Positions 1 through 64,000 of a stretch of 64,000 nucleotides of DNA are shown piece by piece. The notes beneath the pieces were generated by a model, which worked only from the letters and a program-made list of their open reading frames with translations, searched no databases and was not told where the DNA came from. The stretch is from the NCBI GenBank assembly GCA_039819095.1, contig JBCBSP010000003.1, positions 169,835 through 233,834 on the forward strand. The letters run 5' to 3'. Within the stretch, counting starts at the first letter, position 1. Each line of letters opens with the position of its first letter. Source of the stretch: Pseudomonadota bacterium (GTDB taxonomy: Bacteria > Pseudomonadota > Alphaproteobacteria > Caulobacterales > Maricaulaceae). The position numbers were made by a program, and so were the translations under genes.

Positions 1-156
1 AAGGAAGTCGGGCTGCAAGTCCCGCTCGTGGTCCGCCTGGAAGGCACCAATGTCGAGCTCGGCAAAACGATCATTAATGAGAGCGGGCTGAATGTGATTT
101 CCGCCGATGATCTCGATGATGCCGCGAAGAAGATTACGAAGGCGGTTGAGGGGTAG
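1..156 (+). CDS. sucC: succinate--CoA ligase (ADP-forming) beta subunit, C-terminal fragment (5' end outside window)
   Basis: Frame 1 reads [51 protein letters not shown] then TAG at 154-156. This is a recognisable SucC C-terminal tail, and sucD/sucA/sucB follow downstream. Confidence 0.85.
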
Positions 157-237
157 GCAACATCGCCGTAATACACAGATGGTTGCAAGGCACACAATAA
201 GGCGCCAACCTCACATAAAGGATGTACAACTTGATAG

Positions 238-663
238 GTGACGCCAATGGGGCCTCAGATTGTAGCAGCAGTCGTGGGCGCTAGCGCTGCAATTCTTGCT
301 CAAATTGTTACAATAATCGCACAATATATATTAAAAAATAGAGAAATTTCACTAGAAAAATCTAAGATAAAATTGGCTGCATATCAAAATTACGAGACAC
401 GTCGACTTGACGCATTCACTTATGTTTTCGATCAATTGTACTCACTTCTTGATGATGACAAAAGTGCATTAGAAGTGTATAGAGATATTCGTCCGCACTG
501 GATGTTCTTTAGCCCAGATACACAAGACCTAGTACGCAAAGCCATCCGCGAAAAGAACCAGCATGGCGAGGGCGCGAGTGATAAAGTTGGTGAATCCTTC
601 TTAATTGCCTTCTCTGCGCTGAAAAATGAAAATAAGGAGTGTATGAGGTTTTACTATGACTGA
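238..663 (+). CDS. hypothetical membrane-anchored protein, 141 aa, no family recognised
   Basis: Long ORF in visibly AT-rich DNA, where stop codons should be frequent. It has an N-terminal hydrophobic helix (GPQIVAAVVGASAAILAQIVTIIAQYIL) followed by a charged helical region. The track start is GTG 238; ATG 247 preceded by AGGTGA is an alternative. Its stop overlaps the next ORF's start (ATGACTGA). Confidence 0.6.
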   Translation: MTPMGPQIVAAVVGASAAILAQIVTIIAQYILKNREISLEKSKIKLAAYQNYETRRLDAFTYVFDQLYSLLDDDKSALEVYRDIRPHWMFFSPDTQDLVRKAIREKNQHGEGASDKVGESFLIAFSALKNENKECMRFYYD

Positions 664-1513
664 GCTACCACACCACCTTAAACAAGACATAGATGAGGGC
701 ACACTGAGCATTGAGCACTCACCTAGCGCAATTAAGCCTCACTTGGCAACTGTTAGGCTTACTATGGAACCCCGGTCTATTCCTAGTGAAATCATTAAAC
801 ACCTCCCTATTGCTGAGAAGTTATTCGAAAAATTTCGTGTTATGTTTGATACATCGACTATAGCTATGCCACCAGGCACCGAGATGGATGGGCCTGTAGA
901 TAGGTTTATACGGTACAAACTTGACGAAGATCAGCTCGTGACTTTTAAAGGAGGCTATTCTGCATTTGGCGGTGAAGACTTTATTTCCATTGGAATTTTG
1001 GGGTTCGGGCGAGAGAATATCATCGCCATGGTTTACGGAACCACGAGGCAGGCTGAGCATCTTTGCAAACTTTTAGCAGAAGAGTTGTGGCGCATTTGTG
1101 GTACAGAGCGGAAATGGAGTGAGCTTAGTGATTGCGTTCAATTTGCCTCTCACATAACCGAAACAGAGGTCGATTTTGGATTTAGTTTCGACCGGTTTTT
1201 CGCTCCAGGATTTAACTTGTTCTTACGCGAGGATATCGAAGGGCGCGACGGGCTCGGGAGACACATTGGCATTATGGGGCAACGAAATCCTGCTTCACGC
1301 GAAGAACTTATCGTACGTACAGCCTACAAGCATATAGAAATGGATATAGGCCTCTTCGACGGAGTGTCCGGAGATTCGGAACAATCCTTCTTGAGAATAC
1401 GCCCCAGCACCCGAAAAGATATCAATCGGAGCCTAATGTCAGTCTCGAGTGAGTTGCCCTTTGATCAGCACGTTCAGATGGTGGAACGACTAATCTCTAA
1501 ACTTAAGGATTGA
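656..1513 (+). CDS. hypothetical soluble protein, 285 aa, no family or catalytic motif recognised
   Basis: An 858-nt ORF in AT-rich DNA with only one short competing antisense ORF (821-1060). ATG 656 overlaps the upstream stop by 8 nt, suggesting translational coupling. AAGGAG lies at about 634-639. Confidence 0.6.
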   Translation: MTELPHHLKQDIDEGTLSIEHSPSAIKPHLATVRLTMEPRSIPSEIIKHLPIAEKLFEKFRVMFDTSTIAMPPGTEMDGPVDRFIRYKLDEDQLVTFKGGYSAFGGEDFISIGILGFGRENIIAMVYGTTRQAEHLCKLLAEELWRICGTERKWSELSDCVQFASHITETEVDFGFSFDRFFAPGFNLFLREDIEGRDGLGRHIGIMGQRNPASREELIVRTAYKHIEMDIGLFDGVSGDSEQSFLRIRPSTRKDINRSLMSVSSELPFDQHVQMVERLISKLKD

Positions 1514-1553
1514 ATTTGGACACGAGGCTCAGAGAATAAGCGCAGGTTGTGTG

Positions 1554-1572
1554 CTACACATAACTCGTGTAG
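1554..1572 (+). promoter_or_regulatory. perfect 6-bp inverted repeat CTACAC-N7-GTGTAG, 10 nt upstream of the vapB start (possible antitoxin operator or RNA hairpin)
   Basis: Read directly: ctacac(1554-1559) ataactc gtgtag(1567-1572). Function is inferred from position only. Confidence 0.25.
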
Positions 1573-1581
1573 GCTCTGTAC

Positions 1582-1857
1582 ATGGCTAAGAATATCACCC
1601 TCGCGATTGATGAAGACCTGCTGGACAAGGCGCGCGTGCTCGCCGCGATGCACCGCACGACGGTCAACGCCATGGTGCGGGAGTTTCTTGAGCAAAAGGT
1701 CGGTGAAGAATCCAAGGATGGGCTCCGCGCCGACTGGGATGCGCTTTTCGAGAAAGTGGACCGTGAAGCCACGGACCGCCGTAAACTCATGAAAGGCGGC
1801 CTGCCGCCTCGTGAAGCTCTCTATGATGAGATGATGCGTGGCCGCAGCGTTCTTTGA
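1582..1857 (+). CDS. vapB: ribbon-helix-helix type II antitoxin (VapB-like)
   Basis: The N-terminus MAKNITLAIDEDLLDKARVLAAMHRTTVNAMVREFLEQ has the typical RHH/CopG-type antitoxin pattern. It is 91 aa and overlaps the downstream PIN gene by 20 nt. Confidence 0.75.
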   Translation: MAKNITLAIDEDLLDKARVLAAMHRTTVNAMVREFLEQKVGEESKDGLRADWDALFEKVDREATDRRKLMKGGLPPREALYDEMMRGRSVL

Positions 1858-2257
1858 CAGTAATATCGTCGTCTACGCCGTCGACCCGCGCGATGACAGC
1901 GATGGTAAGCGAAGCGTCGCACGAGAGCTGATACGGGAACGCGATTGCGTTCTCTCCACTCAGGTCTTGATGGAAGTCTTCAATGTTCTCGTCCGGTTGG
2001 ACCTGATGGATGCAGCACCCGCCAAGGGCTATGTCCGCCGCCTTTGCATGTTCCCGATCATCACAATTGAGCGTGGAGACGTGCTTGAAGCCCTGGAGCT
2101 TCGAGACCTCTATCAGATCCACCACTATGACGGCCTCATCCTGCGCGCTGCGGCGAAGAGTGGCGTGTCGATGCTATACACCGAAGACCTCAATCACGGC
2201 CAGATGTACGGCCCGGTGCGGGTCTGCAATCCGTTCATCGAAGACTTCCTCGCCTAG
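1838..2257 (+). CDS. vapC: PIN-domain ribonuclease toxin (VapC-like)
   Basis: GTG start. The N-terminus AAAFFDSNIVVYAVD carries the first conserved acidic residue of PIN domains. Size is 139 aa, a later DGLILRAA...TEDLNHG segment is present, and the gene pairs with an upstream RHH antitoxin. Confidence 0.8.
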   Translation: MAAAFFDSNIVVYAVDPRDDSDGKRSVARELIRERDCVLSTQVLMEVFNVLVRLDLMDAAPAKGYVRRLCMFPIITIERGDVLEALELRDLYQIHHYDGLILRAAAKSGVSMLYTEDLNHGQMYGPVRVCNPFIEDFLA

Positions 2258-2275
2258 ACAAAAGGTTCCCCGCCC

Positions 2276-3184
2276 ATGTCCGTACTCGTCAACAAAGACA
2301 CCAAAGTCATCGTCCAGGGTCTGACCGGCAAGACCGGCACCTTCCACACCGAACAGGCGCTGGCCTATTACGGCACCAAAATGGTCGCCGGGGTTCACCC
2401 GAAAAAGGGCGGGGAGAGCTGGACCAGCGGCATGGACGGCGCGGCTTCTCTGCCGATCTACGCCAGTGTCGCCGAAGCCAAGGACGCGACCGGGGCAAGC
2501 GCTTCGGTGGTCTATGTGCCGCCGGCCGGCGCGGGCGCAGCCATCATCGAAGCGATCGATGCGGAGATGGACCTGATCGTGTGCATCACCGAAGGCATTC
2601 CGGTGCTCGACATGGTCAAGGTCAAGGCGCGCCTGGACCGATCCAGCTCCCGCCTGCTCGGACCGAACTGCCCCGGCGTGCTGACCCCGGAAGAGTGCAA
2701 GATCGGCATCATGCCCGGCTCGATCTTCCAGAAGGGTTCGGTCGGCGTGGTCTCGCGCTCCGGCACGCTGACCTATGAGGCGGTGTTCCAGACCAGCCAG
2801 GAGGGCCTCGGCCAGACCACGGCGGTCGGAATTGGCGGCGACCCGGTCAAGGGCACCGAGTTCATCGACGTGCTGGAGATGTTCCTCGCCGACGAGGAGA
2901 CGAAATCGATCATCATGATCGGCGAAATCGGCGGCTCGGCCGAGGAAGAAGCCGCACAATTCCTCAAGGATGAAGCCGCCAGGGGTCGCAAGAAGCCCAC
3001 GGTCGGCTTCATCGCCGGGCGCACGGCGCCTCCGGGCCGCACCATGGGCCATGCCGGCGCGATCGTATCCGGCGGCAAGGGCGGCGCGGATGACAAGATC
3101 GAGGCCATGAAATCGGCCGGCATCACGGTGTCCGACAGCCCGGCCCGGCTCGGCGTGACGCTGAGCGAGGTGCTGAAGGGTTAA
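2276..3184 (+). CDS. sucD: succinate--CoA ligase alpha subunit
   Basis: [46 protein letters not shown]..., SRSGTLTYE and GHAGAI motifs are typical SucD. Confidence 0.97.
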
Positions 3185-3212
3185 CCCTTCAGCCGTCGCG
3201 AAACCTGACACA

Positions 3213-3241
3213 GACCCCGCCTCACCGGCGGGGTCTTCTGC
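3213..3241 (+). terminator. stem-loop downstream of sucD (possible attenuator or weak intrinsic terminator)
   Basis: GACCCCGCC(3213-3221) tcacc GGCGGGGTC(3227-3235) forms a perfect 9-bp stem followed by TTCTGCTATT. The T-tract is weak. Confidence 0.45.
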
Positions 3242-3329
3242 TATTGAGCCGCCGCCAGCTGCGACCTTGGTCGAAGCGCGGCGCGAAAACCCACACGATA
3301 CTCTTCTCATTTACCCTTAACGGGCATAA

Positions 3330-6300
3330 ATGTCCGTGTATCACATGCGCGCGCCGTCGCGCGTCGATCCCAAGCGCCCGCTTCGGGCGGAACTGGCTGA
3401 AATGGCTGAAGAACGCTCCTCCTCGAACCAGACCTTTCTGGAAACCTCGTTTCTGTATGGCGGCAACGCCGTCTATCTCGAAGACATGGCCGCGCGCTAC
3501 GCGCAGGATCCCGGCTCTGTTCCGGACTCCTGGCGCGCCTTCTTCGAAACCATGGGCGATGCCGGCGCCGACGCCGTGCGGGCCGCAGAGGGGCCGGGCT
3601 GGAGGCGTGATGACTGGCCGCGCCGCGCCAATGGCGACATGGTCGCCGCGCTTGGCGATATCGGCCCGGAGCTTGCCGGCGTCCCGGACGCGGTGGCCGA
3701 GAAAATGCCGGCCGGCGCCAGCCAGGATGAAGTCCAGCGCGCTGTGCGCGATTCGATCGCGGCGATCATGCTCATCCGCGCCTATCGCATGCGCGGACAT
3801 CTGGCGGCCGATCTCGACCCGCTCGGCCTGACCGATTTCGGCGAGCAGCGCGAGCTGCAGCCGTCACGCTTCGGCTTTGAGGAGGCCGATCTCGACCGGC
3901 AGATCTTCATCAACGGCTATCTCGGGATGGAAAGCGCCACAGTGCGCGAAATCCTGGAGATCCTGAAGCGCACCTATTGCTCCACTTTCGCGGTGGAGTT
4001 CATGCATATCTCCAATCCGGAGGAGAAATCCTGGCTGCAGGAACGCATTGAGGGTCCGGACAAGGAGATCGCCTTCTCAAAAGAAGGCAAGCGCGCCATT
4101 CTGAAGAAGCTGGTCGAGGCGGAAAGCTTCGAGAACTTCCTGCATAAGCGCTATCCCGGCACCAAGCGCTTCGGCATTGACGGCGGCGAGGCCATGGTCC
4201 CGGCGCTGGAGCAGATCATCAAGCGCGGCGGAGCGCTGGGCGTCACCGATATCGTGCTCGGCATGCCGCACCGCGGTCGGCTTAACGTGCTCGCGGCAGT
4301 GATGGGCAAGCCCTATCATGTCATCTTCCACGAGTTTCAGGGCGGCAGCTCGATCGGCGATGACGAGTACGCATCCGGCGATGTGAAATACCATCTCGGC
4401 TCATCGTCCGACCGCGCCTTTGACGGCAATAACGTGCATCTGTCGCTGACCGCGAACCCGTCCCACCTGGAAGCGGTCAATCCGGTCGTCCTGGGCAAGG
4501 CGCGCGCGAAGCAGACCAAGCTGCGCCGCGATCTCGGTCCGGAGGAAAACACCGGCGCCATGGTGCTGCCTCTGCTGCTGCATGGTGATGCGGCTTTCGC
4601 CGGTCAGGGCGTGGTCGCCGAGTGTCTCGGGCTTTCCGGCCTGAAGGGTCACCGCACAGGCGGGGCGATCCACTTCATCGTCAACAATCAGATCGGCTTC
4701 ACGACCAATCCGAAGGATTCCCGTTCCTCGCCCTATCCCAGCGATGTCGCCCTGATGGTTCAGGCGCCGATCTTCCATGTGAACGGCGATGACCCTGAAG
4801 CGGTGGTGTTTGCCGCCAAGGTCGCTACGGAATACCGCCAGAAGTTCGGCAAGGACGTCGTCATCGACATGTTCTGCTATCGCCGCTTCGGCCACAATGA
4901 GGGCGACGACCCGTCCTTCACCCAGCCCATCATGTACAAGGCGATCGCCGGGCGCGACACGACGCTGACGCTTTACGCGGGCCGGCTCCTGTCCGAAGGC
5001 GTGGTGGAAGAGAGCGAGCTGGATGGCTGGCGCTCGGAGTTTGACGACTTCCTCGACGCCGAGTTCGAAGCCGGCAAGGCGTATAAGGCCAACACGGTGG
5101 ACTGGCTGGACGGTGTCTGGTCAGGGCTCGGCCTGCCGGAGGAAGACAAGCTGCGCGGCCAGACCGGCGTGCCGGAAGACCGGCTGAAAGAGATCGGCAT
5201 GGCGATGACCGAGATTCCCGAGGGGATTGCGGTCCACAAGACGCTGAAGCGGGTTCTGGGCAATCGTCGCAAGATGATCGAGACGGGCGAGAATCTCGAC
5301 TGGTCGACCGCCGAGCATCTGGCGTTCGGCACCCTGCTGCGCGAGGGATTCCCGGTGCGCCTATCCGGTCAGGATTCCGGGCGCGGCACCTTCTCCCAGC
5401 GCCATTCGCACATCATTGATCAGGAAACCGAGGAGCGTCATACCCCGCTCAATCATCTCAGCGAGGATCAGGCCCGCTATGAGGTGATCGATTCCATGCT
5501 GTCGGAAGAAGCCGTGCTCGGCTTTGAGCATGGCTACTCGCTGTCGGCGCCGAACACGCTGGTGATGTGGGAAGCCCAGTTCGGCGACTTTGTGAACGGC
5601 GCCCAGATCATCATCGACCAGTTCATCTCCTCATCCGAGCGCAAATGGCTGCGCATGTCCGGCCTGGTCATGCTCCTGCCGCATGGCTTTGAAGGTCAGG
5701 GTCCGGAGCACTCCTCAGCACGGCTTGAGCGCTTCCTGCAGCAATGCGCCGAAGACAATATGCAGGTGGCCAACTGCTCAACCCCGGCGAACTACTACCA
5801 TATTCTTCGCCGCCAGATTCACCGGCCTTTCCGCAAACCGCTTATCCTGATGACGCCCAAAAGCCTTTTACGTCACAAGCGCTGCGTCTCGCCGCTGTTT
5901 GAGTTCGCCGAAGGCAGCACCTTCCACCGCGTGCTGTGGGATGATGCCGACATGAAGGCCCGCGGCGACCGTGACGATGTGGCCGCCGGGCGCACCACGA
6001 CCCGGCTCGTTGAAGACGAGAAGATCCGCCGTGTCGTGATGTGTTCCGGCAAGGTGTATTACGACCTGCTTGAAGCGCGCGAGGAACGCGGCGTTGATGA
6101 CGTTTATCTTCTGCGCGTGGAACAGTACTATCCCTTCCCGGCGCTCTCCCTGATCCATGAGCTTCAGCGCTTCAAATCCGCCGACATGGTCTGGTGTCAG
6201 GAGGAGCCGAAGAATATGGGCCCGTGGAGCTTCGTCGAGCCTTATATCGAGTTTTGCCTGGACAAGGCGGAGACCGACAAAGACCGTCCGCGCTATGTCG

Positions 6301-6392
6301 GGCGCCCGCCCGCCGCTTCTCCGGCGACCGGGGTTCTGAAAAAGCATATCGCACAGCAGAACGCGCTTATTGACGACGCTCTGAAAGCCTAG
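3330..6392 (+). CDS. sucA: 2-oxoglutarate dehydrogenase E1 component
   Basis: Full-length similarity pattern to SucA ([21 protein letters not shown]..., [28 protein letters not shown]). The true start is probably ATG 3402 (MAEERSSS...) rather than the ORF-track start. Confidence 0.95.
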
Positions 6393-6438
6393 ACTGACAC
6401 GCCCGCCCTTTTCCCCTTCCAAGACGAGACGCGCCCCC

Positions 6439-7941
<1,503 letters not shown>

Positions 7942-7947
7942 CCGAGC

Positions 7948-7996
7948 CTGTCATCCCGGCCGAGCCGAAGGCGCCCAGCCCGGGGCCTATTCCGTG
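7948..7996 (+). repeat. REP-like GC-rich palindromic intergenic element, copy A
   Basis: ctgtcatcccggccgagccgaaggcgcccagcccggggcctattccgtg. It shares the tgtcatcccgg ... ccggg ... attccg framework with copies B, C and D. Confidence 0.6.
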
Positions 7997-8025
7997 ACGT
8001 CAACACCCCAGCCCCACGCCTCAAG

Positions 8026-8073
8026 CCAACCGGAATGGGTCCGGATAGCGCTCCGCGCGTCCGGGATGACATG
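8026..8073 (-). repeat. REP-like element, copy B (inverted relative to A)
   Basis: The reverse complement catgtcatcccggacgcgcggagcgctatccggacccattccggttgg aligns at roughly 80% with copy C (hand alignment). Confidence 0.65.
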
Positions 8074-8078
8074 TTGGC

Positions 8079-10853
8079 TCAGTGCGCCTGCCCCCACGTT
8101 TCGGCGGCTTTGGCGTCCACGACCAGCGGCACGGTGAGGCTCACGGCAGGAAGATGCGCTTCGCTCATCACCTCGCGAACGATTTCGATCAGGCGTACAG
8201 CCTCGTCTTCAGGCGCCTCGAAGACCAGCTCGTCATGGACCTGAAGCAGCATGCGTGACTTCAGCCCCGCCTTGGCGAGCGCGTCTTCCATGCGCAGCAT
8301 GGCGCGGCGAATGATGTCGGCGGCCGCCCCCTGGATCGGCGCGTTGATCGCCTGGCGTTCCGCGAACTGGCGCACGGAGGGGTTCTTGTCCTTGATGCCG
8401 GGCAGATGGATGCGCCGACCGAACAGGGTGGAGACCGCGCCGCGTTCTTTGGCTTCGGCCTTCATCGCGTCCATATAATCGGCGATGCCCGGGAATTTCT
8501 TGAAATAGCTTTCGATATACGCCTTCGCCTCATCGCGTCCGATGCCGAGATTATTGGCCAGGCCGAAGGCGGAAATGCCATAAATAATGCCAAAATTGAT
8601 CGCCTTGGCGTTCCGCCGCGTCGCCGGGTCCATTTCATCAAGCGGCACCCCGAACATTTCCGACGCCGTCATGGCGTGAATATCCTGACCCTGGCGGAAG
8701 GCCTCTTTCAGCGCTTCCACATCGGCGATATGGGCGAGAAGCCGCAACTCGATCTGGGAATAATCCGCCGCGACGACGCGATGGCCGGGTTCGGCGGTGA
8801 AGGCCTCGCGGATCTTGCGGCCCTCTTCAGTGCGGATCGGAATGTTCTGCAGGTTCGGTTCAGAGCTGGACAGCCGACCGGTTGAGGTCGCAGCCAGAGA
8901 GAAGCTGGTATGAACCCGGCCGGTATTCGGGTTGATCGCCTCTTTCAGCGCATCCGAATAGGTCGATTTCAGCTTTGAGAATTGCCGCCAGGTCAAAAGC
9001 GCCTGCGGCAGCTCATGGCCCTGGGCGGCGAGCTCTTCGAGCACCGCCGCATCGGTCGACCAGGCGCCGGACTTTGTCTTCTTGCCGCCCGGCAGACCCA
9101 TCTCGCCGAACAGGATTTCGCCGATCTGTTTGGGACTTCCAAGATTGAAGGGGTGGCCAGCGGTCCTGTGCGCGATCTCTTCGGATTCGGCCATTTTCTG
9201 CGCGAAGTGTGAGGACAGGCGCGAAAGCTGGGCCACATCGACCTTGACGCCAGCCAGCTCCATGCGCGCCAGCGCGCCCGCCATGCCGCGTTCCAGCGTC
9301 TCATAGACGGTGAGAAGTCCCTTCTTCGCCAGGCCCGGCTTCAACAGCTCCCAGAGACGCAGCGTGATATCGGCGTCTTCCGCAGCGTAGGCGGTGGCGG
9401 TCGCCAGATCGATCTCGCTGAAGCGTTTCTGTTTCTTGCCGGTTCCGCACACCTCCTTGAACGGGATGCAGCGATGACCGAGATGCCTTTCGGCCAGCTC
9501 ATCCATGCCGTGCCCGTGCAGCCCCGCCTCCTGCACATAGGAGATGAGCATGGTGTCGTCGTACGGAGTCGCCTCAATGCCATAGCGGGCCAGCACCGCC
9601 AGATCATATTTGAAATTCTGGCCGACTTTCAGAACAGCTGGATCCTCAAGCAGACGCTTCAAGGCGCCGAGCGCGGCGGCTTCTTCAATCTGCTCAGGAC
9701 GCCCGCCGCCATCGGCGAGATCGCCGCCCTCATGGCCGAGGGGGATATAGCAGGCCTCGCCCGGCGCGACGGCGAGCGATACGCCGACGAGCCGCGAGGC
9801 GGTGGCGGACAGCGCATCGGTTTCGGTATCGACTGCAACGACGCGCATCGTCCTGGCCCGGTCCATCCAGCGCTGAAGCGCATCCATCGTCTGGACCGTC
9901 TCGTATTTCGACCGGTCGATCGGCGCAGTGGCGTCGCCTGTGGCGTCCGCCGGCCCGGCGCCGAGACCTTCTTCCACGCGGCGGGTGAGCGTGCGGAACT
10001 CCATCGATTTTAAAAAGCTCAGCAGCGTGTCCGCATCGGGTTCATCCGTCCCGAACGCATCGAGCTCCGCGTCAACCGCGACATCCGTCTTCAGCGTGAC
10101 CAACTCACGTGACAGCCGCGCGTCATCGGCGTGCTCGGTGAGTTTTTCGCGGCGCTTGGGCTGCTTGATCTCGCCGGCGCGCTCCAAGAGCGCGTCCAGA
10201 TCGCCATACTCGGTGATCAGCTGAGCCGCCGTTTTCACCCCGATGCCCGGCACGCCCGGGACATTATCGACCGAGTCTCCGGCGAGCGCCTGAACGTCGA
10301 TGACCCGATCCGGGCCCACGCCAAACTTTTCGATCACCTCATCATGGCTGATGCGTTTGGCCTTCATCGGGTCGAGCATTGTGACCTGATCGGACACAAG
10401 CTGCATCAGATCCTTGTCCGAAGACGCCACGGTCACCCGCGCACCGGCTTCTGCGGCCTGCCGGGCATAGGTCGCAATCAGATCATCGGCCTCATAACCC
10501 TCCATCTCGATACAGGGCAGCTGAAACGCGTTGGTGGCGTCGCGAATGAGCGGAAATTGCGGAACGAGATCTTCCGGCGCGGGCGGGCGATTGGCCTTGT
10601 ACTGATCATAGATCGCGTTGCGGAAACTCTCGCCGGAATAGTCGAAAATCACCGCCAGATGCGTCGGTTGATCCTCGCCCTTCAGGTCCTCCAGAAGCTT
10701 CCACAGCATGTTGCAGAAGCCCTGCACCGCTCCGACCGGCGTGCCGTCCGAACGGGTGAGCGGCGGCAGGGCGTGATAGGCGCGGAAGATATAACCCGAC
10801 CCGTCCACCAGATAGACGTGGCTGGAAGCGTCGACGGGACGGGAAACGGCCAT
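8079..10853 (-). CDS. polA: DNA polymerase I
   Basis: 924 aa. It has a 5'-3' exonuclease N-terminus (YLVDGSGYIFRAYHA), a 3'-5' exonuclease region and polymerase motifs (DYSQIELR, QVHDELVFE). Confidence 0.97.
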   Translation of the reverse strand: MAVSRPVDASSHVYLVDGSGYIFRAYHALPPLTRSDGTPVGAVQGFCNMLWKLLEDLKGEDQPTHLAVIFDYSGESFRNAIYDQYKANRPPAPEDLVPQFPLIRDATNAFQLPCIEMEGYEADDLIATYARQAAEAGARVTVASSDKDLMQLVSDQVTMLDPMKAKRISHDEVIEKFGVGPDRVIDVQALAGDSVDNVPGVPGIGVKTAAQLITEYGDLDALLERAGEIKQPKRREKLTEHADDARLSRELVTLKTDVAVDAELDAFGTDEPDADTLLSFLKSMEFRTLTRRVEEGLGAGPADATGDATAPIDRSKYETVQTMDALQRWMDRARTMRVVAVDTETDALSATASRLVGVSLAVAPGEACYIPLGHEGGDLADGGGRPEQIEEAAALGALKRLLEDPAVLKVGQNFKYDLAVLARYGIEATPYDDTMLISYVQEAGLHGHGMDELAERHLGHRCIPFKEVCGTGKKQKRFSEIDLATATAYAAEDADITLRLWELLKPGLAKKGLLTVYETLERGMAGALARMELAGVKVDVAQLSRLSSHFAQKMAESEEIAHRTAGHPFNLGSPKQIGEILFGEMGLPGGKKTKSGAWSTDAAVLEELAAQGHELPQALLTWRQFSKLKSTYSDALKEAINPNTGRVHTSFSLAATSTGRLSSSEPNLQNIPIRTEEGRKIREAFTAEPGHRVVAADYSQIELRLLAHIADVEALKEAFRQGQDIHAMTASEMFGVPLDEMDPATRRNAKAINFGIIYGISAFGLANNLGIGRDEAKAYIESYFKKFPGIADYMDAMKAEAKERGAVSTLFGRRIHLPGIKDKNPSVRQFAERQAINAPIQGAAADIIRRAMLRMEDALAKAGLKSRMLLQVHDELVFEAPEDEAVRLIEIVREVMSEAHLPAVSLTVPLVVDAKAAETWGQAH

Positions 10854-10962
10854 GGGAATGCTCTTCAGATCGGCTGAGTAACGAGGGGTGCGAACCTAGA
10901 ACCTTTTCAGCGGAACAGGGAACCGGTTCTGCGGCTTGGGTCTTTGATAACGGGTTTAACGC

Positions 10963-11011
10963 GTGTCATCCCGGGAGCGTGATAGCGCTGTCCGGGACCC
11001 ATTCCGGTTGG
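10963..11011 (+). repeat. REP-like element, copy C
   Basis: gtgtcatcccgggagcgtgatagcgctgtccgggacccattccggttgg. The internal CCCGG/CCGGG arms can form a hairpin. Confidence 0.65.
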
Positions 11012-11040
11012 GCTGAACCGGGGAGCACAAGCATCAAAAT

Positions 11041-11081
11041 CACGGATTGTGTCCCGGCTCGGAGGCCGGTGCGACACGATG
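11041..11081 (-). repeat. REP-like element, copy D (shorter, degenerate, inverted relative to C)
   Basis: The reverse complement catcgtgtcgcaccggcctccgagccgggacacaatccgtg shares the tgtc..ccgg...ccggga..aatccgtg ends with copy A. Confidence 0.4.
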
Positions 11082-11091
11082 CTGAACCCAC

Positions 11092-12612
11092 TCAAAACAC
11101 CCACGGCGAAATCAGGCTTGCGACAAACGCGATGATCGGCGCGGCGGCGAGATTGATGCGGAAGCCGGCGCGGATCATCTGCTGCATGCTGGCTGCGCCG
11201 GAAGCGTAGACGATGGCGTTCGGCGCGGTTGCGACCGGCAGCATGAAGGCGCAGCTCGCCGCCAGCGCGACCGGAATGATGAGATGCTCAGGCGGCACCC
11301 CGGCGGCGACCGCCACGGCGGCGAGAACCGGCAGGAAGGCGGACACCGTCGCGACATTGGAGGTGAGCTCGGTCAGGAAGACCACGGCGAGCGCGAGAAT
11401 GAGCACGGTCAGCGGAATGGGCAGCGCGGCGACCCAGGCCAGATGCCCGCCCAGCCATCCGGCGAGCCCGGTCGCCTGGATGGCCGCGGCCAGAGACAGC
11501 CCGCCCCCGAACAGGATCACCACCGCCCAGGGCAGGCGCTGAACCGTTTCCCAGTTCATCAGCGCCTCGTCCTTATGGTCCTTGCTCCCCGCGGGAATGA
11601 GGAACATCGCGACCGCGCCGGCCATGGCGATCTGCGCATTGCCGAGCGCCAGCGTGATGGGAAGGTTCAGCGCATCACCCATCCAGCCGAGAAGCGGGTT
11701 CCAGCCGAAAGACACGCCGGGCTGACCGATCAGCTCGCCGGGCAGCTGGCGGCCCATCCACAGGAGGGCGACGGTCGCGAAGGCCAGCGCGACGCGGATT
11801 TCCGGCGCGCGCATGCGACCGAGCGCGCGGCGCTCATCTTCAATGGCGGCGTGACCGGCCTCGCTGTCGGCGCGGGTCTGCACCTTGAAGGCCAGCCGGG
11901 TGAGGATGAACCAGGCGGTCGGGATGATGATGATGACGGCCGGAATGCCGATCGCCATCCATTCAGGAAAGCTGATCGAGCGCTCGAACTCGCGCTCCAG
12001 AAAACCCATGGCGATCAGATTGGTGGGCGTGCCGACCGGAGTGGCGATGCCGCCAATGGAGCAGGCATAGGCGATCGCGAGAGCCAGCGCGGGCGCGAAC
12101 ATGGCGCCGTCCACGCCTTCCTTTTCGACCGCCTCGGCGACTTTCAGCGCGATGGGGATCATCATCAGCGTCGTGGCGGTGTTGGAGATCCACATCGACA
12201 ACAGGGCGCACGCCGTCATGAAACCCAGGATCATCAGGGCGGGGCGCGAGCCGAAGGCGGCCACCACGTTCAGCGCGATCCGCGCATGCAGATTCCATCG
12301 TTCAATGGCCAGCGCGACGATGAAACCGCCCAGCAGCAACATGACGATCGGGTCGGCATAGGGCGCGGCGGCCTGGCGCGTGGTGACGATGCCGAGAAAG
12401 GGAAAAAGCGCCAGCGGAATGAGCGCGGTCGCCGCGATGGGAATCGCCTCGGTCGCCCACCAGCAGGCCATCATCACGGTTAGGGAGGCGAGCAGCCAGG
12501 CTTCGCGCGAGAGCGCCTCCGGCGCCGGGATGAGCTGGATTATGACAGCGAGCGCAAGACCGGTGAACAGCCCGATTCGCTTTGTCCGCGTGGCTCCGCC
12601 AACCGCCATCAT
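11092..12612 (-). CDS. DASS/SLC13-family anion:sodium symporter (sulfate/dicarboxylate-type permease)
   Basis: 506-aa polytopic membrane protein with characteristic WWATEAIPIAATALIPLALFP and SNTATTLMMIPIA / SNVATVSAFLPVL hairpin motifs. Confidence 0.8.
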   Translation of the reverse strand: MMAVGGATRTKRIGLFTGLALAVIIQLIPAPEALSREAWLLASLTVMMACWWATEAIPIAATALIPLALFPFLGIVTTRQAAAPYADPIVMLLLGGFIVALAIERWNLHARIALNVVAAFGSRPALMILGFMTACALLSMWISNTATTLMMIPIALKVAEAVEKEGVDGAMFAPALALAIAYACSIGGIATPVGTPTNLIAMGFLEREFERSISFPEWMAIGIPAVIIIIPTAWFILTRLAFKVQTRADSEAGHAAIEDERRALGRMRAPEIRVALAFATVALLWMGRQLPGELIGQPGVSFGWNPLLGWMGDALNLPITLALGNAQIAMAGAVAMFLIPAGSKDHKDEALMNWETVQRLPWAVVILFGGGLSLAAAIQATGLAGWLGGHLAWVAALPIPLTVLILALAVVFLTELTSNVATVSAFLPVLAAVAVAAGVPPEHLIIPVALAASCAFMLPVATAPNAIVYASGAASMQQMIRAGFRINLAAAPIIAFVASLISPWVF

Positions 12613-12681
12613 CTCACCCCTGCCCGTTTGGCGAGGAGTTAAGAGAGGTTCACCGCGCGACGCAAGCTAAGCTGAAAAGGA

Positions 12682-13173
12682 TCAGCGCGGCCCCAGCCCG
12701 CGCACCGGCTCAGGCCCGGCGGAGGCCAGTTCGGTCGGGCACCAGGGCGAAGGCGCACCGTCCGGTACGGCTAATCCGCGCGTGACCAGCAGCGCGCCAA
12801 GATCAGACCCGTCCGGGAGCGCCACCCGGCCGATCACCCGGCCCGCGAAACTGCCCAGACGCACCTCGTGCAGAAAAACGCTCGCCCCGACCGGCAGCCG
12901 GCTTTCGACAAAGGCGCTCGCCTCCTCGCCCAGCTCGGCCTCAGCCGGGCAGGCGGGGCGAAACACTTCCGGCGCGTCGACGCCCGCCAGCCGCACCCGC
13001 GTCTCCACGCTGTGACCGGGCCAGATATGCGCACGCACCGCCAGCGTATCCGCGTCAACGACCCGAAGGATTTCAGCCGGGACGGGCCCGGGAATGGGCT
13101 CATCGGCTGCAGCCGGGGCTGCAAGCAGCAGAAAAAAGCAACCAAGAGAGCGTTGGGCGCGCATTGCACCCAA
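12682..13173 (-). CDS. secreted thermonuclease (SNase)-like protein
   Basis: Signal peptide (MRAQRSLGCFFLLLAAPAAA) followed by VVDADTLAV...RLAGVDAPE, which is typical of staphylococcal-nuclease-fold proteins. Confidence 0.6.
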   Translation of the reverse strand: MGAMRAQRSLGCFFLLLAAPAAADEPIPGPVPAEILRVVDADTLAVRAHIWPGHSVETRVRLAGVDAPEVFRPACPAEAELGEEASAFVESRLPVGASVFLHEVRLGSFAGRVIGRVALPDGSDLGALLVTRGLAVPDGAPSPWCPTELASAGPEPVRGLGPR

Positions 13174-13226
13174 TATAGGAAGATATTCCTTGGTCGGCTA
13201 GAGGCGTCGGCGTGAGAAGCGCCGCA

Positions 13227-13997
13227 TCAATGCGGGGCGTGCGCCGGGCGGTATGCGCGGCCTTGGGGGTGCGCACGGCTCAGCCGGCTGACGGAGCGGG
13301 CTGCTCCGCCGACCGGATTGAAACGCGGATCGGCGCTGCGAACCCGGCTTGGATAGACCACGACATAGCCCGGCTGACCCCCGACCCCGCCGGTGAGTGT
13401 CGCGCCGGAAAGCGTAACACTCGCCCGCGCACTCGCCTCTGACCGTACGACAGCGTGTGCGGAGGGCGCATGACCGCAGTCGCAGCTGGCTGTGTGGCGG
13501 CTGTGGGCGTGATGAGGGTCATGGTGACCGCAGGAATGCGAGGCCGGGCGTCCATGACCGTGATGGCTGGAGCCGGTGCGCTCGAACTGCACCAGCGCAC
13601 GCATGGGCGGGGCGGGCTGGCGTCCGTGCGGCGAGACATAGCGCGGCGCGGAATGGCTCACGGACGACCGGTGCGCGCTTCCATGCCGGACGACGCGATG
13701 AGCGGGTCCATGGTGATGGGAGACATGTCTCGCATGGTGGCCGGACCGGCTGGCGCAAGCCTGGGATCGGTACGCGCCCTCACAGCCGGACGGATGCGCG
13801 CGGCGCGGCGCAGGGGCGCTTCGATGGGCGGACCGGTCCGCGATGCGGCACGATGGCGACACGGCGCCAGCGTGACCCTGTTCGATATGGATGACGCAGC
13901 GCCGGCCTTCGCCTGAACGAATATGCGCATCCGGCGCGCCGGTCAGAGCCGCGTCGCCGCTGGCGGCCATCAGCATGAGTGCAAGCAGGTGTTCCAT
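13227..13997 (-). CDS. hypothetical His/Ser/Arg-rich protein; strand uncertain (see findings)
   Basis: This is the longest ORF in an otherwise gene-free 0.9-kb gap. Its hydrophobic N-terminus (MEHLLALMLMAASG) and C-terminal part have gene-like G-rich first codon positions by hand count. The central His-rich part is C1-rich, like an antisense frame. No SD is seen. A codon-aligned Met-rich ORF lies on the opposite strand (13455-13916). Confidence 0.35.
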   Translation of the reverse strand: MEHLLALMLMAASGDAALTGAPDAHIRSGEGRRCVIHIEQGHAGAVSPSCRIADRSAHRSAPAPRRAHPSGCEGAYRSQACASRSGHHARHVSHHHGPAHRVVRHGSAHRSSVSHSAPRYVSPHGRQPAPPMRALVQFERTGSSHHGHGRPASHSCGHHDPHHAHSRHTASCDCGHAPSAHAVVRSEASARASVTLSGATLTGGVGGQPGYVVVYPSRVRSADPRFNPVGGAARSVSRLSRAHPQGRAYRPAHAPH

Positions 13998-14084
13998 AAA
14001 GGAACACTATCATGCGGCCTTGAAAAGTGCAGCAGATAAAGATGGTTAACGGAGATTCAGCCTATTGCGAAGCGGTCAGCGCCG

Positions 14085-14303
14085 TTAGAAATCGTAAGCG
14101 ATTCCGCCCTTTTCCCAGTCGCCATAGCGGGTCGGCTCCGGGCCTTTCGGGCCGCCTTTTTCAGCCGGCGAGCCTTCAGCGGCGCGCACCGCCGCACGGC
14201 GGGCTTCAGCTTCGGCGAGCGCGCGCTTGGCCGCCTCGCTGAGCGGCGGGCGCTCATCGGCGGTTTCGTCGCCCGGGCCCGGCGTGTTCGGTTCCGCGCT
14301 CAT
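14085..14303 (-). CDS. DUF1674 / SDHAF4-like small protein (72 aa)
   Basis: The C-terminus GPKGPEPTRYGDWEKGGIAYDF is the DUF1674 signature. The ATG at 14303 lies inside a 396-aa ORF-track call whose upstream part is antisense to htpX. Confidence 0.75.
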   Translation of the reverse strand: MSAEPNTPGPGDETADERPPLSEAAKRALAEAEARRAAVRAAEGSPAEKGGPKGPEPTRYGDWEKGGIAYDF

Positions 14304-14384
14304 GCTTGCAGCTCCCTTGATCCTGCCCCACATATCTAGGCCTGCCGGAGCGCGCCGCCAAGCCGGGGCGCGCCCGCTCAATCT

Positions 14385-15362
14385 TTGAGGATATCCATGA
14401 CCGGTAACGGGCTTCGCACCTTCATCCTGATCGCGGCCATGACCGCGCTCTTCGTCGGCGTCGGCTTCATGATCGGCGGTCCGGGCGGGGCGGCCATCGC
14501 CTTCGTCATCGCGGCGGGGATGAATTTCTTCGCCTACTGGAACGCGGACAAGATGGTGCTGCGCATGCATGGCGCGCGCGAGATCGGCCCGGATGAGCGC
14601 GATGGCGAGCTGCTTCAGTTCGCCAGAGACACGATCGCGCTGGCGGACCGGGCCGGCATGCCGCGCCCGCGCGTCTTCCTGATCGAGACCGATCAGCCCA
14701 ACGCCTTCGCCACCGGCCGAAGCCCCGAGCGCGCCGCCGTCGCCGCCACGCGCGGTCTCTTGCGCACCCTCAATCGCCAGGAGGTGATGGGGGTGATGGC
14801 GCACGAGCTGGCGCACGTGAAGAACCGCGACACGCTGACCATGACCGTCACCGCCACCATCGCCGGGGCGATCGGGTTTCTGGCGAATTTCGCGCTCTTC
14901 TTCGGGCGGGACGGGCGCGGCGGCATTATCGGCGCGATCGCGCTGGCCATATTCGCGCCGCTGGCGGCCAGCCTGGTGCAGATGGCCATTAGTCGGGCGC
15001 GCGAGTACGAAGCCGACCGGATCGGCGCAGAAATCGCCGGCGAGCCGATCTGGCTTGCCTCCGCGCTGGAAAAAATCGAACGCGCCGCGCGCGGCACGAT
15101 CAATCCCGCCGCAGAGCGCAATCCAGCAACCGCCCATATGTTCATCATCAATCCCTTGAACGGCCAGGGCGCGGACAATCTGTTCTCCACCCACCCGGCG
15201 ACGGCGAACCGGATCAGCCGGCTGCGCGAAATGGGCGGAACCGGAGCCAAACCGAGCGCCGGACCCTGGGGTCATCGCGGGCCCTGGGGCGGTGATATCG
15301 CTGACAAACCGCCCGGCGACGGCAAGGGCTTCAATGGTCCGTGGGGACGGTTCCTGCGCTGA
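14385..15362 (+). CDS. htpX: zinc metalloprotease HtpX homologue (M48)
   Basis: It has the [10 protein letters not shown] zinc motif, TM segments and the later EYEADR motif. The probable start is ATG 14397. Confidence 0.9.
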
Positions 15363-15407
15363 GCGGCGAAGTGGGCGCAGCGGTCCGCTTGTGCTAGGCG
15401 CTCGACC

Positions 15408-16757
15408 ATGACGTCGCGACCTGAAAACCCTTCACCAACCCCTTCTGCCGCGGATCAACCGGACACCCGCAATCTCGCTGCGCGCGCCGCCGCGCTCACC
15501 GCACTGGAACAGGTGGAGATGAAGGGCGCAGTGCTGGACGCCGCCCTGAACGGACAGCCGGCCTGGCGCGCCCTGCCGTCACGCGACCGGGCCTTCGCCT
15601 TCGCCATCGCCGCCGCCGCCATAAGGCGCGTCGGCGCGCTCGATGAGACGCTGGACGCCTTTTTAAACAAGCCTCTGCCCGATGAGGCCGGCCGCGCGAG
15701 CCGAATCTTGCGCCTGGCGGCGGCCGAATTGCTGGTCCTGGACGGCGCCGCCCACGCCGCAGTCGATGCCGCAGTGGAGTTGATGGGCGCTGACCGCTCG
15801 ACATTCAAATACAAGGGCCTGGCGAACGCGGTTCTGCGCCGGATCACACGCGAAGGCCGCGAGATTTTCGAAGCAGGCGATCCGCTCAGCGACTTGCCGG
15901 GATGGCTGGCGGCGCGCTGGGTGGAGCAATATGGTCAGGCGCGCGCCCGCGCGATGACCGCAGCACGCTCAGGCCCGCCGCCGCTTGATCTGACTCTGAA
16001 GCCTGATGAAAACACCGCCGAATGGGCGCAGGCGCTGGGCGCGCAAACGCTTCCGACCGGGGGGCTGCGTCGCAACGCGATTGGCGATGTCGCCGGCCTT
16101 GCCGGTTATGAGGACGGAGCCTGGTGGGCGCAGGACGCCGCCGCAGCGTTGCCGGCTGCGCTCCTCGCGGCGAAACCCGGCGAACGGGTCGCGGATCTGT
16201 GCGCCGCGCCGGGCGGAAAGACCCTGCAGCTGGCCGGCGCCGGTGCGAACGTGATCGCTGTGGACCGGTCCGCCGGACGGCTGAAGCGTGTTGAAACCAA
16301 TCTGAAGCGTACGGGGCTGAGCGCGGAGCTGGTCGCCGCCGATGCCGCGCAATGGCGTCCGGATGCGCCGCTCGACGCGGTGCTTCTGGATGCGCCCTGC
16401 ACGGCGACCGGCACGCTGCGCCGGCGACCGGATGTGGCCGCCTCCAAAACCGAGTCTGATATCGCCAGCCTGGCCAGGGTGCAGGCGCGCCTGCTCGACA
16501 ACGCAGCCGAGATGCTCAAACCCGGCGGTCGGATGATCTACTGCACCTGCTCGCTGGAGCCTGAAGAGGGCGAACGCCAGATCGAAGCGCTGTTGAAGCG
16601 CCGCTCCGATCTGGTGATTGATCCGGTCCGACCGGAAGAATTGCCGGAGCTGGAGTCAGCCATCGACGTCAACGGGGTGGTGAGGACCACACCGGACATG
16701 TGGGCTGAACGCGGCCATCTGGATGGCTTCTATATCGCAAGGCTCACGCGTCTCTGA
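15408..16757 (+). CDS. rsmB: 16S rRNA (cytosine-C5)-methyltransferase, RsmB/Sun family
   Basis: NusB-like N-terminal half, SAM-MTase half with DLCAAPGGKT and the catalytic LDAPCTATGTLRRRPD and YCTCS motifs. Confidence 0.85.
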   Translation: MTSRPENPSPTPSAADQPDTRNLAARAAALTALEQVEMKGAVLDAALNGQPAWRALPSRDRAFAFAIAAAAIRRVGALDETLDAFLNKPLPDEAGRASRILRLAAAELLVLDGAAHAAVDAAVELMGADRSTFKYKGLANAVLRRITREGREIFEAGDPLSDLPGWLAARWVEQYGQARARAMTAARSGPPPLDLTLKPDENTAEWAQALGAQTLPTGGLRRNAIGDVAGLAGYEDGAWWAQDAAAALPAALLAAKPGERVADLCAAPGGKTLQLAGAGANVIAVDRSAGRLKRVETNLKRTGLSAELVAADAAQWRPDAPLDAVLLDAPCTATGTLRRRPDVAASKTESDIASLARVQARLLDNAAEMLKPGGRMIYCTCSLEPEEGERQIEALLKRRSDLVIDPVRPEELPELESAIDVNGVVRTTPDMWAERGHLDGFYIARLTRL

Positions 16758-16816
16758 TCGGATTGATGCGCGTCAAGGCGCGCTACGCCGCCTTGCCCCC
16801 CTAAGAGGCCGCTGAT

Positions 16817-17488
16817 ATGCGAGAGAGCATGTCGCGCGCCGTGAAAATCTCGCCCTCCATCCTGTCCGCTGACTTCGCCCGGCTCGGCGAGGAAGTGAAG
16901 GCGGTCGACGAGGCTGGCGCGGACTGGATCCATGTCGATGTCATGGACGGCCATTTCGTGCCGAATCTGACCATCGGTCCCGATGTCGTCAAAGCGCTTC
17001 GCCCCTGGTCGACAAAGCCCTTCGACGTTCATCTGATGATCACGCCGGTCGATCCGTTTATTCGCGCCTTTGCCGAGGCGGGCGCCGACATCATCACCGC
17101 GCATCCGGAAGCCGGCCCGCATTTCCACCGGACCGTCCAGGCCATCCGCGCGACCGGGGTCAAAGCGGGCGCAGCGCTCAACCCGTCCACCGGGCCGGAA
17201 GCGATCGATTATGTGCTGGACGCGCTCGATCTGGTTCTCGTGATGAGCGTCAATCCCGGCTTTGGCGGACAGAGCTTTATTGAGAGCCAGCTGCGCAAGA
17301 TCGAGACGCTGCGGGCCATGATCGACACGCGTGGCCTCTCCACGCTGATCGAAGTGGATGGAGGCGTGAACCCGGCCATGGCCGTTCGCTGCCGAGATGC
17401 CGGGGCCGACGCCCTCGTCGCCGGCTCCGCCGTATTCAAGGGCGGGCCGGACGCCTATGCGGCGAATATCGCAGGCCTTCGCGGGTGA
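16817..17488 (+). CDS. rpe: ribulose-phosphate 3-epimerase
   Basis: [18 protein letters not shown]...[20 protein letters not shown] and [14 protein letters not shown] are present. The probable start is ATG 16829. Confidence 0.93.
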
Positions 17489-17492
17489 GATC

Positions 17493-19241
17493 ATGACCGC
17501 AAGCGCTGGATTGAAAGATGTCGCCGCCGCGCTGCAGCTGCGCGCTCGGCGCGATCTGTCGGACTTCGCCGGCGGGCAGCGGGTCTATCGCGCTGCGACG
17601 CTGTCCGGCCAGACCGTCACCGGCTTCGCGGTTGAACCTGTCGATCTTCGCCAGGGCGACAAGGGCGTCGGCGCGGCGCTCCTGTCAGGCCGGTTCGGTC
17701 TGGCCGGCGAGACGCTCCAGATCGAAGCCGGGGAAAGCCTCTGGGACCGGCCCTCGCCATCTCGCCGCTTTGCTGAAGCCCTGCACGGGTTTGACTGGCT
17801 GCGCGACCTGCTCAGCGTTGACGATCCTGAAGCCCTCAGCCGGGCGCGCGCCCATTTTGATGACTGGATAAGCCATTTCGGTCGGTGGAACTGGTTCGCC
17901 TGGAGCCCGGAGGTCACCGGTAGACGGTTGTCAGCCCTGGCTTATGCCGGGCCGCGACTGTTTGAGGACGAGACCGGCGCCCCGGTCTCGGCGCGTTATG
18001 GCGTTGTCGCGCGCGGCGCGCGGCGCCTGGCGCGCACCGCTCCATTATTGGCCGAGACGCGCGATCGGCTCGACGCGGCGATCGCACTCAGCCTGGCCAA
18101 CACCGTCTTTGACCTGGGCGATACAGCCTTCAAACAGGCCAATGAGGCGCTCAGCGTCGCCCTTAAGCGTCAGGTCCTGCCTGACGGCGGGCATGTGTCA
18201 CGCAGCCCGGAAGCGGGCGCGGAACTCTTTGTCGATCTGGCGGCTCTGGAAGATGCCGCGCGGAGGCGCGGGCTGCAGCTTCATTTTGAATGCCGGCGCG
18301 CACTGGACCGACTGGCCCCTATGGCGCGCTTCTTCCAGCTGCCCGGCGGCGCGCTGGCGAGCTTCCATGGCGGCGGCGAGGGTGATGCGCAGGCCCTGAA
18401 GGCGGCGGCCCGGCTCGTCGATGCGCCCAACAAGAGCTTTGATATCGCCCCGCATGCCGGCTTTCACCGGATAGATGCCGGCGGGTCGGTCGTGATCATG
18501 GACACCGGCGCTCCGCCCGCCCACGCCCACGCCAGAGACGCGCATGCCAGCGCGCTGGCCTTCGAGTTCGCCGCGAGCGGATCGCGCCTCGTCGTCAATT
18601 GTGGCTGGAGCAGCGATCAACCCAATCACTGGCGCGACGCTGTGCGCGCAACCGCCGCGCACTCTGCGCTGACGCTGGAGGAAACCTCTTCAGCACGGCT
18701 GCTCAAGCCAGGCTGGCGGCGCGATCTTCTCGGGCCGCGCATATCCGAGGGACCCGAACCGGTTCGCGCCCGACGCAATGAAGAAGAGCTCGGGGCCTGG
18801 CTGGAAGCCACCCATGACGGCTATCGGCAAAGCTATGGGCTTGGTGTGCGGCGACGCCTCTTCCTGGCGGCCGATGGCGGCGATCTTCGCGGAGAAGACG
18901 GGCTGTATCGTCCAGTGGAAGACGGACCGCCCGCCAATCCGGAAGCCCGCCTGCAATTTGCGCTGCGCTTCCACCTCCACCCCGGCGTGCGCGCCTCGCT
19001 CTCACGCGACTCGCTGAGCGCGCTTTTAGTTCTGCCGAACGGAGATGGCTGGAGATTTCGCACTGACGGGGGACCGGTTCGCCTTGAACGGTCCGTTTAT
19101 CTCAGCGCCGGCGCCCCGCCGCAGCGCTCCACCCAGCTGGTCGTCGCGGGCGAAGCGGAGACGTTCGGGGCCGGGGATCGACCCCCCAATCGGGTCCGTT
19201 GGGCGTTTCAGCGCTTGGGCCGAGTGGGTGCGGCGGGCTAA
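17493..19241 (+). CDS. heparinase II/III-like family protein
   Basis: About 580 aa. Its size, its position between rpe and purH, and segments such as FDWLRDL and the C-terminal half resemble the heparinase II/III-like proteins that sit at this locus in many alphaproteobacteria (from memory, not searched). The start is set at ATG 17493, just after the rpe stop. Confidence 0.55.
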   Translation: MTASAGLKDVAAALQLRARRDLSDFAGGQRVYRAATLSGQTVTGFAVEPVDLRQGDKGVGAALLSGRFGLAGETLQIEAGESLWDRPSPSRRFAEALHGFDWLRDLLSVDDPEALSRARAHFDDWISHFGRWNWFAWSPEVTGRRLSALAYAGPRLFEDETGAPVSARYGVVARGARRLARTAPLLAETRDRLDAAIALSLANTVFDLGDTAFKQANEALSVALKRQVLPDGGHVSRSPEAGAELFVDLAALEDAARRRGLQLHFECRRALDRLAPMARFFQLPGGALASFHGGGEGDAQALKAAARLVDAPNKSFDIAPHAGFHRIDAGGSVVIMDTGAPPAHAHARDAHASALAFEFAASGSRLVVNCGWSSDQPNHWRDAVRATAAHSALTLEETSSARLLKPGWRRDLLGPRISEGPEPVRARRNEEELGAWLEATHDGYRQSYGLGVRRRLFLAADGGDLRGEDGLYRPVEDGPPANPEARLQFALRFHLHPGVRASLSRDSLSALLVLPNGDGWRFRTDGGPVRLERSVYLSAGAPPQRSTQLVVAGEAETFGAGDRPPNRVRWAFQRLGRVGAAG

Positions 19242-19261
19242 GGTGGCTCCAAGAGGGGATA

Positions 19262-21208
19262 ATGAGCAACTCAGATCAGCGTCAACCTGCGAACGGTCCA
19301 GCCGATTCACGCAGCCCGCTGCAGCGCTACGCCACACTGCTCGGCGTCAGCGCATGGGATGCGCTGGCTGGCGCAGCCGCCATGTATGGCGCGATCGTGG
19401 TGCGCTATCTGTTCGAGCCTTCCGGTCATCCGCCCGGAGGGGTGGAATGGGTCGCTTCAGGCCTTTTTGCGATCGCCTGCCTTCTGGTTCTGCCGCTTAT
19501 GGGGCTGCATCGCGGGTTGTGGCGCCACACGACGCTGGCGGACGCTGGGCGGCTCTTTCAGGGTATCGTTCTGGCGCACCTGGTGTTTTTGCCAGCGCTC
19601 TTTCTTTTCACCCGCCTGCAGGATTTCCCACGCTCCGCGCTGCTTATGTCCACCCTGGCCATGGTGGTGGCCACGCTGGGCCCGCGCCTGGCGGCGACGG
19701 CCTGGCGATCGGGTGATCTGCGCGCCCTGTTCCGCATTGAAGACCGCAAGACGCCAGCCGCGGTACTGGTCGGCGGCGCAGAACGGATGGCCGAAGTCCT
19801 TCGACGCGAGATGCGCCGCTCCGGCGGGCCGTCCTTCCGCTTTCGGGCCCTGATCGAGCCCGGCGGCGCCTATCGCGGTCGCGCCCTGCTCGGCGTTCCC
19901 GTCCTTGGTGGGATGGAAGCGCTTGAGGACGCGGCGCGGCGCGTTGCTCGGGACGGTGAGACAGTGCGCATCGTGCTGGCCGAAGCCGACCCGCCGTCGG
20001 AACTGATCGCCGAATGCGCGCGCGTTGCGGGCCGTGTCGGAGCAACTCTCTCACGCAGCCGGGCCCGCGAGGGCGGCGCCCCCTTCACCGCGGTGGAAGC
20101 GGCGGACCTCCTGTCACGCACCCCGCGCCATCTTTCGCGAGCCGGCGCGCGCAAGCTGATCGCCGGCAAGCGGGTTCTGGTCACCGGAGCCGGCGGCGCG
20201 ATCGGTTCTGAACTGACTCGCCAGGCGGCGCAGCTTGATCCTGAGCGCCTCATCCTTCTGGATTCAGCGGAGAGCCATCTCTATGAGATCGATATGGCGC
20301 TAAAGGCCACCCCGGATGCGCCGGACTGGCGCGCCGTGCTTGGCGATGTGCGCGATGTTGAACGGCTGAAGGCGGTGTTCGCGCAAGAACGCCCGGAAGT
20401 GATCCTGCACGCGGCGGCGCTGAAGCATGTGCCTCTGATGGAGGTGAATGGCGCTGAAGCGGTGCTGACCAATGTGTTCGGCACGCAGAATGTCGTCGAT
20501 GCGGCGGCCCTGAGCGGCTGTGAGGTCGTGGTTCTGATTTCCACAGACAAGGCGGTCGATCCGGTCAGCATCATGGGGGCGACCAAGCGTGCTGCGGAAC
20601 TCTATCTGGCCGCCGCCGCCCAGGATCTGCCGGCGCCGCGCCTGTGCGCGGTCCGCTTCGGCAATGTGCTCGCCTCCACCGGTTCTGTCGTGCCGCTGTT
20701 TGAGCGCCAGATTTCCGAGGGCGGCCCGGTGACTGTGACTGACCCGGACACGACGCGTTACTTCATGACGCTGGAGGAGGCCGCCAGCCTGGTTCTGGAA
20801 GCCGGCGCCCAGACCGCCGAAGACGCGCGCGAGGATGGCCGGCTGTTCCTGCTGGACATGGGTCAGCCCGTGCCCATCGCCAGACTGGCCCGCCAGCTGA
20901 TCCGGCTGCGCGGCATGGAGCCTGGCCGGGATATTGGCGTCGAATACATGGGGCTGCGCCCAGGTGAGAAGCTTCACGAGGCGCTCACACACGCATTTGA
21001 AGACACCCGGCCCAGCGCCACAGACGGCGTGCTGCGCGTGTCCGGGCCTCGACCGCAAATGGAAGCGTTGCGCCCCGCGCTTGAACGACTGAAAACGGCT
21101 GCGCTGGCGCGTGATGAGGCCGGTGTTCGCTCTGGTCTGGACGAGATCCTGGCGCTGGGCTGGCCGGCCGGCGTGCAATCCATGGCAGAGCGGCTTTCAG
21201 CCGGCTGA
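19262..21208 (+). CDS. membrane-bound polysaccharide biosynthesis protein, CapD/WbpM/PglF-type NDP-sugar 4,6-dehydratase
   Basis: N-terminal TM helices, then a Rossmann motif VLVTGAGGAIGSEL and STDKAVDPVSIMGATKR, typical of the CapD-like family. Confidence 0.8.
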   Translation: MSNSDQRQPANGPADSRSPLQRYATLLGVSAWDALAGAAAMYGAIVVRYLFEPSGHPPGGVEWVASGLFAIACLLVLPLMGLHRGLWRHTTLADAGRLFQGIVLAHLVFLPALFLFTRLQDFPRSALLMSTLAMVVATLGPRLAATAWRSGDLRALFRIEDRKTPAAVLVGGAERMAEVLRREMRRSGGPSFRFRALIEPGGAYRGRALLGVPVLGGMEALEDAARRVARDGETVRIVLAEADPPSELIAECARVAGRVGATLSRSRAREGGAPFTAVEAADLLSRTPRHLSRAGARKLIAGKRVLVTGAGGAIGSELTRQAAQLDPERLILLDSAESHLYEIDMALKATPDAPDWRAVLGDVRDVERLKAVFAQERPEVILHAAALKHVPLMEVNGAEAVLTNVFGTQNVVDAAALSGCEVVVLISTDKAVDPVSIMGATKRAAELYLAAAAQDLPAPRLCAVRFGNVLASTGSVVPLFERQISEGGPVTVTDPDTTRYFMTLEEAASLVLEAGAQTAEDAREDGRLFLLDMGQPVPIARLARQLIRLRGMEPGRDIGVEYMGLRPGEKLHEALTHAFEDTRPSATDGVLRVSGPRPQMEALRPALERLKTAALARDEAGVRSGLDEILALGWPAGVQSMAERLSAG

Positions 21209-21327
21209 ATCCCATGCTAACCGACTAATGCGCAGCATTCCGCGCGACGCAGCACCCGACCTGCGCGTCGATCCAAGACAAACCACCCCGGAACAACCAG
21301 CTGATAGACGCCCTTGCGGAGCCTCCC

Positions 21328-22923
21328 ATGTCAGACGACGCCCTGATCGCCATTCGGCGCGCGCTCATCTCGGTTTCAGACAAGTCCGGCCTCGTGGACC
21401 GCGCCCGGGCCCTGGCCGACGCCCAGGTGGAGCTCATCTCCACTGGCGGCACGCTCGCCGCCCTTCTGGAAGCGGGCCTGAAGGCGCGCGACGCCTCTGA
21501 TGTCACCGGATATCCGGAGATGATGGACGGGCGCGTGAAAACACTGCACCCGCGCATCCATGGCGGGCTTTTGTCTCGTCATGGGCATGAAGGCGATCTT
21601 GAAGCCATGCAGACCCATGGCATTCCCCAGATCGATCTGCTGGTGGTCAATCTCTACCCGTTCGAGGAGGCCGTGGCGTCAGGCGCTGATATCGCCGGGT
21701 GCGTGGCCAAGATCGATGTCGGCGGCCCCGCCATGATCCGGGCCGCAGCCAAGAATCACGCCCGTGTCGCGGTCTGCGTCGATGGGCGTGATCTGGACAA
21801 GGTGCTCGAAGCCATGGCCGAGCATGATGGCGCTGTGCAGTTAAGCCTGCGCGCTCATCTGGCGGCCAAGGCCTTCGCGCGCACGGCCGCCTATGATGCG
21901 GCCATCGCCGAACGGCTGGCTCGCGAAGTTGAAAAACCGGCGCGCAGCGTGTTCGCCACCGGAGGTCTGCGGCTTCAGAAGCTTCGTTATGGCGAAAACC
22001 CGCATCAGGAAGCCGCCCTCTACGCTGCGCCCGAAGCGCGCGCCGGCGTCGCGAAAGCGCGCCAGGTTCAGGGTAAGGCCCTGTCCTTCAACAATCTGGC
22101 CGACGCCGACGCCGCGTTTGAGCTGGTCAGCGAGTTTGACCCGGATGAGCGCGCTGCGGCGGTGATCGTCAAGCACGCCAATCCGTGCGGCGTGGCCGTG
22201 CATGAAAACCTGGCCACGGCGTATGAGCGCGCCTTCGCGGCCGATCCGGTCTCGGCCTTTGGCGGAATCGTGGCGATGAATCGCGCCATCGACGCGGACA
22301 CCGCCGACGCGATCACGAAAATCTTCACCGAGGTCGTCATCGCCCCCAGCGCGGACGATGCTGCGCTCGACATCCTGTCGGCCAAGAAAAATGTCCGCGT
22401 TCTGCTGACCGGCGCATTGGCCGACCCCGCTGAGGGTGGCTGGACCGCCAAATCGGTGGCGGGCGGACTGCTCGTACAGGAGCGCGATACCGGCATGGTG
22501 ACCGCGCGCGAGCTGAAAACCGTGACCGAACGCGAACCGGCCGAAGACGAGCTGGCCGATCTGCTCTTCGCCTGGAAGCTGGTCAAGCACGCCAAGTCCA
22601 ACGCCATCGTCTACGCCAAGGGCGGAAGCAGCGCCGGGATCGGCATGGGACAGACCAGCCGGCTGGAAGCCGCCCGCCTTGCCGCGCGCAAAGCTGAAGA
22701 AGCCGCCCAGGAAAATGGCTGGGATGCCCCGCGCACGCGAGGTTCAGTCTGCGCCTCTGACGCCTTCTTCCCCTTCGCCGACGGCCTCAACGCCGCCGTT
22801 GAGGCGGGTGCGACGGCCGTGATTCAACCGGGCGGCTCAATCCGGGATGAAGAGGTGATCGAAGCCGCGAACGCCGCCGGCATGGCGATGGTCTTCACGG
22901 GCATGCGCCATTTCCGCCATTAG
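21328..22923 (+). CDS. purH: bifunctional AICAR transformylase / IMP cyclohydrolase
   Basis: [12 protein letters not shown]..., [13 protein letters not shown], and the C-terminus [34 protein letters not shown]. Confidence 0.97.
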
Positions 22924-22957
22924 CCCAGGCGAGTTCGCAGCGAGGTGAGGGATCGCG

Positions 22958-23830
22958 ATGAGCTGGATTGGATGGAGCCTCGCCGCCCTCGCCATGCTCG
23001 CGGCGGCGGGTGCAGTGCGCTGGCGGGCGATCCTGATGCGATTGATCGGGGCCCATATTCCGCGTCGCGCCTTTGCAGAACATCGCGCCCTGATCGCCGG
23101 CCATCTTCAGCTGCGCCTGCCCGAGGGCGACGGGCCCTTCCCAGTCGTCTTGCTGCTGCATGGCTGCGGCGGCCCGCGCGACGTGATGCCCGCCTACGCT
23201 CAAACGGCGGTGGAGGCCGGTATAGCTGCAGCCATCGTGAACAGCCTTACGCCCCGCGGTATCGATTACGAAACCGCGGTGCAAGAAGTGTGTGGCGGTA
23301 AGCGTCTCTGGGGTCGCGAACGGGCATCGGATGTCTACGCGGCACTCGATCTGCTGCGCCGAGATCCGAAGATCGACAACAAACGGATCGCAATCGGCGG
23401 CTGGAGCCATGGCGGCTGGGCGTTGCTGGATGCAATGGCTCTGGCGCGCACGAACGGTCGCCCGGATGGGCTTGCCAGTTGCCCCGAGCATCCACTCGAT
23501 GGCGTGCAGGGCGTCTTTCTGGTCTATCCCTATGCCGGATTTCCGGCCATCGCAGCCCGGCGCGCCTGGACCTCAGGCGCGCCCGTACACGCCATCCTGG
23601 TTAAAGGGGACGAAAAGGCCGACACAGATGATGCCGAGCGCGTTCTTCAGAGCGCTGAACGCGATGGCGCGCCGGTCGAGCGCAGCTGGTTTGAGGGCGT
23701 GACCCATGCCTTTGACGAAAAAACCCATCGCGCCGACTCTGCGCTACAGTATGACGAGGCAGCCGCCCGACGACTGCATGCGCTGTTCGCCGACTTTCTG
23801 CGCAAGACTCTTGTGAAGGACGCGCCATGA
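22958..23830 (+). CDS. alpha/beta hydrolase, dienelactone-hydrolase-like
   Basis: N-terminal TM/signal segment, LLLHGCGG, the nucleophile elbow GGWSHGG and a C-terminal GVTHAF. Confidence 0.6.
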   Translation: MSWIGWSLAALAMLAAAGAVRWRAILMRLIGAHIPRRAFAEHRALIAGHLQLRLPEGDGPFPVVLLLHGCGGPRDVMPAYAQTAVEAGIAAAIVNSLTPRGIDYETAVQEVCGGKRLWGRERASDVYAALDLLRRDPKIDNKRIAIGGWSHGGWALLDAMALARTNGRPDGLASCPEHPLDGVQGVFLVYPYAGFPAIAARRAWTSGAPVHAILVKGDEKADTDDAERVLQSAERDGAPVERSWFEGVTHAFDEKTHRADSALQYDEAAARRLHALFADFLRKTLVKDAP

Positions 23831-24393
23831 TATCTCTTCGTCAGCTGGGGTTTCGGCTTGCCCTGCCCGGTCTTGTTATGGCGCTGGCGACCGGCTGCAC
23901 GCCTGCGGAGGTTATTCCACAGGAAGAGCCGGTCATCATCTGGGTTTCCGGCGCAGAACCAGGCGAACCGACGCCCGCCATCGGATTGTACCGGAATTAC
24001 GCCATCGAAGCGGCGGGGATGGGCTTCAGCCGCCGGAACCTGGCGAGCCTGGAGACAGCGACCCTCACAGCCCGCTTCCCGCTCAACGGGCCGCAGCAGC
24101 GCTTTGAGGGCCCCGCCCTGTCGACTGTTCTGGCCGCTGCGGGGCGCCCAGGCGCCGGGGCGCGCCTCACAGCGCTGGACGGATATCAGATCGAGATCAG
24201 CGCTTCGATGATCGCCGATCACACGCCCTTGCTGGCGATCAGCCGGGACGCCGCCCCCCTCGCCACCGGCGGATATGGGCCGTCCATGCTGGTCTGGCCG
24301 CGCGATGACGACCCGCGATTGAGCACGATGAATGATGATTTGTGGATCTGGGGCGTGTTCGTGATCGAGGCCATCGATCCGGCTGCGGAATAA
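23827..24393 (+). CDS. lipoprotein with molybdopterin-oxidoreductase-like (Oxidored_molyb fold) domain
   Basis: Lipobox LATGC. The pattern FEGPALSTVLAAAG...LTALDGYQIEI...PLLA...GPSMLVWPRD matches small proteins of this fold. The start overlaps the upstream stop (ATGA). Confidence 0.5.
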   Translation: MISLRQLGFRLALPGLVMALATGCTPAEVIPQEEPVIIWVSGAEPGEPTPAIGLYRNYAIEAAGMGFSRRNLASLETATLTARFPLNGPQQRFEGPALSTVLAAAGRPGAGARLTALDGYQIEISASMIADHTPLLAISRDAAPLATGGYGPSMLVWPRDDDPRLSTMNDDLWIWGVFVIEAIDPAAE

Positions 24394-24483
24394 ACCGCGC
24401 GACAATTGTGCTCTTTCCCTCAGCCCTGACCGCGTTAAGGTCTCCCACAGCAATTCTGCGATGCGACAACACGGGGGAGCGGT

Positions 24484-25968
<1,485 letters not shown>

Positions 25969-25993
25969 TGGATCTGACCGCACACTGAAACGG

Positions 25994-26024
25994 AAAACCC
26001 CTCGGTTCTCGCCGAGGGGTTTTT
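25994..26024. terminator. bidirectional intrinsic terminator between convergent genes
   Basis: AAAACCCCTCGG ttctcg CCGAGGGGTTTTT forms a perfect 12-bp stem with an A-run before and a T-run after. Confidence 0.7.
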
Positions 26025-26833
26025 CACACACCCCAGCGCGAGAACAGTGCCTCAGCGCCCGCATCAAGGCTCGCCCAACCTTTATAGGCGCGCGCCTGCG
26101 GCGGGGCGGCGCGCCAGGCTTCGGCCAGGACCGCCCGATCCGCCGCAGGGATGGCGCTGACCGGATCAATCGAAACCCGGATGGTGAAAAGGATCGCGCC
26201 GGTCTGCGGCAGGCGCCGCACGGTCTGACGCTCCACGCGCAGATGAAGACCGTCCGCCGCACGCGACCCAAGCGCGGCGGCGCGTTCGCGCATGGCATGA
26301 CCTGAGGGTGTGAAACGATCCGGGCCGAGCTGAAGCGTCCAGTTGAAGCGCTCCAGCACACGATCCTGCGCGACATGATCAAAGACCCGGGCGATTCGGC
26401 CACTGAGCCCGGCGCCGCCGGGAACCGGCGCGTGCAGGGCGGCAAGATCGCGATCAAAGGCGTCGTCAATGCTGAAAAAGGTCGGCTGGCAGAGCACCAG
26501 CGCCGACACCAACCAGCCCCCAGCATCCGCCTGCATGATCACCAGGTCATCGCTGATGAGCGTAGCGGCGGCGGGAAGCGGGGGCGCTGCATCCGCCTCA
26601 TTCGCCGGCGCGCCCAAATGAGCGCGGATCAGCGCCAGGGCTTCGGCCTGGGCGGGACGGCTGGTCGCGCGCTCGCGAAACACGGCGGCTGTATCGCTGG
26701 TCAGACGCGCGCGGCGCTCGGGCAGCGCTTCAGCCTCGGTCTCAGGGCGCAGCCAATGCTCAGGCGCGATCGGCATCAAGGCGACGGCAAAGCGCGGCGG
26801 GCCTTGCAGATAGGGCCGGTAGGGCGGACGCAT
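26024..26833 (-). CDS. DUF3445-family protein (heme-dependent oxidative N-demethylase-like)
   Basis: MRPPYRPYLQGPPRFAVALMPIAPEHWL... is typical of DUF3445 N-termini. The start is taken at the internal ATG 26833; the ORF-track start at 26887 would overlap the next gene. Confidence 0.6.
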   Translation of the reverse strand: MRPPYRPYLQGPPRFAVALMPIAPEHWLRPETEAEALPERRARLTSDTAAVFRERATSRPAQAEALALIRAHLGAPANEADAAPPLPAAATLISDDLVIMQADAGGWLVSALVLCQPTFFSIDDAFDRDLAALHAPVPGGAGLSGRIARVFDHVAQDRVLERFNWTLQLGPDRFTPSGHAMRERAAALGSRAADGLHLRVERQTVRRLPQTGAILFTIRVSIDPVSAIPAADRAVLAEAWRAAPPQARAYKGWASLDAGAEALFSRWGV

Positions 26834-26844
26834 CGCTGCCTCGC

Positions 26845-27258
26845 CTAACGACCGAAGATGGCGCGCGCCGTCCGCCCGAGCAGCCATGCCAGCGCAAGGC
26901 CGAGCGCCATGCCGATCCCATTGGCGATGAGATCAAGGATGGAAGGCGTTCGTCCGACAAGATCGGTAGACTGAACGAGCTCGATCAGCGCGCCGTACAG
27001 GACCAGCACGCCAATGACCCAGCCGCGGTGAGTGTTCGGCCAACCGCCCCGGATCAGCAAGGTGAGGGCGGCGAAGGCGGCGATATGCTCCAGCTTGTCC
27101 CAGCCGAGAAGGCTGGATTGACCCGCCGCGCCGGGCATGACGGCGATACCTGCAATCGCAAGGGCGACGATGACGGCCGCCCAGCGCATTTCGCGCGGAT
27201 GAGACGGTTCGAAACGAGCGAAAGCGCGATCGCGGGGATGAGGCGCTGAACGGGTCAT
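26845..27258 (-). CDS. VanZ-like membrane protein
   Basis: Four hydrophobic segments and the GWDKLEHIAAFAALT motif. Confidence 0.6.
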   Translation of the reverse strand: MTRSAPHPRDRAFARFEPSHPREMRWAAVIVALAIAGIAVMPGAAGQSSLLGWDKLEHIAAFAALTLLIRGGWPNTHRGWVIGVLVLYGALIELVQSTDLVGRTPSILDLIANGIGMALGLALAWLLGRTARAIFGR

Positions 27259-27302
27259 GACGGTGTTTGTCGCGCAAGCCCGCGCGCTTGAACAGGTTGA
27301 AA

Positions 27303-27575
27303 TCAGGCGACGCCGATGCGCGGCTTGCCGCCCTGAGCGGCTTCGGACGGACCGAAGGCCCGGTCGAGCTTTGTCGTTGAGTCCTGAGCCAGCTCGATCG
27401 CCGCGCTTAAGTGCTCAAGCACCTGCATGTTGTTCGCCATGACATGCAGCGCCTCGGGGCGGTGGTCGTCGGCGATCTTGGTGCAGCGGATCAGTACGTC
27501 GCGGCGAAGCTCAAGCAGGATATCCTCCAGCTTTCGACCATCCGGATTGCTTTCAGAGATCAGGAAACGGGTCAT
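27303..27575 (-). CDS. small conserved hypothetical protein (about 90 aa)
   Basis: [56 protein letters not shown]... resembles a small alphaproteobacterial protein family of unknown function (from memory). ATG 27587 is an alternative start. Confidence 0.5.
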
Positions 27576-27703
27576 GGCCGGCTCCATTGAAAAAGGAAAC
27601 AGTGTTTCAGCATAACCCGGCTCATGCGAAGATTTCCTTAATCGCCTTGTCAGACGGCTCCGCAGACGCCACCTATCTGCGCGAAACCATAAAGGATCCC
27701 GAC

Positions 27704-27985
27704 ATGGCCGAGACACTCGCCCCCGCCGACGCCTGCGCGCAATTGTCAGGATGGACGCCAGTCGACGGGCGCGCCGCCATCGAGAAGCGCTATCAGTTCA
27801 AGGACTTCAACGAAGCATTCGGCTTCATGACCCGTGTCGCCCTGAAGGCCGATGCGATGGATCACCATCCCGAATGGTCCAATGTCTATAATCGGGTGGA
27901 GGTGCAGCTCACCACCCATGACGCCGGCGGGGTGACGCAGCTTGATCTGACGCTCGCCGCCTTCATGGACTCCCTCGCAGGCTGA
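27704..27985 (+). CDS. phhB: 4a-hydroxytetrahydrobiopterin (pterin-4-alpha-carbinolamine) dehydratase
   Basis: The [36 protein letters not shown] signature is present. The internal ATG 27704 is used as the start. Confidence 0.85.
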
Positions 27986-27999
27986 TCGGGAAAACGCTG

Positions 28000-28560
28000 A
28001 TGTTCATCCAGACCGAACCCACTCCGAACCCGGAAACACTGAAATTCCTGCCCGGGCAGGAGATCGCGCCCGACCAGCCGCGCGATTTCGCCACGCCGGA
28101 AGAGGCCGAATCCTCCTTCCTGCCCAGGGAGCTGTTCGCCGTTGAGGGGGTCACGCGCGTCTTCGCCGGGGCCGACTTCGTCGCCGTGACCAAGGCTGAA
28201 GGCGTGGACTGGATGCATATCAAGCCCGCCGTGCTGGGCGCGATCATGGACGTGCTGCAGGCCGGTCGCCCGCTCTTTGACGGCGCCGGGCAAACCGGCC
28301 ACGCCGCCTATGAGGGCGAAGCCGAAGGCATCGTGAAGGAAATCCTCGACATCATCGACACCCGGGTGCGGCCCGCCGTGGCGCAGGATGGCGGCGATAT
28401 CGTCTTCCACTCGTTTGAAGAAACCACCGGCCTTGTACGCCTGCATATGCGCGGCGCCTGCTCAGGCTGCCCCTCGTCCACCGCGACGCTGAAGCACGGC
28501 ATTGAGAACCTGCTCAAACACTACGTGCCGGAGGTGACGAGCGTGGAAGCGGTGCTCTAA
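28000..28560 (+). CDS. NifU/Nfu-type Fe-S cluster scaffold protein
   Basis: Nfu_N start MFIQTEPTPNPETLKFLPG and a C-terminal CSGCPSS motif. Confidence 0.9.
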   Translation: MFIQTEPTPNPETLKFLPGQEIAPDQPRDFATPEEAESSFLPRELFAVEGVTRVFAGADFVAVTKAEGVDWMHIKPAVLGAIMDVLQAGRPLFDGAGQTGHAAYEGEAEGIVKEILDIIDTRVRPAVAQDGGDIVFHSFEETTGLVRLHMRGACSGCPSSTATLKHGIENLLKHYVPEVTSVEAVL

Positions 28561-28604
28561 TCTGCGACGCGATCGACTGATTTATCCCTTTCTGGAGCCT
28601 GCCC

Positions 28605-29237
28605 ATGTCCGACGCCCCGCTCGCGTTTGAAGACCGTCATTCCATCCTGCCCGATCAGGCGCTGGATCAGTTGTTCCGCGGCGCCCGAACCTTCTATTCC
28701 TGGGAGGATCGCGATGTGTCGGACACCACGCTTCAGGCGCTTTACGACCTCGTCAAATGGGGCCCGACCAGCGCCAACCAGTCTCCGGCGCGTTTCGTCT
28801 TTTTGAGAGGTGAGGCGCAGGAGAAGCTGCGCGATCATCTGATCGAACCGAATATCGAAAAGACCATGACCGCGCCGGTCACCGTGATCGTGGCGTGGGA
28901 CTGGGAGTTTCACGAGAAAATCCCACAGCTTTTCCCGCATGATCCCGGCGCCAAGGACTGGTTCGCCTCCGACGAGGCGCGGTTTGAAAACGGCTTCCGC
29001 AACGCCACCCTGCAAGGCGCCTATCTGATGATGGCCGCACGCTCACTGGGGCTTGATTGCGGGCCGATGTCCGGCTTCGACAAGGACGGCGTCGACAAGA
29101 CCTTCTTCCATGGCGACCCGCACATGGGCGCCTGGCGCACCAACTTCCTCGTCAATCTCGGCTATGGGACGAATGACAAGCTGTTCCCCCGACTGCCGCG
29201 CCTTGAGTTTGACGAGGCGGCGAAAATCCTGACGTGA
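28605..29237 (+). CDS. nitroreductase-family protein, RutE/malonic semialdehyde reductase-like
   Basis: [48 protein letters not shown] is typical of the RutE-like subgroup. Confidence 0.8.
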
Positions 29238-29908
29238 GCCCCAGCGCCGCACAGCCGGAAGCCGTAACGCTCGCAGTCCACACCACCGGTCCGTATTGCG
29301 CCGTGCGTCTCCAATACGGCGAGCACGCCAGCACGCGCATTGAAGCGATGGCGCGCGGCCACGCCGAAGCCCTGCCGGGCCTGGTCGAGGCGGTGGTTCG
29401 CGAAGGCGGCGCCCGCCCCGAGAACATCACGCGGATCGCGGTTGCGACAGGCCCCGGCGCTTTTGCCGGCACGCGCGTGGGCATCGCATTTGCGCGCGGT
29501 CTCGCCCTGGCCGCGAATGCACTCGCTGTAGGCGTTCTCGATCTTGACGCCCTCGCGCTTGAGGCTGACAGCGATGGCGGCGAGCGCATTTTCGCCATCC
29601 ATGACGCAAGACGCGGCGAAGCGGTCTGGCGCAGCTATATCCATGGCGAGCCACAGTCAGAGGCTGAGCGGGGCGCGGTCGAAACCGCCTTGGAAGCAGC
29701 GCGCGGCTTTGGGCCAACCCTGATCTGCGGGAGCGGCGCGGGGCTGGTGTCGGGGGCAGGACCTGAGGCCCGGACCATAGAGCCGGCCGCCCCGCCGCTC
29801 GCCGCCATGGTCGCACTGGCGCGACAGGCCGGACCGGATGCGCCGCGACCGGCGCCCTTCTACGCGCGCCCGCCCGACGCCAAGCTGCCCGGCGGCGTCA
29901 AGCCCTGA
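29234..29908 (+). CDS. tsaB: tRNA t6A biosynthesis protein TsaB (YeaZ)
   Basis: The [21 protein letters not shown] motif is present. GTG start overlapping the upstream stop. Confidence 0.8.
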
Positions 29909-30607
29909 TCAGGCGATCCGCGCGAACGCCTCGCCGACCGCTTCAAAACACTCAAACACTGCGGCGGCGCCAGCATCGCGCAAGGCCCCACCATGACCGG
30001 GCGGACAGTGACCGCCGCCGGTGAACCCCCAACAGGTCATGCCCGCGGCGGCGGCCGCGCGAACGCCGTTCGCGCTGTCTTCGATAACCAGGCAGGCCGA
30101 TGGGTCTGCGCCGAGCGCGTCAGCCGCATGCAGGAAGAGGTCCGGCGCAGGCTTGGCGCGCGCCACCTGATCGGCGGAGTAGACATGGTGGCCGAAGAGC
30201 GGCGCCAGGCCGGTGCGCTGAAGCTTCATGGCCAGCGCTTCGGTCTTCGAAGAAGAGGCCACCGCCCTGGCCAGCGACAAGCCGCTTGCAAACGCGTGGG
30301 CGCCGGCAATCGCGCGAACATCCTTTTCCACCGCAGCAATGCGGCGCTCATACAGGCTTTCGAAGAATCCCGGCGGCAACGGGCGAGAAAACCGGTCATG
30401 GCAGTCAGCTTCCAGCGCCGCCTCGAACTCCGGCTCGCCCATGCCCAGGAAGCGCGCAATGAAAGCGTTGCGTTCATAAACGAGGCCGATCTGCGACAGC
30501 CCGGAAAGCTCCACCTCAAGGATAAGGCTTTCAGAGTTCACCAAAACTCCATCACAGTCGAAAATAATCGCTTCCACGCCTTTGCTCCATGCCGGACCGG
30601 ATCTCAC
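29909..30607 (-). CDS. HAD-superfamily hydrolase (beta-phosphoglucomutase-like subfamily)
   Basis: IIFDCDGVLVNSE (DxDG motif I) and IEDSANGVRAAAAAGM (motif IV). The alternative GTG start at 30577 (VEAIIFDCDG) is more typical. Confidence 0.8.
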   Translation of the reverse strand: MRSGPAWSKGVEAIIFDCDGVLVNSESLILEVELSGLSQIGLVYERNAFIARFLGMGEPEFEAALEADCHDRFSRPLPPGFFESLYERRIAAVEKDVRAIAGAHAFASGLSLARAVASSSKTEALAMKLQRTGLAPLFGHHVYSADQVARAKPAPDLFLHAADALGADPSACLVIEDSANGVRAAAAAGMTCWGFTGGGHCPPGHGGALRDAGAAAVFECFEAVGEAFARIA

Positions 30608-30609
30608 TC

Positions 30610-31062
30610 ATGGCGAACCCCACCACAGAGCTTACCCTTTCCAAAGCCGGACCGCAGAGCGCCGCGCTTCTGGCGGCGATTCATGCGGACGCCTTCGAGC
30701 GGGGCTGGCAAGAGGACGAGTTCTTCAAGCTTCTAAGCCTGCCGACCTGCCAGGGGGCGTTGGCCGCGCAAGGGACGATTCCGGTCGGCTTCATTCTCAC
30801 CCAACAGGTGATGGAAAGCGCGGAAATTCTAACCCTCGCCGTTGAGCCGGCGTATCGCCGCCGCGGGGTCGCAGGGCAGCTGGTGCGTGAGGCGGAACGC
30901 CAGACGCGCGCCGCGGGCGCCAGACGCATGATGCTGGAGGTCTCTCGCCGCAACGCAGCCGCCCTGGCGCTCTATGATGCCGCCGGGTACGCCGAAGCGG
31001 GCCTGCGCAAAGCCTATTACCCGGATGGAGCTGATGCGCTGATCCTTGCCAAATCGCTGTAG
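30610..31062 (+). CDS. rimI: ribosomal-protein-alanine N-acetyltransferase (GNAT)
   Basis: GNAT acetyl-CoA motif LAVEPAYRRRGVAGQL, and the gene lies beside tsaB. The ORF-track start at 30589 would overlap the divergent HAD gene. Confidence 0.75.
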   Translation: MANPTTELTLSKAGPQSAALLAAIHADAFERGWQEDEFFKLLSLPTCQGALAAQGTIPVGFILTQQVMESAEILTLAVEPAYRRRGVAGQLVREAERQTRAAGARRMMLEVSRRNAAALALYDAAGYAEAGLRKAYYPDGADALILAKSL

Positions 31063-31149
31063 GTTCAACGTCGAACCCTGCTGGACAGGCCGCACGCGTG
31101 CTCGCTATCAAGGCATGCGCCCTTTGGTTAACCCGCGCAAGGAGACGTC

Positions 31150-31569
31150 ATGCCGGACCGGATCGAGAAGCTATGCGTCGCCAAAGGTCTGCGCATGACC
31201 GAACAGCGCCGGGTGATCGCCCGCGTGCTGTCGCTGGCTGACGATCATCCGGACGCTGAAGAGCTGCACCGGCGCGCCTCGGCGGAAGATCCGCGCATCT
31301 CGCTGGCGACCGTCTATCGCACGGTGCGCCTGTTTGAGGAGGCCGGGATTATCGAGCGTCATGATTTCCGCGACGGACGCTCGCGCTATGAAGAGGCGCC
31401 GGAAGAGCATCACGACCATCTCATTGATCTGAAAACCGGCAAGGTGCTGGAATTCGTCGATGAGGAGATCGAACGCCTGCAGGAGCGCATCGCGAAAAAG
31501 CTCGGCTACAAGCTCGTCGATCACCGGCTGGAGCTTTATGGCGTGCCGCTGGATGAAGCGGACAAATAG
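31150..31569 (+). CDS. fur: Fur-family metalloregulator
   Basis: LRMTEQRRVIARVL...ISLATVYRTVRLFEEAGII...HHDHLIDLKTGKVLEF. The subtype (Fur, Mur or Zur) cannot be decided from sequence alone. Confidence 0.8.
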   Translation: MPDRIEKLCVAKGLRMTEQRRVIARVLSLADDHPDAEELHRRASAEDPRISLATVYRTVRLFEEAGIIERHDFRDGRSRYEEAPEEHHDHLIDLKTGKVLEFVDEEIERLQERIAKKLGYKLVDHRLELYGVPLDEADK

Positions 31570-31694
31570 GCTTTCGCGCGCCGCGCCCTTGCACGGGCTA
31601 TCCACATTCCCCATAACCCCTGATCTCGCGACGGGCCTGAGCCTTGCGCGCGGATCGACATGGGTATGCGCCGGCGAGGAGGCCGGTTGATGTG

Positions 31695-33109
<1,415 letters not shown>

Positions 33110-33113
<4 letters not shown>

Positions 33114-34120
33114 GCCGTTCTCCCCGCCCCCGCCGGACCCGGCCCGCCCCGTCCGACAGCCTTCAATTTGAAAACGCGGACGCCGTTCGCACGATGTCCG
33201 GGCCCGGACATGAAAACCTCGCCGTGCTTGAAAAGGCGCTCGGCGTGCGCATCGAGGCGCCTGGCGGCGGAGAAATCTCCGTCTCCGCTGAAGATGAGCG
33301 CCTGCGCCGCGATGCGAGCCGCGTGCTCAACGCCCTCTACGCCCGCGCGAACGAAGGCCTGCCGATTGACCCGGCGGCGGCGCGCGCCGCCTGCCTGATG
33401 GCCGGTGAAAGCGACCCCGATGCGCTGGACGCGGTGATCCGCGTGCCGCGCGGGACGAGCTTCGCCGCGAGAACCGAAGGCCAGCGCGATTATGTGCGCG
33501 CCCTGAAGAATGCCGACGCCTTCGACATGGTGTTCGGCGTCGGACCGGCCGGAACCGGCAAGACGCTTCTCGCCGTCGCTTATGGCGCGTCGCAACTCGC
33601 CGCCGGCATGGTGGAGCGGCTGGTGATCACTCGCCCGGCGGTGGAGGCGGGCGAACGGCTCGGATTCCTGCCTGGAGACCTGGAAGAGAAGATCGACCCT
33701 TATCTTCTGCCCATCTGGGATTCGCTGCGTGACTCCCTGGGTCAAAAGCTGAGCGAGAAGATGCGCGAGGAGGGCCGTATCGAGGTCGCCCCGCTCGCCT
33801 TCATGCGCGGGCGGACGCTGAACCGCGCCTTTGTCATAGTCGATGAAGCCCAGAACGCGACGGTGGCTCAGATGCGCATGGTCCTGACCCGGCTGGGCGA
33901 AGGCTCGCGCATGGTCGTGACCGGGGACCCGTCCCAAACCGATCTCAATCCGCGCGAGCCCTCCGGGTTGGCCCATGCGCTCGCCATCCTGGCCGATGTC
34001 CAGGGAATCAGCGTCAATCGCTTCACTCGAAAGGATGTGGTTCGCCACGATCTTGTCGGCCGGATCGTCGCTGCTTATGAGCGCGCCGACGAGCATGTCC
34101 CCGGTGGAAATACGGCATGA
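33110..34120 (+). CDS. phoH: PhoH-family ATPase (YbeZ)
   Basis: Walker A GPAGTGKT plus VIVDEAQN and [11 protein letters not shown]. The proposed GTG start overlaps the miaB stop; ATG at about 33194 (MSGPGHENL) is an alternative. Confidence 0.88.
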
Positions 34121-34575
34121 GCGGGGACGGCCTGGCTGACTTTATTCTCGAAGCGGCGGGCTGGTCGCAGCTGAACGCGCTTGAGCCGCGCTGCCGGGCC
34201 GCGCTGGCGGCGGCGGCGGAGCGCGCCGGCGATGTGCGAACCGGCGCGGCGGCGGTCCTGTTCGCTGACGACGAGACGGTTCAGGAGCTGAACGAGCGGT
34301 TTCGCGGCAAGGACAGGGCGACCAACGTGCTGTCCTTTCCGGCGCCGGAAGCGGAGCCCTACCCCGGCGACATCGTTCTGGCTTATGAAACGTGCAAGGC
34401 TGAAGCCGAGCAGCGCGGTATTGCGCTCATTGATCACGCCGCACATCTGGTGGTGCACGGCTTTCTGCATTTGAATGGGTATGATCACCAAGAAGAGGAG
34501 GACGCGCAGGTGATGGAGCGTCTCGAAAGTGAGGCTCTATCCGCGGTCGGAATCGCCGACCCCTACGCTGACTGA
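34117..34575 (+). CDS. ybeY: rRNA maturation endoribonuclease YbeY
   Basis: HLVVHGFLHLNGYDH zinc motif, and a 4-nt overlap with phoH. Confidence 0.9.
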   Translation: MSGDGLADFILEAAGWSQLNALEPRCRAALAAAAERAGDVRTGAAAVLFADDETVQELNERFRGKDRATNVLSFPAPEAEPYPGDIVLAYETCKAEAEQRGIALIDHAAHLVVHGFLHLNGYDHQEEEDAQVMERLESEALSAVGIADPYAD

Positions 34576-34581
34576 TACGCG

Positions 34582-35493
34582 ATGAGCGACGATTCCAGTC
34601 CAGGGCCGGACGCCGGTCCGGCAAACCAGGGCCTGTTTGCGCGCCTGGCCCGCGCTTTTTCAGGCCCGGGCGAAACCCAACTCGACGCCCCGGCGCTTGA
34701 GGGCGGCGCTGCGGAACCGCCTCACGAGCTCCAGCGCAACGCAGCCGCCTTCGACCGGCTGCGCGTCGCCGATGTCATGGTGCCGCGTGCCGACATCATC
34801 GCAGTGGATGGCGAAACCCCGCTTGGACAGCTGGCCAAACTGTTCGCCGAAGCCAGCCACTCGCGCCTGCCGATTTTCCGTGAAACGCTCGACGATCCGG
34901 TGGGGATGGCCCACATCAAGGATGTGATGAGCTATCTGGCCGGCGAGCCGTCCGGCAGCGAGGACTCAACACTTGGGGATCGTCAGATACTTGATGAAAT
35001 CCGCCGGCCCGTTCTTTACGTACCCGCCTCGATGCGCGCCATCGACCTGCTGGTGAAGATGCAGTCGCGACGCATGCATATGGCGCTTGTGGTTGACGAG
35101 TTCGGCGGCACGGACGGGCTCGTCACGCTGGAAGACCTGATTGAGCCGATTGTCGGCGATATCGAGGACGAGCACGATTCCGCCGACGCGCCGGCCATCA
35201 ACGCAAAGGGCCCGGCGATCTGGGAGGCGGATGCGCGCGCCGCCATCGAGGACTTCGAAAACGTCGTGGAGCGCGAGGTCGCGACCGAGGACGAGGAAGA
35301 TGATGTCGATACGCTGGGCGGTCTGGTCTTCATGATCGCCGGCCGCATACCTGAACGCGGCGAAGTCATTGTGCATCAGGCCGGATTCGAGTTCGAGGTG
35401 CTGGAATCCGATCCCCGACGCATCAAGCGGCTCCGCGTTCGCGACACCCGCAGCAGCAGCCCTGAGAGCGCAAACGGAGCCGCCCAGTCGTGA
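34582..35493 (+). CDS. corC: CBS-pair / CorC_HlyC domain protein (CorC/TlyC family)
   Basis: VADVMVPRADI..., two CBS repeats, and a transporter-associated C-terminal domain. Confidence 0.85.
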   Translation: MSDDSSPGPDAGPANQGLFARLARAFSGPGETQLDAPALEGGAAEPPHELQRNAAAFDRLRVADVMVPRADIIAVDGETPLGQLAKLFAEASHSRLPIFRETLDDPVGMAHIKDVMSYLAGEPSGSEDSTLGDRQILDEIRRPVLYVPASMRAIDLLVKMQSRRMHMALVVDEFGGTDGLVTLEDLIEPIVGDIEDEHDSADAPAINAKGPAIWEADARAAIEDFENVVEREVATEDEEDDVDTLGGLVFMIAGRIPERGEVIVHQAGFEFEVLESDPRRIKRLRVRDTRSSSPESANGAAQS

Positions 35494-37085
35494 AACGGGC
35501 CCTGCGCCGGTTCGCCGCCCGGATCCGAACCGCCCCTGGCTGGTTGCGGGCGCTGGTGTTGTTTGCAACCGGGGCCATAAGCGTGGTGGCGCATGCCCCG
35601 TTCCACTTCCAGCCGGTTCTGGCGGTCGCCCTGGTGGTGCTCGTGCTTTTCCTGGACGACGCCCGCCGCACGCGACATCCATTGCGTGCAGGCTTCTGGC
35701 GCGCCTGGTGCTTTTCAGCCGGCATGTTTCTGGCCGGCACATCGTGGGTGGCGAACGCCTTTCTGGTGAACGCCGCCGCCCATGTCTGGCTGATATGGAT
35801 GCCGCTCATCGCCCTGCCTGGCGGGCTGGCGCTGATCTGGGGCGCGGCGGGTGCGCTCTATGTCCGGCTGTCGAAGCCTGGGCCGACGCGCATCGCGGTC
35901 TTTACCGCCTGCTTCATCGCCGCGGAGCTTTTCCGTTCCACCGCTCTTTCCGGCTTTCCCTGGAATCTGCCCGGTCATATCTGGCCCGCCGGCGGGTATT
36001 TCAGCCAGATCGCCAGCCTGATCGGGGCCGCCGGACTGTCTTTCATCACCCTGTTCGCCTTTACCAGCCTCGCCGCCCTGTGGGGCAGAGGGCCTCGCCT
36101 GGCGCGAGCGCTTCCTCCCTCGCTCGGCGCGCTCCTCTTGGTAGGTGTGTTCAGCTTCGGTGCGGCGCGCCTGAGCACTGCCGAGTCGGAGGTGCGGCCC
36201 GGCCAGATGCTGCGACTGGTCCAGGTGCGCATCGACCAGGCCGACAAGGTCTATGAGAACAGGGGCGCCATTCTGGAGCGCTATTTGGAGCTGAGCGCGG
36301 CAGGCGGATTTGACGGAGTTTCGGCGGTTATCTGGCCGGAAGTCGCCATCCCGGCCTATCTGCAACAGGAACCTGAGCTGGTTTCGCGCATCAGCGAAGT
36401 CTTCGAAGGCGGTCCGCCGCTTCTCATGGGCGCGGCGCGGTATGAGTTTGCTGAGGATGCCGAGCTCTTCTTCAACTCCTTTTTCGTTCTGGAGTTTTCT
36501 TCCGGCGCCGCAGAAATCACCGGTGTCTATGACAAGACCCGGCTTGTGCCGATCGGGGAAGGCAATCCAATACGCTGGGCCACGGAAGCGTTCGGACTCA
36601 CCACGCTTTCGACCATTGCGCCCTTCTTCACGCCGGGCAGTGAACCGCGCGTGCTGGAATCCGCCGGTCTGCCAGCCTTTGCTCCGCTGATCTGCTATGA
36701 GGCGATCTATCCACGCTATGCGATTACTGGGGCCAAGCGCCCGTCATGGTTGTTGAATGTCTCCAATGACGCGTGGTTCGGGCATAGCTCCGGACCGATC
36801 CAGCTAATGGGTCAAGCCCAGTATAGGGCTGTGGAATCCGGACTTCCCGTGGTTCGAAGCGCTTTGGCCGGCGTATCGGGTCTGATCGACCCTTACGGAC
36901 GGCCGCTGGCGGCACTACCAATAGATGCAGAAAAAACCATTGATATTCCAATAGTTGCGGAACTGCCCGAAACATTCTACGCAAGACATGGAGACGCGCC
37001 CTGGCTCGGGATCGCGATTATGCTGCTGACCATGGTGCAACTGCTTCTGGTGTTGATCACGAAAAGAGTTCAGTTTCACCCTTAG
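35490..37085 (+). CDS. lnt: apolipoprotein N-acyltransferase
   Basis: N-terminal polytopic region (GFPWN motif), then a CN-hydrolase domain (IWPE..., LICYE, NVSNDAWFG). Confidence 0.9.
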   Translation: MKRALRRFAARIRTAPGWLRALVLFATGAISVVAHAPFHFQPVLAVALVVLVLFLDDARRTRHPLRAGFWRAWCFSAGMFLAGTSWVANAFLVNAAAHVWLIWMPLIALPGGLALIWGAAGALYVRLSKPGPTRIAVFTACFIAAELFRSTALSGFPWNLPGHIWPAGGYFSQIASLIGAAGLSFITLFAFTSLAALWGRGPRLARALPPSLGALLLVGVFSFGAARLSTAESEVRPGQMLRLVQVRIDQADKVYENRGAILERYLELSAAGGFDGVSAVIWPEVAIPAYLQQEPELVSRISEVFEGGPPLLMGAARYEFAEDAELFFNSFFVLEFSSGAAEITGVYDKTRLVPIGEGNPIRWATEAFGLTTLSTIAPFFTPGSEPRVLESAGLPAFAPLICYEAIYPRYAITGAKRPSWLLNVSNDAWFGHSSGPIQLMGQAQYRAVESGLPVVRSALAGVSGLIDPYGRPLAALPIDAEKTIDIPIVAELPETFYARHGDAPWLGIAIMLLTMVQLLLVLITKRVQFHP

Positions 37086-37157
37086 GGCGCTAAGCTCGAC
37101 GAGACTTTCAACCGACGCATTGCGTCAGGAACCATACGATAGACGGGGCTTGAAATC

Positions 37158-37586
37158 ATGAGCACGAACCCGAGAGGTCCTAATCCGATCGACCGACACG
37201 TTGGCGCGCGCGTGCGTCTTCGCCGCCAGCTGCTCAATATGAGCCAGGAAAAACTCGGCGATGAGCTCGGCGTCACCTTCCAGCAGGTTCAAAAATATGA
37301 GCGCGGGGCCAATCGCATCGGCGCCGGCCGTCTGTGGGTGCTGGCCCGCACGCTGGATGTCCCGGTCTCCTTTTTCTACGAAGGCGTGGCCGACAGCATG
37401 GCCCAGCCCGGCTTTGCCGAAGGCGATCAGACGCCCATCGTGGACGATTTCATCCAGTCTGCTGACGGCGTCGCCCTGGCGCAGGCCTTCGCCAAGATCC
37501 GCGATTCACGCGTTCGCCGGCGTGTGCTGGAGCTGGTCCGCACGCTGGCGGCGGAAGAGGCCGAAGCCGCAGCAACCGAGTCCTGA
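37158..37586 (+). CDS. XRE-family helix-turn-helix transcriptional regulator
   Basis: IDRHVGARVRLRRQLLNMSQEKLGDELGVTFQQVQKYERGANRIGAGRL. Confidence 0.8.
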   Translation: MSTNPRGPNPIDRHVGARVRLRRQLLNMSQEKLGDELGVTFQQVQKYERGANRIGAGRLWVLARTLDVPVSFFYEGVADSMAQPGFAEGDQTPIVDDFIQSADGVALAQAFAKIRDSRVRRRVLELVRTLAAEEAEAAATES

Positions 37587-37690
37587 TTGATCACGGCGCG
37601 CCCTGGCGGCGCAGCCGGCCTTGTCGATCACGGTGTGAAACCAGCTCAGCCGCTTAGAGGCTCTTGCCTTTGGGCGGCTGATCGGCTTTA

Positions 37691-37724
37691 CCGCTTCACA
37701 TAAAGCAATCTTTATATGGAGCGG
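37691..37724 (+). promoter_or_regulatory. metK leader hairpin covering the putative Shine-Dalgarno sequence and the ATG
   Basis: CCGCTTC(37691-37697) pairs with GGAGCGG(37718-37724), and the inner ATAAAG(37700-37705) pairs with CTTTAT(37710-37715) around a CAAT loop. GGAG 37718-37721 lies 6 nt upstream of an in-frame TTG at 37728. Confidence 0.35.
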
Positions 37725-38900
37725 CCCTTGGCGCGTACCTCTTACCTTTTCACCAGCGAAAGCGTCTCTGAAGGCCATCCTGACAAGGTGTGCGACCGGA
37801 TTTCCGACGCGGTGGTCGATCTGTTCCTGAAGAAGGACCCGGTGGCGCGCGTCGCGTGTGAGACGCTGACCACCACCAACCGGATCGTTCTCGCCGGCGA
37901 GGTGCGCTGCGCAGGCGAAATTCATGATGAGGAAATCGAGGCCGTCGCCCGCAATGCGGTGAAGGATATCGGCTACGAACAGGACGGCTTTCACTGGAGG
38001 GACGCCGCCCTGTCCAACTATCTGCATGAGCAGTCCGTGGACATTGCACAAGGCGTTGACGCCGGCAGCGGAAGCTTCACCGAAGAAGGCGCGGGCGATC
38101 AGGGCATCATGTTCGGCTATGCCTGTGACGAGACGCCGGAACTGATGCCGGCGCCGATCCTGTATTCGCACCAGATTCTCAAGGAGATGGCTCGGCTGCG
38201 TAAATCCGGTGAACGACCCGAATTCGAGCCGGACGCGAAGTCGCAGGTCACGCTGCGCTACGAAGCCGGCCGTCCGGTCGGCGTGACCAGCGTGGTGGTG
38301 TCCACCCAGCACAAGGCCGGCGTCTCGCTGGATGATGTGCGTGAAATGGTGCGCCCGATCGTCGCCGGCGTCCTGCCTGATGGCTGGTTTCCGCCGGAGG
38401 ACGAGTTCTACGTCAACCCAACCGGCAATTTCGTCATTGGCGGGCCGGACGGGGATGCCGGTCTGACCGGGCGCAAGATCATCGTGGACACCTATGGCGG
38501 CGCCGCACCGCATGGCGGCGGTGCATTTTCAGGTAAGGATCCCACCAAGGTGGATCGCTCAGCCGCCTATGTGTCTCGCTATCTGGCCAAAAACGTCGTG
38601 GCGGCTGACCTGGCGCGCAAATGCACCATCCAGCTATCCTACGCGATCGGCGTGGCCAAACCGCTCTCAGTCTATGTCGACACGCATGGGACGGGCCGGA
38701 TTGATGAGGCGAAGCTGGAAGCGGCCCTGCCGGAGATGGTCAATCTCAGCCCGCGCGGCATTCGCACCCACCTTCAGCTCAACCGGCCCATCTATGAGCG
38801 CACGGCCGCCTATGGTCATTTCGGGCGCACGCCGCATGACGATGGCGGGTTCTCCTGGGAAAAGACCGACCTGACAGACAGCCTGAAGGGGCTCGCCTGA
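37716..38900 (+). CDS. metK: S-adenosylmethionine synthase
   Basis: The [22 protein letters not shown] and [19 protein letters not shown] motifs are present. The alternative TTG start at 37728 gives [12 protein letters not shown], which looks more like typical MetK N-termini. Confidence 0.97.
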
Positions 38901-38911
38901 TACAGCGCAGG

Positions 38912-39742
38912 TTAACGCCAGACATCCGGGTCGAGTTGCGCCTCAAGCTCGACCGGCCCAGACAGGAAGACATGCCCGGCATCATCAGCACCGTCCCAGC
39001 GCACCGATAGCAGCCCGCCATCGGCTTCGATCTGCGCTTCACGACCGGCAAGCCCGCGCCGGTTGGCGGCCACCAGAGCAGCACACGCGCCCGTACCGCA
39101 AGCCAGGGTCAATCCAGCCCCGCGCTCCCACACACGCAACCGAATCTGATCGGAGCCGCGCAGCTCCGCGAAACCGGCGTTCACTCGTTCCGGGAAGAGC
39201 CGGTCCTGCTCGACCCGCGGCCCAAGAAGCGCCAGCGGCAGGTCGGCCACCGCCTCGACAAAGAAGACCGCGTGCGGATTGCCCATCGAGACCGCGCCGG
39301 GCGCGTGCAGCCGCACGCCATCCGCTTCGACCTCATAGTCCAGGCTGCGCGTGTCCATGGCCTGGCTCAGCGGGATATCGCGCCAGCCCAGACCCGGCGC
39401 GCCGAGATCGACCTCCGCCTCGCCACTGGCCAGGCGGCGAGCCGTCAGAGGCCCGCCGACGCTGTCAAAGGAAAGCAAGGCCGGCCCGCCCTCTTCAAAG
39501 ACATGCCAGGCGGCAGCCCTTGTCCCGTTCCCGCAAGCGCCCGCCTCGCCTCCATCAGCGTTCCAGAAACGAAGAGACAGACAATTATCGGCTCCATCAG
39601 CAAGCACGATCAGCTGGTCGAAAGGGTGGCGCGCATGCAAATCGGTCACCTCGCGCGTTGACGGGCGAGGCGGCGATGGCTCACCGCGGGCATCCAGCAA
39701 GATGAAGGCGTTGCCGGCCCCATTCATCGCATAAGCGCGCAT
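38912..39742 (-). CDS. dapF: diaminopimelate epimerase
   Basis: MRAYAMNGAGNAFILLD (the KMHG-GNDF equivalent), the catalytic-Cys contexts FWNADGGEAGACGNGTR and TLACGTGACA. The start is set at ATG 39742. Confidence 0.9.
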   Translation of the reverse strand: MRAYAMNGAGNAFILLDARGEPSPPRPSTREVTDLHARHPFDQLIVLADGADNCLSLRFWNADGGEAGACGNGTRAAAWHVFEEGGPALLSFDSVGGPLTARRLASGEAEVDLGAPGLGWRDIPLSQAMDTRSLDYEVEADGVRLHAPGAVSMGNPHAVFFVEAVADLPLALLGPRVEQDRLFPERVNAGFAELRGSDQIRLRVWERGAGLTLACGTGACAALVAANRRGLAGREAQIEADGGLLSVRWDGADDAGHVFLSGPVELEAQLDPDVWR

Positions 39743-39856
39743 GGCGTTAAGCTGGCGTGCGCCTTCCGGCTGCGCAAGCGCGAAGCTGCAGCCTTGGTGA
39801 TCGCGAGACCAGAGCGTATGCACGGTTACACACTATCGGTTTTGGAGTTTTTTCTC

Positions 39857-40573
39857 ATGCGCCCTGACGCTCGCCCGGTTGACGCCCTGCGCCCGGTCTC
39901 GTTCCAGCTTAACGCCGCACCCTACGCAGAAGGCTCCTGCCTTGCGGTGTTCGGCAATACGCGCGTCTTGTGCTCGGCCAGCGTGGAGGAGACTGTCCCA
40001 CCCTGGATGCGCGGGAGCGGCAAGGGCTGGGTGACAGCCGAATACGCCATGCTGCCGCGCGCAACGCACACACGCACGCGCCGTGAGGTCAACTCCGGCA
40101 AACCATCCGGCAGAACACAGGAAATCCAGCGCCTTATTGGTCGTTCCTTGCGGGCTGTCATCGATCTGAAAGCGCTCGGCGAGCGCCAGATCATCGTCGA
40201 TTGCGATGTGCTTCAGGCCGATGGCGGCACGCGCACCGCCTCCATCACCGGCGCGTGGATCGCGCTGAAACTCGGCTGCCGCTATCTGGTCGAAGAAGAC
40301 GTGCTGAAGACCGACCCGGTCCATGGCCAGATCGCCGCGATTTCAGCGGGCGTCGTTAATGGCGAGGCGCGTCTTGATCTGGAGTATGAGGAAGACCGGA
40401 TCGCCGGGGCGGACGCCAATTTCGTCCTGACGCCGGGCGGCGATGTGGTTGAAGTTCAGGCGACCGCTGAGGACAAACCCATCCCCGGCGCCCTGTTCGA
40501 GGACGTCTTTGCGCTGGCTCGTAAAGGAATCGCGGAGCTTTGCGTCGCTCAGAACGAAGCGCTTGCGCGTTAG
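39857..40573 (+). CDS. rph: ribonuclease PH
   Basis: MRPDARPVDALRPVSF..., GSCLAVFGNTRVLC, and CDVLQADGGTRTASITGA. Confidence 0.95.
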   Translation: MRPDARPVDALRPVSFQLNAAPYAEGSCLAVFGNTRVLCSASVEETVPPWMRGSGKGWVTAEYAMLPRATHTRTRREVNSGKPSGRTQEIQRLIGRSLRAVIDLKALGERQIIVDCDVLQADGGTRTASITGAWIALKLGCRYLVEEDVLKTDPVHGQIAAISAGVVNGEARLDLEYEEDRIAGADANFVLTPGGDVVEVQATAEDKPIPGALFEDVFALARKGIAELCVAQNEALAR

Positions 40574-41697
40574 ACTTCGGCAAGCTCCGGGGCCTCGGCC
40601 TCGCCTGCCAGCGAGAGCGCGAGATCCTGATGGAAGCCGATGCAGTCGGCCGGCTTCTTCATGGCCTTTTCCCGCTCCAGCCGGAATCGGATAAAACCGG
40701 AATAGTGCATGAGCAGAGCCAGGCTCTCGCCAGCATCGAAGGCGATATCCGGCGCCTGTTTCAGGAAGCCGATGAAAGGCCCTGGCTGGCGCCGTCGCGA
40801 GAAGGCGTCATAGGCGACCTTGTACTCGCCGAACAGAAGTCGCAGGGCGCCGTGATGGCCGCGAACGAAGCCGCGGCATCGTTCACGCACTTCAAGACAG
40901 AAGGTTCGGTCGGTGTCCGAGACGCCGGCCGGGACCGGGCTGTGCAAAAGCGCCCTGAGATCATGGGCGATGTCACGGCGGGCGCGTTCAAACACTTCGC
41001 TCTGATAGATCAGACATTTCCACGCGAACAGCGCTTCGATCATCTGTTCGGCGTCCAGCCCGAAAAACTCGTTCAGACGCTCCGCGTATTCGGCGAACTC
41101 GGCGCTGAACACCTTAAAGCAGAAGCCTTCGGCGATCCGCCGGGCCAGATCCTTCGAGCCGGTCGCCCCGAAGAAAAGCGCCTCAATATGCGCGAAGAGC
41201 AGATTAAGAATGGCCTGATCGCCGCCCGGTCCGGCCTGCGCCAGAGCATCGGGAAAGCCCAGCCCCTCCATCCGGCAACGCTCACGCAGCAGGAACCGGT
41301 CGAACATGGGCAGTTCTGAAAGAAGGCGAAGCCGTTTCAGGTCCGAGCCGAAATGCTCGTCAGCGCCGTCCGCCCCGCTCAAATAGGCGCCGAGCTTGCG
41401 AGTGAACCCCATCTCCTCCACGAAAAGCCCCGCCCCGCCGAGCGAGAGATCGGAAAGCTCGATCGGGAAGACGATCTTCGTCGCCGTGCGCCGGGCCGCG
41501 CCGATCTCGGCGCGCTCATGGGCGCGCAATGTGTGCTTAATGATCAGGGTGCGGTTTAGACGCGGAATATCGAAAAAGCCCTCGGTAAAGGCCTCCTCAA
41601 GCCCGCGCCCGATCATCAGCGCCAGATCGAAGATTCGCGGCGAGCCAGGCGACCGGCGGATCAGGGCGAGATCGCGAAAACGCGGTGACTGGGTCAT
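40570..41697 (-). CDS. hypothetical protein, 375 aa, predicted soluble and helical, no family recognised
   Basis: Long ORF with host-like composition. Only short alternative ORFs overlap it apart from one 259-aa antisense ORF (40540-41319). Its stop overlaps the rph stop (TTAG). Confidence 0.6.
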   Translation of the reverse strand: MTQSPRFRDLALIRRSPGSPRIFDLALMIGRGLEEAFTEGFFDIPRLNRTLIIKHTLRAHERAEIGAARRTATKIVFPIELSDLSLGGAGLFVEEMGFTRKLGAYLSGADGADEHFGSDLKRLRLLSELPMFDRFLLRERCRMEGLGFPDALAQAGPGGDQAILNLLFAHIEALFFGATGSKDLARRIAEGFCFKVFSAEFAEYAERLNEFFGLDAEQMIEALFAWKCLIYQSEVFERARRDIAHDLRALLHSPVPAGVSDTDRTFCLEVRERCRGFVRGHHGALRLLFGEYKVAYDAFSRRRQPGPFIGFLKQAPDIAFDAGESLALLMHYSGFIRFRLEREKAMKKPADCIGFHQDLALSLAGEAEAPELAEV

Positions 41698-41803
41698 GCC
41701 AAATGAGATCCCGGCAGCGGCGAGCGCGACCCGACCAGCCGCTCAGGCTGCGGTATGCCAGCCCTGGGTTAAGGGCCGGCTGACAGACGCGGACAATAAG
41801 GCG

Positions 41804-42028
41804 TTAATCGCCGTCCTTGTCTTCATCCGGCAGAAACACCAGAAGGTCGGCCGGCTGACACTCCAGCTCCCGGCACAAGGCCTCCAGTGTGGAAAAGCGC
41901 ACCGCCTTGGCCTTCCCGGTCTTCAGGATGGACAGGTTGGCCATGGTGATGCCCACGCGGTCGCATAGCTCGGTCAGCGACATGCGCCGCTCCAGAAGCA
42001 TGCGGTCGAGGGTGACTTGGATCGGCAT
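41804..42028 (-). CDS. YozG-like (HTH_26, Cro/C1-type) transcriptional regulator
   Basis: MPIQVTLDRMLLERRMSLTELCDRVGITMANLSILKTGKAKAVRFSTLEALCRELECQPADLL is the typical full-length pattern of this 70-80 aa family. Confidence 0.8.
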   Translation of the reverse strand: MPIQVTLDRMLLERRMSLTELCDRVGITMANLSILKTGKAKAVRFSTLEALCRELECQPADLLVFLPDEDKDGD

Positions 42029-42040
42029 GGTCCGCGCCCC

Positions 42041-42592
42041 CTAAATCGTCAGCTTCTGTTCAGCGCGAAGGCGTGCGCCCTCGCTGAACACTTCGGCCAG
42101 GACGAAAAGAACAGCGGCGGCGAACCAGGCGCCGAGATTGAGGCTGAACTCAGGGCTCAGATTAATGCTGGATTCCACCGGGCGTCCGAAAATGGTGAAA
42201 AATAGCGAGATCATGCCTACCGAGGCGTAGCTGATCAGCTGATAGGCCGCGATGGCGATGGCGATGGCCCGCAAATGTCCGGCATTGTCCGGAACGAACG
42301 GGTCGCCCTGCTTCAGCGTATCGAAGATCAGCCGCAGGCGATGCACAATGAAGGTGAGCGCGATAATCGCTGCGATCGCCAGGGGCAGGGCCAAGACGAC
42401 GTCCATGGCGAGGAACTGCAGCAGCGCAGCAGGAAGTTCCGGGCCCAGCCCGGTCAGCCGGTAGACACCGGCGATCATCATGAGAAGCATGATCAGGCTC
42501 GTGACGCCCAGAAGCGCCCAGAGCCCGAAATACAGGACATCGAGGAAGAGCTTGAACAGCGCGGCTATGGAGCCGGGACCCAGCGTTCTCAT
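42041..42592 (-). CDS. DUF2975-family membrane protein
   Basis: Four to five TM segments, the GDPFVPDNAGHLRAIA motif and a C-terminal ...RLRAEQKLTI. It has the canonical pairing, 12 nt upstream of a YozG-like regulator. Confidence 0.7.
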   Translation of the reverse strand: MRTLGPGSIAALFKLFLDVLYFGLWALLGVTSLIMLLMMIAGVYRLTGLGPELPAALLQFLAMDVVLALPLAIAAIIALTFIVHRLRLIFDTLKQGDPFVPDNAGHLRAIAIAIAAYQLISYASVGMISLFFTIFGRPVESSINLSPEFSLNLGAWFAAAVLFVLAEVFSEGARLRAEQKLTI

Positions 42593-42684
42593 GCACGTCC
42601 TCTAACTTGGCGTCCGGCGCGTCGTCCCGCTTTATCGGGGGAGGACAGGGCGAAGACAGTCGCGCCGGCTGCCTGCTGGACGGA

Positions 42685-42801
42685 TCACGCGACCGTAGGA
42701 AGGATCGCCGCCGCCATGCCGACGAACACGCCGCCGACCAGAATAGCGTTCAAAAGGACCGAAGCCATGTTGACGCCGTTGGAATTGTTGGACCTGACCA
42801 T
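42685..42801 (-). CDS. possible 38-aa single-pass membrane peptide
   Basis: A strong SD sits upstream (GAAGGAGAcaatgaaATG). The translation is MVRSNNSNGVNMASVLLNAILVGGVFVGMAAAILPTVA. It is too short for the ORF track and there is no homology evidence. Confidence 0.3.
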   Translation of the reverse strand: MVRSNNSNGVNMASVLLNAILVGGVFVGMAAAILPTVA

Positions 42802-42963
42802 TTCATTGTCTCCTTCGCAAGTGTTCGACCAACCGTTTGGGGCGCGCGCTCCGGTCTGTTTGACCGCCGGGCTCTGACCCTCTTTCTTGAGCCTTCGGGG
42901 TGTCCCCCGTCCGGCTCGAGAAGATAGATAGCGGAGCTCACATCGCTTCGCAACAAAAAAACA

Positions 42964-42988
42964 TCGAAAAACGATATGAATTTTTCGA
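42964..42988. promoter_or_regulatory. 8-bp inverted repeat TCGAAAAA-N9-TTTTTCGA in an AT-rich divergent promoter region
   Basis: Read directly. CGATATG occurs in the spacer (42972-42978) and again at 42993-42999. The site lies 17 nt upstream of the rdgB ATG (43005). Confidence 0.25.
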
Positions 42989-43004
42989 AAGGCGATATGC
43001 ACAG

Positions 43005-43628
43005 ATGGAGGTACTGGCCTTGGATACGGTGTTTTCAAGCGCCCCGCGCTGGGTGATTGCAAGCCATAACGCAGGTAAAATCAAAGAGATAGGAGAGCTG
43101 ATCGCACCGCACGGGCTGAGCGTGATCGGCGCCGGCGAAGCCGGTCTTGCAGAGCCTGAAGAGACTGAAAATACCTTCACCGGGAATGCGCGACTCAAAG
43201 CACGGGCCGCGGCAAACGCGTCCGGCGAGGTGTCGCTGGCTGATGATTCCGGGCTCTCGGTCACCGCCTTGGACGGGCAGCCGGGGATCTATTCGGCCCG
43301 ATGGGCCGGCCCATCGGGTGACTTCCCGGCCGCCATGACGCGGGTTGAAGCCGAGCTTCAGGCCCGAGGCGCGCGTGACCGCTCAGCCCGATTCGTCTGC
43401 GTTCTGGCGCTGGCCCACCCGGACGGGCGTACGCGCACCTTCAAAGGTCAGGTGAAAGGCGAACTCATCTGGCCGCCTCGTGGCGAAGGCGGGTTTGGTT
43501 ATGATCCGATCTTCAGCCCTGAGGGGCGCGCACAGACCTTCGCGGAGATGGATGCGCAGGAAAAGCTGGCGATGAGCCATCGCGCCGACGCGTTCGCCAA
43601 GCTTATGAAGGCGGTGTTTGGTCGATGA
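43005..43628 (+). CDS. rdgB: non-canonical purine NTP pyrophosphatase (RdgB/HAM1)
   Basis: [52 protein letters not shown] and GFGYDPIF are present. The start is set at ATG 43005. Confidence 0.9.
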
Positions 43629-44773
43629 GTGCGCCCCTCGCGCCACTGGGGCTGTATATGCACTGGCCGTATTGCGCGCGGATCTGTCCCTATTGCGATT
43701 TCAACGTCTATCGCGCGCGCGGACGCGATGGCGACGCGCTTACTCATGCTATCATCGCCGACATGAAGCGCTGGCGGGACATCACCGGCGCGCGCGCGCT
43801 GACCAGCCTGCATTTCGGCGGCGGCACCCCGTCCTTGATGCCGGCCGGCGATATCGCCCGGATCATTGATGAGGCCGAGCAGCTTTGGGGCTTTGATGCC
43901 AATGCGGAGATCGGGCTGGAGGCCAATCCGAACGAGGCGGCGCGTTTCGCCGATATCGCCGCGGCTGGCGTTGAGCGCCTCTCGCTCGGCGTTCAGGCGC
44001 TCGACGACGCCAGCCTGAAACGACTCGGCCGCGATCATGACGCCGCCCAGGGGCTGGCGGCGTTCGAATCGGCCCGAGCCTTGTTCAAGCGCGCCTCTTT
44101 CGACCTCATCTATGCGCGCGAAGGCCAGACGCCGGGCGGATGGGATGCGGAGCTGGCGCAGGCGCTGGCGCGCGCGCCGGACCATATGTCGCTCTACCAG
44201 CTGACCATCGAGCCGGGCACCGCCTTCGCTCGCCAGGCCGAACGCGGCGACCTCATCGCACCAGCCGATGAGGATACGGCCCGCATGTACGAGATTGCAC
44301 AGACACTGACCGGCGAGGCCGGGCTTGAAGCCTATGAAATCTCCAACCATGCGCGCAGCAAGGCGCACCAGTCGCGCCATAACGCGCTCTACTGGCTGGG
44401 GGCGGACTGGATCGGCGTTGGGCCGGGCGCACACGCGCGCATCGGCGCGCACGCGCGCGGCGGACGTGTCGGCTATGAAGCCGCAGCGCGCCCTGATGCT
44501 TATGTTACAGGCGCGGTGCAGGGAGCCGGGCACAAAGAGGAGCGGCTTTCCGCTCTGGCCGAAGCCCAGGAGCGGATCCTGATGGGGCTTCGAATTGATC
44601 AGGGCCTGGACCGCGAGCAGCTGCGCGCTCTGACCGGACTTGATCTCAACATTGAAGCGGCGCGCGCCCACGCCCAGCAGGGCCGACTGGAGCTGACCGA
44701 CAGCCGGGCGCGGTTAACCGCTGAAGGGCGGCTCTTCGCTGACCGGGTCGGTTTCGATCTGGCTCCGGGCTGA
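43625..44773 (+). CDS. hemW: radical SAM heme chaperone HemW (HemN-like, oxygen-independent coproporphyrinogen oxidase family)
   Basis: [18 protein letters not shown] radical-SAM cluster motif, and a 4-nt overlap with rdgB. Confidence 0.9.
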
Positions 44774-44784
44774 AGCCGGCGCCT

Positions 44785-46320
44785 TTAGCTTTCCCGATCG
44801 GAAGGCTCCGCCTCGTCTCCGCCATGATCGCGGATAAGCTCGCTCAGAGCCGACGCGTCATCAGGCTCTTCGAACCGGGTCGGCGCCGGTTCAAGCGTCG
44901 CGAACCCGCTGCGACGGATCGTGTAGACCGCAAGGCCGCGCTCCAGCGTTCCATCCTCCCGGAAACGGAACAGCCCATCGACGCCTGAAAACCCGTCCGG
45001 GTTTTCAATGACGCTGCGCGGGGGTTCGCCTGGAGCGGCTGCGACCGCGGCGGCCAGAGAAACCGCATCATAGCCGAGCCCCGCCAGGCGCGAAGGCGGC
45101 GCGCCGTAAGCGGCTTCAAACGCGCGTTCAAACGGCGCGCGCGTCTCGGGGTCGGGCCCGGCGAACCAACCGCCGGCAAGCGCCGGCTCGCGCGCCACAT
45201 CCGCATCCCGCCACAGGCTGGTTCCGACGAATTTGACGATGAGCGGATCGATATCGGCGAAAATCATCACTGGAGCGAGGGTGCGAAGCTGATCGCCGCC
45301 CTCCGGCAACATCAGAACCTGAAAAGGATCGCCCAGCGAGGGTTCCCAGCTGCGCAGCGACAGGGCGCGAGCATCCTCCGGGTCGGCTGGCCGTACGCCA
45401 AGCGCGGCCAGCGTGCGCGCGGCCTGGGTCATGGACGCGACAGAGCCAGTATAGAACACCGGTTCACGCAGGCCCGGAATGACCTCCACCTCGATCCTTT
45501 CAGGTTCGACAGGCTCAATCGGGGCGAACGGATCGGCCGCCACCGGCTCCGGCGCATCTTCCGGCTCTGGCGCCTCGATCTCGACAATGCGCGGCTCCAA
45601 CCCTTCAGTCAGGCGTTCCACATTGTCCTGATAGGCGGCCGCGACCGCACGGCCATAGGCGCTGTCCGGCCCGACGAAGGCGAAACGCTCCGCGCCGCGT
45701 TGGCGCGCATACTCGGTGATCCGGCGCACTTCTTCCGATGGCGGAAAACTCAACAGATATACCCCGTCGCCAGCGCGATCGGGATCTGTGGAAAAGGCGA
45801 TGACGGGAATGTTTGCGCGCCGCGCCGGACCGCTGGCGCCCGCCACGGCGCCGGACAGGAGCGGGCCGAAAATCAGATCGACGCCATCCTCGGCCAAGCC
45901 CGCCGCCGCATCAGCGGCGCCGGCGCGCGTTCCCGCCGTATCGCGCGGAAGTAAGAGCACCCGCTCATCGCCCCGGGTGAAGAGCGAAAGCTCAGCAGCG
46001 CGTAAAATCTGCGCGGCTTCAGCGCGCGCCGCCGGGCTGGACGCGGAAAACGGCAGGAGCAGGCCGACGCGTACGATATCGTCAAGACCGGACATGTGGG
46101 CGGGTGTGTAAGCCGGCGGCGGGATGGGGACCGGACGCGTGACCGGTTCAGGCGGAGCGCCGATGACCGGGCGCTGAGGCTCGCCGACCGAGGGCGCGCT
46201 TGGTGGCGCGGTTTCACACGCGCTGAGCACACCGAGCGCAGCCAGACCCGCGAGTGCGGCCCTCAAACCAGTTGGCGCACCGCGTTTCAACCGCCATTCT
46301 GCCGCCATGTCGCTCGCCAT
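44785..46320 (-). CDS. lipoprotein with periplasmic-binding-protein type I fold (LpoA/LppC-like penicillin-binding-protein activator)
   Basis: Lipobox VLSAC, a Pro-rich linker, and a branched-chain-amino-acid-binding-like domain. It lies divergent to yraN, as at lpoA loci. Confidence 0.55.
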   Translation of the reverse strand: MASDMAAEWRLKRGAPTGLRAALAGLAALGVLSACETAPPSAPSVGEPQRPVIGAPPEPVTRPVPIPPPAYTPAHMSGLDDIVRVGLLLPFSASSPAARAEAAQILRAAELSLFTRGDERVLLLPRDTAGTRAGAADAAAGLAEDGVDLIFGPLLSGAVAGASGPARRANIPVIAFSTDPDRAGDGVYLLSFPPSEEVRRITEYARQRGAERFAFVGPDSAYGRAVAAAYQDNVERLTEGLEPRIVEIEAPEPEDAPEPVAADPFAPIEPVEPERIEVEVIPGLREPVFYTGSVASMTQAARTLAALGVRPADPEDARALSLRSWEPSLGDPFQVLMLPEGGDQLRTLAPVMIFADIDPLIVKFVGTSLWRDADVAREPALAGGWFAGPDPETRAPFERAFEAAYGAPPSRLAGLGYDAVSLAAAVAAAPGEPPRSVIENPDGFSGVDGLFRFREDGTLERGLAVYTIRRSGFATLEPAPTRFEEPDDASALSELIRDHGGDEAEPSDRES

Positions 46321-46416
46321 GATCCGCCCTTTCCTCGCGCCGGACGCCGCCGGCGATCCTGACCGGCAAGCTAGCCGTCAGGACCGGGACCGGCAACAGC
46401 GCGTCAGCGCCGACTG

Positions 46417-46815
46417 ATGGCCTCGCGACACGCCAAAGACAGACGCCGCAGGGCGGAGCGGCGGGGCCGGCGGGCCGAGTTCGCCGCGCAGTTGCTGCTG
46501 CGGATGAAGGGCTGGCGGATCCTCGATCAGCGCGCCCGCACCGGGGCCGGGGAAATCGATATCGTCTGCCGGCGCGGAGCGACCCTGGCCTTTATCGAGG
46601 TAAAGGCGCGCGCCGACCTTGAGACCGCGCGCGGCGCGCTGAGCCCGCGTCAGACCGATCGCCTCCTGCGCGCGGGCGCCCTTTGGCGCGCACGGCACAG
46701 CCGCTATGCCGCGCTTCAGCCACGTTACGACCTCATGCTGGTGGCGCCGTGGCGCTGGCCAAGGCATCTTGAAGGAGTGATTCGCGCCGAGGGTCGGATG
46801 ACGGCGCTGCTTTGA
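46417..46815 (+). CDS. yraN: YraN-family (UPF0102) endonuclease-like protein
   Basis: GWRILDQRARTGAGEIDIVCRRGATLAFIEVKAR is the family core motif. Confidence 0.8.
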   Translation: MASRHAKDRRRRAERRGRRAEFAAQLLLRMKGWRILDQRARTGAGEIDIVCRRGATLAFIEVKARADLETARGALSPRQTDRLLRAGALWRARHSRYAALQPRYDLMLVAPWRWPRHLEGVIRAEGRMTALL

Positions 46816-46869
46816 GATCTCAAAGCCGCTTCGCCCATCAGCCCCGCTCGCAAACCCAAGGAGCTCGCT

Positions 46870-47517
46870 ATGACCGCGCCCACACCGCTCACACTGCGTT
46901 TCATCGCGGCTGGACTGGCTGCGCTGATCGTCTCCGCCTGCGCGGTGACGCAGCCTGGCCGCTCCGTCGGTCGCGAGCTTGATGATCAGAACGCCTCGCT
47001 CTCGATCAAGGCCGCCATGCTGCGCGCGGAAGGCTATGCGCTGAACGGCGTGGACGTGGAAGTCACCGAAGGCGTCGCGCTCCTAACCGGATCCACGCCG
47101 CGCGAAGAGGATCGCACGGTCGCGGAATGCCTGGCCTGGTCCGCTCAATCGGTGCGAACCGTGGCCAATCAGGTCGTGGTCGGCGACGGACGGGGCGTGC
47201 GCGGATCGACTCGCGATGGCTGGATCACCCAGCAGGTGCGGACCCGGCTTCTGGGCGATCGCGGGGTGCGAAGCGTGAACTTCAATGTCGAGACCCGCGA
47301 CGGCGTCGTGCACCTTCTGGGCTTTGCGCGCACCCAGGCGGAGCGCGACCGGGCCGCTGCGCACGCCTCCCTGGTCGATGGGGTGCAGCAAGTCCTGCTC
47401 TATGTGCGCGTCGCCGGACAGGAAACCGCCCTGGAGCCGCGCGGCGAACGCATGGCGCTGGCCTGCGAGAACCCGGACAGCCTTCCCGGCGCGGGCGGAG
47501 AATCTGCGTCGCAATAG
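46870..47517 (+). CDS. BON-domain lipoprotein (OsmY-like)
   Basis: Lipobox IVSAC and two BON-like repeats (VDVEVTEGVALLTGSTP and VNFNVETRDGVVHLLGFA). Confidence 0.7.
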   Translation: MTAPTPLTLRFIAAGLAALIVSACAVTQPGRSVGRELDDQNASLSIKAAMLRAEGYALNGVDVEVTEGVALLTGSTPREEDRTVAECLAWSAQSVRTVANQVVVGDGRGVRGSTRDGWITQQVRTRLLGDRGVRSVNFNVETRDGVVHLLGFARTQAERDRAAAHASLVDGVQQVLLYVRVAGQETALEPRGERMALACENPDSLPGAGGESASQ

Positions 47518-47727
47518 CGCCGCTTTCGCCAAAAAATCAACTTCAAACCGCCCGGCTCGCTCCAGGGGCGAAAAATTAGCTTGACGGCGCAGAGCCAGCT
47601 GTTCTTTAGTTGTTCCTGTTTTGAGCTGCTGTGTTCCGCCGGGTGTGGATAAGGAGTGCGGTGCAAAACGCTTTGGTGATTTCGTTCACTGAGTTTGTAT
47701 TGGATTTGTTCGCATGGGGCTCCCGCC

Positions 47728-49266
<1,539 letters not shown>

Positions 49267-49355
49267 CCTCCGCCCAATGGTCAAGACTTTAGGCCCGACC
49301 CCGGCGAGCTCCTATCACCAGCGCTTCGTTAACCGGGCGGGGCTAGCCTGATTGC

Positions 49356-51251
49356 ATGACGCCCGGCGACCGCACAGACCCCGATAGCGCAGCCCGCGAC
49401 GGTGACGTTCGCGGTCCGATGGAGCGTGAGCGCGCGGCCTCGCTCGCCTTCGAGGCGATGGTCGAACCGGTGATGGCGCGCGATGACGCTGGACGGATCA
49501 CCCTGGTGAACCGGGCCTTCCTTCGCACGTTCGGCGGCAGGCAGGCGGACTGGATCGGGGTCTGGTTCGCTGCAGCGCCGGCTTCGGGACAGGGCGTCGA
49601 TCTCAGCCAGGTGAACGGCCCGCGACGCTACGATGTTCACATGGCGACCCGCGATGGCGCGGCCTGGATCGAGTGGACAGAGAGCCCGACTCCCGGCGGC
49701 GGTTCGGTCGCCGTGGGCCGCGATGTTACCGCCGCACGCCAGGCGAGCGCCGCGATCAGCGAGGCGGCGCAGGGCAAATCGGTTTTCTTCGCAGCCGTCA
49801 CGCACGAGCTGCGAACGCCGCTATCGGGCGCGCTGGGTCTGGCCAACCTGCTTGCGGACACTCAGCTGAAGCCCGACCAGCGGGCCTATGTCGAGGGGCT
49901 GAAATCCAGCGCCGGTCACGCCCTGGCCCTGATTGATGATATTCTCGACCTGTCCCGGCTGGAGGCCGGCAAGCTCGCCCTGCGCGCTGAGCCCGTCGAC
50001 CCTGTCGGCCTGATGGAAATGGTGTGCGAACTGCTGGCGCCGAAGGCGCATGAGAAAGGTCTGGAGCTTGCCCACGCCGTCGATTCTGAAGCGCCGCGCC
50101 TGATCAAGACCGATCCGGGTCGGCTGAAGCAGATCCTGTTCAACCTGATCGGCAACGCCGTGAAGTTTACCCAAACCGGCGGCGCTCTGGTCACGCTCGA
50201 AGCGGTGGCCGGCACGCTGCGCTTCACCGTTCTGGACACCGGGCCGGGCATCGCCGCAGAGAACCAGACCCGCTTGTTTGAACAGTTCGAACGCGGCGCT
50301 GCTGATGACAGCCCTGTGGCCGGCGCCGGGCTTGGGCTGGCCATGGTGCGCCGGCTCGCCGAAGCGATGCACGGCTCGGTCGGGCTTCATTCAGAACCCG
50401 GCTCCGGAGCCGCCTTCTGGTTCGCCTTCGAGCCTGAGTTGATCGAACCGGCCAGCTCCGATCAACCGCTACACGACAGAGCGATCATCGTCGCCTCTCC
50501 GAGCACGCTGCGTCGTAATGCTTTGCGCCGCCAGAGCGAGACGCTCGGCGCCCGCGTAACCGAGATCGATCGGATCGAACCCGGCGGATCGCCGGCGAGC
50601 GGACCTGCTGAAAGTTGCGTACTGCTTGATGAGAGCTGGGCTGAGTTCGCGCCCGCCTTCGCACCGGCGCGAGTGCTGGTGGTCGCACGACCCGATAGCA
50701 AGGACCGCTATATCGCCAAGGCCGCCCCGCCGGGCGTCGATGGCTGGCTTGTCGCCCCCGTTCGTCTGGGGGCCCTGGCCCAATACGCACTCAGCGGGTC
50801 CGAGCCCGCGCGAGAACCCGCTCCCGATCAAGCCACAGGCGAGGTTTTCCCCTTGGCGGGCCTCAGAATTCTCGTAGCAGAGGACGATCCGGTCAACGCC
50901 CTGATCGCGCGGCGGGTTCTGGAGCGACTGGGCGCTGAAATCCTTGAAGCGGCCAGCGGCCGAGAAGCGGTTGAAGCGGTGCGCGTTCAGGCGCCCGATG
51001 CGGCGCTGCTGGATCTGCGCATGCCGGAGCTGGACGGGCGCGCCACAGCGCGCGCCATCCGGGCGCTGCCGGCCGGAAGCGGCGGCCTGCCCTTGATCGC
51101 GCTCACCGCGAACGCCACTGAGGCGGACCGCGAAGCCTGCCTTGAAGCGGGCATGAATGAATTCCTCACCAAGCCGCTCGACGCCGAGGCGCTGACCGAA
51201 GCGCTCACCCGCTTGTGCGTTGAGCGAAACCGGGCAAGTCTGAGTGCGTAA
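49356..51251 (+). CDS. hybrid sensor histidine kinase / response regulator (PAS-HisKA-HATPase_c-REC)
   Basis: H-box FFAAVTHELRTPLSG, N-box NLIGNAVKFT, G-box GAGLGLAMV, and a receiver domain ILVAEDDPVN...LLDLRMPELDG...TANA. Confidence 0.85.
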   Translation: MTPGDRTDPDSAARDGDVRGPMERERAASLAFEAMVEPVMARDDAGRITLVNRAFLRTFGGRQADWIGVWFAAAPASGQGVDLSQVNGPRRYDVHMATRDGAAWIEWTESPTPGGGSVAVGRDVTAARQASAAISEAAQGKSVFFAAVTHELRTPLSGALGLANLLADTQLKPDQRAYVEGLKSSAGHALALIDDILDLSRLEAGKLALRAEPVDPVGLMEMVCELLAPKAHEKGLELAHAVDSEAPRLIKTDPGRLKQILFNLIGNAVKFTQTGGALVTLEAVAGTLRFTVLDTGPGIAAENQTRLFEQFERGAADDSPVAGAGLGLAMVRRLAEAMHGSVGLHSEPGSGAAFWFAFEPELIEPASSDQPLHDRAIIVASPSTLRRNALRRQSETLGARVTEIDRIEPGGSPASGPAESCVLLDESWAEFAPAFAPARVLVVARPDSKDRYIAKAAPPGVDGWLVAPVRLGALAQYALSGSEPAREPAPDQATGEVFPLAGLRILVAEDDPVNALIARRVLERLGAEILEAASGREAVEAVRVQAPDAALLDLRMPELDGRATARAIRALPAGSGGLPLIALTANATEADREACLEAGMNEFLTKPLDAEALTEALTRLCVERNRASLSA

Positions 51252-51285
51252 GCGCAAATGCCGCGCCTGAAAGGGTTTTGAGCGC

Positions 51286-52656
51286 ATGACCGACGCCACG
51301 CAGGACGAAAAACCGGCCGGGCCGGGCTGGCGCGAGGTGCTTGCCGCACTGCGCCAGCCGCGCGTGCTGATCATGCTGGCGCTCGGATTTTCCGCCGGCC
51401 TGCCCTTCCTTCTCACCGGCAACACGCTCGGCGCCTGGCTACGGGACGAGGGCACGACGCTGGCCGCGATCGGCTTCATGGGCTGGGTGGGCTTCGCTTA
51501 CTCGTTCAAGTTCCTGTGGGCGCCCCTCCTTGACCGGTTCGACCTGCCGCTCCTGTCAAGACTGGGACGCCGGCGCAGCTGGATCATCCTGGCTCAGGGC
51601 ACGGTCGCGGGCGGGCTTCTGGCCATGGTCATGGTCGGCCCGTCAGGCGGGCTGTTATTGTTCGGCGCCTTCGCGCTCGTGGTCGCATTCGCATCAGCGA
51701 CGCAGGATATCGCGGTGGACGCCTGGCGGATCGAGGCGGCTGCGGACGATGAAGAACTCGCCATGCTGTCCGCAGCCTATCAGCTGGGTTATCGCATCTC
51801 ACTTCTGATCACGAACGCGCTGATCTTCAATCTCGCCGCCGGAATTGGCTGGGAGATGAGCTATACGCTCATGGCTGCGCTCATGGGCGTGGGCCTGCTC
51901 GCCGCGCTTCTGGCCGCCGAGCCCAAGGCCGAGCGCAGCGCGGTCGGCGACGGCGCCGCCGGGCTCGCGCCGCAGGCCTCTTTCTTTACACCGCAAGGCT
52001 TCTTCGACGCTGTCGTGGGGCCCTTTATCGCCTTCTTCAAAGCCCATGGAGGCAAGGCCTTCCTCCTGCTGGCGGCCGTCAGCCTCTATCGCATGCCGGA
52101 CTTCGTCATGGGGCCGATGATCAATCCCTTCTATCTCGATCTCGGGCTGGACTGGAATGCGATCGGCGGGATGCGGGCCAGCGTCGGGCTGGTGGCGACC
52201 TTTATCGGGGTCGGCCTGGCCGGGCTCTGTGCGGTCAGGCTGGGATTCGCCAAGACATTGATCCTAGGAGCCTTCCTAGCTCCAGTGTCCAATCTGGGTT
52301 ATACGATGATGGCTTTCGCGGGGCCGGAGCTTCCGGTCTTCGCGCTCGCGCTGACGATTGAGAATATCTCCGAAGGCTTCGCCGGCACCGCCTTGATTGC
52401 CTGGATGTCGAGCCTGACCAGCTTTGGCTATGTCGCCACGCAATACGCGCTGCTCTCGTCCTTCTACACGATATTAGGCAAGTTTCTCAAAGGCTTCTCC
52501 GGGGTCACAGTGGAGAGCCTTGAAGCCCTGTTCGGCCTGATCCCCGCCTATGGGGTGTTCTTCGCCGGCACGGCAGCCATCGGCATCCCGTCGGTCTTAA
52601 TCGCGATCTGGGCGGCGCGTGTCCACGCGCGCGACAAGGCTGCCGGCTCCGCCTAA
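51286..52656 (+). CDS. ampG: AmpG-family muropeptide MFS transporter
   Basis: A 12-14 TM MFS protein with GFSAGLPFLLTGNTLGAWL, WAPLLDR..GRRRSW and ATQDIAVDAWRIE, typical of AmpG. Confidence 0.8.
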   Translation: MTDATQDEKPAGPGWREVLAALRQPRVLIMLALGFSAGLPFLLTGNTLGAWLRDEGTTLAAIGFMGWVGFAYSFKFLWAPLLDRFDLPLLSRLGRRRSWIILAQGTVAGGLLAMVMVGPSGGLLLFGAFALVVAFASATQDIAVDAWRIEAAADDEELAMLSAAYQLGYRISLLITNALIFNLAAGIGWEMSYTLMAALMGVGLLAALLAAEPKAERSAVGDGAAGLAPQASFFTPQGFFDAVVGPFIAFFKAHGGKAFLLLAAVSLYRMPDFVMGPMINPFYLDLGLDWNAIGGMRASVGLVATFIGVGLAGLCAVRLGFAKTLILGAFLAPVSNLGYTMMAFAGPELPVFALALTIENISEGFAGTALIAWMSSLTSFGYVATQYALLSSFYTILGKFLKGFSGVTVESLEALFGLIPAYGVFFAGTAAIGIPSVLIAIWAARVHARDKAAGSA

Positions 52657-54938
52657 GCCAGCCGATCGTGCGCCTCCGCCGACAGGTCGTGCGCCGCCAG
52701 AGCGGCGAGATTCATGATGTCGGAGACGCCGGCTCCCAGCCGGGCGATCTGGACCGGTTTTTCAAGCCCCAGAAGCATAGGGCCGAGCACGGTCGCCCCA
52801 CCCGCTGCGCGCAAGAGCTTGGTGGAAATGGACGCCGCATGAATGGCCGGCATGATCAGCACATTGGCGGGCCCGGAAAGTCGGGAAAACGGGAAGAGCA
52901 TGCGATGGCCGGGATCGAGCGCCACATCGGCGTTCATCTCGCCCTCGTATTCAAAGTCAGACTCGCGTGCATCCAGCAACTTGACCGCTTCCTGGATCTT
53001 GGTTGAGCGCTCGCCGGCCGGATTGCCGAAGGTGGAATAGGACAGAAGCGCCACGCGCGGCTCGACGCCAAAGCGGCGTGCGGCGGCGGCGGCTTCGCTG
53101 GCCATGTCGGCGAGCGCTTCAGCGCTGGGAAACTCGGTCACGTTGGTGTCGGCGATAAACAAGGTGCGCCCCTGGGAGAGCACCAGGCTCATCCCCATCA
53201 CGCGTTCGTTTTTGGCCGGGTCGAGGGCGAGCTGCACATCGCCCAGGGCCTGCGCGTAATTGCGCGTCACCCCGGTCACCATCCCGTCCGCGTCGCCGAG
53301 CGCGACCATGCAGGCGGCGAAGACATTGCGGTCCTGGTTGACCAGGCGTTGGACATCCCGCCGAAGATAACCCTGACGCTGAAGCCGCTCGAACAACCAC
53401 TCGGCATAGTCGGCATTCTTGTCCGACAGACGCGCATTGACGATTTCGATCGCGTCTTCGGGCACGCCGACAAGGCGCATATTCGCCTTGGCGGTGTCCT
53501 CGCGACCGATCAGTACGGCATGACCGAGATCCTGCTGCTGGAAGGCGTATGCGGCCCGGATGACGCTGGCCTCCTCGCCTTCAGCGAACACGATGGTCTT
53601 GCGCGGGCGGGCGCGCACCTCGTCCTGAATGCCCTGTAGAATCGCGGCGGTGGGGTCCAGCCGGCGGGCAAGGGCGGCGCGATAGCCATCCATATCGGAA
53701 ATGGGCTTGCGCGCCACGCCGCTATCCATCGCCGCCTGGGCGACATAGGGCGGGACATGGCTGATCAGGCGTGGATCAAACGGCGCCGGGATGATGTATT
53801 CGCGCCCGAAGCTTGGCCGGGAGCCGTGATAAGCGGCGGCCACCTCATCAGGGACATCTTCCCGCGCCAGTTCCGCCAGCGCCTTGGCGGCGGCAACCTT
53901 CATGTCTTCATTGATAGTGCGGGCGCGCACATCCAGAGCACCGCGGAAAATATAGGGGAAACCTAGCACATTATTGACCTGATTGGGGTAATCAGACCGT
54001 CCGGTCGCCATGATCGCGTCGGAACGCGCCTCACGAACCTCTTCCGGCAGAATCTCCGGATCGGGGTTGGCCATGGCGAAAATGATCGGATCGGCGGCCA
54101 TGGATTTGACCATGGCCTTGTCCACCGCACCCTTCACCGAAAGCCCGATAAAGCAGTCAGCCCCGTCCAGCGCTTCGGCCAGCATGCGCGCCGGCGTGTC
54201 GGCGGCGTGGGCGGACTTCCACTGATTCATGCCCGCCTCGCGGCCCTTGTAGATGACGCCGCGCGAGTCGCACAGAACCGCATTATCATGCGCCACGCCC
54301 ATGGATTTGAGCAGTTCCAGAACCGCAATCCCGGCAGCGCCGGCGCCATTGACGACCACTTTCAGCTTGGCGATGTCGCGGCCGGTGAGCTCGCACGCAT
54401 TGATGATGCCGGCCGCCGTTATGATGGCGGTGCCGTGCTGGTCGTCATGAAAGACCGGAATATCCAGCGCCTCACGCAGGCGTTCTTCGATGATGAAGCA
54501 ATCCGGACCCTTGATGTCTTCCAGATTGATCCCGCCGAAGCTTGCGCCGAAACGGCGCACGCACTCCACAAAGGCGTCCGGGTCCTTCTCGTCCACCTCG
54601 ATGTCGAGACCGTCAATATCGGCGAAGCGTTTGAACAGCACCGCCTTGCCTTCCATGACCGGTTTCGACGCGGCCGCCCCGAGATCGCCGAGCCCGAGAA
54701 TGGCGGTGCCGTTGGAGATCACGGCGACCAGATTGCCCTTGGAAGTGTAGTCATAGCTGGCGTCGATATCCTCAGCGATCGCCTTGACCGGCGCGGCGAC
54801 GCCCGGCGAGTAGGCAAGCGAGAGATCGCGCTGTGTCGCCATCGGCTTGGTGGCGCGAATCGCGACCTTGCCGGGCTGCGGATAGCGGTGGAAGGAAAGC
54901 GCTTCCTCGTCATCGACGCGGGAGGTGCGGTCGCTCAT
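52653..54938 (-). CDS. maeB: NADP-dependent malic enzyme with C-terminal phosphotransacetylase-like domain
   Basis: ALSFHRYPQPGK..., LSLAYSPGVA, VVVNGAGAAG, and a PTA-like C-terminal half. Confidence 0.95.
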   Translation of the reverse strand: MSDRTSRVDDEEALSFHRYPQPGKVAIRATKPMATQRDLSLAYSPGVAAPVKAIAEDIDASYDYTSKGNLVAVISNGTAILGLGDLGAAASKPVMEGKAVLFKRFADIDGLDIEVDEKDPDAFVECVRRFGASFGGINLEDIKGPDCFIIEERLREALDIPVFHDDQHGTAIITAAGIINACELTGRDIAKLKVVVNGAGAAGIAVLELLKSMGVAHDNAVLCDSRGVIYKGREAGMNQWKSAHAADTPARMLAEALDGADCFIGLSVKGAVDKAMVKSMAADPIIFAMANPDPEILPEEVREARSDAIMATGRSDYPNQVNNVLGFPYIFRGALDVRARTINEDMKVAAAKALAELAREDVPDEVAAAYHGSRPSFGREYIIPAPFDPRLISHVPPYVAQAAMDSGVARKPISDMDGYRAALARRLDPTAAILQGIQDEVRARPRKTIVFAEGEEASVIRAAYAFQQQDLGHAVLIGREDTAKANMRLVGVPEDAIEIVNARLSDKNADYAEWLFERLQRQGYLRRDVQRLVNQDRNVFAACMVALGDADGMVTGVTRNYAQALGDVQLALDPAKNERVMGMSLVLSQGRTLFIADTNVTEFPSAEALADMASEAAAAARRFGVEPRVALLSYSTFGNPAGERSTKIQEAVKLLDARESDFEYEGEMNADVALDPGHRMLFPFSRLSGPANVLIMPAIHAASISTKLLRAAGGATVLGPMLLGLEKPVQIARLGAGVSDIMNLAALAAHDLSAEAHDRLA

Positions 54939-55084
54939 GGCGTGAATTCCGTTCAGACAGTGCAGGCGGGTACGCGCAGCCTAAAGGGTTCTGGCGCCGG
55001 GGCAACACGGCGGACCTGTGTACGAGCGGCGCAGATCGGACAAACCCGGCTTGATGCGCCAGCCGGCGCGTTTACCTTGCCGTC

Positions 55085-57772
55085 ATGACGAGCGCCGCCC
55101 CCCTCGACGCCATGCTGGACCGCGCCTTCCCGACAGCGGAAGGCGGCACGCCGATGATGGTGCAGTTTCTCCAATTGCGCGCCGAGGCGCCTTTGGACGC
55201 CCTGCTCTTCTATCGCATGGGCGATTTTTACGAGCTGTTCTTCGATGACGCAGTGCGCGCCTCAGCGGCGCTCGACATTGCGTTGACCAAGCGCGGAGAG
55301 CATCAGGGCGAGCCGGTCGCAATGTGCGGCGTGCCGGTTCACAATGCGCAGATCTATCTGTCCCGCCTGATCAAGGCCGGCTTCAAGGTTGCGGTCGGCG
55401 AACAGATGGAGGATCCCAGCGAGGCTAAGAAGCGCGGCTCCAAGTCCGTGGTCCGGCGCGCAATCACCCGCATCGTCACGCCCGGTACGCTTACCGAGGA
55501 TGATCTTCTGGACGCGAGAAGCGCCAACCGGATCGCCGCGCTGGCGCGCACCGCGTCCGGCGAGCTGGCTCTGGCGGTCGCGGAAGTGTCCGAGGGCGCC
55601 TTCCGCGCCAGCCCCGTTGGCGAGGAGGCGGTTGATGCCGAGCTCGCCGCACTCAATCCAGCCGAGCTTCTCGTCAGCGAGGACGATGCGCGCATCGCCG
55701 AAGCCGCCTGTCCGTCCGCAGCGATCACCACACGGGCGCGCGCCAAGTTTGACGCCGGCGCGGGCGAGCGGCGCCTGAAGGAGCGATTCGCGGTCGCCTC
55801 CCTCGACGCGTTTGGCGATTTCAGCCGGGCGGAGCTATCCGCGCTAGGCTGCCTTCTGGATTATCTGGAGCTGACCCAGGCTGGCGCTCCGGCCAAGCTC
55901 GCCCCTCCGGTCAGCCAGCCTGCCGGTTCGGCGATGGCGATTGATCCGGCCGCGCGCGCCAGCCTTGAGATCGAGCGCACCCTGTCCGGCGCGCGCAAGG
56001 GCTCGCTGCTGGATGCGATCGACCGCACCGTCACAGCGCCGGGCGCGCGCCTTTTGGCGGAGCGACTGGCGAGGCCATCCATGGATCTGGATGCGATATC
56101 GGCGCGCCAGGACGCGGCCGGCTTCTTTGTCGAAACCACCGAGCTGCGCGACGGCGCGCGCGAGCGGCTGAAGCGGGCCGGCGACCCAGTACGCGCGCTC
56201 TCAAGGCTGGCGCTGGGTCGCGGGGGGCCGCGCGACCTGCTGCAGCTGGCGCGCGCGCTGAAAGAGGGAGAGGGCTTGAATGCCGATTTCGCCCGCCACC
56301 CGCTCGCCCGGCCCCCTGCAGCCATTGAAGCGGCCCTGCAGTCGGTGTCGCTTGCCGGCCACGCCGAGCTCGCCGCCTTCGTTCAGGAGGTTGAGCGCGC
56401 CCTGGTCGATGAGCCGCCGCTTCTGGCGCGTGAAGGAGGCTTTGTAGCGGCGGGCTGGTCTCCGGGGCTCGATGAGGCCCGCAAACTGCGCGACGACTCC
56501 CGGCGCATTGTGGCCGGCCTGCAGAAGACCTATGCCGATCAGAGCAGTGTCGCGAATCTGAAGGTTAAGCACAACAACGTGCTTGGCTATTTCATCGAAG
56601 TGTCCGCGAAAAACGCCGACGCGCTGATGGGTGCTGAACCCTTCATCCACCGCCAGACCATGGCCAATGCGGTGCGTTTCTCCACCCCGGAGCTGGGCGA
56701 GCTGGAAGCGAAAATCGCCCAGGCCGGTGAACGCGCCATCGCTATGGAGCTGGAGATTTTCGAAGCGCTCCGCATTCGCGCCGAAAGCCTCAGCCCCGCC
56801 ATCCGCGCCGCCGCCGAGGCGCTCGCCGCGCTTGATGTGGCCTGCGCGGACGCGGTGTGGGCGCAGGACTGCGGCGCGAGCCGGCCCGTCGTCGATTCAA
56901 GTGGCGCGTTCGAGATTATCGGCGGGCGCCACCCGGTCGTTGAACAGGCGCTGGAGCGCACCGGCGAGGGCCGTTTCACGCCCAATGACTGCCGGCTCGA
57001 CGCTGAAGGCGGGGCGGGTCCGCGGCTGACATTGGTGACCGGTCCAAACATGGCCGGCAAATCCACCTATCTCAGACAGAACGCGCTCATCGCCATTCTG
57101 GCGCAGGCCGGTCTCCACGTTCCCGCACGTTCGGCAAGAATCGGCCTCGTCGACCGGCTCTTCTCGCGCGTCGGGGCGGCCGATGATCTGGCGCGGGGGC
57201 GCTCCACCTTCATGGCGGAGATGATCGAGACCGCCGCCATTCTCAATCAGGCCGACCCGCGTGCCCTGGTCATCCTGGACGAAATCGGGCGCGGCACGGC
57301 GACGTTTGACGGGCTTTCCATCGCCTGGGCCGCTGTGGAGCATCTGCACGGCGTGAATGGATGCCGCGCCCTGTTCGCCACCCATTATCACGAGCTGACA
57401 AGACTGGTGGATGAGCTTGAGAGCGCAGCCAACGCCTCCCTGAAAGCCAGGGAATGGAAGGGTGAGCTCGTCTTCCTGCACGAGGTCGGAGCCGGGCCAG
57501 CCGACCGTTCGTACGGGGTTGAAGTGGCCAAGCGCGCCGGACTTCCCCCCGCTGCGGTGGCTCGCGCAAAGCACATCCTCGACCGGCTTGAAGCCGAAGG
57601 CCAGCCCGCCGCAGCGCTCGCTGACCTCCCCCTGTTCAGCGCCGCTATCCCTGAACCGGCCGTCAAACCAAGCGCGGTGGAAGAGCGGCTGAAAACCGTC
57701 GACGCCGACGGCCTGTCGCCCCGCGAAGCACTGGAGCTGGTCTATGCGCTGAAGGGGTTGGCGGAGAAGTAG
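55085..57772 (+). CDS. mutS: DNA mismatch repair protein MutS
   Basis: TPMMVQFLQLRAEAP..LLFYRMGDFYELFFDDA, Walker A TGPNMAGKST, and DEIGRGTATFDGLSIAWA. Confidence 0.97.
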   Translation: MTSAAPLDAMLDRAFPTAEGGTPMMVQFLQLRAEAPLDALLFYRMGDFYELFFDDAVRASAALDIALTKRGEHQGEPVAMCGVPVHNAQIYLSRLIKAGFKVAVGEQMEDPSEAKKRGSKSVVRRAITRIVTPGTLTEDDLLDARSANRIAALARTASGELALAVAEVSEGAFRASPVGEEAVDAELAALNPAELLVSEDDARIAEAACPSAAITTRARAKFDAGAGERRLKERFAVASLDAFGDFSRAELSALGCLLDYLELTQAGAPAKLAPPVSQPAGSAMAIDPAARASLEIERTLSGARKGSLLDAIDRTVTAPGARLLAERLARPSMDLDAISARQDAAGFFVETTELRDGARERLKRAGDPVRALSRLALGRGGPRDLLQLARALKEGEGLNADFARHPLARPPAAIEAALQSVSLAGHAELAAFVQEVERALVDEPPLLAREGGFVAAGWSPGLDEARKLRDDSRRIVAGLQKTYADQSSVANLKVKHNNVLGYFIEVSAKNADALMGAEPFIHRQTMANAVRFSTPELGELEAKIAQAGERAIAMELEIFEALRIRAESLSPAIRAAAEALAALDVACADAVWAQDCGASRPVVDSSGAFEIIGGRHPVVEQALERTGEGRFTPNDCRLDAEGGAGPRLTLVTGPNMAGKSTYLRQNALIAILAQAGLHVPARSARIGLVDRLFSRVGAADDLARGRSTFMAEMIETAAILNQADPRALVILDEIGRGTATFDGLSIAWAAVEHLHGVNGCRALFATHYHELTRLVDELESAANASLKAREWKGELVFLHEVGAGPADRSYGVEVAKRAGLPPAAVARAKHILDRLEAEGQPAAALADLPLFSAAIPEPAVKPSAVEERLKTVDADGLSPREALELVYALKGLAEK

Positions 57773-57899
57773 GAACCCATCAGAAGATCGACCGCAGCTT
57801 TCCCGGTCAAGCCGTCGGCCTAACACGGGGAAGCCTCACCAGCAGCCGATTCAACCCACTGATAACAATTACCTTATGGCGCCAAACGTCCAGGCTTCA

Positions 57900-60800
57900 T
57901 CACCATCCCATCCGCACACCTGCGCGGGCGCCGACCTTGCCGGTCTGATCGGCCCAGCCCACGGCAAGATTGGCTGACAAGCGATTGCTGACGCGGCGTG
58001 CGGCTGAAAGCGCGAGGGCGTTTGATCCATCGTAATGGCCCCAGTTAGCGCTGAAGGCCACCGTTTCATTCTGCTGCAACCAAGTCGAACCCGACAGCGC
58101 ATTGGCGATGGCGATGCCGTCCATGTTTTGCGCGATCTGGTTGGCGTTGCGGGTCGACAGCACGCTGAGCTGCTCCACGCTCACCTGCATCGCTGCAAAG
58201 TCGTTCTCCAACGTTTCAATCCGACCGGTGTTGGACGCGATGGCCACTTCGTTGGTTCTGATGCGCGTGTCGAAGCCCATAATCGCCGCGGTGTTGGACG
58301 CGATATTGTCGGTATTCGTCGCGATATTCACCGTATTACGATCAATGTCAGTCCGGTTGGTCGCAATCGCAGCGGTGTTGTTGTCGATATCAGCGCGGTT
58401 GGCGTCGATATCAGACCGGTTGTCGGCGATATCAGACTCGTTCTGAGTGATCCGGTCTTCGTGATCATCGACTTGGGTCTCAAGATCGATAAGGCGTTGA
58501 CCGTTACCCGCGACACCGGCCTGCAGCAGGGCGATATCGGCAGCATTCACCGCCACCCCATTCGCGATGGTCGAGATGCCTGCGGTGTTGTTTGCGATAT
58601 TGACCGTGTTCGTCGCGATGCTCGTCGAGTTGTTCGCAATGTTGGTCGTATTGGTCGCGATCGTCGTGGTGTTGTTGGCGATGTTGGTTGTGTTGGTCGC
58701 GACGCCGGCGGTGTTGTTCGCGATGTTCGTGGTGTTCGTCGCGATATTGCCGGTGTTGGTTGCAATGTTGGTTGTGTTGGTCGCGATATTTGTCGTGTTC
58801 GTCGCGATGTTCGTGGTGTTTACCCCAATCGCCGCCGTGTTCGACGCGATATCAGCCAGCGCCGCTCCGCCGTCTGACGCGATATTGCCGTCCGCATCCA
58901 CCGTCACGAACCCGTCCACGGCGCCTTGAGCCGCAGTTGAGGCCGCTGAGGTCAAGCCTGGAAGGGTGTAGGTGTTCGAGCTCGTTCCGATCACGATCTG
59001 ATCGGCGCGCGACGCGACCGCCCCGACACCGATCGCCATGGAATTGTCGAAGGCCGCGCTCGCACCCTGGCCGAAGGCCGAAGCCCCCGCACCGCGGGCG
59101 ACCGCGCCTTGACCGATGGCGGTGGAAGCTTCACCGGAGGCTTCCGCATCCTCACCAACCGCCGTGGTGTCATCCTCGGTGGCTTCGGCGTTTTCACCCA
59201 GCGCCGTTGACGACGCGCCTGTCGCCATCGTGTTGGCGCCGAAGGCCGCTGAATCCGCGCCCGTGGCCATGGCCAGAAGGCCGACCGCCGTGGAGCCGGA
59301 GGCCACCGCGCCATCACCGATTGCAACCGCACCGGTATTTGTGGCGGACGCATTGCGCCCGATGGCCACCGCGCCTTCCTCGGTCGCCGAGGCCGCTTCA
59401 CCAATGGCGACGGCGTCATCACCCGTGGCCGAGGCCACAGCCCCCGTGGAGTTCACGTCGAGATAGACGGACCCTGGGGTGACTGAGCCGAGCGCTGCGA
59501 TGTCAGCGGTGTTCTGGGTCACCTGGGTCTGCAGCGCCCCGCCGTCAGAGGCGAGATTGCCGTCCGCGTCGGTGGTGACCAGACCCGTGACCGCGCCTTG
59601 CGCCGCCGTAGACGCGGCGGAGGTGATGCCAGCGATGGTGACGGCCTCAGTAACTGTTCCCAGAACGATCTGGTTGGCGCGGGTGGTGGACGCGTTCGCG
59701 CCCAGCGCGATTGAGTTGTCAAACGCGGTGCTCGCGTCATCCCCGATGGCGATGGAATTCGTTCCGTTCGCCGTGGCGCCGGTTCCAACCGCAAGCGCGC
59801 CGACCGATTCAGCCCGTGATCCGTCACCCAGCGCCATCGAGCTGGCCGCGACTGCGGCCGCATTCTGACCCAGGGCCGTAGCGGCTACAGCTGTTGCGCT
59901 TGCGCCCTGACCGATCGCCGTGGCGTCATTACCGCTCGCGGTGGCGCCCTGGCCGACGGCGGTTGCTTGGGTGTTGGACGCTGTCGCGCCTTCACCAACC
60001 GCCGTCGACTCGTCAGAGTCTGCGGTGGCGTTCTCACCCAACGCGCTTGATTGCGCGCCTGTCGCCATCGTGTTGGCGCCGAAGGCCGCTGAATCCGCGC
60101 CTGTGGCCATGGCGAGCAGGCCGACCGCGGTGGATCCGGACGCTACTGCGCCGTCACCGATCGCAACCGCGCCCGCATTGGTGGCGGACGCGTTACGCCC
60201 GATTGCGACCGCGCCTTCCTCTGTGGCCGAAGCTGCTTCGCCGATGGCGATCGCGTCATCGCCCGTAGCGCTTGCCGCCGCACCGGTGGAGTTCACATCG
60301 AGATAGATGGAGCCGCCGCCGCCCGCGCCAAGCGCGGCGATATCAGCGGTGTTCTGGTTCACCTGCGTCTGCAGCGCCCCGCCGTCAGAGGCGAGATTGC
60401 CGTCCGCGTCGGTGGTGACCAGGCCCGTGACTGCACCCTGCGCCGCCGTAGAGGCTGCGGAGGTGATGCCCGCGATAGTGACGGTCTCGCTCGCCGTGCC
60501 CAGAACGATCTGGTTGGCGCGGGTGGTCGCAGCACCGGTACCCAGAGCGATGGAGTTTTCAAATCCGGCATTGGACGATTCACCGATGGCGATGGCCCGC
60601 TGAGCGCTGGCTGTGCTGTCATCGCCCATCGCGATGGCGTCATCCGCCGTTGCTCGCGCGCCGTCGCCATCAATGTCCGGATCACCGCCGATGGCGATGG
60701 CGGAGATTCCCGAAGCGACCGCGCCGTCTCCGACGGCGAAGCTGTCCGCGCCGGATGCAATGGCCCCGAAGCCATTTCCATCCGAATCCCCGCCGAGCGC

Positions 60801-63800
60801 AATGCTTCCAGACCCCGTGGCCTCAGCGGAGGCGCCAATGGCCGAAGCGAACGCCGCTGTTGCGTCTGTATCGAGACCAATTGCAGTCGCCCGCTCTCCG
60901 GTGGCGCCTGCCTGATAACCAACAGCTGTTGCTCCCGCCTCGGTCGCCGCCGCCAAACTCCCTACGGCCGTGGACAAGTTCTCTGACGCTACGCTGTCGG
61001 AGCCCAGCGCGATTGACTCTCGGCCGGATGCTGCGGCGTCTCGGCCGATGGCGAGGGCATCTATAGCAGTGGCGCTGGATTCCTCACCCAACGCAATCGC
61101 ACCGTTAGCGGTCGCTTGCGCGCCGACGTTCGCGTCGCCCGTATTGCAATTCTCGCTCATGCCGATGGCGATGGATCCGTCACCGGAAGCGACCGCCTCA
61201 CAGCCCTGAGCCAGCGATTGCGTGCCGGACGCCACGGAGCTGAAGCCCAGCGCGAACGCGTAGTCCGCGCTCGCCAGGGCGTCTCCACCCATGGCGATAG
61301 AGTCGATGCCCGCCGCGCTCGCGCCGGTCCCATCTCCGTCAAAGTCAGAGCCAAGGGCGAGCGAGCCATTACCCGAAGCGTTGGCGTCGGTCCCCACAGC
61401 CAGGGCGGCGATGCCGGTGGCTTCTGAGTTTGCGCCAACCGCGGTCGCGCGGTCGGCTTCAGCGAGCGCGGCATTGCCCAGCGCGCTGGAATCCACGCCC
61501 CGCGCAATCGAGGTTCCGCCGAGCGCGGTGGAGAACTCACCCTCAGCCAGCGCCTCGTTGCCGACGGCCAGCGCATCGATTGCGGTCGCGGCGGCGCTTT
61601 CACCAAACGCCGTCGCCCAGGTCGCGGTCGCTTGCGCGCCCTGACCCACCGCGGTGGAGTTTTCACCGCTTGCGACGGCCGTCCGGCCGACAGCAGTCGC
61701 GTCGTCTTCGCTGGCGATGGCGCCTTGGCCGATCGCCGTGGACTGGGTGCCCGTGGCTTGCGCGCCTTCACCCACAGCCGTGGACTCTAGCTGATCAGCC
61801 AGCGCGTTCTCGCCCAGCGCCGTCGACGCGGCCGCCAGCGCGAACGCGTTCTGACCGAAGGCGGCCGTGTCCGCACCGATGGCTTGCGCGCCGCCGCCGA
61901 CGGCGGTCGAACCGGCCGCCGTAGCGCCTTCACCGATCGCGACCGCGCCTTCGCTGGTCGCGGAGGAATCCCCGCCGATGGCGATTGCGCCGTTAGCAGT
62001 GGCGATCGCGTTGGCGCCGGTGCTGTTTACATCGAGATACGGCTCACCCGAGACCGGGCCGCCGCCCGCCAGCGACGCGATATCGGCCTCGTTCTGCGCG
62101 ATGCGCGCCAGCGCCGCGCCGCCGTCAGAGGCGAGATTGCCATCCGCATCCGTGGTGACAAAGCCCGTCACCGTGCCTTGAGCCGCCAGCGACGCCGCAC
62201 TCGGCAGGCCAGCAACCGTGACGGTCTCGCTCGCCGTGCCCAGAACGATCTGGTTGGCGCGCGTGGTCGCTGCGCCCGCGCCGATGGCGGTGGAGTTGTC
62301 AAACGCGGAGGCGCTGCCGGCGCCGAGCGCGACAGAGTCTTCGCCATCGGCGTCAGCACTGTCGCCGAGCGCCAATGAGGACGCCCCGCTCGCATCTGCG
62401 GTTCGACCCATTGCGATAGCGAAGTTCGCACTGGAGGCCGCGTCGCCGCCGATCGCTATGGATTCGGTCGCGGACGCTTCGGCGCCGATCCCGCTGTTGT
62501 CGGGATCTGAACCGATAGCGATGGACCGGTTGCCCGACGCGTTGGAAAAAGAGCCCACAGCCACGGAGCGGTTCCCAGACGCTTCGGTCTCAAGACCGAT
62601 TGCAGTGGCAAAGAAGTCCGTCGCGCTGGCGTCTCTGCCCACCGCAAGGGCGTCATCGCCAGAAGCCAATGCGCCCCACCCCATAGCCATCGCCCGTTCG
62701 CTCGTCGCCGCGCTATCGTGCCCGATCGCGATTGAGTCACCGCCTCGCGCACTGCTCCCTTCACCCAGCGCGACGGCTGCAAACCCTTCAGCAAACGCCT
62801 CTTCGCCGATGGCGATCGCACCACCGCGCACCGCTTCGGCGTCTACGCCAAGAGCGAGCGAGCCCCCGCCGGACGCCGTTGCAGACCGGCCTAACGCGAC
62901 CGCGTCTGTGGTGCTCGTCGTGCTTTCACCAATCGCGATCGCACCCTCACGGGTGGCTTGCGCGCCGAGGGCGCCGTCGGTCGGATCACAGTCCTCGCTC
63001 GCGCCGATGGCGATCGAGCCGTCCCCGGCAGCGACAGCTTCACAGCCCTGGGCGATCGATTGATCGCCTGTCGCAGCACTCGCGAAGCCCAGCGCCGTGG
63101 CGCCGATGGCGTCCGCCGTCGAGAACTGACCGATGGCGGTGGACTCGTCTGAACTCGCCAGAGCGTCCTGACCGATGGCCGTGGAGCGTTCGCCGCCCGC
63201 GGTGGCGAATTCACCGACCGCCGTAGCGTCATCGGCGGCAGCCGACGAGTCAGAGCCGATGGCGACCGTGCGGTCGCCGTTCAGGACCGCGCCGAACCCG
63301 TCCCCATCCGTGTCGCCGCCCATGGCGACGCCGTGGCTGCCTTGAGCCGTCGCCGTCAGGCCGATCGCGACGGTGTTGTCCCCGGTCACGTCCGCGCCTT
63401 GGCCCAGAGCGATGGAGAAATCACCCACAACGCTGGAATCATCGCCGATCGCCATGGCGACCAGCCCGTTCGCGACGCTGACCCCGCCGATCGCCATGGA
63501 GAAGTCGCCGAGCGCCTGAGAGTCTGACCCCAGCGCGATGGAATCTTCGCCGACCGCCTGGGCGCCGAGCGGATCGGCGTCCGCCCCGTCGCTGCCGATC
63601 GCAATCCCGCCTTCACCGGCTGAAACCGCGCGGCGGCCCAGAGCGACCGATCGTTCGGCTCCTGCAAGGGCGCCTGCCCCCAAAGCCGTTGCGTCAAGGG
63701 ACGCGGCGAACGCGCCTGCGCCGAGCGCGGTGGAATCCGCGCCATCCGCACCCGCGGCGTTGCCGACCGCGGTCGCATCGCTCGCCGTGGCGTCCGCGCT

Positions 63801-64000
63801 GAAGCCGAGAGCCGTGGCGCTCGTGCCTGTCGCCGTCGCTGAGGAGCCCAGAGCCGTGGTCTGGTTCTGGTTCGCAACAGAGCTTTCGCCGAGGGCGGTC
63901 GCATCATTGCCGCTCGCGGTGGAGTTCTCACCGATGGAGGTGGAATCATCGCCCGTCGCCAGCGCGTTCACGCCGAAGGCGGCCGAATTCGCGCCGGTGG
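57900..64000 (-). CDS. giant trimeric autotransporter adhesin (YadA/Hep_Hag family), N-terminus outside window
   Basis: C-terminal YadA-like anchor (...ANALSGSTWLQQNETVAFSANWGHYDGSNALALSAARR...GVRMGW), a coiled-coil stalk, four neck-like ANQIVLGT/ADQIVIGT motifs and hundreds of Hep_Hag-type repeats (S.AIG..A.A.G). The frame stays open to position 64000; the track 'M' at 63971 is an internal GTG. Confidence 0.85.
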   Translation of the reverse strand, partial: TGANSAAFGVNALATGDDSTSIGENSTASGNDATALGESSVANQNQTTALGSSATATGTSATALGFSADATASDATAVGNAAGADGADSTALGAGAFAASLDATALGAGALAGAERSVALGRRAVSAGEGGIAIGSDGADADPLGAQAVGEDSIALGSDSQALGDFSMAIGGVSVANGLVAMAIGDDSSVVGDFSIALGQGADVTGDNTVAIGLTATAQGSHGVAMGGDTDGDGFGAVLNGDRTVAIGSDSSAAADDATAVGEFATAGGERSTAIGQDALASSDESTAIGQFSTADAIGATALGFASAATGDQSIAQGCEAVAAGDGSIAIGASEDCDPTDGALGAQATREGAIAIGESTTSTTDAVALGRSATASGGGSLALGVDAEAVRGGAIAIGEEAFAEGFAAVALGEGSSARGGDSIAIGHDSAATSERAMAMGWGALASGDDALAVGRDASATDFFATAIGLETEASGNRSVAVGSFSNASGNRSIAIGSDPDNSGIGAEASATESIAIGGDAASSANFAIAMGRTADASGASSLALGDSADADGEDSVALGAGSASAFDNSTAIGAGAATTRANQIVLGTASETVTVAGLPSAASLAAQGTVTGFVTTDADGNLASDGGAALARIAQNEADIASLAGGGPVSGEPYLDVNSTGANAIATANGAIAIGGDSSATSEGAVAIGEGATAAGSTAVGGGAQAIGADTAAFGQNAFALAAASTALGENALADQLESTAVGEGAQATGTQSTAIGQGAIASEDDATAVGRTAVASGENSTAVGQGAQATATWATAFGESAAATAIDALAVGNEALAEGEFSTALGGTSIARGVDSSALGNAALAEADRATAVGANSEATGIAALAVGTDANASGNGSLALGSDFDGDGTGASAAGIDSIAMGGDALASADYAFALGFSSVASGTQSLAQGCEAVASGDGSIAIGMSENCNTGDANVGAQATANGAIALGEESSATAIDALAIGRDAAASGRESIALGSDSVASENLSTAVGSLAAATEAGATAVGYQAGATGERATAIGLDTDATAAFASAIGASAEATGSGSIALGGDSDGNGFGAIASGADSFAVGDGAVASGISAIAIGGDPDIDGDGARATADDAIAMGDDSTASAQRAIAIGESSNAGFENSIALGTGAATTRANQIVLGTASETVTIAGITSAASTAAQGAVTGLVTTDADGNLASDGGALQTQVNQNTADIAALGAGGGGSIYLDVNSTGAAASATGDDAIAIGEAASATEEGAVAIGRNASATNAGAVAIGDGAVASGSTAVGLLAMATGADSAAFGANTMATGAQSSALGENATADSDESTAVGEGATASNTQATAVGQGATASGNDATAIGQGASATAVAATALGQNAAAVAASSMALGDGSRAESVGALAVGTGATANGTNSIAIGDDASTAFDNSIALGANASTTRANQIVLGTVTEAVTIAGITSAASTAAQGAVTGLVTTDADGNLASDGGALQTQVTQNTADIAALGSVTPGSVYLDVNSTGAVASATGDDAVAIGEAASATEEGAVAIGRNASATNTGAVAIGDGAVASGSTAVGLLAMATGADSAAFGANTMATGASSTALGENAEATEDDTTAVGEDAEASGEASTAIGQGAVARGAGASAFGQGASAAFDNSMAIGVGAVASRADQIVIGTSSNTYTLPGLTSAASTAAQGAVDGFVTVDADGNIASDGGAALADIASNTAAIGVNTTNIATNTTNIATNTTNIATNTGNIATNTTNIANNTAGVATNTTNIANNTTTIATNTTNIANNSTSIATNTVNIANNTAGISTIANGVAVNAADIALLQAGVAGNGQRLIDLETQVDDHEDRITQNESDIADNRSDIDANRADIDNNTAAIATNRTDIDRNTVNIATNTDNIASNTAAIMGFDTRIRTNEVAIASNTGRIETLENDFAAMQVSVEQLSVLSTRNANQIAQNMDGIAIANALSGSTWLQQNETVAFSANWGHYDGSNALALSAARRVSNRLSANLAVGWADQTGKVGARAGVRMGW
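58569..58820 (-). repeat. 12 tandem 21-bp (heptad) repeats encoding NTTNIAT-type stalk units
   Basis: The translation reads NTTNIAT x3, then NTGNIAT, NTTNIAN, NTAGVAT, NTTNIAN, NTTTIAT, NTTNIAN, NSTSIAT, NTVNIAN and NTAGIST. Codon boundaries were checked at both ends. Confidence 0.85.
59190..59760 (-). repeat. adhesin head-neck module, copy 1 of a duplication offset by exactly 840 bp
   Basis: Lines 59221-59280 and 60061-60120 are nearly identical (gtcgccatcgtgttggcgccgaaggccgctgaatccgcgc...). The similarity continues through the cagaacgatctggttggcgcg neck. Boundaries are approximate. Confidence 0.75.
60030..60600 (-). repeat. adhesin head-neck module, copy 2
   Basis: See copy 1. A shorter third copy of the gccgtcagaggcgagattgcc...cagaacgatctggttggcgcg segment lies at about 62100-62330. 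Confidence 0.75.

Follow-up and report, generated by a model that had tools for sequence, protein, structure and literature searches.

Organization of the sucC-sucD junction

In the 64,000-nucleotide stretch of DNA from an Oceanicaulis-like MAG of Maricaulaceae type that was analyzed here (termed "the window"), the genes sucC and sucD, which specify the beta and alpha subunits of succinyl-CoA synthetase, are separated by a gap at positions 157-2275 that, according to the ORF list of the window, holds four co-directional ORFs: ORF1, ORF2, vapB and vapC (Table 1). The original prediction had placed the end of sucC at 156, the start of sucD at 2276, four co-directional ORFs in between and 18 nt between the vapC stop codon and the sucD ATG, and all of these coordinates hold. 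Only the truncated 3′ end of sucC is covered, because the window, and with it the scope of the analysis, begins within this gene; it stops at a TAG (154-156), and its last 51 aa share 76-90% identity with the SucC C-termini of the alphaproteobacteria compared. On the other side of the gap, sucD starts at the ATG at 2276 and its product is 91% identical to SucD of Oceanicaulis alexandrii; a look-up for an exact match to the window SucD returned no record.

Table 1 Features at and downstream of the sucC-sucD junction of the window.
Feature	Position	Strand	Basis and remarks
sucC 3′ end, succinyl-CoA synthetase beta subunit	1..156	+	Left border; Pfam Ligase_CoA 2.2e-06
Spacer between sucC stop and ORF1, 90 nt	157..246	+	CACATAA-like half-sites; AGGTGA Shine-Dalgarno-like motif
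ORF1, 138 aa, cassette gene 1	247..663 (open frame from 238)	+	ORF list
ORF2, 285 aa, cassette gene 2, uncharacterized family	656..1513	+	ORF list
Imperfect palindrome	1541..1569	.	12 nt 5′ of vapB ATG; probable VapB(C) operator
vapB, 91 aa, candidate ribbon-helix-helix-type antitoxin	1582..1857	+	Weak Pfam matches, position
vapC, 139 aa, candidate PIN-domain toxin	1838..2257	+	Pfam PIN
vapC-sucD spacer, 18 nt	2258..2275	+	sucD ribosome-binding site AAAGG
sucD, succinyl-CoA synthetase alpha subunit	2276..3184	+	Right border; Pfam CoA_binding and Ligase_CoA
sucA	3330-6392		3′ of sucD; ORF list
sucB	6439-7941		3′ of sucA; ORF list

The ATG at 247 is the likely start of ORF1, as it yields a protein of 138 aa, equal in length to the homologue at locus L162; the AGGTGA motif is located 6 nt 5′ of this codon, and an exact copy of CACATAA is present at 212-218. 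The corresponding sucC-ORF1 spacer is 11 nt long in L181 (Jiella endophytica) and 26 nt long in L162, so that part of the 157-246 spacer of the window may be a remnant, its half-sites being only suggestive of a decayed second operator.

An assembly artefact was considered as the origin of this arrangement and is ruled out, since a near-identical insert was assembled independently in Logan contig L001 (SRR22824284; approximately 99% identity for ORF1 and VapC, 100% for ORF2 and VapB) and since the cultured isolate Jiella endophytica (GCA_004519335.1) carries the identical gene order sucC-ORF1-ORF2-vapB-vapC-sucD.

The insert is compositionally foreign. The GC content is 0.40 for ORF1 (with a GC3 of 0.35), 0.46 for ORF2 and 0.58 for both vapB and vapC, whereas sucD has 0.65 and the window as a whole 0.648; nowhere in the 64 kb is the GC content lower than in the first 2 kb. 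The insert consists of two compositional compartments, namely 247-1513 (GC 0.40-0.46) versus vapBC (0.58). This GC contrast, together with the empty site of Oceanicaulis alexandrii and Woodsholea maritima, bears out the original view of these ORFs as accessory, foreign genes.

The junction across Alphaproteobacteria

The original prediction had proposed a comparison of this junction across related genomes. The closest named relatives have an empty site (Oceanicaulis alexandrii and Woodsholea maritima; 3 nt between the sucC stop and the sucD ATG). Of the 80 alphaproteobacterial species in the wider sample, 30 have an occupied junction, a rough figure because the genomes were the best matches to SucD, with Hyphomicrobiales heavily represented. 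Mesorhizobium, Devosia and Brevundimonas are among the genera in which occupied as well as empty alleles exist. The occupied sites comprise 29 of the 80 loci with gaps of 236-2344 bp, plus L033, and most sampled species are without any insert. The cargo includes Cupin_2, DUF1579, TIR_2 and Sulfotransfer_3 genes, an extra PIN gene and genes for secreted proteins, and amounts to more than 10 unrelated families. Where vapBC is present, the variable part (60-1425 nt) lies between sucC and vapB. The junction is a recurring landing site and not a one-off accident, and the notion that it is an unusual place for insertion is not supported.

A vapBC lineage positioned directly upstream of sucD

The vapC product matches Pfam PIN (PF01850; E 6.4e-11, 43.4 bits versus a cut-off of 23.6). 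Its gene starts with GTG and overlaps vapB by 20 nt. The acidic residues D7, E46, D98 and D117 of the window VapC would, judged by motif position, represent the PIN catalytic quartet; D7, E46 and D117 are invariant or at least 90% conserved among 56 members of the VapC clade, which is furthermore distinguished by a specific C-terminal motif, NPFIEDFLA. For VapB, the match to DUF6364 (5e-06, 27.3 bits) is exactly at the Pfam cut-off, and the matches to FitA-like RHH, VapB_antitoxin and RHH_1 are all below theirs; its conserved N-terminus KNITLAIDEDLLDKARVLAA and its position fit an RHH antitoxin, and it is 50-59% identical to the sucD-adjacent VapB homologues of L002, L077, L039 and L181. PIN/RHH pairs are typical toxin-antitoxin (TA) modules.

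The palindrome upstream of vapB reads CGCAGGTTGTGTG-CTA-CACATAACTCGTG in the window and occurs, with the consensus CACGGGTTATGTG-nnn-CACATAACCCGTG, at the equivalent position in most vapBC loci embedded in suc operons. This element probably serves as the VapB(C) operator and would overlap the vapBC promoter, both its predicted binding and promoter activity being deduced from position and conservation, since in a consensus scan promoter-like matches were no commoner than in shuffled sequences (a result uninformative either way).

The location of this clade is strikingly constant. Clade vapBC occurs at the junction in 8 of the 80 species, and the spacer between vapC and the sucD ATG measures 9-27 nt in 16 of 18 clade loci. 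All VapC metagenome matches of at least 46% identity for which downstream sequence is available (10/10 loci) are directly followed by sucD, and two matches of 41% (L092 and L117) are likewise located directly 5′ of this gene; for the remaining 67 metagenome matches (35-43%) neither sucC nor sucD was found nearby. Beyond the loci to which these statements on location apply, all of them with visible context, a protein search gave VapC matches in Maricaulaceae (Glycocaulis and Oceanicaulis MAGs). The clade was found in three named lineages, Brevundimonas, Hyphomonadaceae and Mesorhizobium/Aquibium/Jiella, in addition to the present Oceanicaulis-like MAG. A literature search retrieved no description of a suc-embedded vapBC, and nothing relevant on genes between sucC and sucD or between cobS and cobT.

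The ORF1-ORF2 cassette

The ORF2 start overlaps the ORF1 stop (ATGACTGA). ORF1 possesses a hydrophobic N-terminal segment (residues 6-24), the remainder being hydrophilic and helical; the 19-residue Kyte-Doolittle maximum is N-terminal and amounts to 1.5-2.3 in all six ORF1 proteins compared, so that the N-terminus is probably a membrane anchor. Profile searches matched neither ORF1 nor ORF2 to a Pfam, NCBIfam, PADLOC or PHROG family. A word-index search with ORF1 retrieved only itself, and its homologues were instead identified by synteny, as the partner genes of ORF2 relatives: the equally placed partners in L162, L181, L170, L167 and L180 are 27-36% identical to it.

The original description of both ORFs as orphans applies to ORF2 in part, as it belongs to a family of approximately 160 cluster representatives at E<=1e-3 (among 1.84 billion) which is itself uncharacterized. 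For 71 members of this family there was no Pfam, NCBIfam or PADLOC match, and a sequence-profile comparison with the PDB returned noise only (best hit ferritin, E 0.06); no defence-system protein model of PADLOC-DB fits ORF1 or ORF2, as searched with the window proteins and the same 71 members. The AlphaFold model of ORF2 (pLDDT 94, pTM 0.89) consists of two halves, each of the TBP-type beta-alpha-beta4-alpha topology. Fold comparison with the PDB by Foldseek yielded no match at E<=1e-3, while in BFVD the model weakly matches giant-virus proteins annotated as TBP (E 2e-5, TMq 0.42), matches that are too weak for a TBP-like function to be assigned. An internal duplication is not supported, as hhalign detects no sequence similarity between the two halves. 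Our best guess, and the weakest step of the present interpretation, is that ORF1-ORF2 constitutes a selfish or defence-type two-component module composed of a soluble and a membrane-anchored partner.

Six ORF2 relatives have a visible context: three are located between sucC and sucD (the window, L162 and L181) and three between cobS and cobT, the latter context being complete in L167, with L170 and L180 showing the cobS side. The L167 cassette is tightly packed, with an overlap between the cobS stop and the start of ORF1 and just 1 nt from the ORF2 stop to the cobT ATG. The six proteins cluster in a neighbour-joining tree (76% bootstrap), and across these six contexts the cassette clade is confined to two housekeeping junctions; more distant family members reside in ordinary or MGE-like neighbourhoods.

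Transcription and mobility

On the plus strand 5′ of sucD, the only terminator-like site is a weak one inside ORF1, in agreement with the earlier statement that a convincing terminator is missing there; as with promoters, the terminator scan did not exceed chance and is uninformative either way. The layout implies, as had been proposed, expression of sucD through read-through or an internal promoter. Considering that vapBC would have its own operator and promoter and ends 18 nt 5′ of sucD, there would be two routes for transcription of sucD-sucA-sucB, namely read-through from sucC and initiation at the vapB promoter. For the cassette no promoter is detectable, and it most likely depends on transcription of the host operon.

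The inserted genes of the window contain no integrase or transposase domain (Pfam, NCBIfam, PADLOC), and no direct or inverted repeats beyond chance-length matches are present at the flanks of the insert; the domain searches and the repeat scan thereby agree with the original prediction. Integrase and transposase domains were also absent from the scanned cargo ORFs of other loci, and ORF2 relatives were found neither by tblastn against plasmids and phages nor in a scan of viral contigs. In an established model (PMC5635113), hotspots are turned over in the absence of a recombinase through double recombination in the core genes that flank them. The window, L002, L077 and L181 share an identical 32-nt block at the 5′ end of sucD that would permit such recombination, while identity with the flanks of L162 or L117, which is limited to exact runs of 10-12 nt, seems too low for it. 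A sliding-window mosaic test of the sucD 5′ end of discordant loci revealed no donor-like segment.

Origin of the insert

We consider it probable that the sucC-sucD junction is a small accessory slot in which a VapBC module and an AT-rich cassette were independently acquired, an explanation that builds on the observed anatomy of the locus, the separate distributions of the two modules, their recurrence at this junction in hosts that are far apart, and the variable content of the slot. According to this explanation, the first module would be a type II VapBC of the sucD-adjacent clade that brings along a palindromic operator and probable promoter, and the second a tightly overlapping, promoter-poor cassette. 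Both would enter the junction, and be swapped, through double homologous recombination within the conserved suc flanks, with no recombinase involved, and the addictive VapBC would make deletion of the junction costly and thereby help neighbouring cargo to persist. Passive recombination leaves the restriction of the cassette to just two junctions unexplained.

It is unlikely, yet the most durable of the alternatives, that vapBC-sucD is ancestral in much of the Alphaproteobacteria, being vertically inherited and often lost, and that only ORF1-ORF2 was inserted recently. The original prediction held that homologous genes at this position in close relatives and in most alphaproteobacteria would indicate an ancestral arrangement, and for the vapBC half this applies in part, homologues occupying exactly the same place in several alphaproteobacterial lineages, with operator and spacer conserved. 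Close pairs also co-diverge (L077/L090, SucD 99% and VapC 94%; L087/L088/L091, SucD 90-94% and VapC 81-83%), and decaying vapBC copies exist in Mesorhizobium (L030/L031). Against this, the VapC and SucD identity matrices are overall uncorrelated (Mantel rho 0.06, p 0.34), although saturation and the limited spread of SucD identities may account for part of this; L092/L117 are strongly discordant with L088/L091, their VapC proteins being 72-74% identical while SucD is just 68-70% identical; and the related hosts L077 and L027 (SucD 90%) carry two different VapBC lineages at the junction (VapC 39%). The sites of the closest named relatives are moreover empty, and the GC3 of vapBC (0.67-0.71) departs from that of sucD and sucA (0.79-0.85). 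Judged by these comparisons, the history of VapBC at sucD is not simply vertical.

A bolder conjecture, which we rate as quite unlikely, is that ORF1-ORF2 represents an undescribed type of mobile cassette that employs no known recombinase or nuclease and specifically colonizes junctions between co-transcribed subunit genes of housekeeping enzymes (sucC-sucD and cobS-cobT), with ORF2 as a targeting protein of new fold, and that the sucD-anchored VapBC constitutes a second, independent lineage of this kind.

Somewhat less probable still, and in our estimate distinctly improbable, is active homing, whereby one of the cassette proteins would recognize the sucC-sucD and cobS-cobT junctions and promote copying into empty alleles. 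Such a process is consistent with the monophyly of the six cassettes at two junctions only in hosts with divergent flanks, with the existence of both occupied and empty alleles, and with the absence of repeats and integrase. The cassettes are furthermore AT-rich throughout despite their deep divergence, in five of the six the upstream gene ends in GGR-TGA, and the ORF2 model weakly resembles the DNA-binding TBP fold. That resemblance is however weak (TM 0.42) and absent from the PDB search, no nuclease or recombinase domain emerged from sequence or fold searches, an apparently membrane-anchored ORF1 would be an odd partner for a DNA enzyme, relatives are missing from the phages, plasmids and viral contigs searched, and the pattern is drawn from six contexts only.

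The original prediction itself, in which a single 2.1-kb island of four genes was inserted once and as a unit, is very improbable and is largely refuted by the separate occurrences of its parts. In its favour, the four genes are co-directional and closely packed with no terminator between them, and their order recurs in Jiella endophytica. The GC content, however, is at two levels; vapBC is found alone between sucC and sucD in L002 (SucD 88% identical to that of the window) and alone at other loci, ORF1-ORF2 is found there without vapBC in L162-L164, and the cassettes of the same clade between cobS and cobT have no vapBC beside them. The co-occurrences in the window and in Jiella look independent, because the Jiella VapC is closer to those of L077 (Aquibium) and the metagenomic L088 (64-71% identity) than to that of the window (51%), and because its ORF2, at 33% identity to that of the window, is the most divergent of the six. 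With all four genes in the same order in Jiella, a functional link between the modules is conceivable.

Extremely improbable, and disfavoured, is a functional explanation in which the four genes serve succinyl-CoA synthetase or the TCA cycle, for instance as regulators or assembly factors, and are retained at the junction for co-expression: the genes are co-oriented and probably co-transcribed with suc genes and their positions recur, but the cassette clade also inhabits the unrelated cobS-cobT junction, most species have no insert, the cargo of the slot is heterogeneous, the composition of the cassette is foreign and PIN/RHH pairs are typically toxin-antitoxin modules.

Discussion

At sucC-sucD, foreign genes are tolerated between the two subunit genes of an essential TCA enzyme, and this gap has been used repeatedly in different alphaproteobacterial lineages, with one TA lineage seemingly settled there permanently. 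If the reading preferred here, independent acquisition of VapBC and cassette modules, is correct, junctions of highly conserved genes within operons would offer selfish or defence-type modules a niche that has been overlooked, one with assured host transcription and with conserved flanks that may favour spread, and the expression of sucD-sucA-sucB would be coupled to a TA operator. With a confident structural model and no counterpart found in the PDB, the ORF2 family represents a good target for functional work.

The vapBC pair of the window resembles chromosomal type II VapBC systems in having a small, putatively RHH-like gene upstream of an overlapping PIN gene with the acidic residues present, and resembles autoregulated TA operons in having a palindrome, the predicted operator, just 5′ of the vapB start. 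Unlike other chromosomal VapBC systems, the suc clade has a fixed address directly 5′ of sucD, with a short, conserved spacer.

The slot as a whole is akin to the MGE-free hotspots described by Oliveira et al. 2017 (PMC5635113), in that variable cargo, including defence-type genes, is found between the same core flanks with no integrase or transposase. In contrast to those hotspots, it is located inside an operon, between two subunit genes of one enzyme, where new genes rarely integrate (PMC5635113); it is also tiny (0.2-2.3 kb) and recurs in different orders instead of being limited to one species. The mosaic test of the sucD 5′ end gave no sign of elevated flank recombination.

Free-standing homing endonuclease genes of T4-like phages, which spread by intronless homing (PMC2988022), offer a second parallel, as they too are small foreign genes between conserved co-transcribed genes, and occupied and empty alleles without repeats or integrase are likewise found at sucC-sucD. 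ORF1 and ORF2 differ from them in having no detectable endonuclease domain (e.g. GIY-YIG, HNH, LAGLIDADG) or fold, in residing on bacterial chromosomes, and in forming a cassette of two genes, one of which probably specifies a membrane-anchored protein.

TA modules are known to stabilize neighbouring DNA, as in the cassette arrays of superintegrons and in ICE/SXT. The suc slot resembles these in placing a TA pair beside variable, promoter-poor cargo and, unlike superintegron arrays, has neither attC nor integrase and holds one or two modules inside a housekeeping operon; by analogy, stabilization of the slot would be a plausible role for its vapBC.

Anatomy and composition of the insert

The original prediction had located the end of sucC, four co-directional ORFs, a short spacer and the sucD ATG at coordinates which proved right (see table), and had viewed the four genes as one insertion at an unusual site. 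The observation is confirmed, while its first interpretation is partly supported: our comparisons show that the insert comprises two modules with separate distributions (ORF1-ORF2 and vapBC), each of which recurs at sucC|sucD in distant hosts. The insert is a pair of nested modules occupying a recurrent slot within the operon; one belongs to a toxin-antitoxin (TA) clade that resides at sucD, and the other to a clade of uncharacterised cassettes.

Features of the sucC-sucD junction and of the downstream suc genes in the window
Feature	Coordinates	Strand	Basis or remark
sucC 3' end	stop codon 154-156	+	window opens within sucC
ORF1	238/247-663	+	ORF call; co-directional with ORF2, vapB and vapC
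ORF2	656-1513	+	ORF call; start overlaps ORF1 stop
vapB	1582-1857	+	Pfam DUF6364 at cut-off; ribbon-helix-helix and VapB models sub-threshold
vapC	1838-2257	+	Pfam PIN 6.4e-11; 20-nt overlap with vapB
vapC-sucD spacer	18 nt, up to sucD ATG at 2276	+	
sucA	3330-6392	+	downstream of sucD
sucB	6439-7941	+	downstream of sucD

As had been predicted, the insert lacks any integrase, transposase or other recombinase domain detectable with Pfam, NCBIfam or PADLOC, is flanked by no repeats beyond chance-length matches, and has no convincing terminator before sucD, the + strand scan having returned a single weak site within ORF1. Promoter-like matches in the insert region are no more frequent than in shuffled sequence. 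The GC content of the insert is the lowest of the 64 kb and differs between its halves, ORF1-ORF2 being at 0.40-0.46 and vapBC at 0.58 (versus 0.65 for sucD and 0.648 for the whole window); the sole other clear compositional outlier is a local dip at 58001-59000 (GC 0.577, AT skew -0.27). An assembly artefact was rejected on the basis of a near-identical copy in an independent Logan assembly. The source MAG carries the locus tags AAFX09_05445 and AAFX09_05450 on a contig of 419 kb.

Convergent with the end of sucB, a 924-aa ORF on the - strand (8079-10853) has a translation that reads like DNA polymerase I; if this candidate assignment is correct, lpdA does not directly follow sucB in the window. 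Across positions 1-64000, ARAGORN returned no tRNA or tmRNA genes and Rfam no family at gathering score.

The sucC|sucD junction across alphaproteobacteria

The gap from sucC stop to sucD start was measured in 80 species, those whose SucD is most similar to the window's; all are alphaproteobacteria, and the genome sample is biased. The claim that this junction is normally contiguous stands for 50 of the 80 species (-1 to 59 nt), but not for 29 others (236-2344 nt), nor for locus L033, a further occupied case whose sequence begins within the junction. Among relatives, the site is empty in Oceanicaulis and Woodsholea (3 nt) and in Alkalicaulis (59 nt), whereas vapBC homologues occupy the same place in L002, the closest SucD relative, and in others. 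The window SucD shares 91% identity with its Oceanicaulis alexandrii counterpart, so that the source MAG probably falls within or close to the Maricaulaceae.

Slot cargo is heterogeneous, including Cupin_2 (10 loci) and DUF1579 (7 loci), which co-occur at the junction in Mesorhizobium, as well as a sulfotransferase (L080), an extra PIN gene (L086), several secreted/lipoprotein-like families and small membrane proteins. Five Mesorhizobium loci (L016, L020, L021, L027 and L029) have Cupin_2 (123 aa) paired with DUF1579 (~165 aa) between sucC and sucD, and DUF1579 is found there without Cupin_2 in two further genera (Phyllobacterium calauticae, L068; Rhizobium multihospitium, L072). A Hyphomonadaceae MAG (L039:4520-5242, JALEGE010000126.1) encodes a TIR_2 and Rho_N protein between sucC and vapB (Pfam 1.3e-23), which is defence-type cargo in the slot occupied by ORF1-ORF2 in the window. 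Alphaproteobacterial lineages thus reuse sucC|sucD as a small variable slot, which is unusual because the integration of new genes inside operons is reportedly rare (PMC5635113).

A vapBC clade resident at sucD

Homologues of vapB and vapC are present at the same junction in L002 (as its only slot cargo), L039, L077, L028, L033 and L027, and the variable part of vapBC-bearing loci is the 60-1425 nt between sucC and vapB. Of the 57 VapC relatives retrieved by protein searching, many carry a Maricaulaceae or Hyphomonadaceae label. In a metagenome profile scan, all VapC matches of at least 46% identity with downstream sequence are immediately followed by sucD, as are two 41% matches (L092 and L117), whereas both sucC and sucD are absent from the vicinity of the remaining 67 matches (35-43%). 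The clade VapC terminates in NPFIEDFLA, the spacer to the sucD ATG is 9-27 nt in 16 of 18 clade loci, and a long palindrome, with consensus CACGGGTTATGTG-nnn-CACATAACCCGTG, is located a few bases upstream of vapB (1541-1569 in the window). The window VapC retains D7, E46, D98 and D117. From its sequence, the window vapBC is predicted to be an intact, autoregulated type II TA module with a putative operator and promoter within the suc operon.

The sucC-ORF1 spacer (157-246) is ~65-80 nt longer than in L181 (Jiella endophytica) and L162 (a Logan locus), and contains CACATAA-like half-sites, including an exact one at 212. The 64 kb has six exact CACATAA matches, of which three fall within the first 1.6 kb (shuffle mean 1.5 per whole window). 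This spacer may be a decayed operator copy.

VapC and SucD identities are not correlated across 14 loci (Mantel rho 0.06, p 0.34). L092 and L117 are 72-74% identical in VapC to L088 and L091 with SucD at only 68-70%, and L077 and L027 are 90% identical in SucD with VapC at only 39%; close locus pairs do co-diverge. The history of vapBC is not simply vertical, and looks like a series of gains or replacements at a single address, interspersed with vertical descent and occasional decay. Decayed copies occur at the junction in Mesorhizobium L030 (5770-5985) and L031 (5735-5986), where a Cupin_2 gene precedes a vapB that looks intact and, beside it, a C-terminal vapC remnant; these remnants show decay of a resident TA module.

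In metagenome contig L117 (Ga0247833_1000010, 3239-5629), another RHH/PIN-like pair (4885-5250 and 5204-5629) lies downstream of vapBC-sucD and upstream of a candidate sucA-like frame; no sucC is present within 3.2 kb upstream, the position being taken by an 809-aa membrane protein. This lineage seems to have a suc cluster with TA modules at two junctions.

The ORF1-ORF2 cassette

Pfam returned nothing for ORF1 or ORF2, and NCBIfam and PADLOC added nothing for the insert proteins; likewise, 71 ORF2-family members gave no Pfam, NCBIfam, PADLOC or PDB sequence match. A word-index search of 5.8 billion proteins retrieved only two ORF2 relatives; exhaustive searching yielded ~160 cluster representatives, of which 106 reach E<=1e-10; almost all of the ~160 are nameless singletons. 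An AlphaFold model of ORF2, built on a 71-sequence alignment, is confident (pLDDT 94, pTM 0.89) and predicts two halves, each of beta-alpha-beta4-alpha topology, between which hhalign detected no sequence similarity. Foldseek found no PDB match to this model at E<=1e-3, and otherwise returned just weak matches to proteins of giant viruses that carry a TATA-box-binding annotation (E 2e-5, TMq 0.42). In all six closest relatives a gene of 133-151 aa directly precedes the ORF2 homologue, overlapping or abutting it, its products sharing 26-36% mutual identity and an N-terminal hydrophobic segment; distant family members mostly have an upstream neighbour too (147-219 aa). At low confidence, our best guess for ORF1-ORF2 is a two-component module of a selfish or defence type.

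In L162-L164 the pair lies, without vapBC, between the sucC 3' end and the sucD 5' end, its ORF2 being 48% identical to that of the window and the host SucD N-terminus only 65%. In the cultured isolate Jiella endophytica, sucC is followed by the homologues of ORF1 and ORF2, an AT-rich spacer of 386 nt, the palindrome, vapB, vapC and finally sucD; the ORF2 of this isolate matches that of the window at only 33% identity, and its VapC is 64-71% identical to those of L077 and L088 versus 51% to the window's. In L167, a Logan locus, the pair fits tightly into the cobS-cobT junction, with an overlap of cobS stop and ORF1 start (TGATG) and a single nt separating the ORF2 stop from the cobT ATG, while in L170 and L180 it follows cobS by 9 and 7 nt, respectively. 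These six ORF2 proteins cluster in a neighbour-joining tree (76% bootstrap; window with L162, 97%), and this clade was seen only in sucC|sucD and cobS|cobT (n=6 contexts). Family members outside it have ordinary or mobile-element-like surroundings, with DUF932, FtsK/SpoIIIE and Hypoth_Ymh neighbours. Every cassette copy measured is AT-rich, with a GC of 0.40-0.47 against 0.60-0.67 in the hosts, although mutual identity is only 32-48%.

The suc-located L162 and cob-located L167 derive from the same metagenome (Logan run SRR14610204), with ORF2 proteins 43% identical. A glycine codon plus TGA (GGR-TGA) ends the upstream gene in five of six cassette contexts (L162:197-202, L181:235-240, L180:38-43, and the cobS ends of L167 and L170), a pattern that may reflect chance or belong to a target.

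Proposed working of the slot

Considering that no terminator is visible, that the genes are tightly packed and that the sucD ribosome-binding site is kept, the suc transcript would read through both modules. The predicted vapB promoter would provide a second, TA-autoregulated input to sucD-sucA-sucB, while the cassette, which probably has no promoter of its own, would depend on host-operon transcription. Arrival and exchange may proceed via double homologous recombination in conserved flanks, as has been put forward for hotspots that lack a recombinase (PMC5635113), and the addictive TA pair would penalise deletions that remove it, thereby stabilising neighbouring cargo. A 32-nt block at the sucD 5' end is identical across lineages, so that flank recombination would be possible among some hosts; the case for this step is weak, as no mosaic was found at the sucD 5' end, and the L162 and L117 flanks share exact runs of only 10-12 nt with the window. 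Passive recombination also does not explain why the cassette clade was seen in two junctions only; an active, homing-like mechanism is possible, but found no support in domain or fold searches.

Comparison with known systems

A literature search for suc-embedded vapBC, or for genes between sucC and sucD or between cobS and cobT, found no prior description. Only in its placement is the cassette like free-standing homing endonuclease genes, as domain and fold searches gave no nuclease. The sucC|sucD slot is similar to hotspots flanked by core genes and free of mobile genetic elements, but differs in being intra-operon, very small and common to several orders. By the features tested, the window vapBC conforms to VapBC modules, with a borderline antitoxin domain call, and what is new here is its fixed address upstream of sucD.

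Follow-up and report, generated by a model that had tools for sequence, protein, structure and literature searches.

The RexA/RexB system of phage lambda consists of a cytoplasmic, sensor-type protein of about 280 amino acids (aa) and a membrane protein of about 140 aa, encoded on a mobile element; loss of membrane potential has been proposed as its output. Kiwa, a two-gene defence system, encodes the membrane protein, KwaA, first and a soluble protein of about 300 aa, KwaB (DUF4868), second. Domains resembling the transcription factor TBP also occur in bacterial conflict proteins. RnlA has two tandem TBP-like domains that serve in substrate binding, and TBP-like domains fused to bacterial Schlafens are putative sensors (PMC8266594, PMC13056530). 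In a survey from 2013, every characterised TBP domain outside TBP itself was single-copy (PMC3597702). Defence genes may also be gathered at sites flanked by core genes; the Pseudomonas ‘core defence hotspots’, in outline (PMC10250203), are an example.

Here we describe an AT-rich pair of overlapping genes, ORF1 and ORF2, that lies between the Krebs-cycle genes sucC and sucD of an alphaproteobacterium, upstream of a vapBC pair. It was found at the start of a stretch of 64,000 nucleotides (nt), the whole of which we refer to as ‘the window’. The explanation that best accommodates what follows is that the pair—the ‘module’—is a conflict module that moves horizontally, is obligately paired and acts in defence, abortive infection or exclusion, a reading to which we give somewhat less than an even chance. 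All of its features are on the forward strand. The 3′ end of sucC (1–156), for the β subunit of succinyl-CoA synthetase, forms the left flank of the insertion site, and sucD (2276–3184), for the α subunit, the right. The sucC C-terminus is 78% identical, by eye, to those of two other loci (L001 and L058), and SucD is 88–91% identical to the SucD proteins of Alkalicaulis, Oceanicaulis and the metagenome-assembled genome (MAG) RI_41. A spacer (157–246) separates sucC from ORF1; it holds a Shine–Dalgarno sequence (AGGTGA, 235–240) and a motif, CACATAAAGGATGTA (210–224), that looks like the core of the vapB operator. ORF1 had been read as an open frame of 141 codons. The frame is indeed open from GTG 238 to 663, with ATG 247 as its alternative start, but the latter is more likely, since the Shine–Dalgarno sequence stands 6 nt upstream of ATG 247 and both the NCBI protein and the L001 homologue are 138 aa long; we use 247–663 (138 aa) here. 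ORF2 (656–1513; 285 aa) overlaps ORF1 by the 8 nt claimed, ATGACTGA (656–663), which combine the start codon of ORF2 with the stop codon of ORF1.

The composition of the two genes sets them apart from those around them. The G+C counts of single 60-nt lines that led the first-pass annotation to call the pair foreign are reproduced exactly (0.20, 0.483, 0.40, 0.567 and 0.80), and whole genes bear it out. ORF1 has a GC content of 0.40 (GC3 0.35) and ORF2 of 0.46 (GC3 0.455), against 0.65 (GC3 0.855) for sucD, 0.62 (GC3 0.79) for sucA and 0.648 for the window as a whole; strongly low GC is confined, within the 64 kb, to the first 2 kb. The same annotation held that frames of this length would very rarely arise by chance, and this too stands. 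The analytic probability of 285 stop-free codons is 2.9e-8, and none of 2000 shuffles of the cassette contained an open frame of at least 285 codons, the longest being 216. The two ORFs are genuine genes, not chance frames. The flanks of the cassette hold no target-site duplication, terminal inverted repeats, direct repeats, tRNA, integrase, relaxase, att repeats or Rfam element, and no promoter- or terminator-like sites above the chance rate. An imperfect inverted repeat of attC type, the hallmark of integron cassettes, was not seen at its 3′ end by palindrome and repeat search; past the end of ORF2 the sole palindrome is that of the vapB operator, which module-free loci have as well.

ORF1 has the single N-terminal transmembrane (TM) helix (mean Kyte–Doolittle value over 19 residues, 2.32) and the helical remainder first ascribed to it; there is no other hydrophobic segment. 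The helix displays a small-xxx-small pattern and a mid-membrane Gln, at a position where Gln/His is conserved among partners, and it is followed by a basic juxtamembrane stalk. In the ORF1-type partners of other ORF2 homologues the helix is conserved (Kyte–Doolittle 1.6–2.45 over 19 residues in 11 of 11) and the juxtamembrane net charge runs from +1 to +5. An AF2 single-sequence model (pLDDT 78.5) has one long helix (residues 3–68) followed by a bundle (helices 74–87, 90–106 and 112–137), and this C-terminal bundle is predicted to be cytoplasmic, anchored by the N-terminal single pass. ORF1 belongs to no family in Pfam, PADLOC or the PDB; the profile of its family matched no PDB sequence, and the fold search returned only generic four-helix bundles. 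A likeness to HisK-N (PF20302) was rejected, since it scored 21.7 bits where the cut-off is 27.8 and was present in only one of six partners.

In each of the 12 loci whose sequence reaches far enough upstream, the ORF2 homologue is preceded by an ORF1-type gene whose product has one N-terminal TM helix (HMM E-values from 1e-17 to 1e-60), at a spacing of −26 to +25 nt, which upholds the claim of a genuine two-gene pairing. An additional locus, L101, also has such a partner, but frameshifted. The window ORF1 is 33% identical to its counterpart in L001 (E 1e-23), where the 8-nt overlap is identical. Judged by these comparisons the pairing is obligate, and the overlap points to translational coupling of ORF1 and ORF2. 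Both families are previously undescribed. The module resembles RexA/RexB in having two genes, one for a soluble protein of some 280 aa and one for a membrane protein of some 140 aa, and it resembles Kiwa in encoding the membrane protein first and the soluble partner second; as in that class, the two proteins are encoded together on mobile or foreign DNA. It differs from both in that ORF1 is single-pass. RexB is polytopic (4 TM helices), the gene order of Rex is reversed, and searches of the PDB, where RexA should be included, gave no sequence or fold match. Neither KwaA nor KwaB was matched in PADLOC, nor Kiwa structurally in the PDB. The polytopic, channel-forming component of Rex- and Kiwa-like systems is missing here: ORF1 has a single hydrophobic segment and no PADLOC match.

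[quoted passage not shown] A pair so small and so tightly coupled could be a selfish, TA-like addiction module with no anti-phage role, in which the toxin, ORF1, damages the membrane and is sequestered by ORF2 as a protein antitoxin. Post-segregational killing would then keep the pair in place and stabilise whatever DNA carries it. The proteins themselves make this unlikely. Neither has a DNA-binding antitoxin domain (RHH, HTH, AbrB or Phd) or a known toxin fold; ORF2, the larger, well folded and highly conserved, would be an unusual labile antitoxin; and ORF1, at 138 aa and with a conserved cytoplasmic bundle, is far larger than the classical small membrane toxins (type I, type V).

ORF2 was first taken for an orphan, and word-indexed searches gave only two or three relatives. 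That view was abandoned when an exhaustive profile HMM search gave 191 clusters at 50% identity, mostly singletons and all of about 280–320 aa; the family is real, but rare and diverse. The statement that ORF2 has no known family or catalytic motif is borne out and holds for ORF1 as well, with Pfam, NCBIfam, PHROGs, PADLOC and PDB sequences negative for both. ORF2 found nothing above curated cut-offs in Pfam-A, NCBIfam or PHROGs; PADLOC-DB v2.0.0 (5027 models) had no family for either ORF1 or ORF2 at E ≤ 1; and none of 111 family members matched Pfam at E ≤ 0.001, three single-member matches at E 0.007–0.01 being to unrelated families.

The AF2 model of ORF2 is of high confidence (pLDDT 93.8, pTM 0.88), and its order of DSSP elements fits two β-α(n)-β3–4-α lobes, a TBP-like topology. 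Foldseek against BFVD gave giant-virus TBPs as the best matches (E 2.6e-5, probability 1.0, TMq 0.41), and the top matches, giant-virus TBPs and VETF-L, had TM-scores of only 0.33–0.41. Against the PDB no Foldseek match was significant (best E 0.011) and no TBP was among the best 50; the ORF2 profile likewise found no TBP among PDB sequences, the best match being an unrelated protein at E 0.059. Comparison of the N- and C-terminal halves by hhalign gave no sign of an internal duplication (probability 0.3%). As modelled, ORF2 would have in common with archaeal, eukaryotic and giant-virus TBPs two successive lobes of β-α-β4-α type in one chain; its lobes, with extra helices, are about 130 aa long versus about 90 aa in TBP, and there is no sequence similarity. 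The DNA-binding saddle of TBP is basic, whereas the ORF2 family is acidic (median pI 5.3, median net charge −9; window protein, pI 5.4 and charge −11), and by these values the basic concave DNA-binding surface expected of a TBP is not found. On the modelled structure, the relation of ORF2 to TBP appears to be a fold resemblance only, with homology not demonstrated. RnlA/LsoA and the Schlafens offer a parallel, in that TBP-like domains are there part of phage-defence proteins; their chains also include a nuclease effector (HEPN or Schlafen), a domain that ORF2 lacks, and RnlA gave no sequence or Foldseek match to ORF2.

Two residues, G100 and H272, are invariant in the ORF2 family. Further conserved polar residues (Y166, T168, T170, D235, S/T238, E242, S/T265 and E266) all belong to lobe 2, and with the invariant His they could mean that ORF2 is an enzyme instead of a sensor. 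On this alternative, ORF1 would be a mere anchor and the module a membrane-tethered enzyme or ligand-binding system, in which the lobe-2 cluster binds or modifies a small molecule, lipid or envelope precursor; its function could be a niche accessory one, or the system could be one of conflict with ORF2 itself as effector. The confinement of the invariant His and the conserved acidic and hydroxyl residues to lobe 2 is in keeping with this, as is the weak fold likeness of ORF2 to helix-grip ligand binders (Bet v1/PYL, DynU16) and to CYTH/RNA-triphosphatase tunnels, and the acidic surface speaks against generic nucleic-acid binding. We nevertheless consider it improbable: none of the known catalytic motifs or families is matched, partner metabolic genes do not co-occur, and pervasive foreign composition, rarity and carriage on mobile genetic elements (MGEs) are atypical of a metabolic accessory function.

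The module stands out as foreign in each host that was examined. In nine hosts besides that of the window (Alphaproteobacteria, Actinobacteria and others) its GC3 lies 20–45 points below that of neighbouring genes, and with the window this foreignness at synonymous sites supports horizontal acquisition, as first proposed. Mobility can be seen most directly in Streptomyces longwoodensis, where the module lies between the 69-nt att repeats of a pSAM2-type integrative element at tRNA-Pro that also carries integrase, Xis, RepSA, FtsK/SpoIIIE and SpdB genes; in a second locus, L014, it adjoins similar element genes. Conflict or MGE genes stand beside the module in about five or six of 13 loci, a small sample (the window, L013, L014, L018, L101 and possibly L019, where the gene is RHS). 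Such neighbours include a Hypoth_Ymh gene; in Terrabacter, a DUF262 gene like NsnA/PD-T4-2_A (3.7e-58) and an mREase_II-like gene that flank the module; and in L101, MqsA-like, HEPN_Swt1/PDC-M34B and mad3/mad8-like genes. About half of the contexts are metabolic: sucC|sucD twice, and positions after cobS, putA, an FAA-hydrolase operon and uvrB. Phage and plasmid records (tblastn with three members) and IMG/VR viral contigs (scans with three members) contained no copies of the module, and pattern-based locus scans of genome and metagenome contigs (query A1) found nothing.

These contexts bear on the alternatives. Sporadic, rare and foreign distribution, lone insertions among housekeeping genes in the manner of chromosomal TA loci, and carriage as cargo of integrative elements all suit the addiction module considered above. 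The att-bounded element of Streptomyces and the element genes beside the module in L014, taken with the predicted membrane location of ORF1, also raise the prospect that the pair primarily serves integrative conjugative elements, through entry or surface exclusion or through interference at the membrane with incoming conjugative or phage DNA, and was only secondarily stranded in chromosomes. This seems a slim prospect, for element genes are not near the module in most loci (the window, L001, L007, L016, L017 and L020), and the window cassette is flanked by neither integrase nor relaxase nor att repeats.

The site in the window has a history of its own. Cargo fills the gap between sucC and sucD in 29 of the 79 species of Alphaproteobacteria sampled (37%; sucC ends placed by tblastn); in this class the junction is a landing pad on which small foreign genes have settled repeatedly. 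One of its occupants is vapBC. The upstream region of vapB (1514–1581) contains an operator or promoter palindrome (about 1540–1570, TTGTGTGCTACACATAACTCGTGTA); vapB (1582–1857) encodes a ribbon-helix-helix (RHH) antitoxin that matches Pfam DUF6364 at its cut-off, and FitA-like RHH, VapB and RHH_1 under theirs; and vapC (1838–2257) encodes a PIN-domain toxin (E 6.4e-11) with positional homologues, shares 20 nt with vapB and stops 18 nt short of sucD. The neighbour is therefore the TA pair it was taken to be. Its composition had been called host-like, which is partly right: a GC3 of 0.67–0.71 is intermediate between those of the module and the host genes. Homologues of vapBC (44–56% identical) lie directly upstream of sucD in eight of 80 alphaproteobacterial species, all module-free, and the vapB upstream region of the window aligns with those of module-free L021, L058 and L096. 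The module was thus inserted between sucC and an intact vapB operator, and the operator region marks its right boundary. A vapBC lineage with a conserved operator is resident at sucC|sucD across several orders; in the window vapBC is the older resident of the gap and lies outside the module. The occurrence of vapBC and operator without the module in those eight species supports separate histories for the two, as had been suggested, but removes the adjacent TA pair as a sign of a defence island: since vapBC is an old resident of the site, its proximity is no evidence of one. That module and vapBC use a common site is in keeping with addiction.

Other cargo at the junction is mixed. The identical sub-site, between sucC and the vapB operator, is taken in a related MAG of the Hyphomonadaceae by a TIR-domain gene that is AT-rich (TIR_2, 1.3e-23; ThsB-type PADLOC matches). 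Further cargo is non-defensive: a cupin, DUF1579, a sulfotransferase and secreted proteins, and the presence of small enzymes among it (cupin, sulfotransferase) lends something to an enzymatic role for ORF2. The junction resembles the core defence hotspots in being a fixed site between core genes with variable foreign cargo that includes TA and TIR genes. It differs from them in lying inside an essential operon, in holding one to three small genes that neither an integrase nor repeats accompany, and in that much of its cargo is not defensive. Our search of the literature for a sucC/sucD–vapBC hotspot, or for a TBP-like defence sensor of this kind, gave nothing specific.

The module occupies this junction in two hosts, that of the window and L001, whose SucD N-termini are 60% identical. 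Vertical inheritance of the position was rejected on account of this distance and of the absence of the module from the sucCD loci of 80 of 80 related alphaproteobacterial species. The coincidence in two distantly related hosts, together with the co-orientation of the module with the operon and the lack of a predicted terminator, might suggest an accessory factor of succinyl-CoA synthetase or of the TCA operon. We regard this as very improbable. The same family occurs in at least 11 unrelated contexts, none of the 80 related sucCD loci has the module, the site is a general landing pad with unrelated cargo (29 of 79 species), and the composition is foreign; because the contexts of the family are so many and so unrelated, a functional link to succinyl-CoA synthetase was rejected.

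We return, then, to a mobile conflict module. The defence or abortive-infection role first proposed for it is plausible, as a candidate, on circumstantial grounds: a TIR gene at the same sub-site, an integrative element and conflict-type neighbours. Against it, PADLOC has no match, phages, plasmids and viral contigs yielded no copies, and about half of the contexts are metabolic. How such a module might work can be outlined as follows; the interaction of ORF1 and ORF2, the route of expression, the identity of the effector and the role against phages or MGEs are all things that we infer. The site between sucC and the promoter of the resident vapBC would be a permissive place for ‘parking’, where the module came to rest. 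Translation of ORF1 and ORF2 would be coupled, and their transcripts probably read through from sucC. ORF2, which is acidic, may dock on the basic juxtamembrane stalk, or on the bundle, of ORF1 and act as its sensor or regulator. On detecting a foreign protein or nucleic-acid cue, ORF2 would release or re-arrange ORF1, whose small-xxx-small TM helix, with its conserved mid-membrane Gln/His, might then oligomerise and compromise the membrane, so that the infected cell is stopped. Neither protein has a recognisable effector domain, and to cast the single TM helix of ORF1 as the effector is speculation. In its fullest form the proposal is of an unrecognised anti-phage or anti-MGE abortive-infection system, a bipartite TBP-like sensor tethered to a single-pass membrane effector, with the sucC|sucD junction of Alphaproteobacteria as an immune landing pad, independent of integrases, on which TIR and VapBC genes are housed as well. 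This more specific version we hold tentatively, as somewhat unlikely.

Were the module a defence or abortive-infection system, it would be a compact one, with two genes in 1.27 kb, two protein families absent from the databases and a sensor-like component whose fold is most familiar from TBP, a transcription factor of eukaryotes and archaea. Bacterial immunity would gain a new protein fold family, and bacteria an example of a two-lobed TBP-like architecture. Whatever its function, the pair belongs to a conserved, obligately paired, always-foreign family that comprises about 190 clusters and has a structural model of high confidence; foreign genes have landed repeatedly at the junction within the essential sucCD operon, which holds cargo in 37% of sampled species; and a vapBC lineage with a conserved operator is long resident there. 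The junction provides a natural comparison set of hotspot states (empty, vapBC, TIR with vapBC, module with vapBC, and module alone), and the module itself an easily cloned candidate.

At the left edge of the window the 3' end of sucC runs to position 156 and is followed by ORF1 (238/247–663) and ORF2 (656–1513), which are co-oriented and have 8 nt in common (ATGACTGA). Next come an RHH antitoxin gene (vapB, 1582–1857), a PIN toxin gene that overlaps it (vapC, 1838–2257), sucD (2276–3184) and then sucA. The likelier start of ORF1 is ATG 247, correcting 238, because an AGGTGA Shine–Dalgarno sequence lies 6 nt upstream and both the deposited protein and the closest homologue are 138 aa long. Whole-gene GC is 0.40 for ORF1 and 0.46 for ORF2 (GC3 0.35 and 0.455), versus 0.65 for sucD (GC3 0.855), 0.62 for sucA (GC3 0.79) and 0.648 for the window overall; only its first 2 kb form a strongly low-GC stretch within the 64 kb. 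At the cassette's composition a 285-codon open frame has a chance of ∼3e-8, and the longest in 2000 shuffles was 216 codons. Coordinates, GC and GC3, and open-frame statistics thus bear out the two overlapping AT-rich ORFs beside vapBC described in the first-pass annotation, whose five hand counts of G+C agree exactly with our recomputed values. Its view of vapBC as host-like in composition holds only in part: GC3 there is intermediate (0.67–0.71), not fully that of the host. The sole other mild G+C dip, with AT skew at 58–59 kb, is caused by the repeats of a very large ORF (57900–63971, minus strand; at least 2023 aa). This ORF has Ala/Thr/Ser/Gly-rich repeats, and NTTNIATN-type repeats near its C-terminus, and looks like a trimeric-autotransporter-type adhesin; mutS (55085–57772) lies just upstream.

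Neither ORF scored above threshold in Pfam, NCBIfam, PHROGs or PADLOC. The sole ORF1 match, HisK-N-like, fell below the cut-off, was present in one of six partners (the ORF1-family genes upstream of ORF2 homologues), and was discounted. Word-indexed searches returned two relatives of ORF2 and none of ORF1. An exhaustive ORF2 profile search of 1.84 billion representatives delivered a family of 191 clusters (161 at E ≤ 1e-10), almost all 280–320 aa in length. None of 111 aligned members matches Pfam at E ≤ 0.001, and the family profile matches no PDB sequence. Named members (Streptomyces longwoodensis, Terrabacter, Jiella, Stappia and a Paracoccaceae MAG) are all annotated ‘hypothetical protein’. 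On sequence evidence, ORF1 and ORF2 are established as two uncharacterised protein families, not orphans. Tested by sequence for membership of known systems, the module matches none of them; it resembles RexAB and Kiwa in general layout only.

The two families occur together. All 12 loci with enough upstream sequence have an ORF1-family gene directly before the ORF2 homologue, at a spacing of −26 to +25 nt. HMM matches to these partners range from E 1e-17 to 1e-60, loci at 20% ORF2 identity included, and recovered some that gene callers had overlooked. In a thirteenth locus, the forest-soil metagenome contig L101, the partner (4144–4755) is frameshifted; its TM segment and helical domain lie in different frames. 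The copy is decaying, or else the assembly is at fault. In all partners the N-terminal hydrophobic helix (19-residue Kyte–Doolittle mean 1.6–2.45) carries a small-xxx-small pattern rich in G/A, with Gln or His at its middle; the juxtamembrane stretch is positively charged, and a helix with the conserved sequence ‘RRLxA(F/L)E’ is likewise shared. Modelled by AF2 from its single sequence, the window ORF1 comprises one long helix (3–68) and then three more, with pLDDT 87–95 in the cytoplasmic part; its fold resembles generic four-helix bundles only. ORF1 and ORF2 are a real, conserved and obligately paired module. Such a pair might be purely a TA-like addiction module, a reading to which we give a minor share of belief.

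The module is horizontally mobile. In nine other hosts its GC3 lies 20–45 points under that of neighbouring genes (e.g. 0.47 versus 0.86–0.96 in locus L020, and 0.73–0.74 versus 0.94–0.99 in L016); with the similar gap in the window, this supports and sharpens the horizontal acquisition first proposed from sequence alone. In S. longwoodensis the module (L013, 9316–10921) is bracketed by 69-nt direct repeats (2641–2709 and 20110–20178), the second of which overlaps a tRNA-Pro (20136–20210) that adjoins an integrase gene. The bracketed genes Xis, RepSA, SpdB, FtsK/SpoIIIE, GntR and NUDIX form a predicted set typical of an actinomycete integrative conjugative element, and a Hypoth_Ymh gene accompanies them. 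The Hypoth_Ymh protein beside the module is 881 aa long, of low GC3 (0.65), and the att core is present in three copies of 69, 21 (5445–5465) and 69 nt, which suggests tandem or remnant integrations at tRNA-Pro. At a second actinobacterial locus the module adjoins similar element genes. Exclusion for the benefit of a mobile element is a conceivable function in such settings, and an improbable one overall. The queries run against phage, plasmid and IMG/VR collections recovered no copies of the module. In Terrabacter the flanking genes, likewise low in GC3, are NsnA/PD-T4-2_A-like DUF262 (3.7e-58) and mREase_II-like; on L101 the neighbours are MqsA-like, HEPN_Swt1/PDC-M34B and mad3/mad8-like. 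Other loci are plain metabolic contexts: after cobS, near putA, near an FAA-hydrolase operon and near uvrB. The cobS case (L007, a Rhodobacteraceae MAG, 8590–10876) is another module directly behind a conserved housekeeping gene, beginning 9 nt past the cobS stop and co-oriented with that gene; only 137 nt of contig follow ORF2. So many unrelated contexts contradict a link to succinyl-CoA synthetase, which we regard as very improbable in spite of the module's place between sucC and sucD.

Contig L001, which carries the closest relative of ORF2 (47% identity), has the order sucC–ORF1'–ORF2'–sucD, without vapBC; its module is again AT-rich and has the identical 8-nt overlap. This host is only distantly related to that of the window, their SucD N-termini being 60% identical. 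At 2400–2460 (SucD residues ∼45–58) the window protein has an 8-residue insertion relative to L001 SucD; a similar one in the related protein of L058, a Hyphomonadaceae MAG, makes it appear a clade feature. Alkalicaulis, Oceanicaulis and Woodsholea, with which the window host groups (SucD 85–91% identical), have an essentially empty junction in their three genomes. Junction length was measured in 79 alphaproteobacterial species genomes (loci L021–L100; sucD at 4001 in most): it is ≤59 nt in 50, and 29 have 236–2344 nt inserted. The cargo genes specify cupins, DUF1579 proteins, a sulfotransferase, small proteins of the membrane or secreted type, VapBC and, in L058, a TIR protein; neither ORF1 nor ORF2 occurs in any of 80 species. 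The L058 gene (2520–3242, plus strand; G+C 0.42–0.48 versus ∼0.6 in its flanks) encodes a protein of 240 aa that combines a TIR domain (TIR_2, 1.3e-23; ThsB-type PADLOC matches) with a Rho_N-like segment, and occupies exactly the sub-site of the window module, between sucC and vapB. This junction inside the TCA operon (157–2275 in the window) is established as a place where alphaproteobacterial genomes repeatedly gain DNA, TA and TIR genes being among the cargo elsewhere. The junction inserts show neither an integrase nor repeats. At the borders of the window cassette, searches for repeats, an integrase, a tRNA, an Rfam element, and promoters or terminators above the chance rate found none. 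We infer that cargo may enter by recombination through the highly conserved flanks.

Eight of 80 species, spread over several alphaproteobacterial orders, have homologues of the window vapBC (1514–2257) just upstream of sucD (L021, 3303–3987; L058, 3283–3982; L096, 3295–3979; L047, 2661–3333; L046, 3310–3973; L052, 437–1061; L049; L050). These homologues are 34–52% identical to the window vapBC, short fragments left out; in two Mesorhizobium copies the PIN gene is degraded to a C-terminal fragment. These loci share the vapB operator region, a conserved upstream palindrome (TTGTGTGC-ACACATAAC-CGTGTA), and the window has an intact copy near 1540–1570; therefore vapBC is the older and the AT-rich module was inserted later. 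Judged by this arrangement, the module entered downstream of the sucC stop and upstream of the vapB operator, after vapBC had settled. Separate histories for cassette and vapBC, as originally suggested, are confirmed by this distribution. The spacer upstream of ORF1 (210–224) contains CACATAAAGGATGTA, resembling the operator core CACATAACTCGTGTA (1553–1567): a 7-mer and a 4-mer agree at the same spacing (rough estimate, p ∼1e-3 to 1e-2). The resemblance may be fortuitous, or part of the target region may have been duplicated.

The AF2 model of ORF2 (111-sequence alignment; pLDDT 93.8, pTM 0.88) consists of two beta-alpha(n)-beta3-4-alpha lobes. Lobe 1 runs beta(26–37), helices, four strands (95–126) and a long helix (130–147); lobe 2 runs beta(161–173), helices, three strands (227–265) and a long helix (269–284). 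Foldseek found nothing significant in the PDB (best E 0.011), the weak matches being tandem PAS/dCache, Bet v1/PYL, YwmB, PGM C-terminal domain and RNA-triphosphatase tunnels. Against BFVD the top matches are three giant-virus TATA-box-binding proteins (TBPs; best E 2.6e-5, prob 1.0, TMq 0.41), with TBP-like VETF large subunits also among them. We describe the modelled topology as two-lobed and TBP-like. We do not claim homology, because TM-scores are modest, solved TBPs are missing from the PDB list, a search for an internal sequence repeat detected none, and the members are acidic (median pI 5.3, net charge −9), which the DNA-binding saddle of TBP is not. Outside TBP itself, every characterised TBP domain in a 2013 superfamily survey was single-copy (PMC3597702). 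In the anti-phage toxin RnlA, TBP-like domains act as substrate-binding modules, and such domains also occur in fusions with prokaryotic Schlafen nucleases (PMC8266594, PMC13056530). G100 and H272 are invariant in the ORF2 family, and the conserved polar residues all fall in lobe 2: Y166, T168, T170, D235, S/T238, E242, S/T265 and E266. An enzyme or ligand binder tethered to the membrane, with H272 at its centre, is accordingly imaginable, if rather unlikely.

Our favoured reading, held tentatively, is a conflict module acting in defence, abortive infection or exclusion. The acidic, TBP-like ORF2 would dock on the membrane protein ORF1 at its basic stalk and serve as sensor or regulator, and the effector would be the TM helix of ORF1, which would oligomerise. 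The function of the module as a whole is something we infer: the defence role first proposed has gained positional and contextual support, and stays plausible rather than proven. The general kind is already known; what is new here is a small, mobile, two-gene module, membrane plus soluble, built from new protein families.
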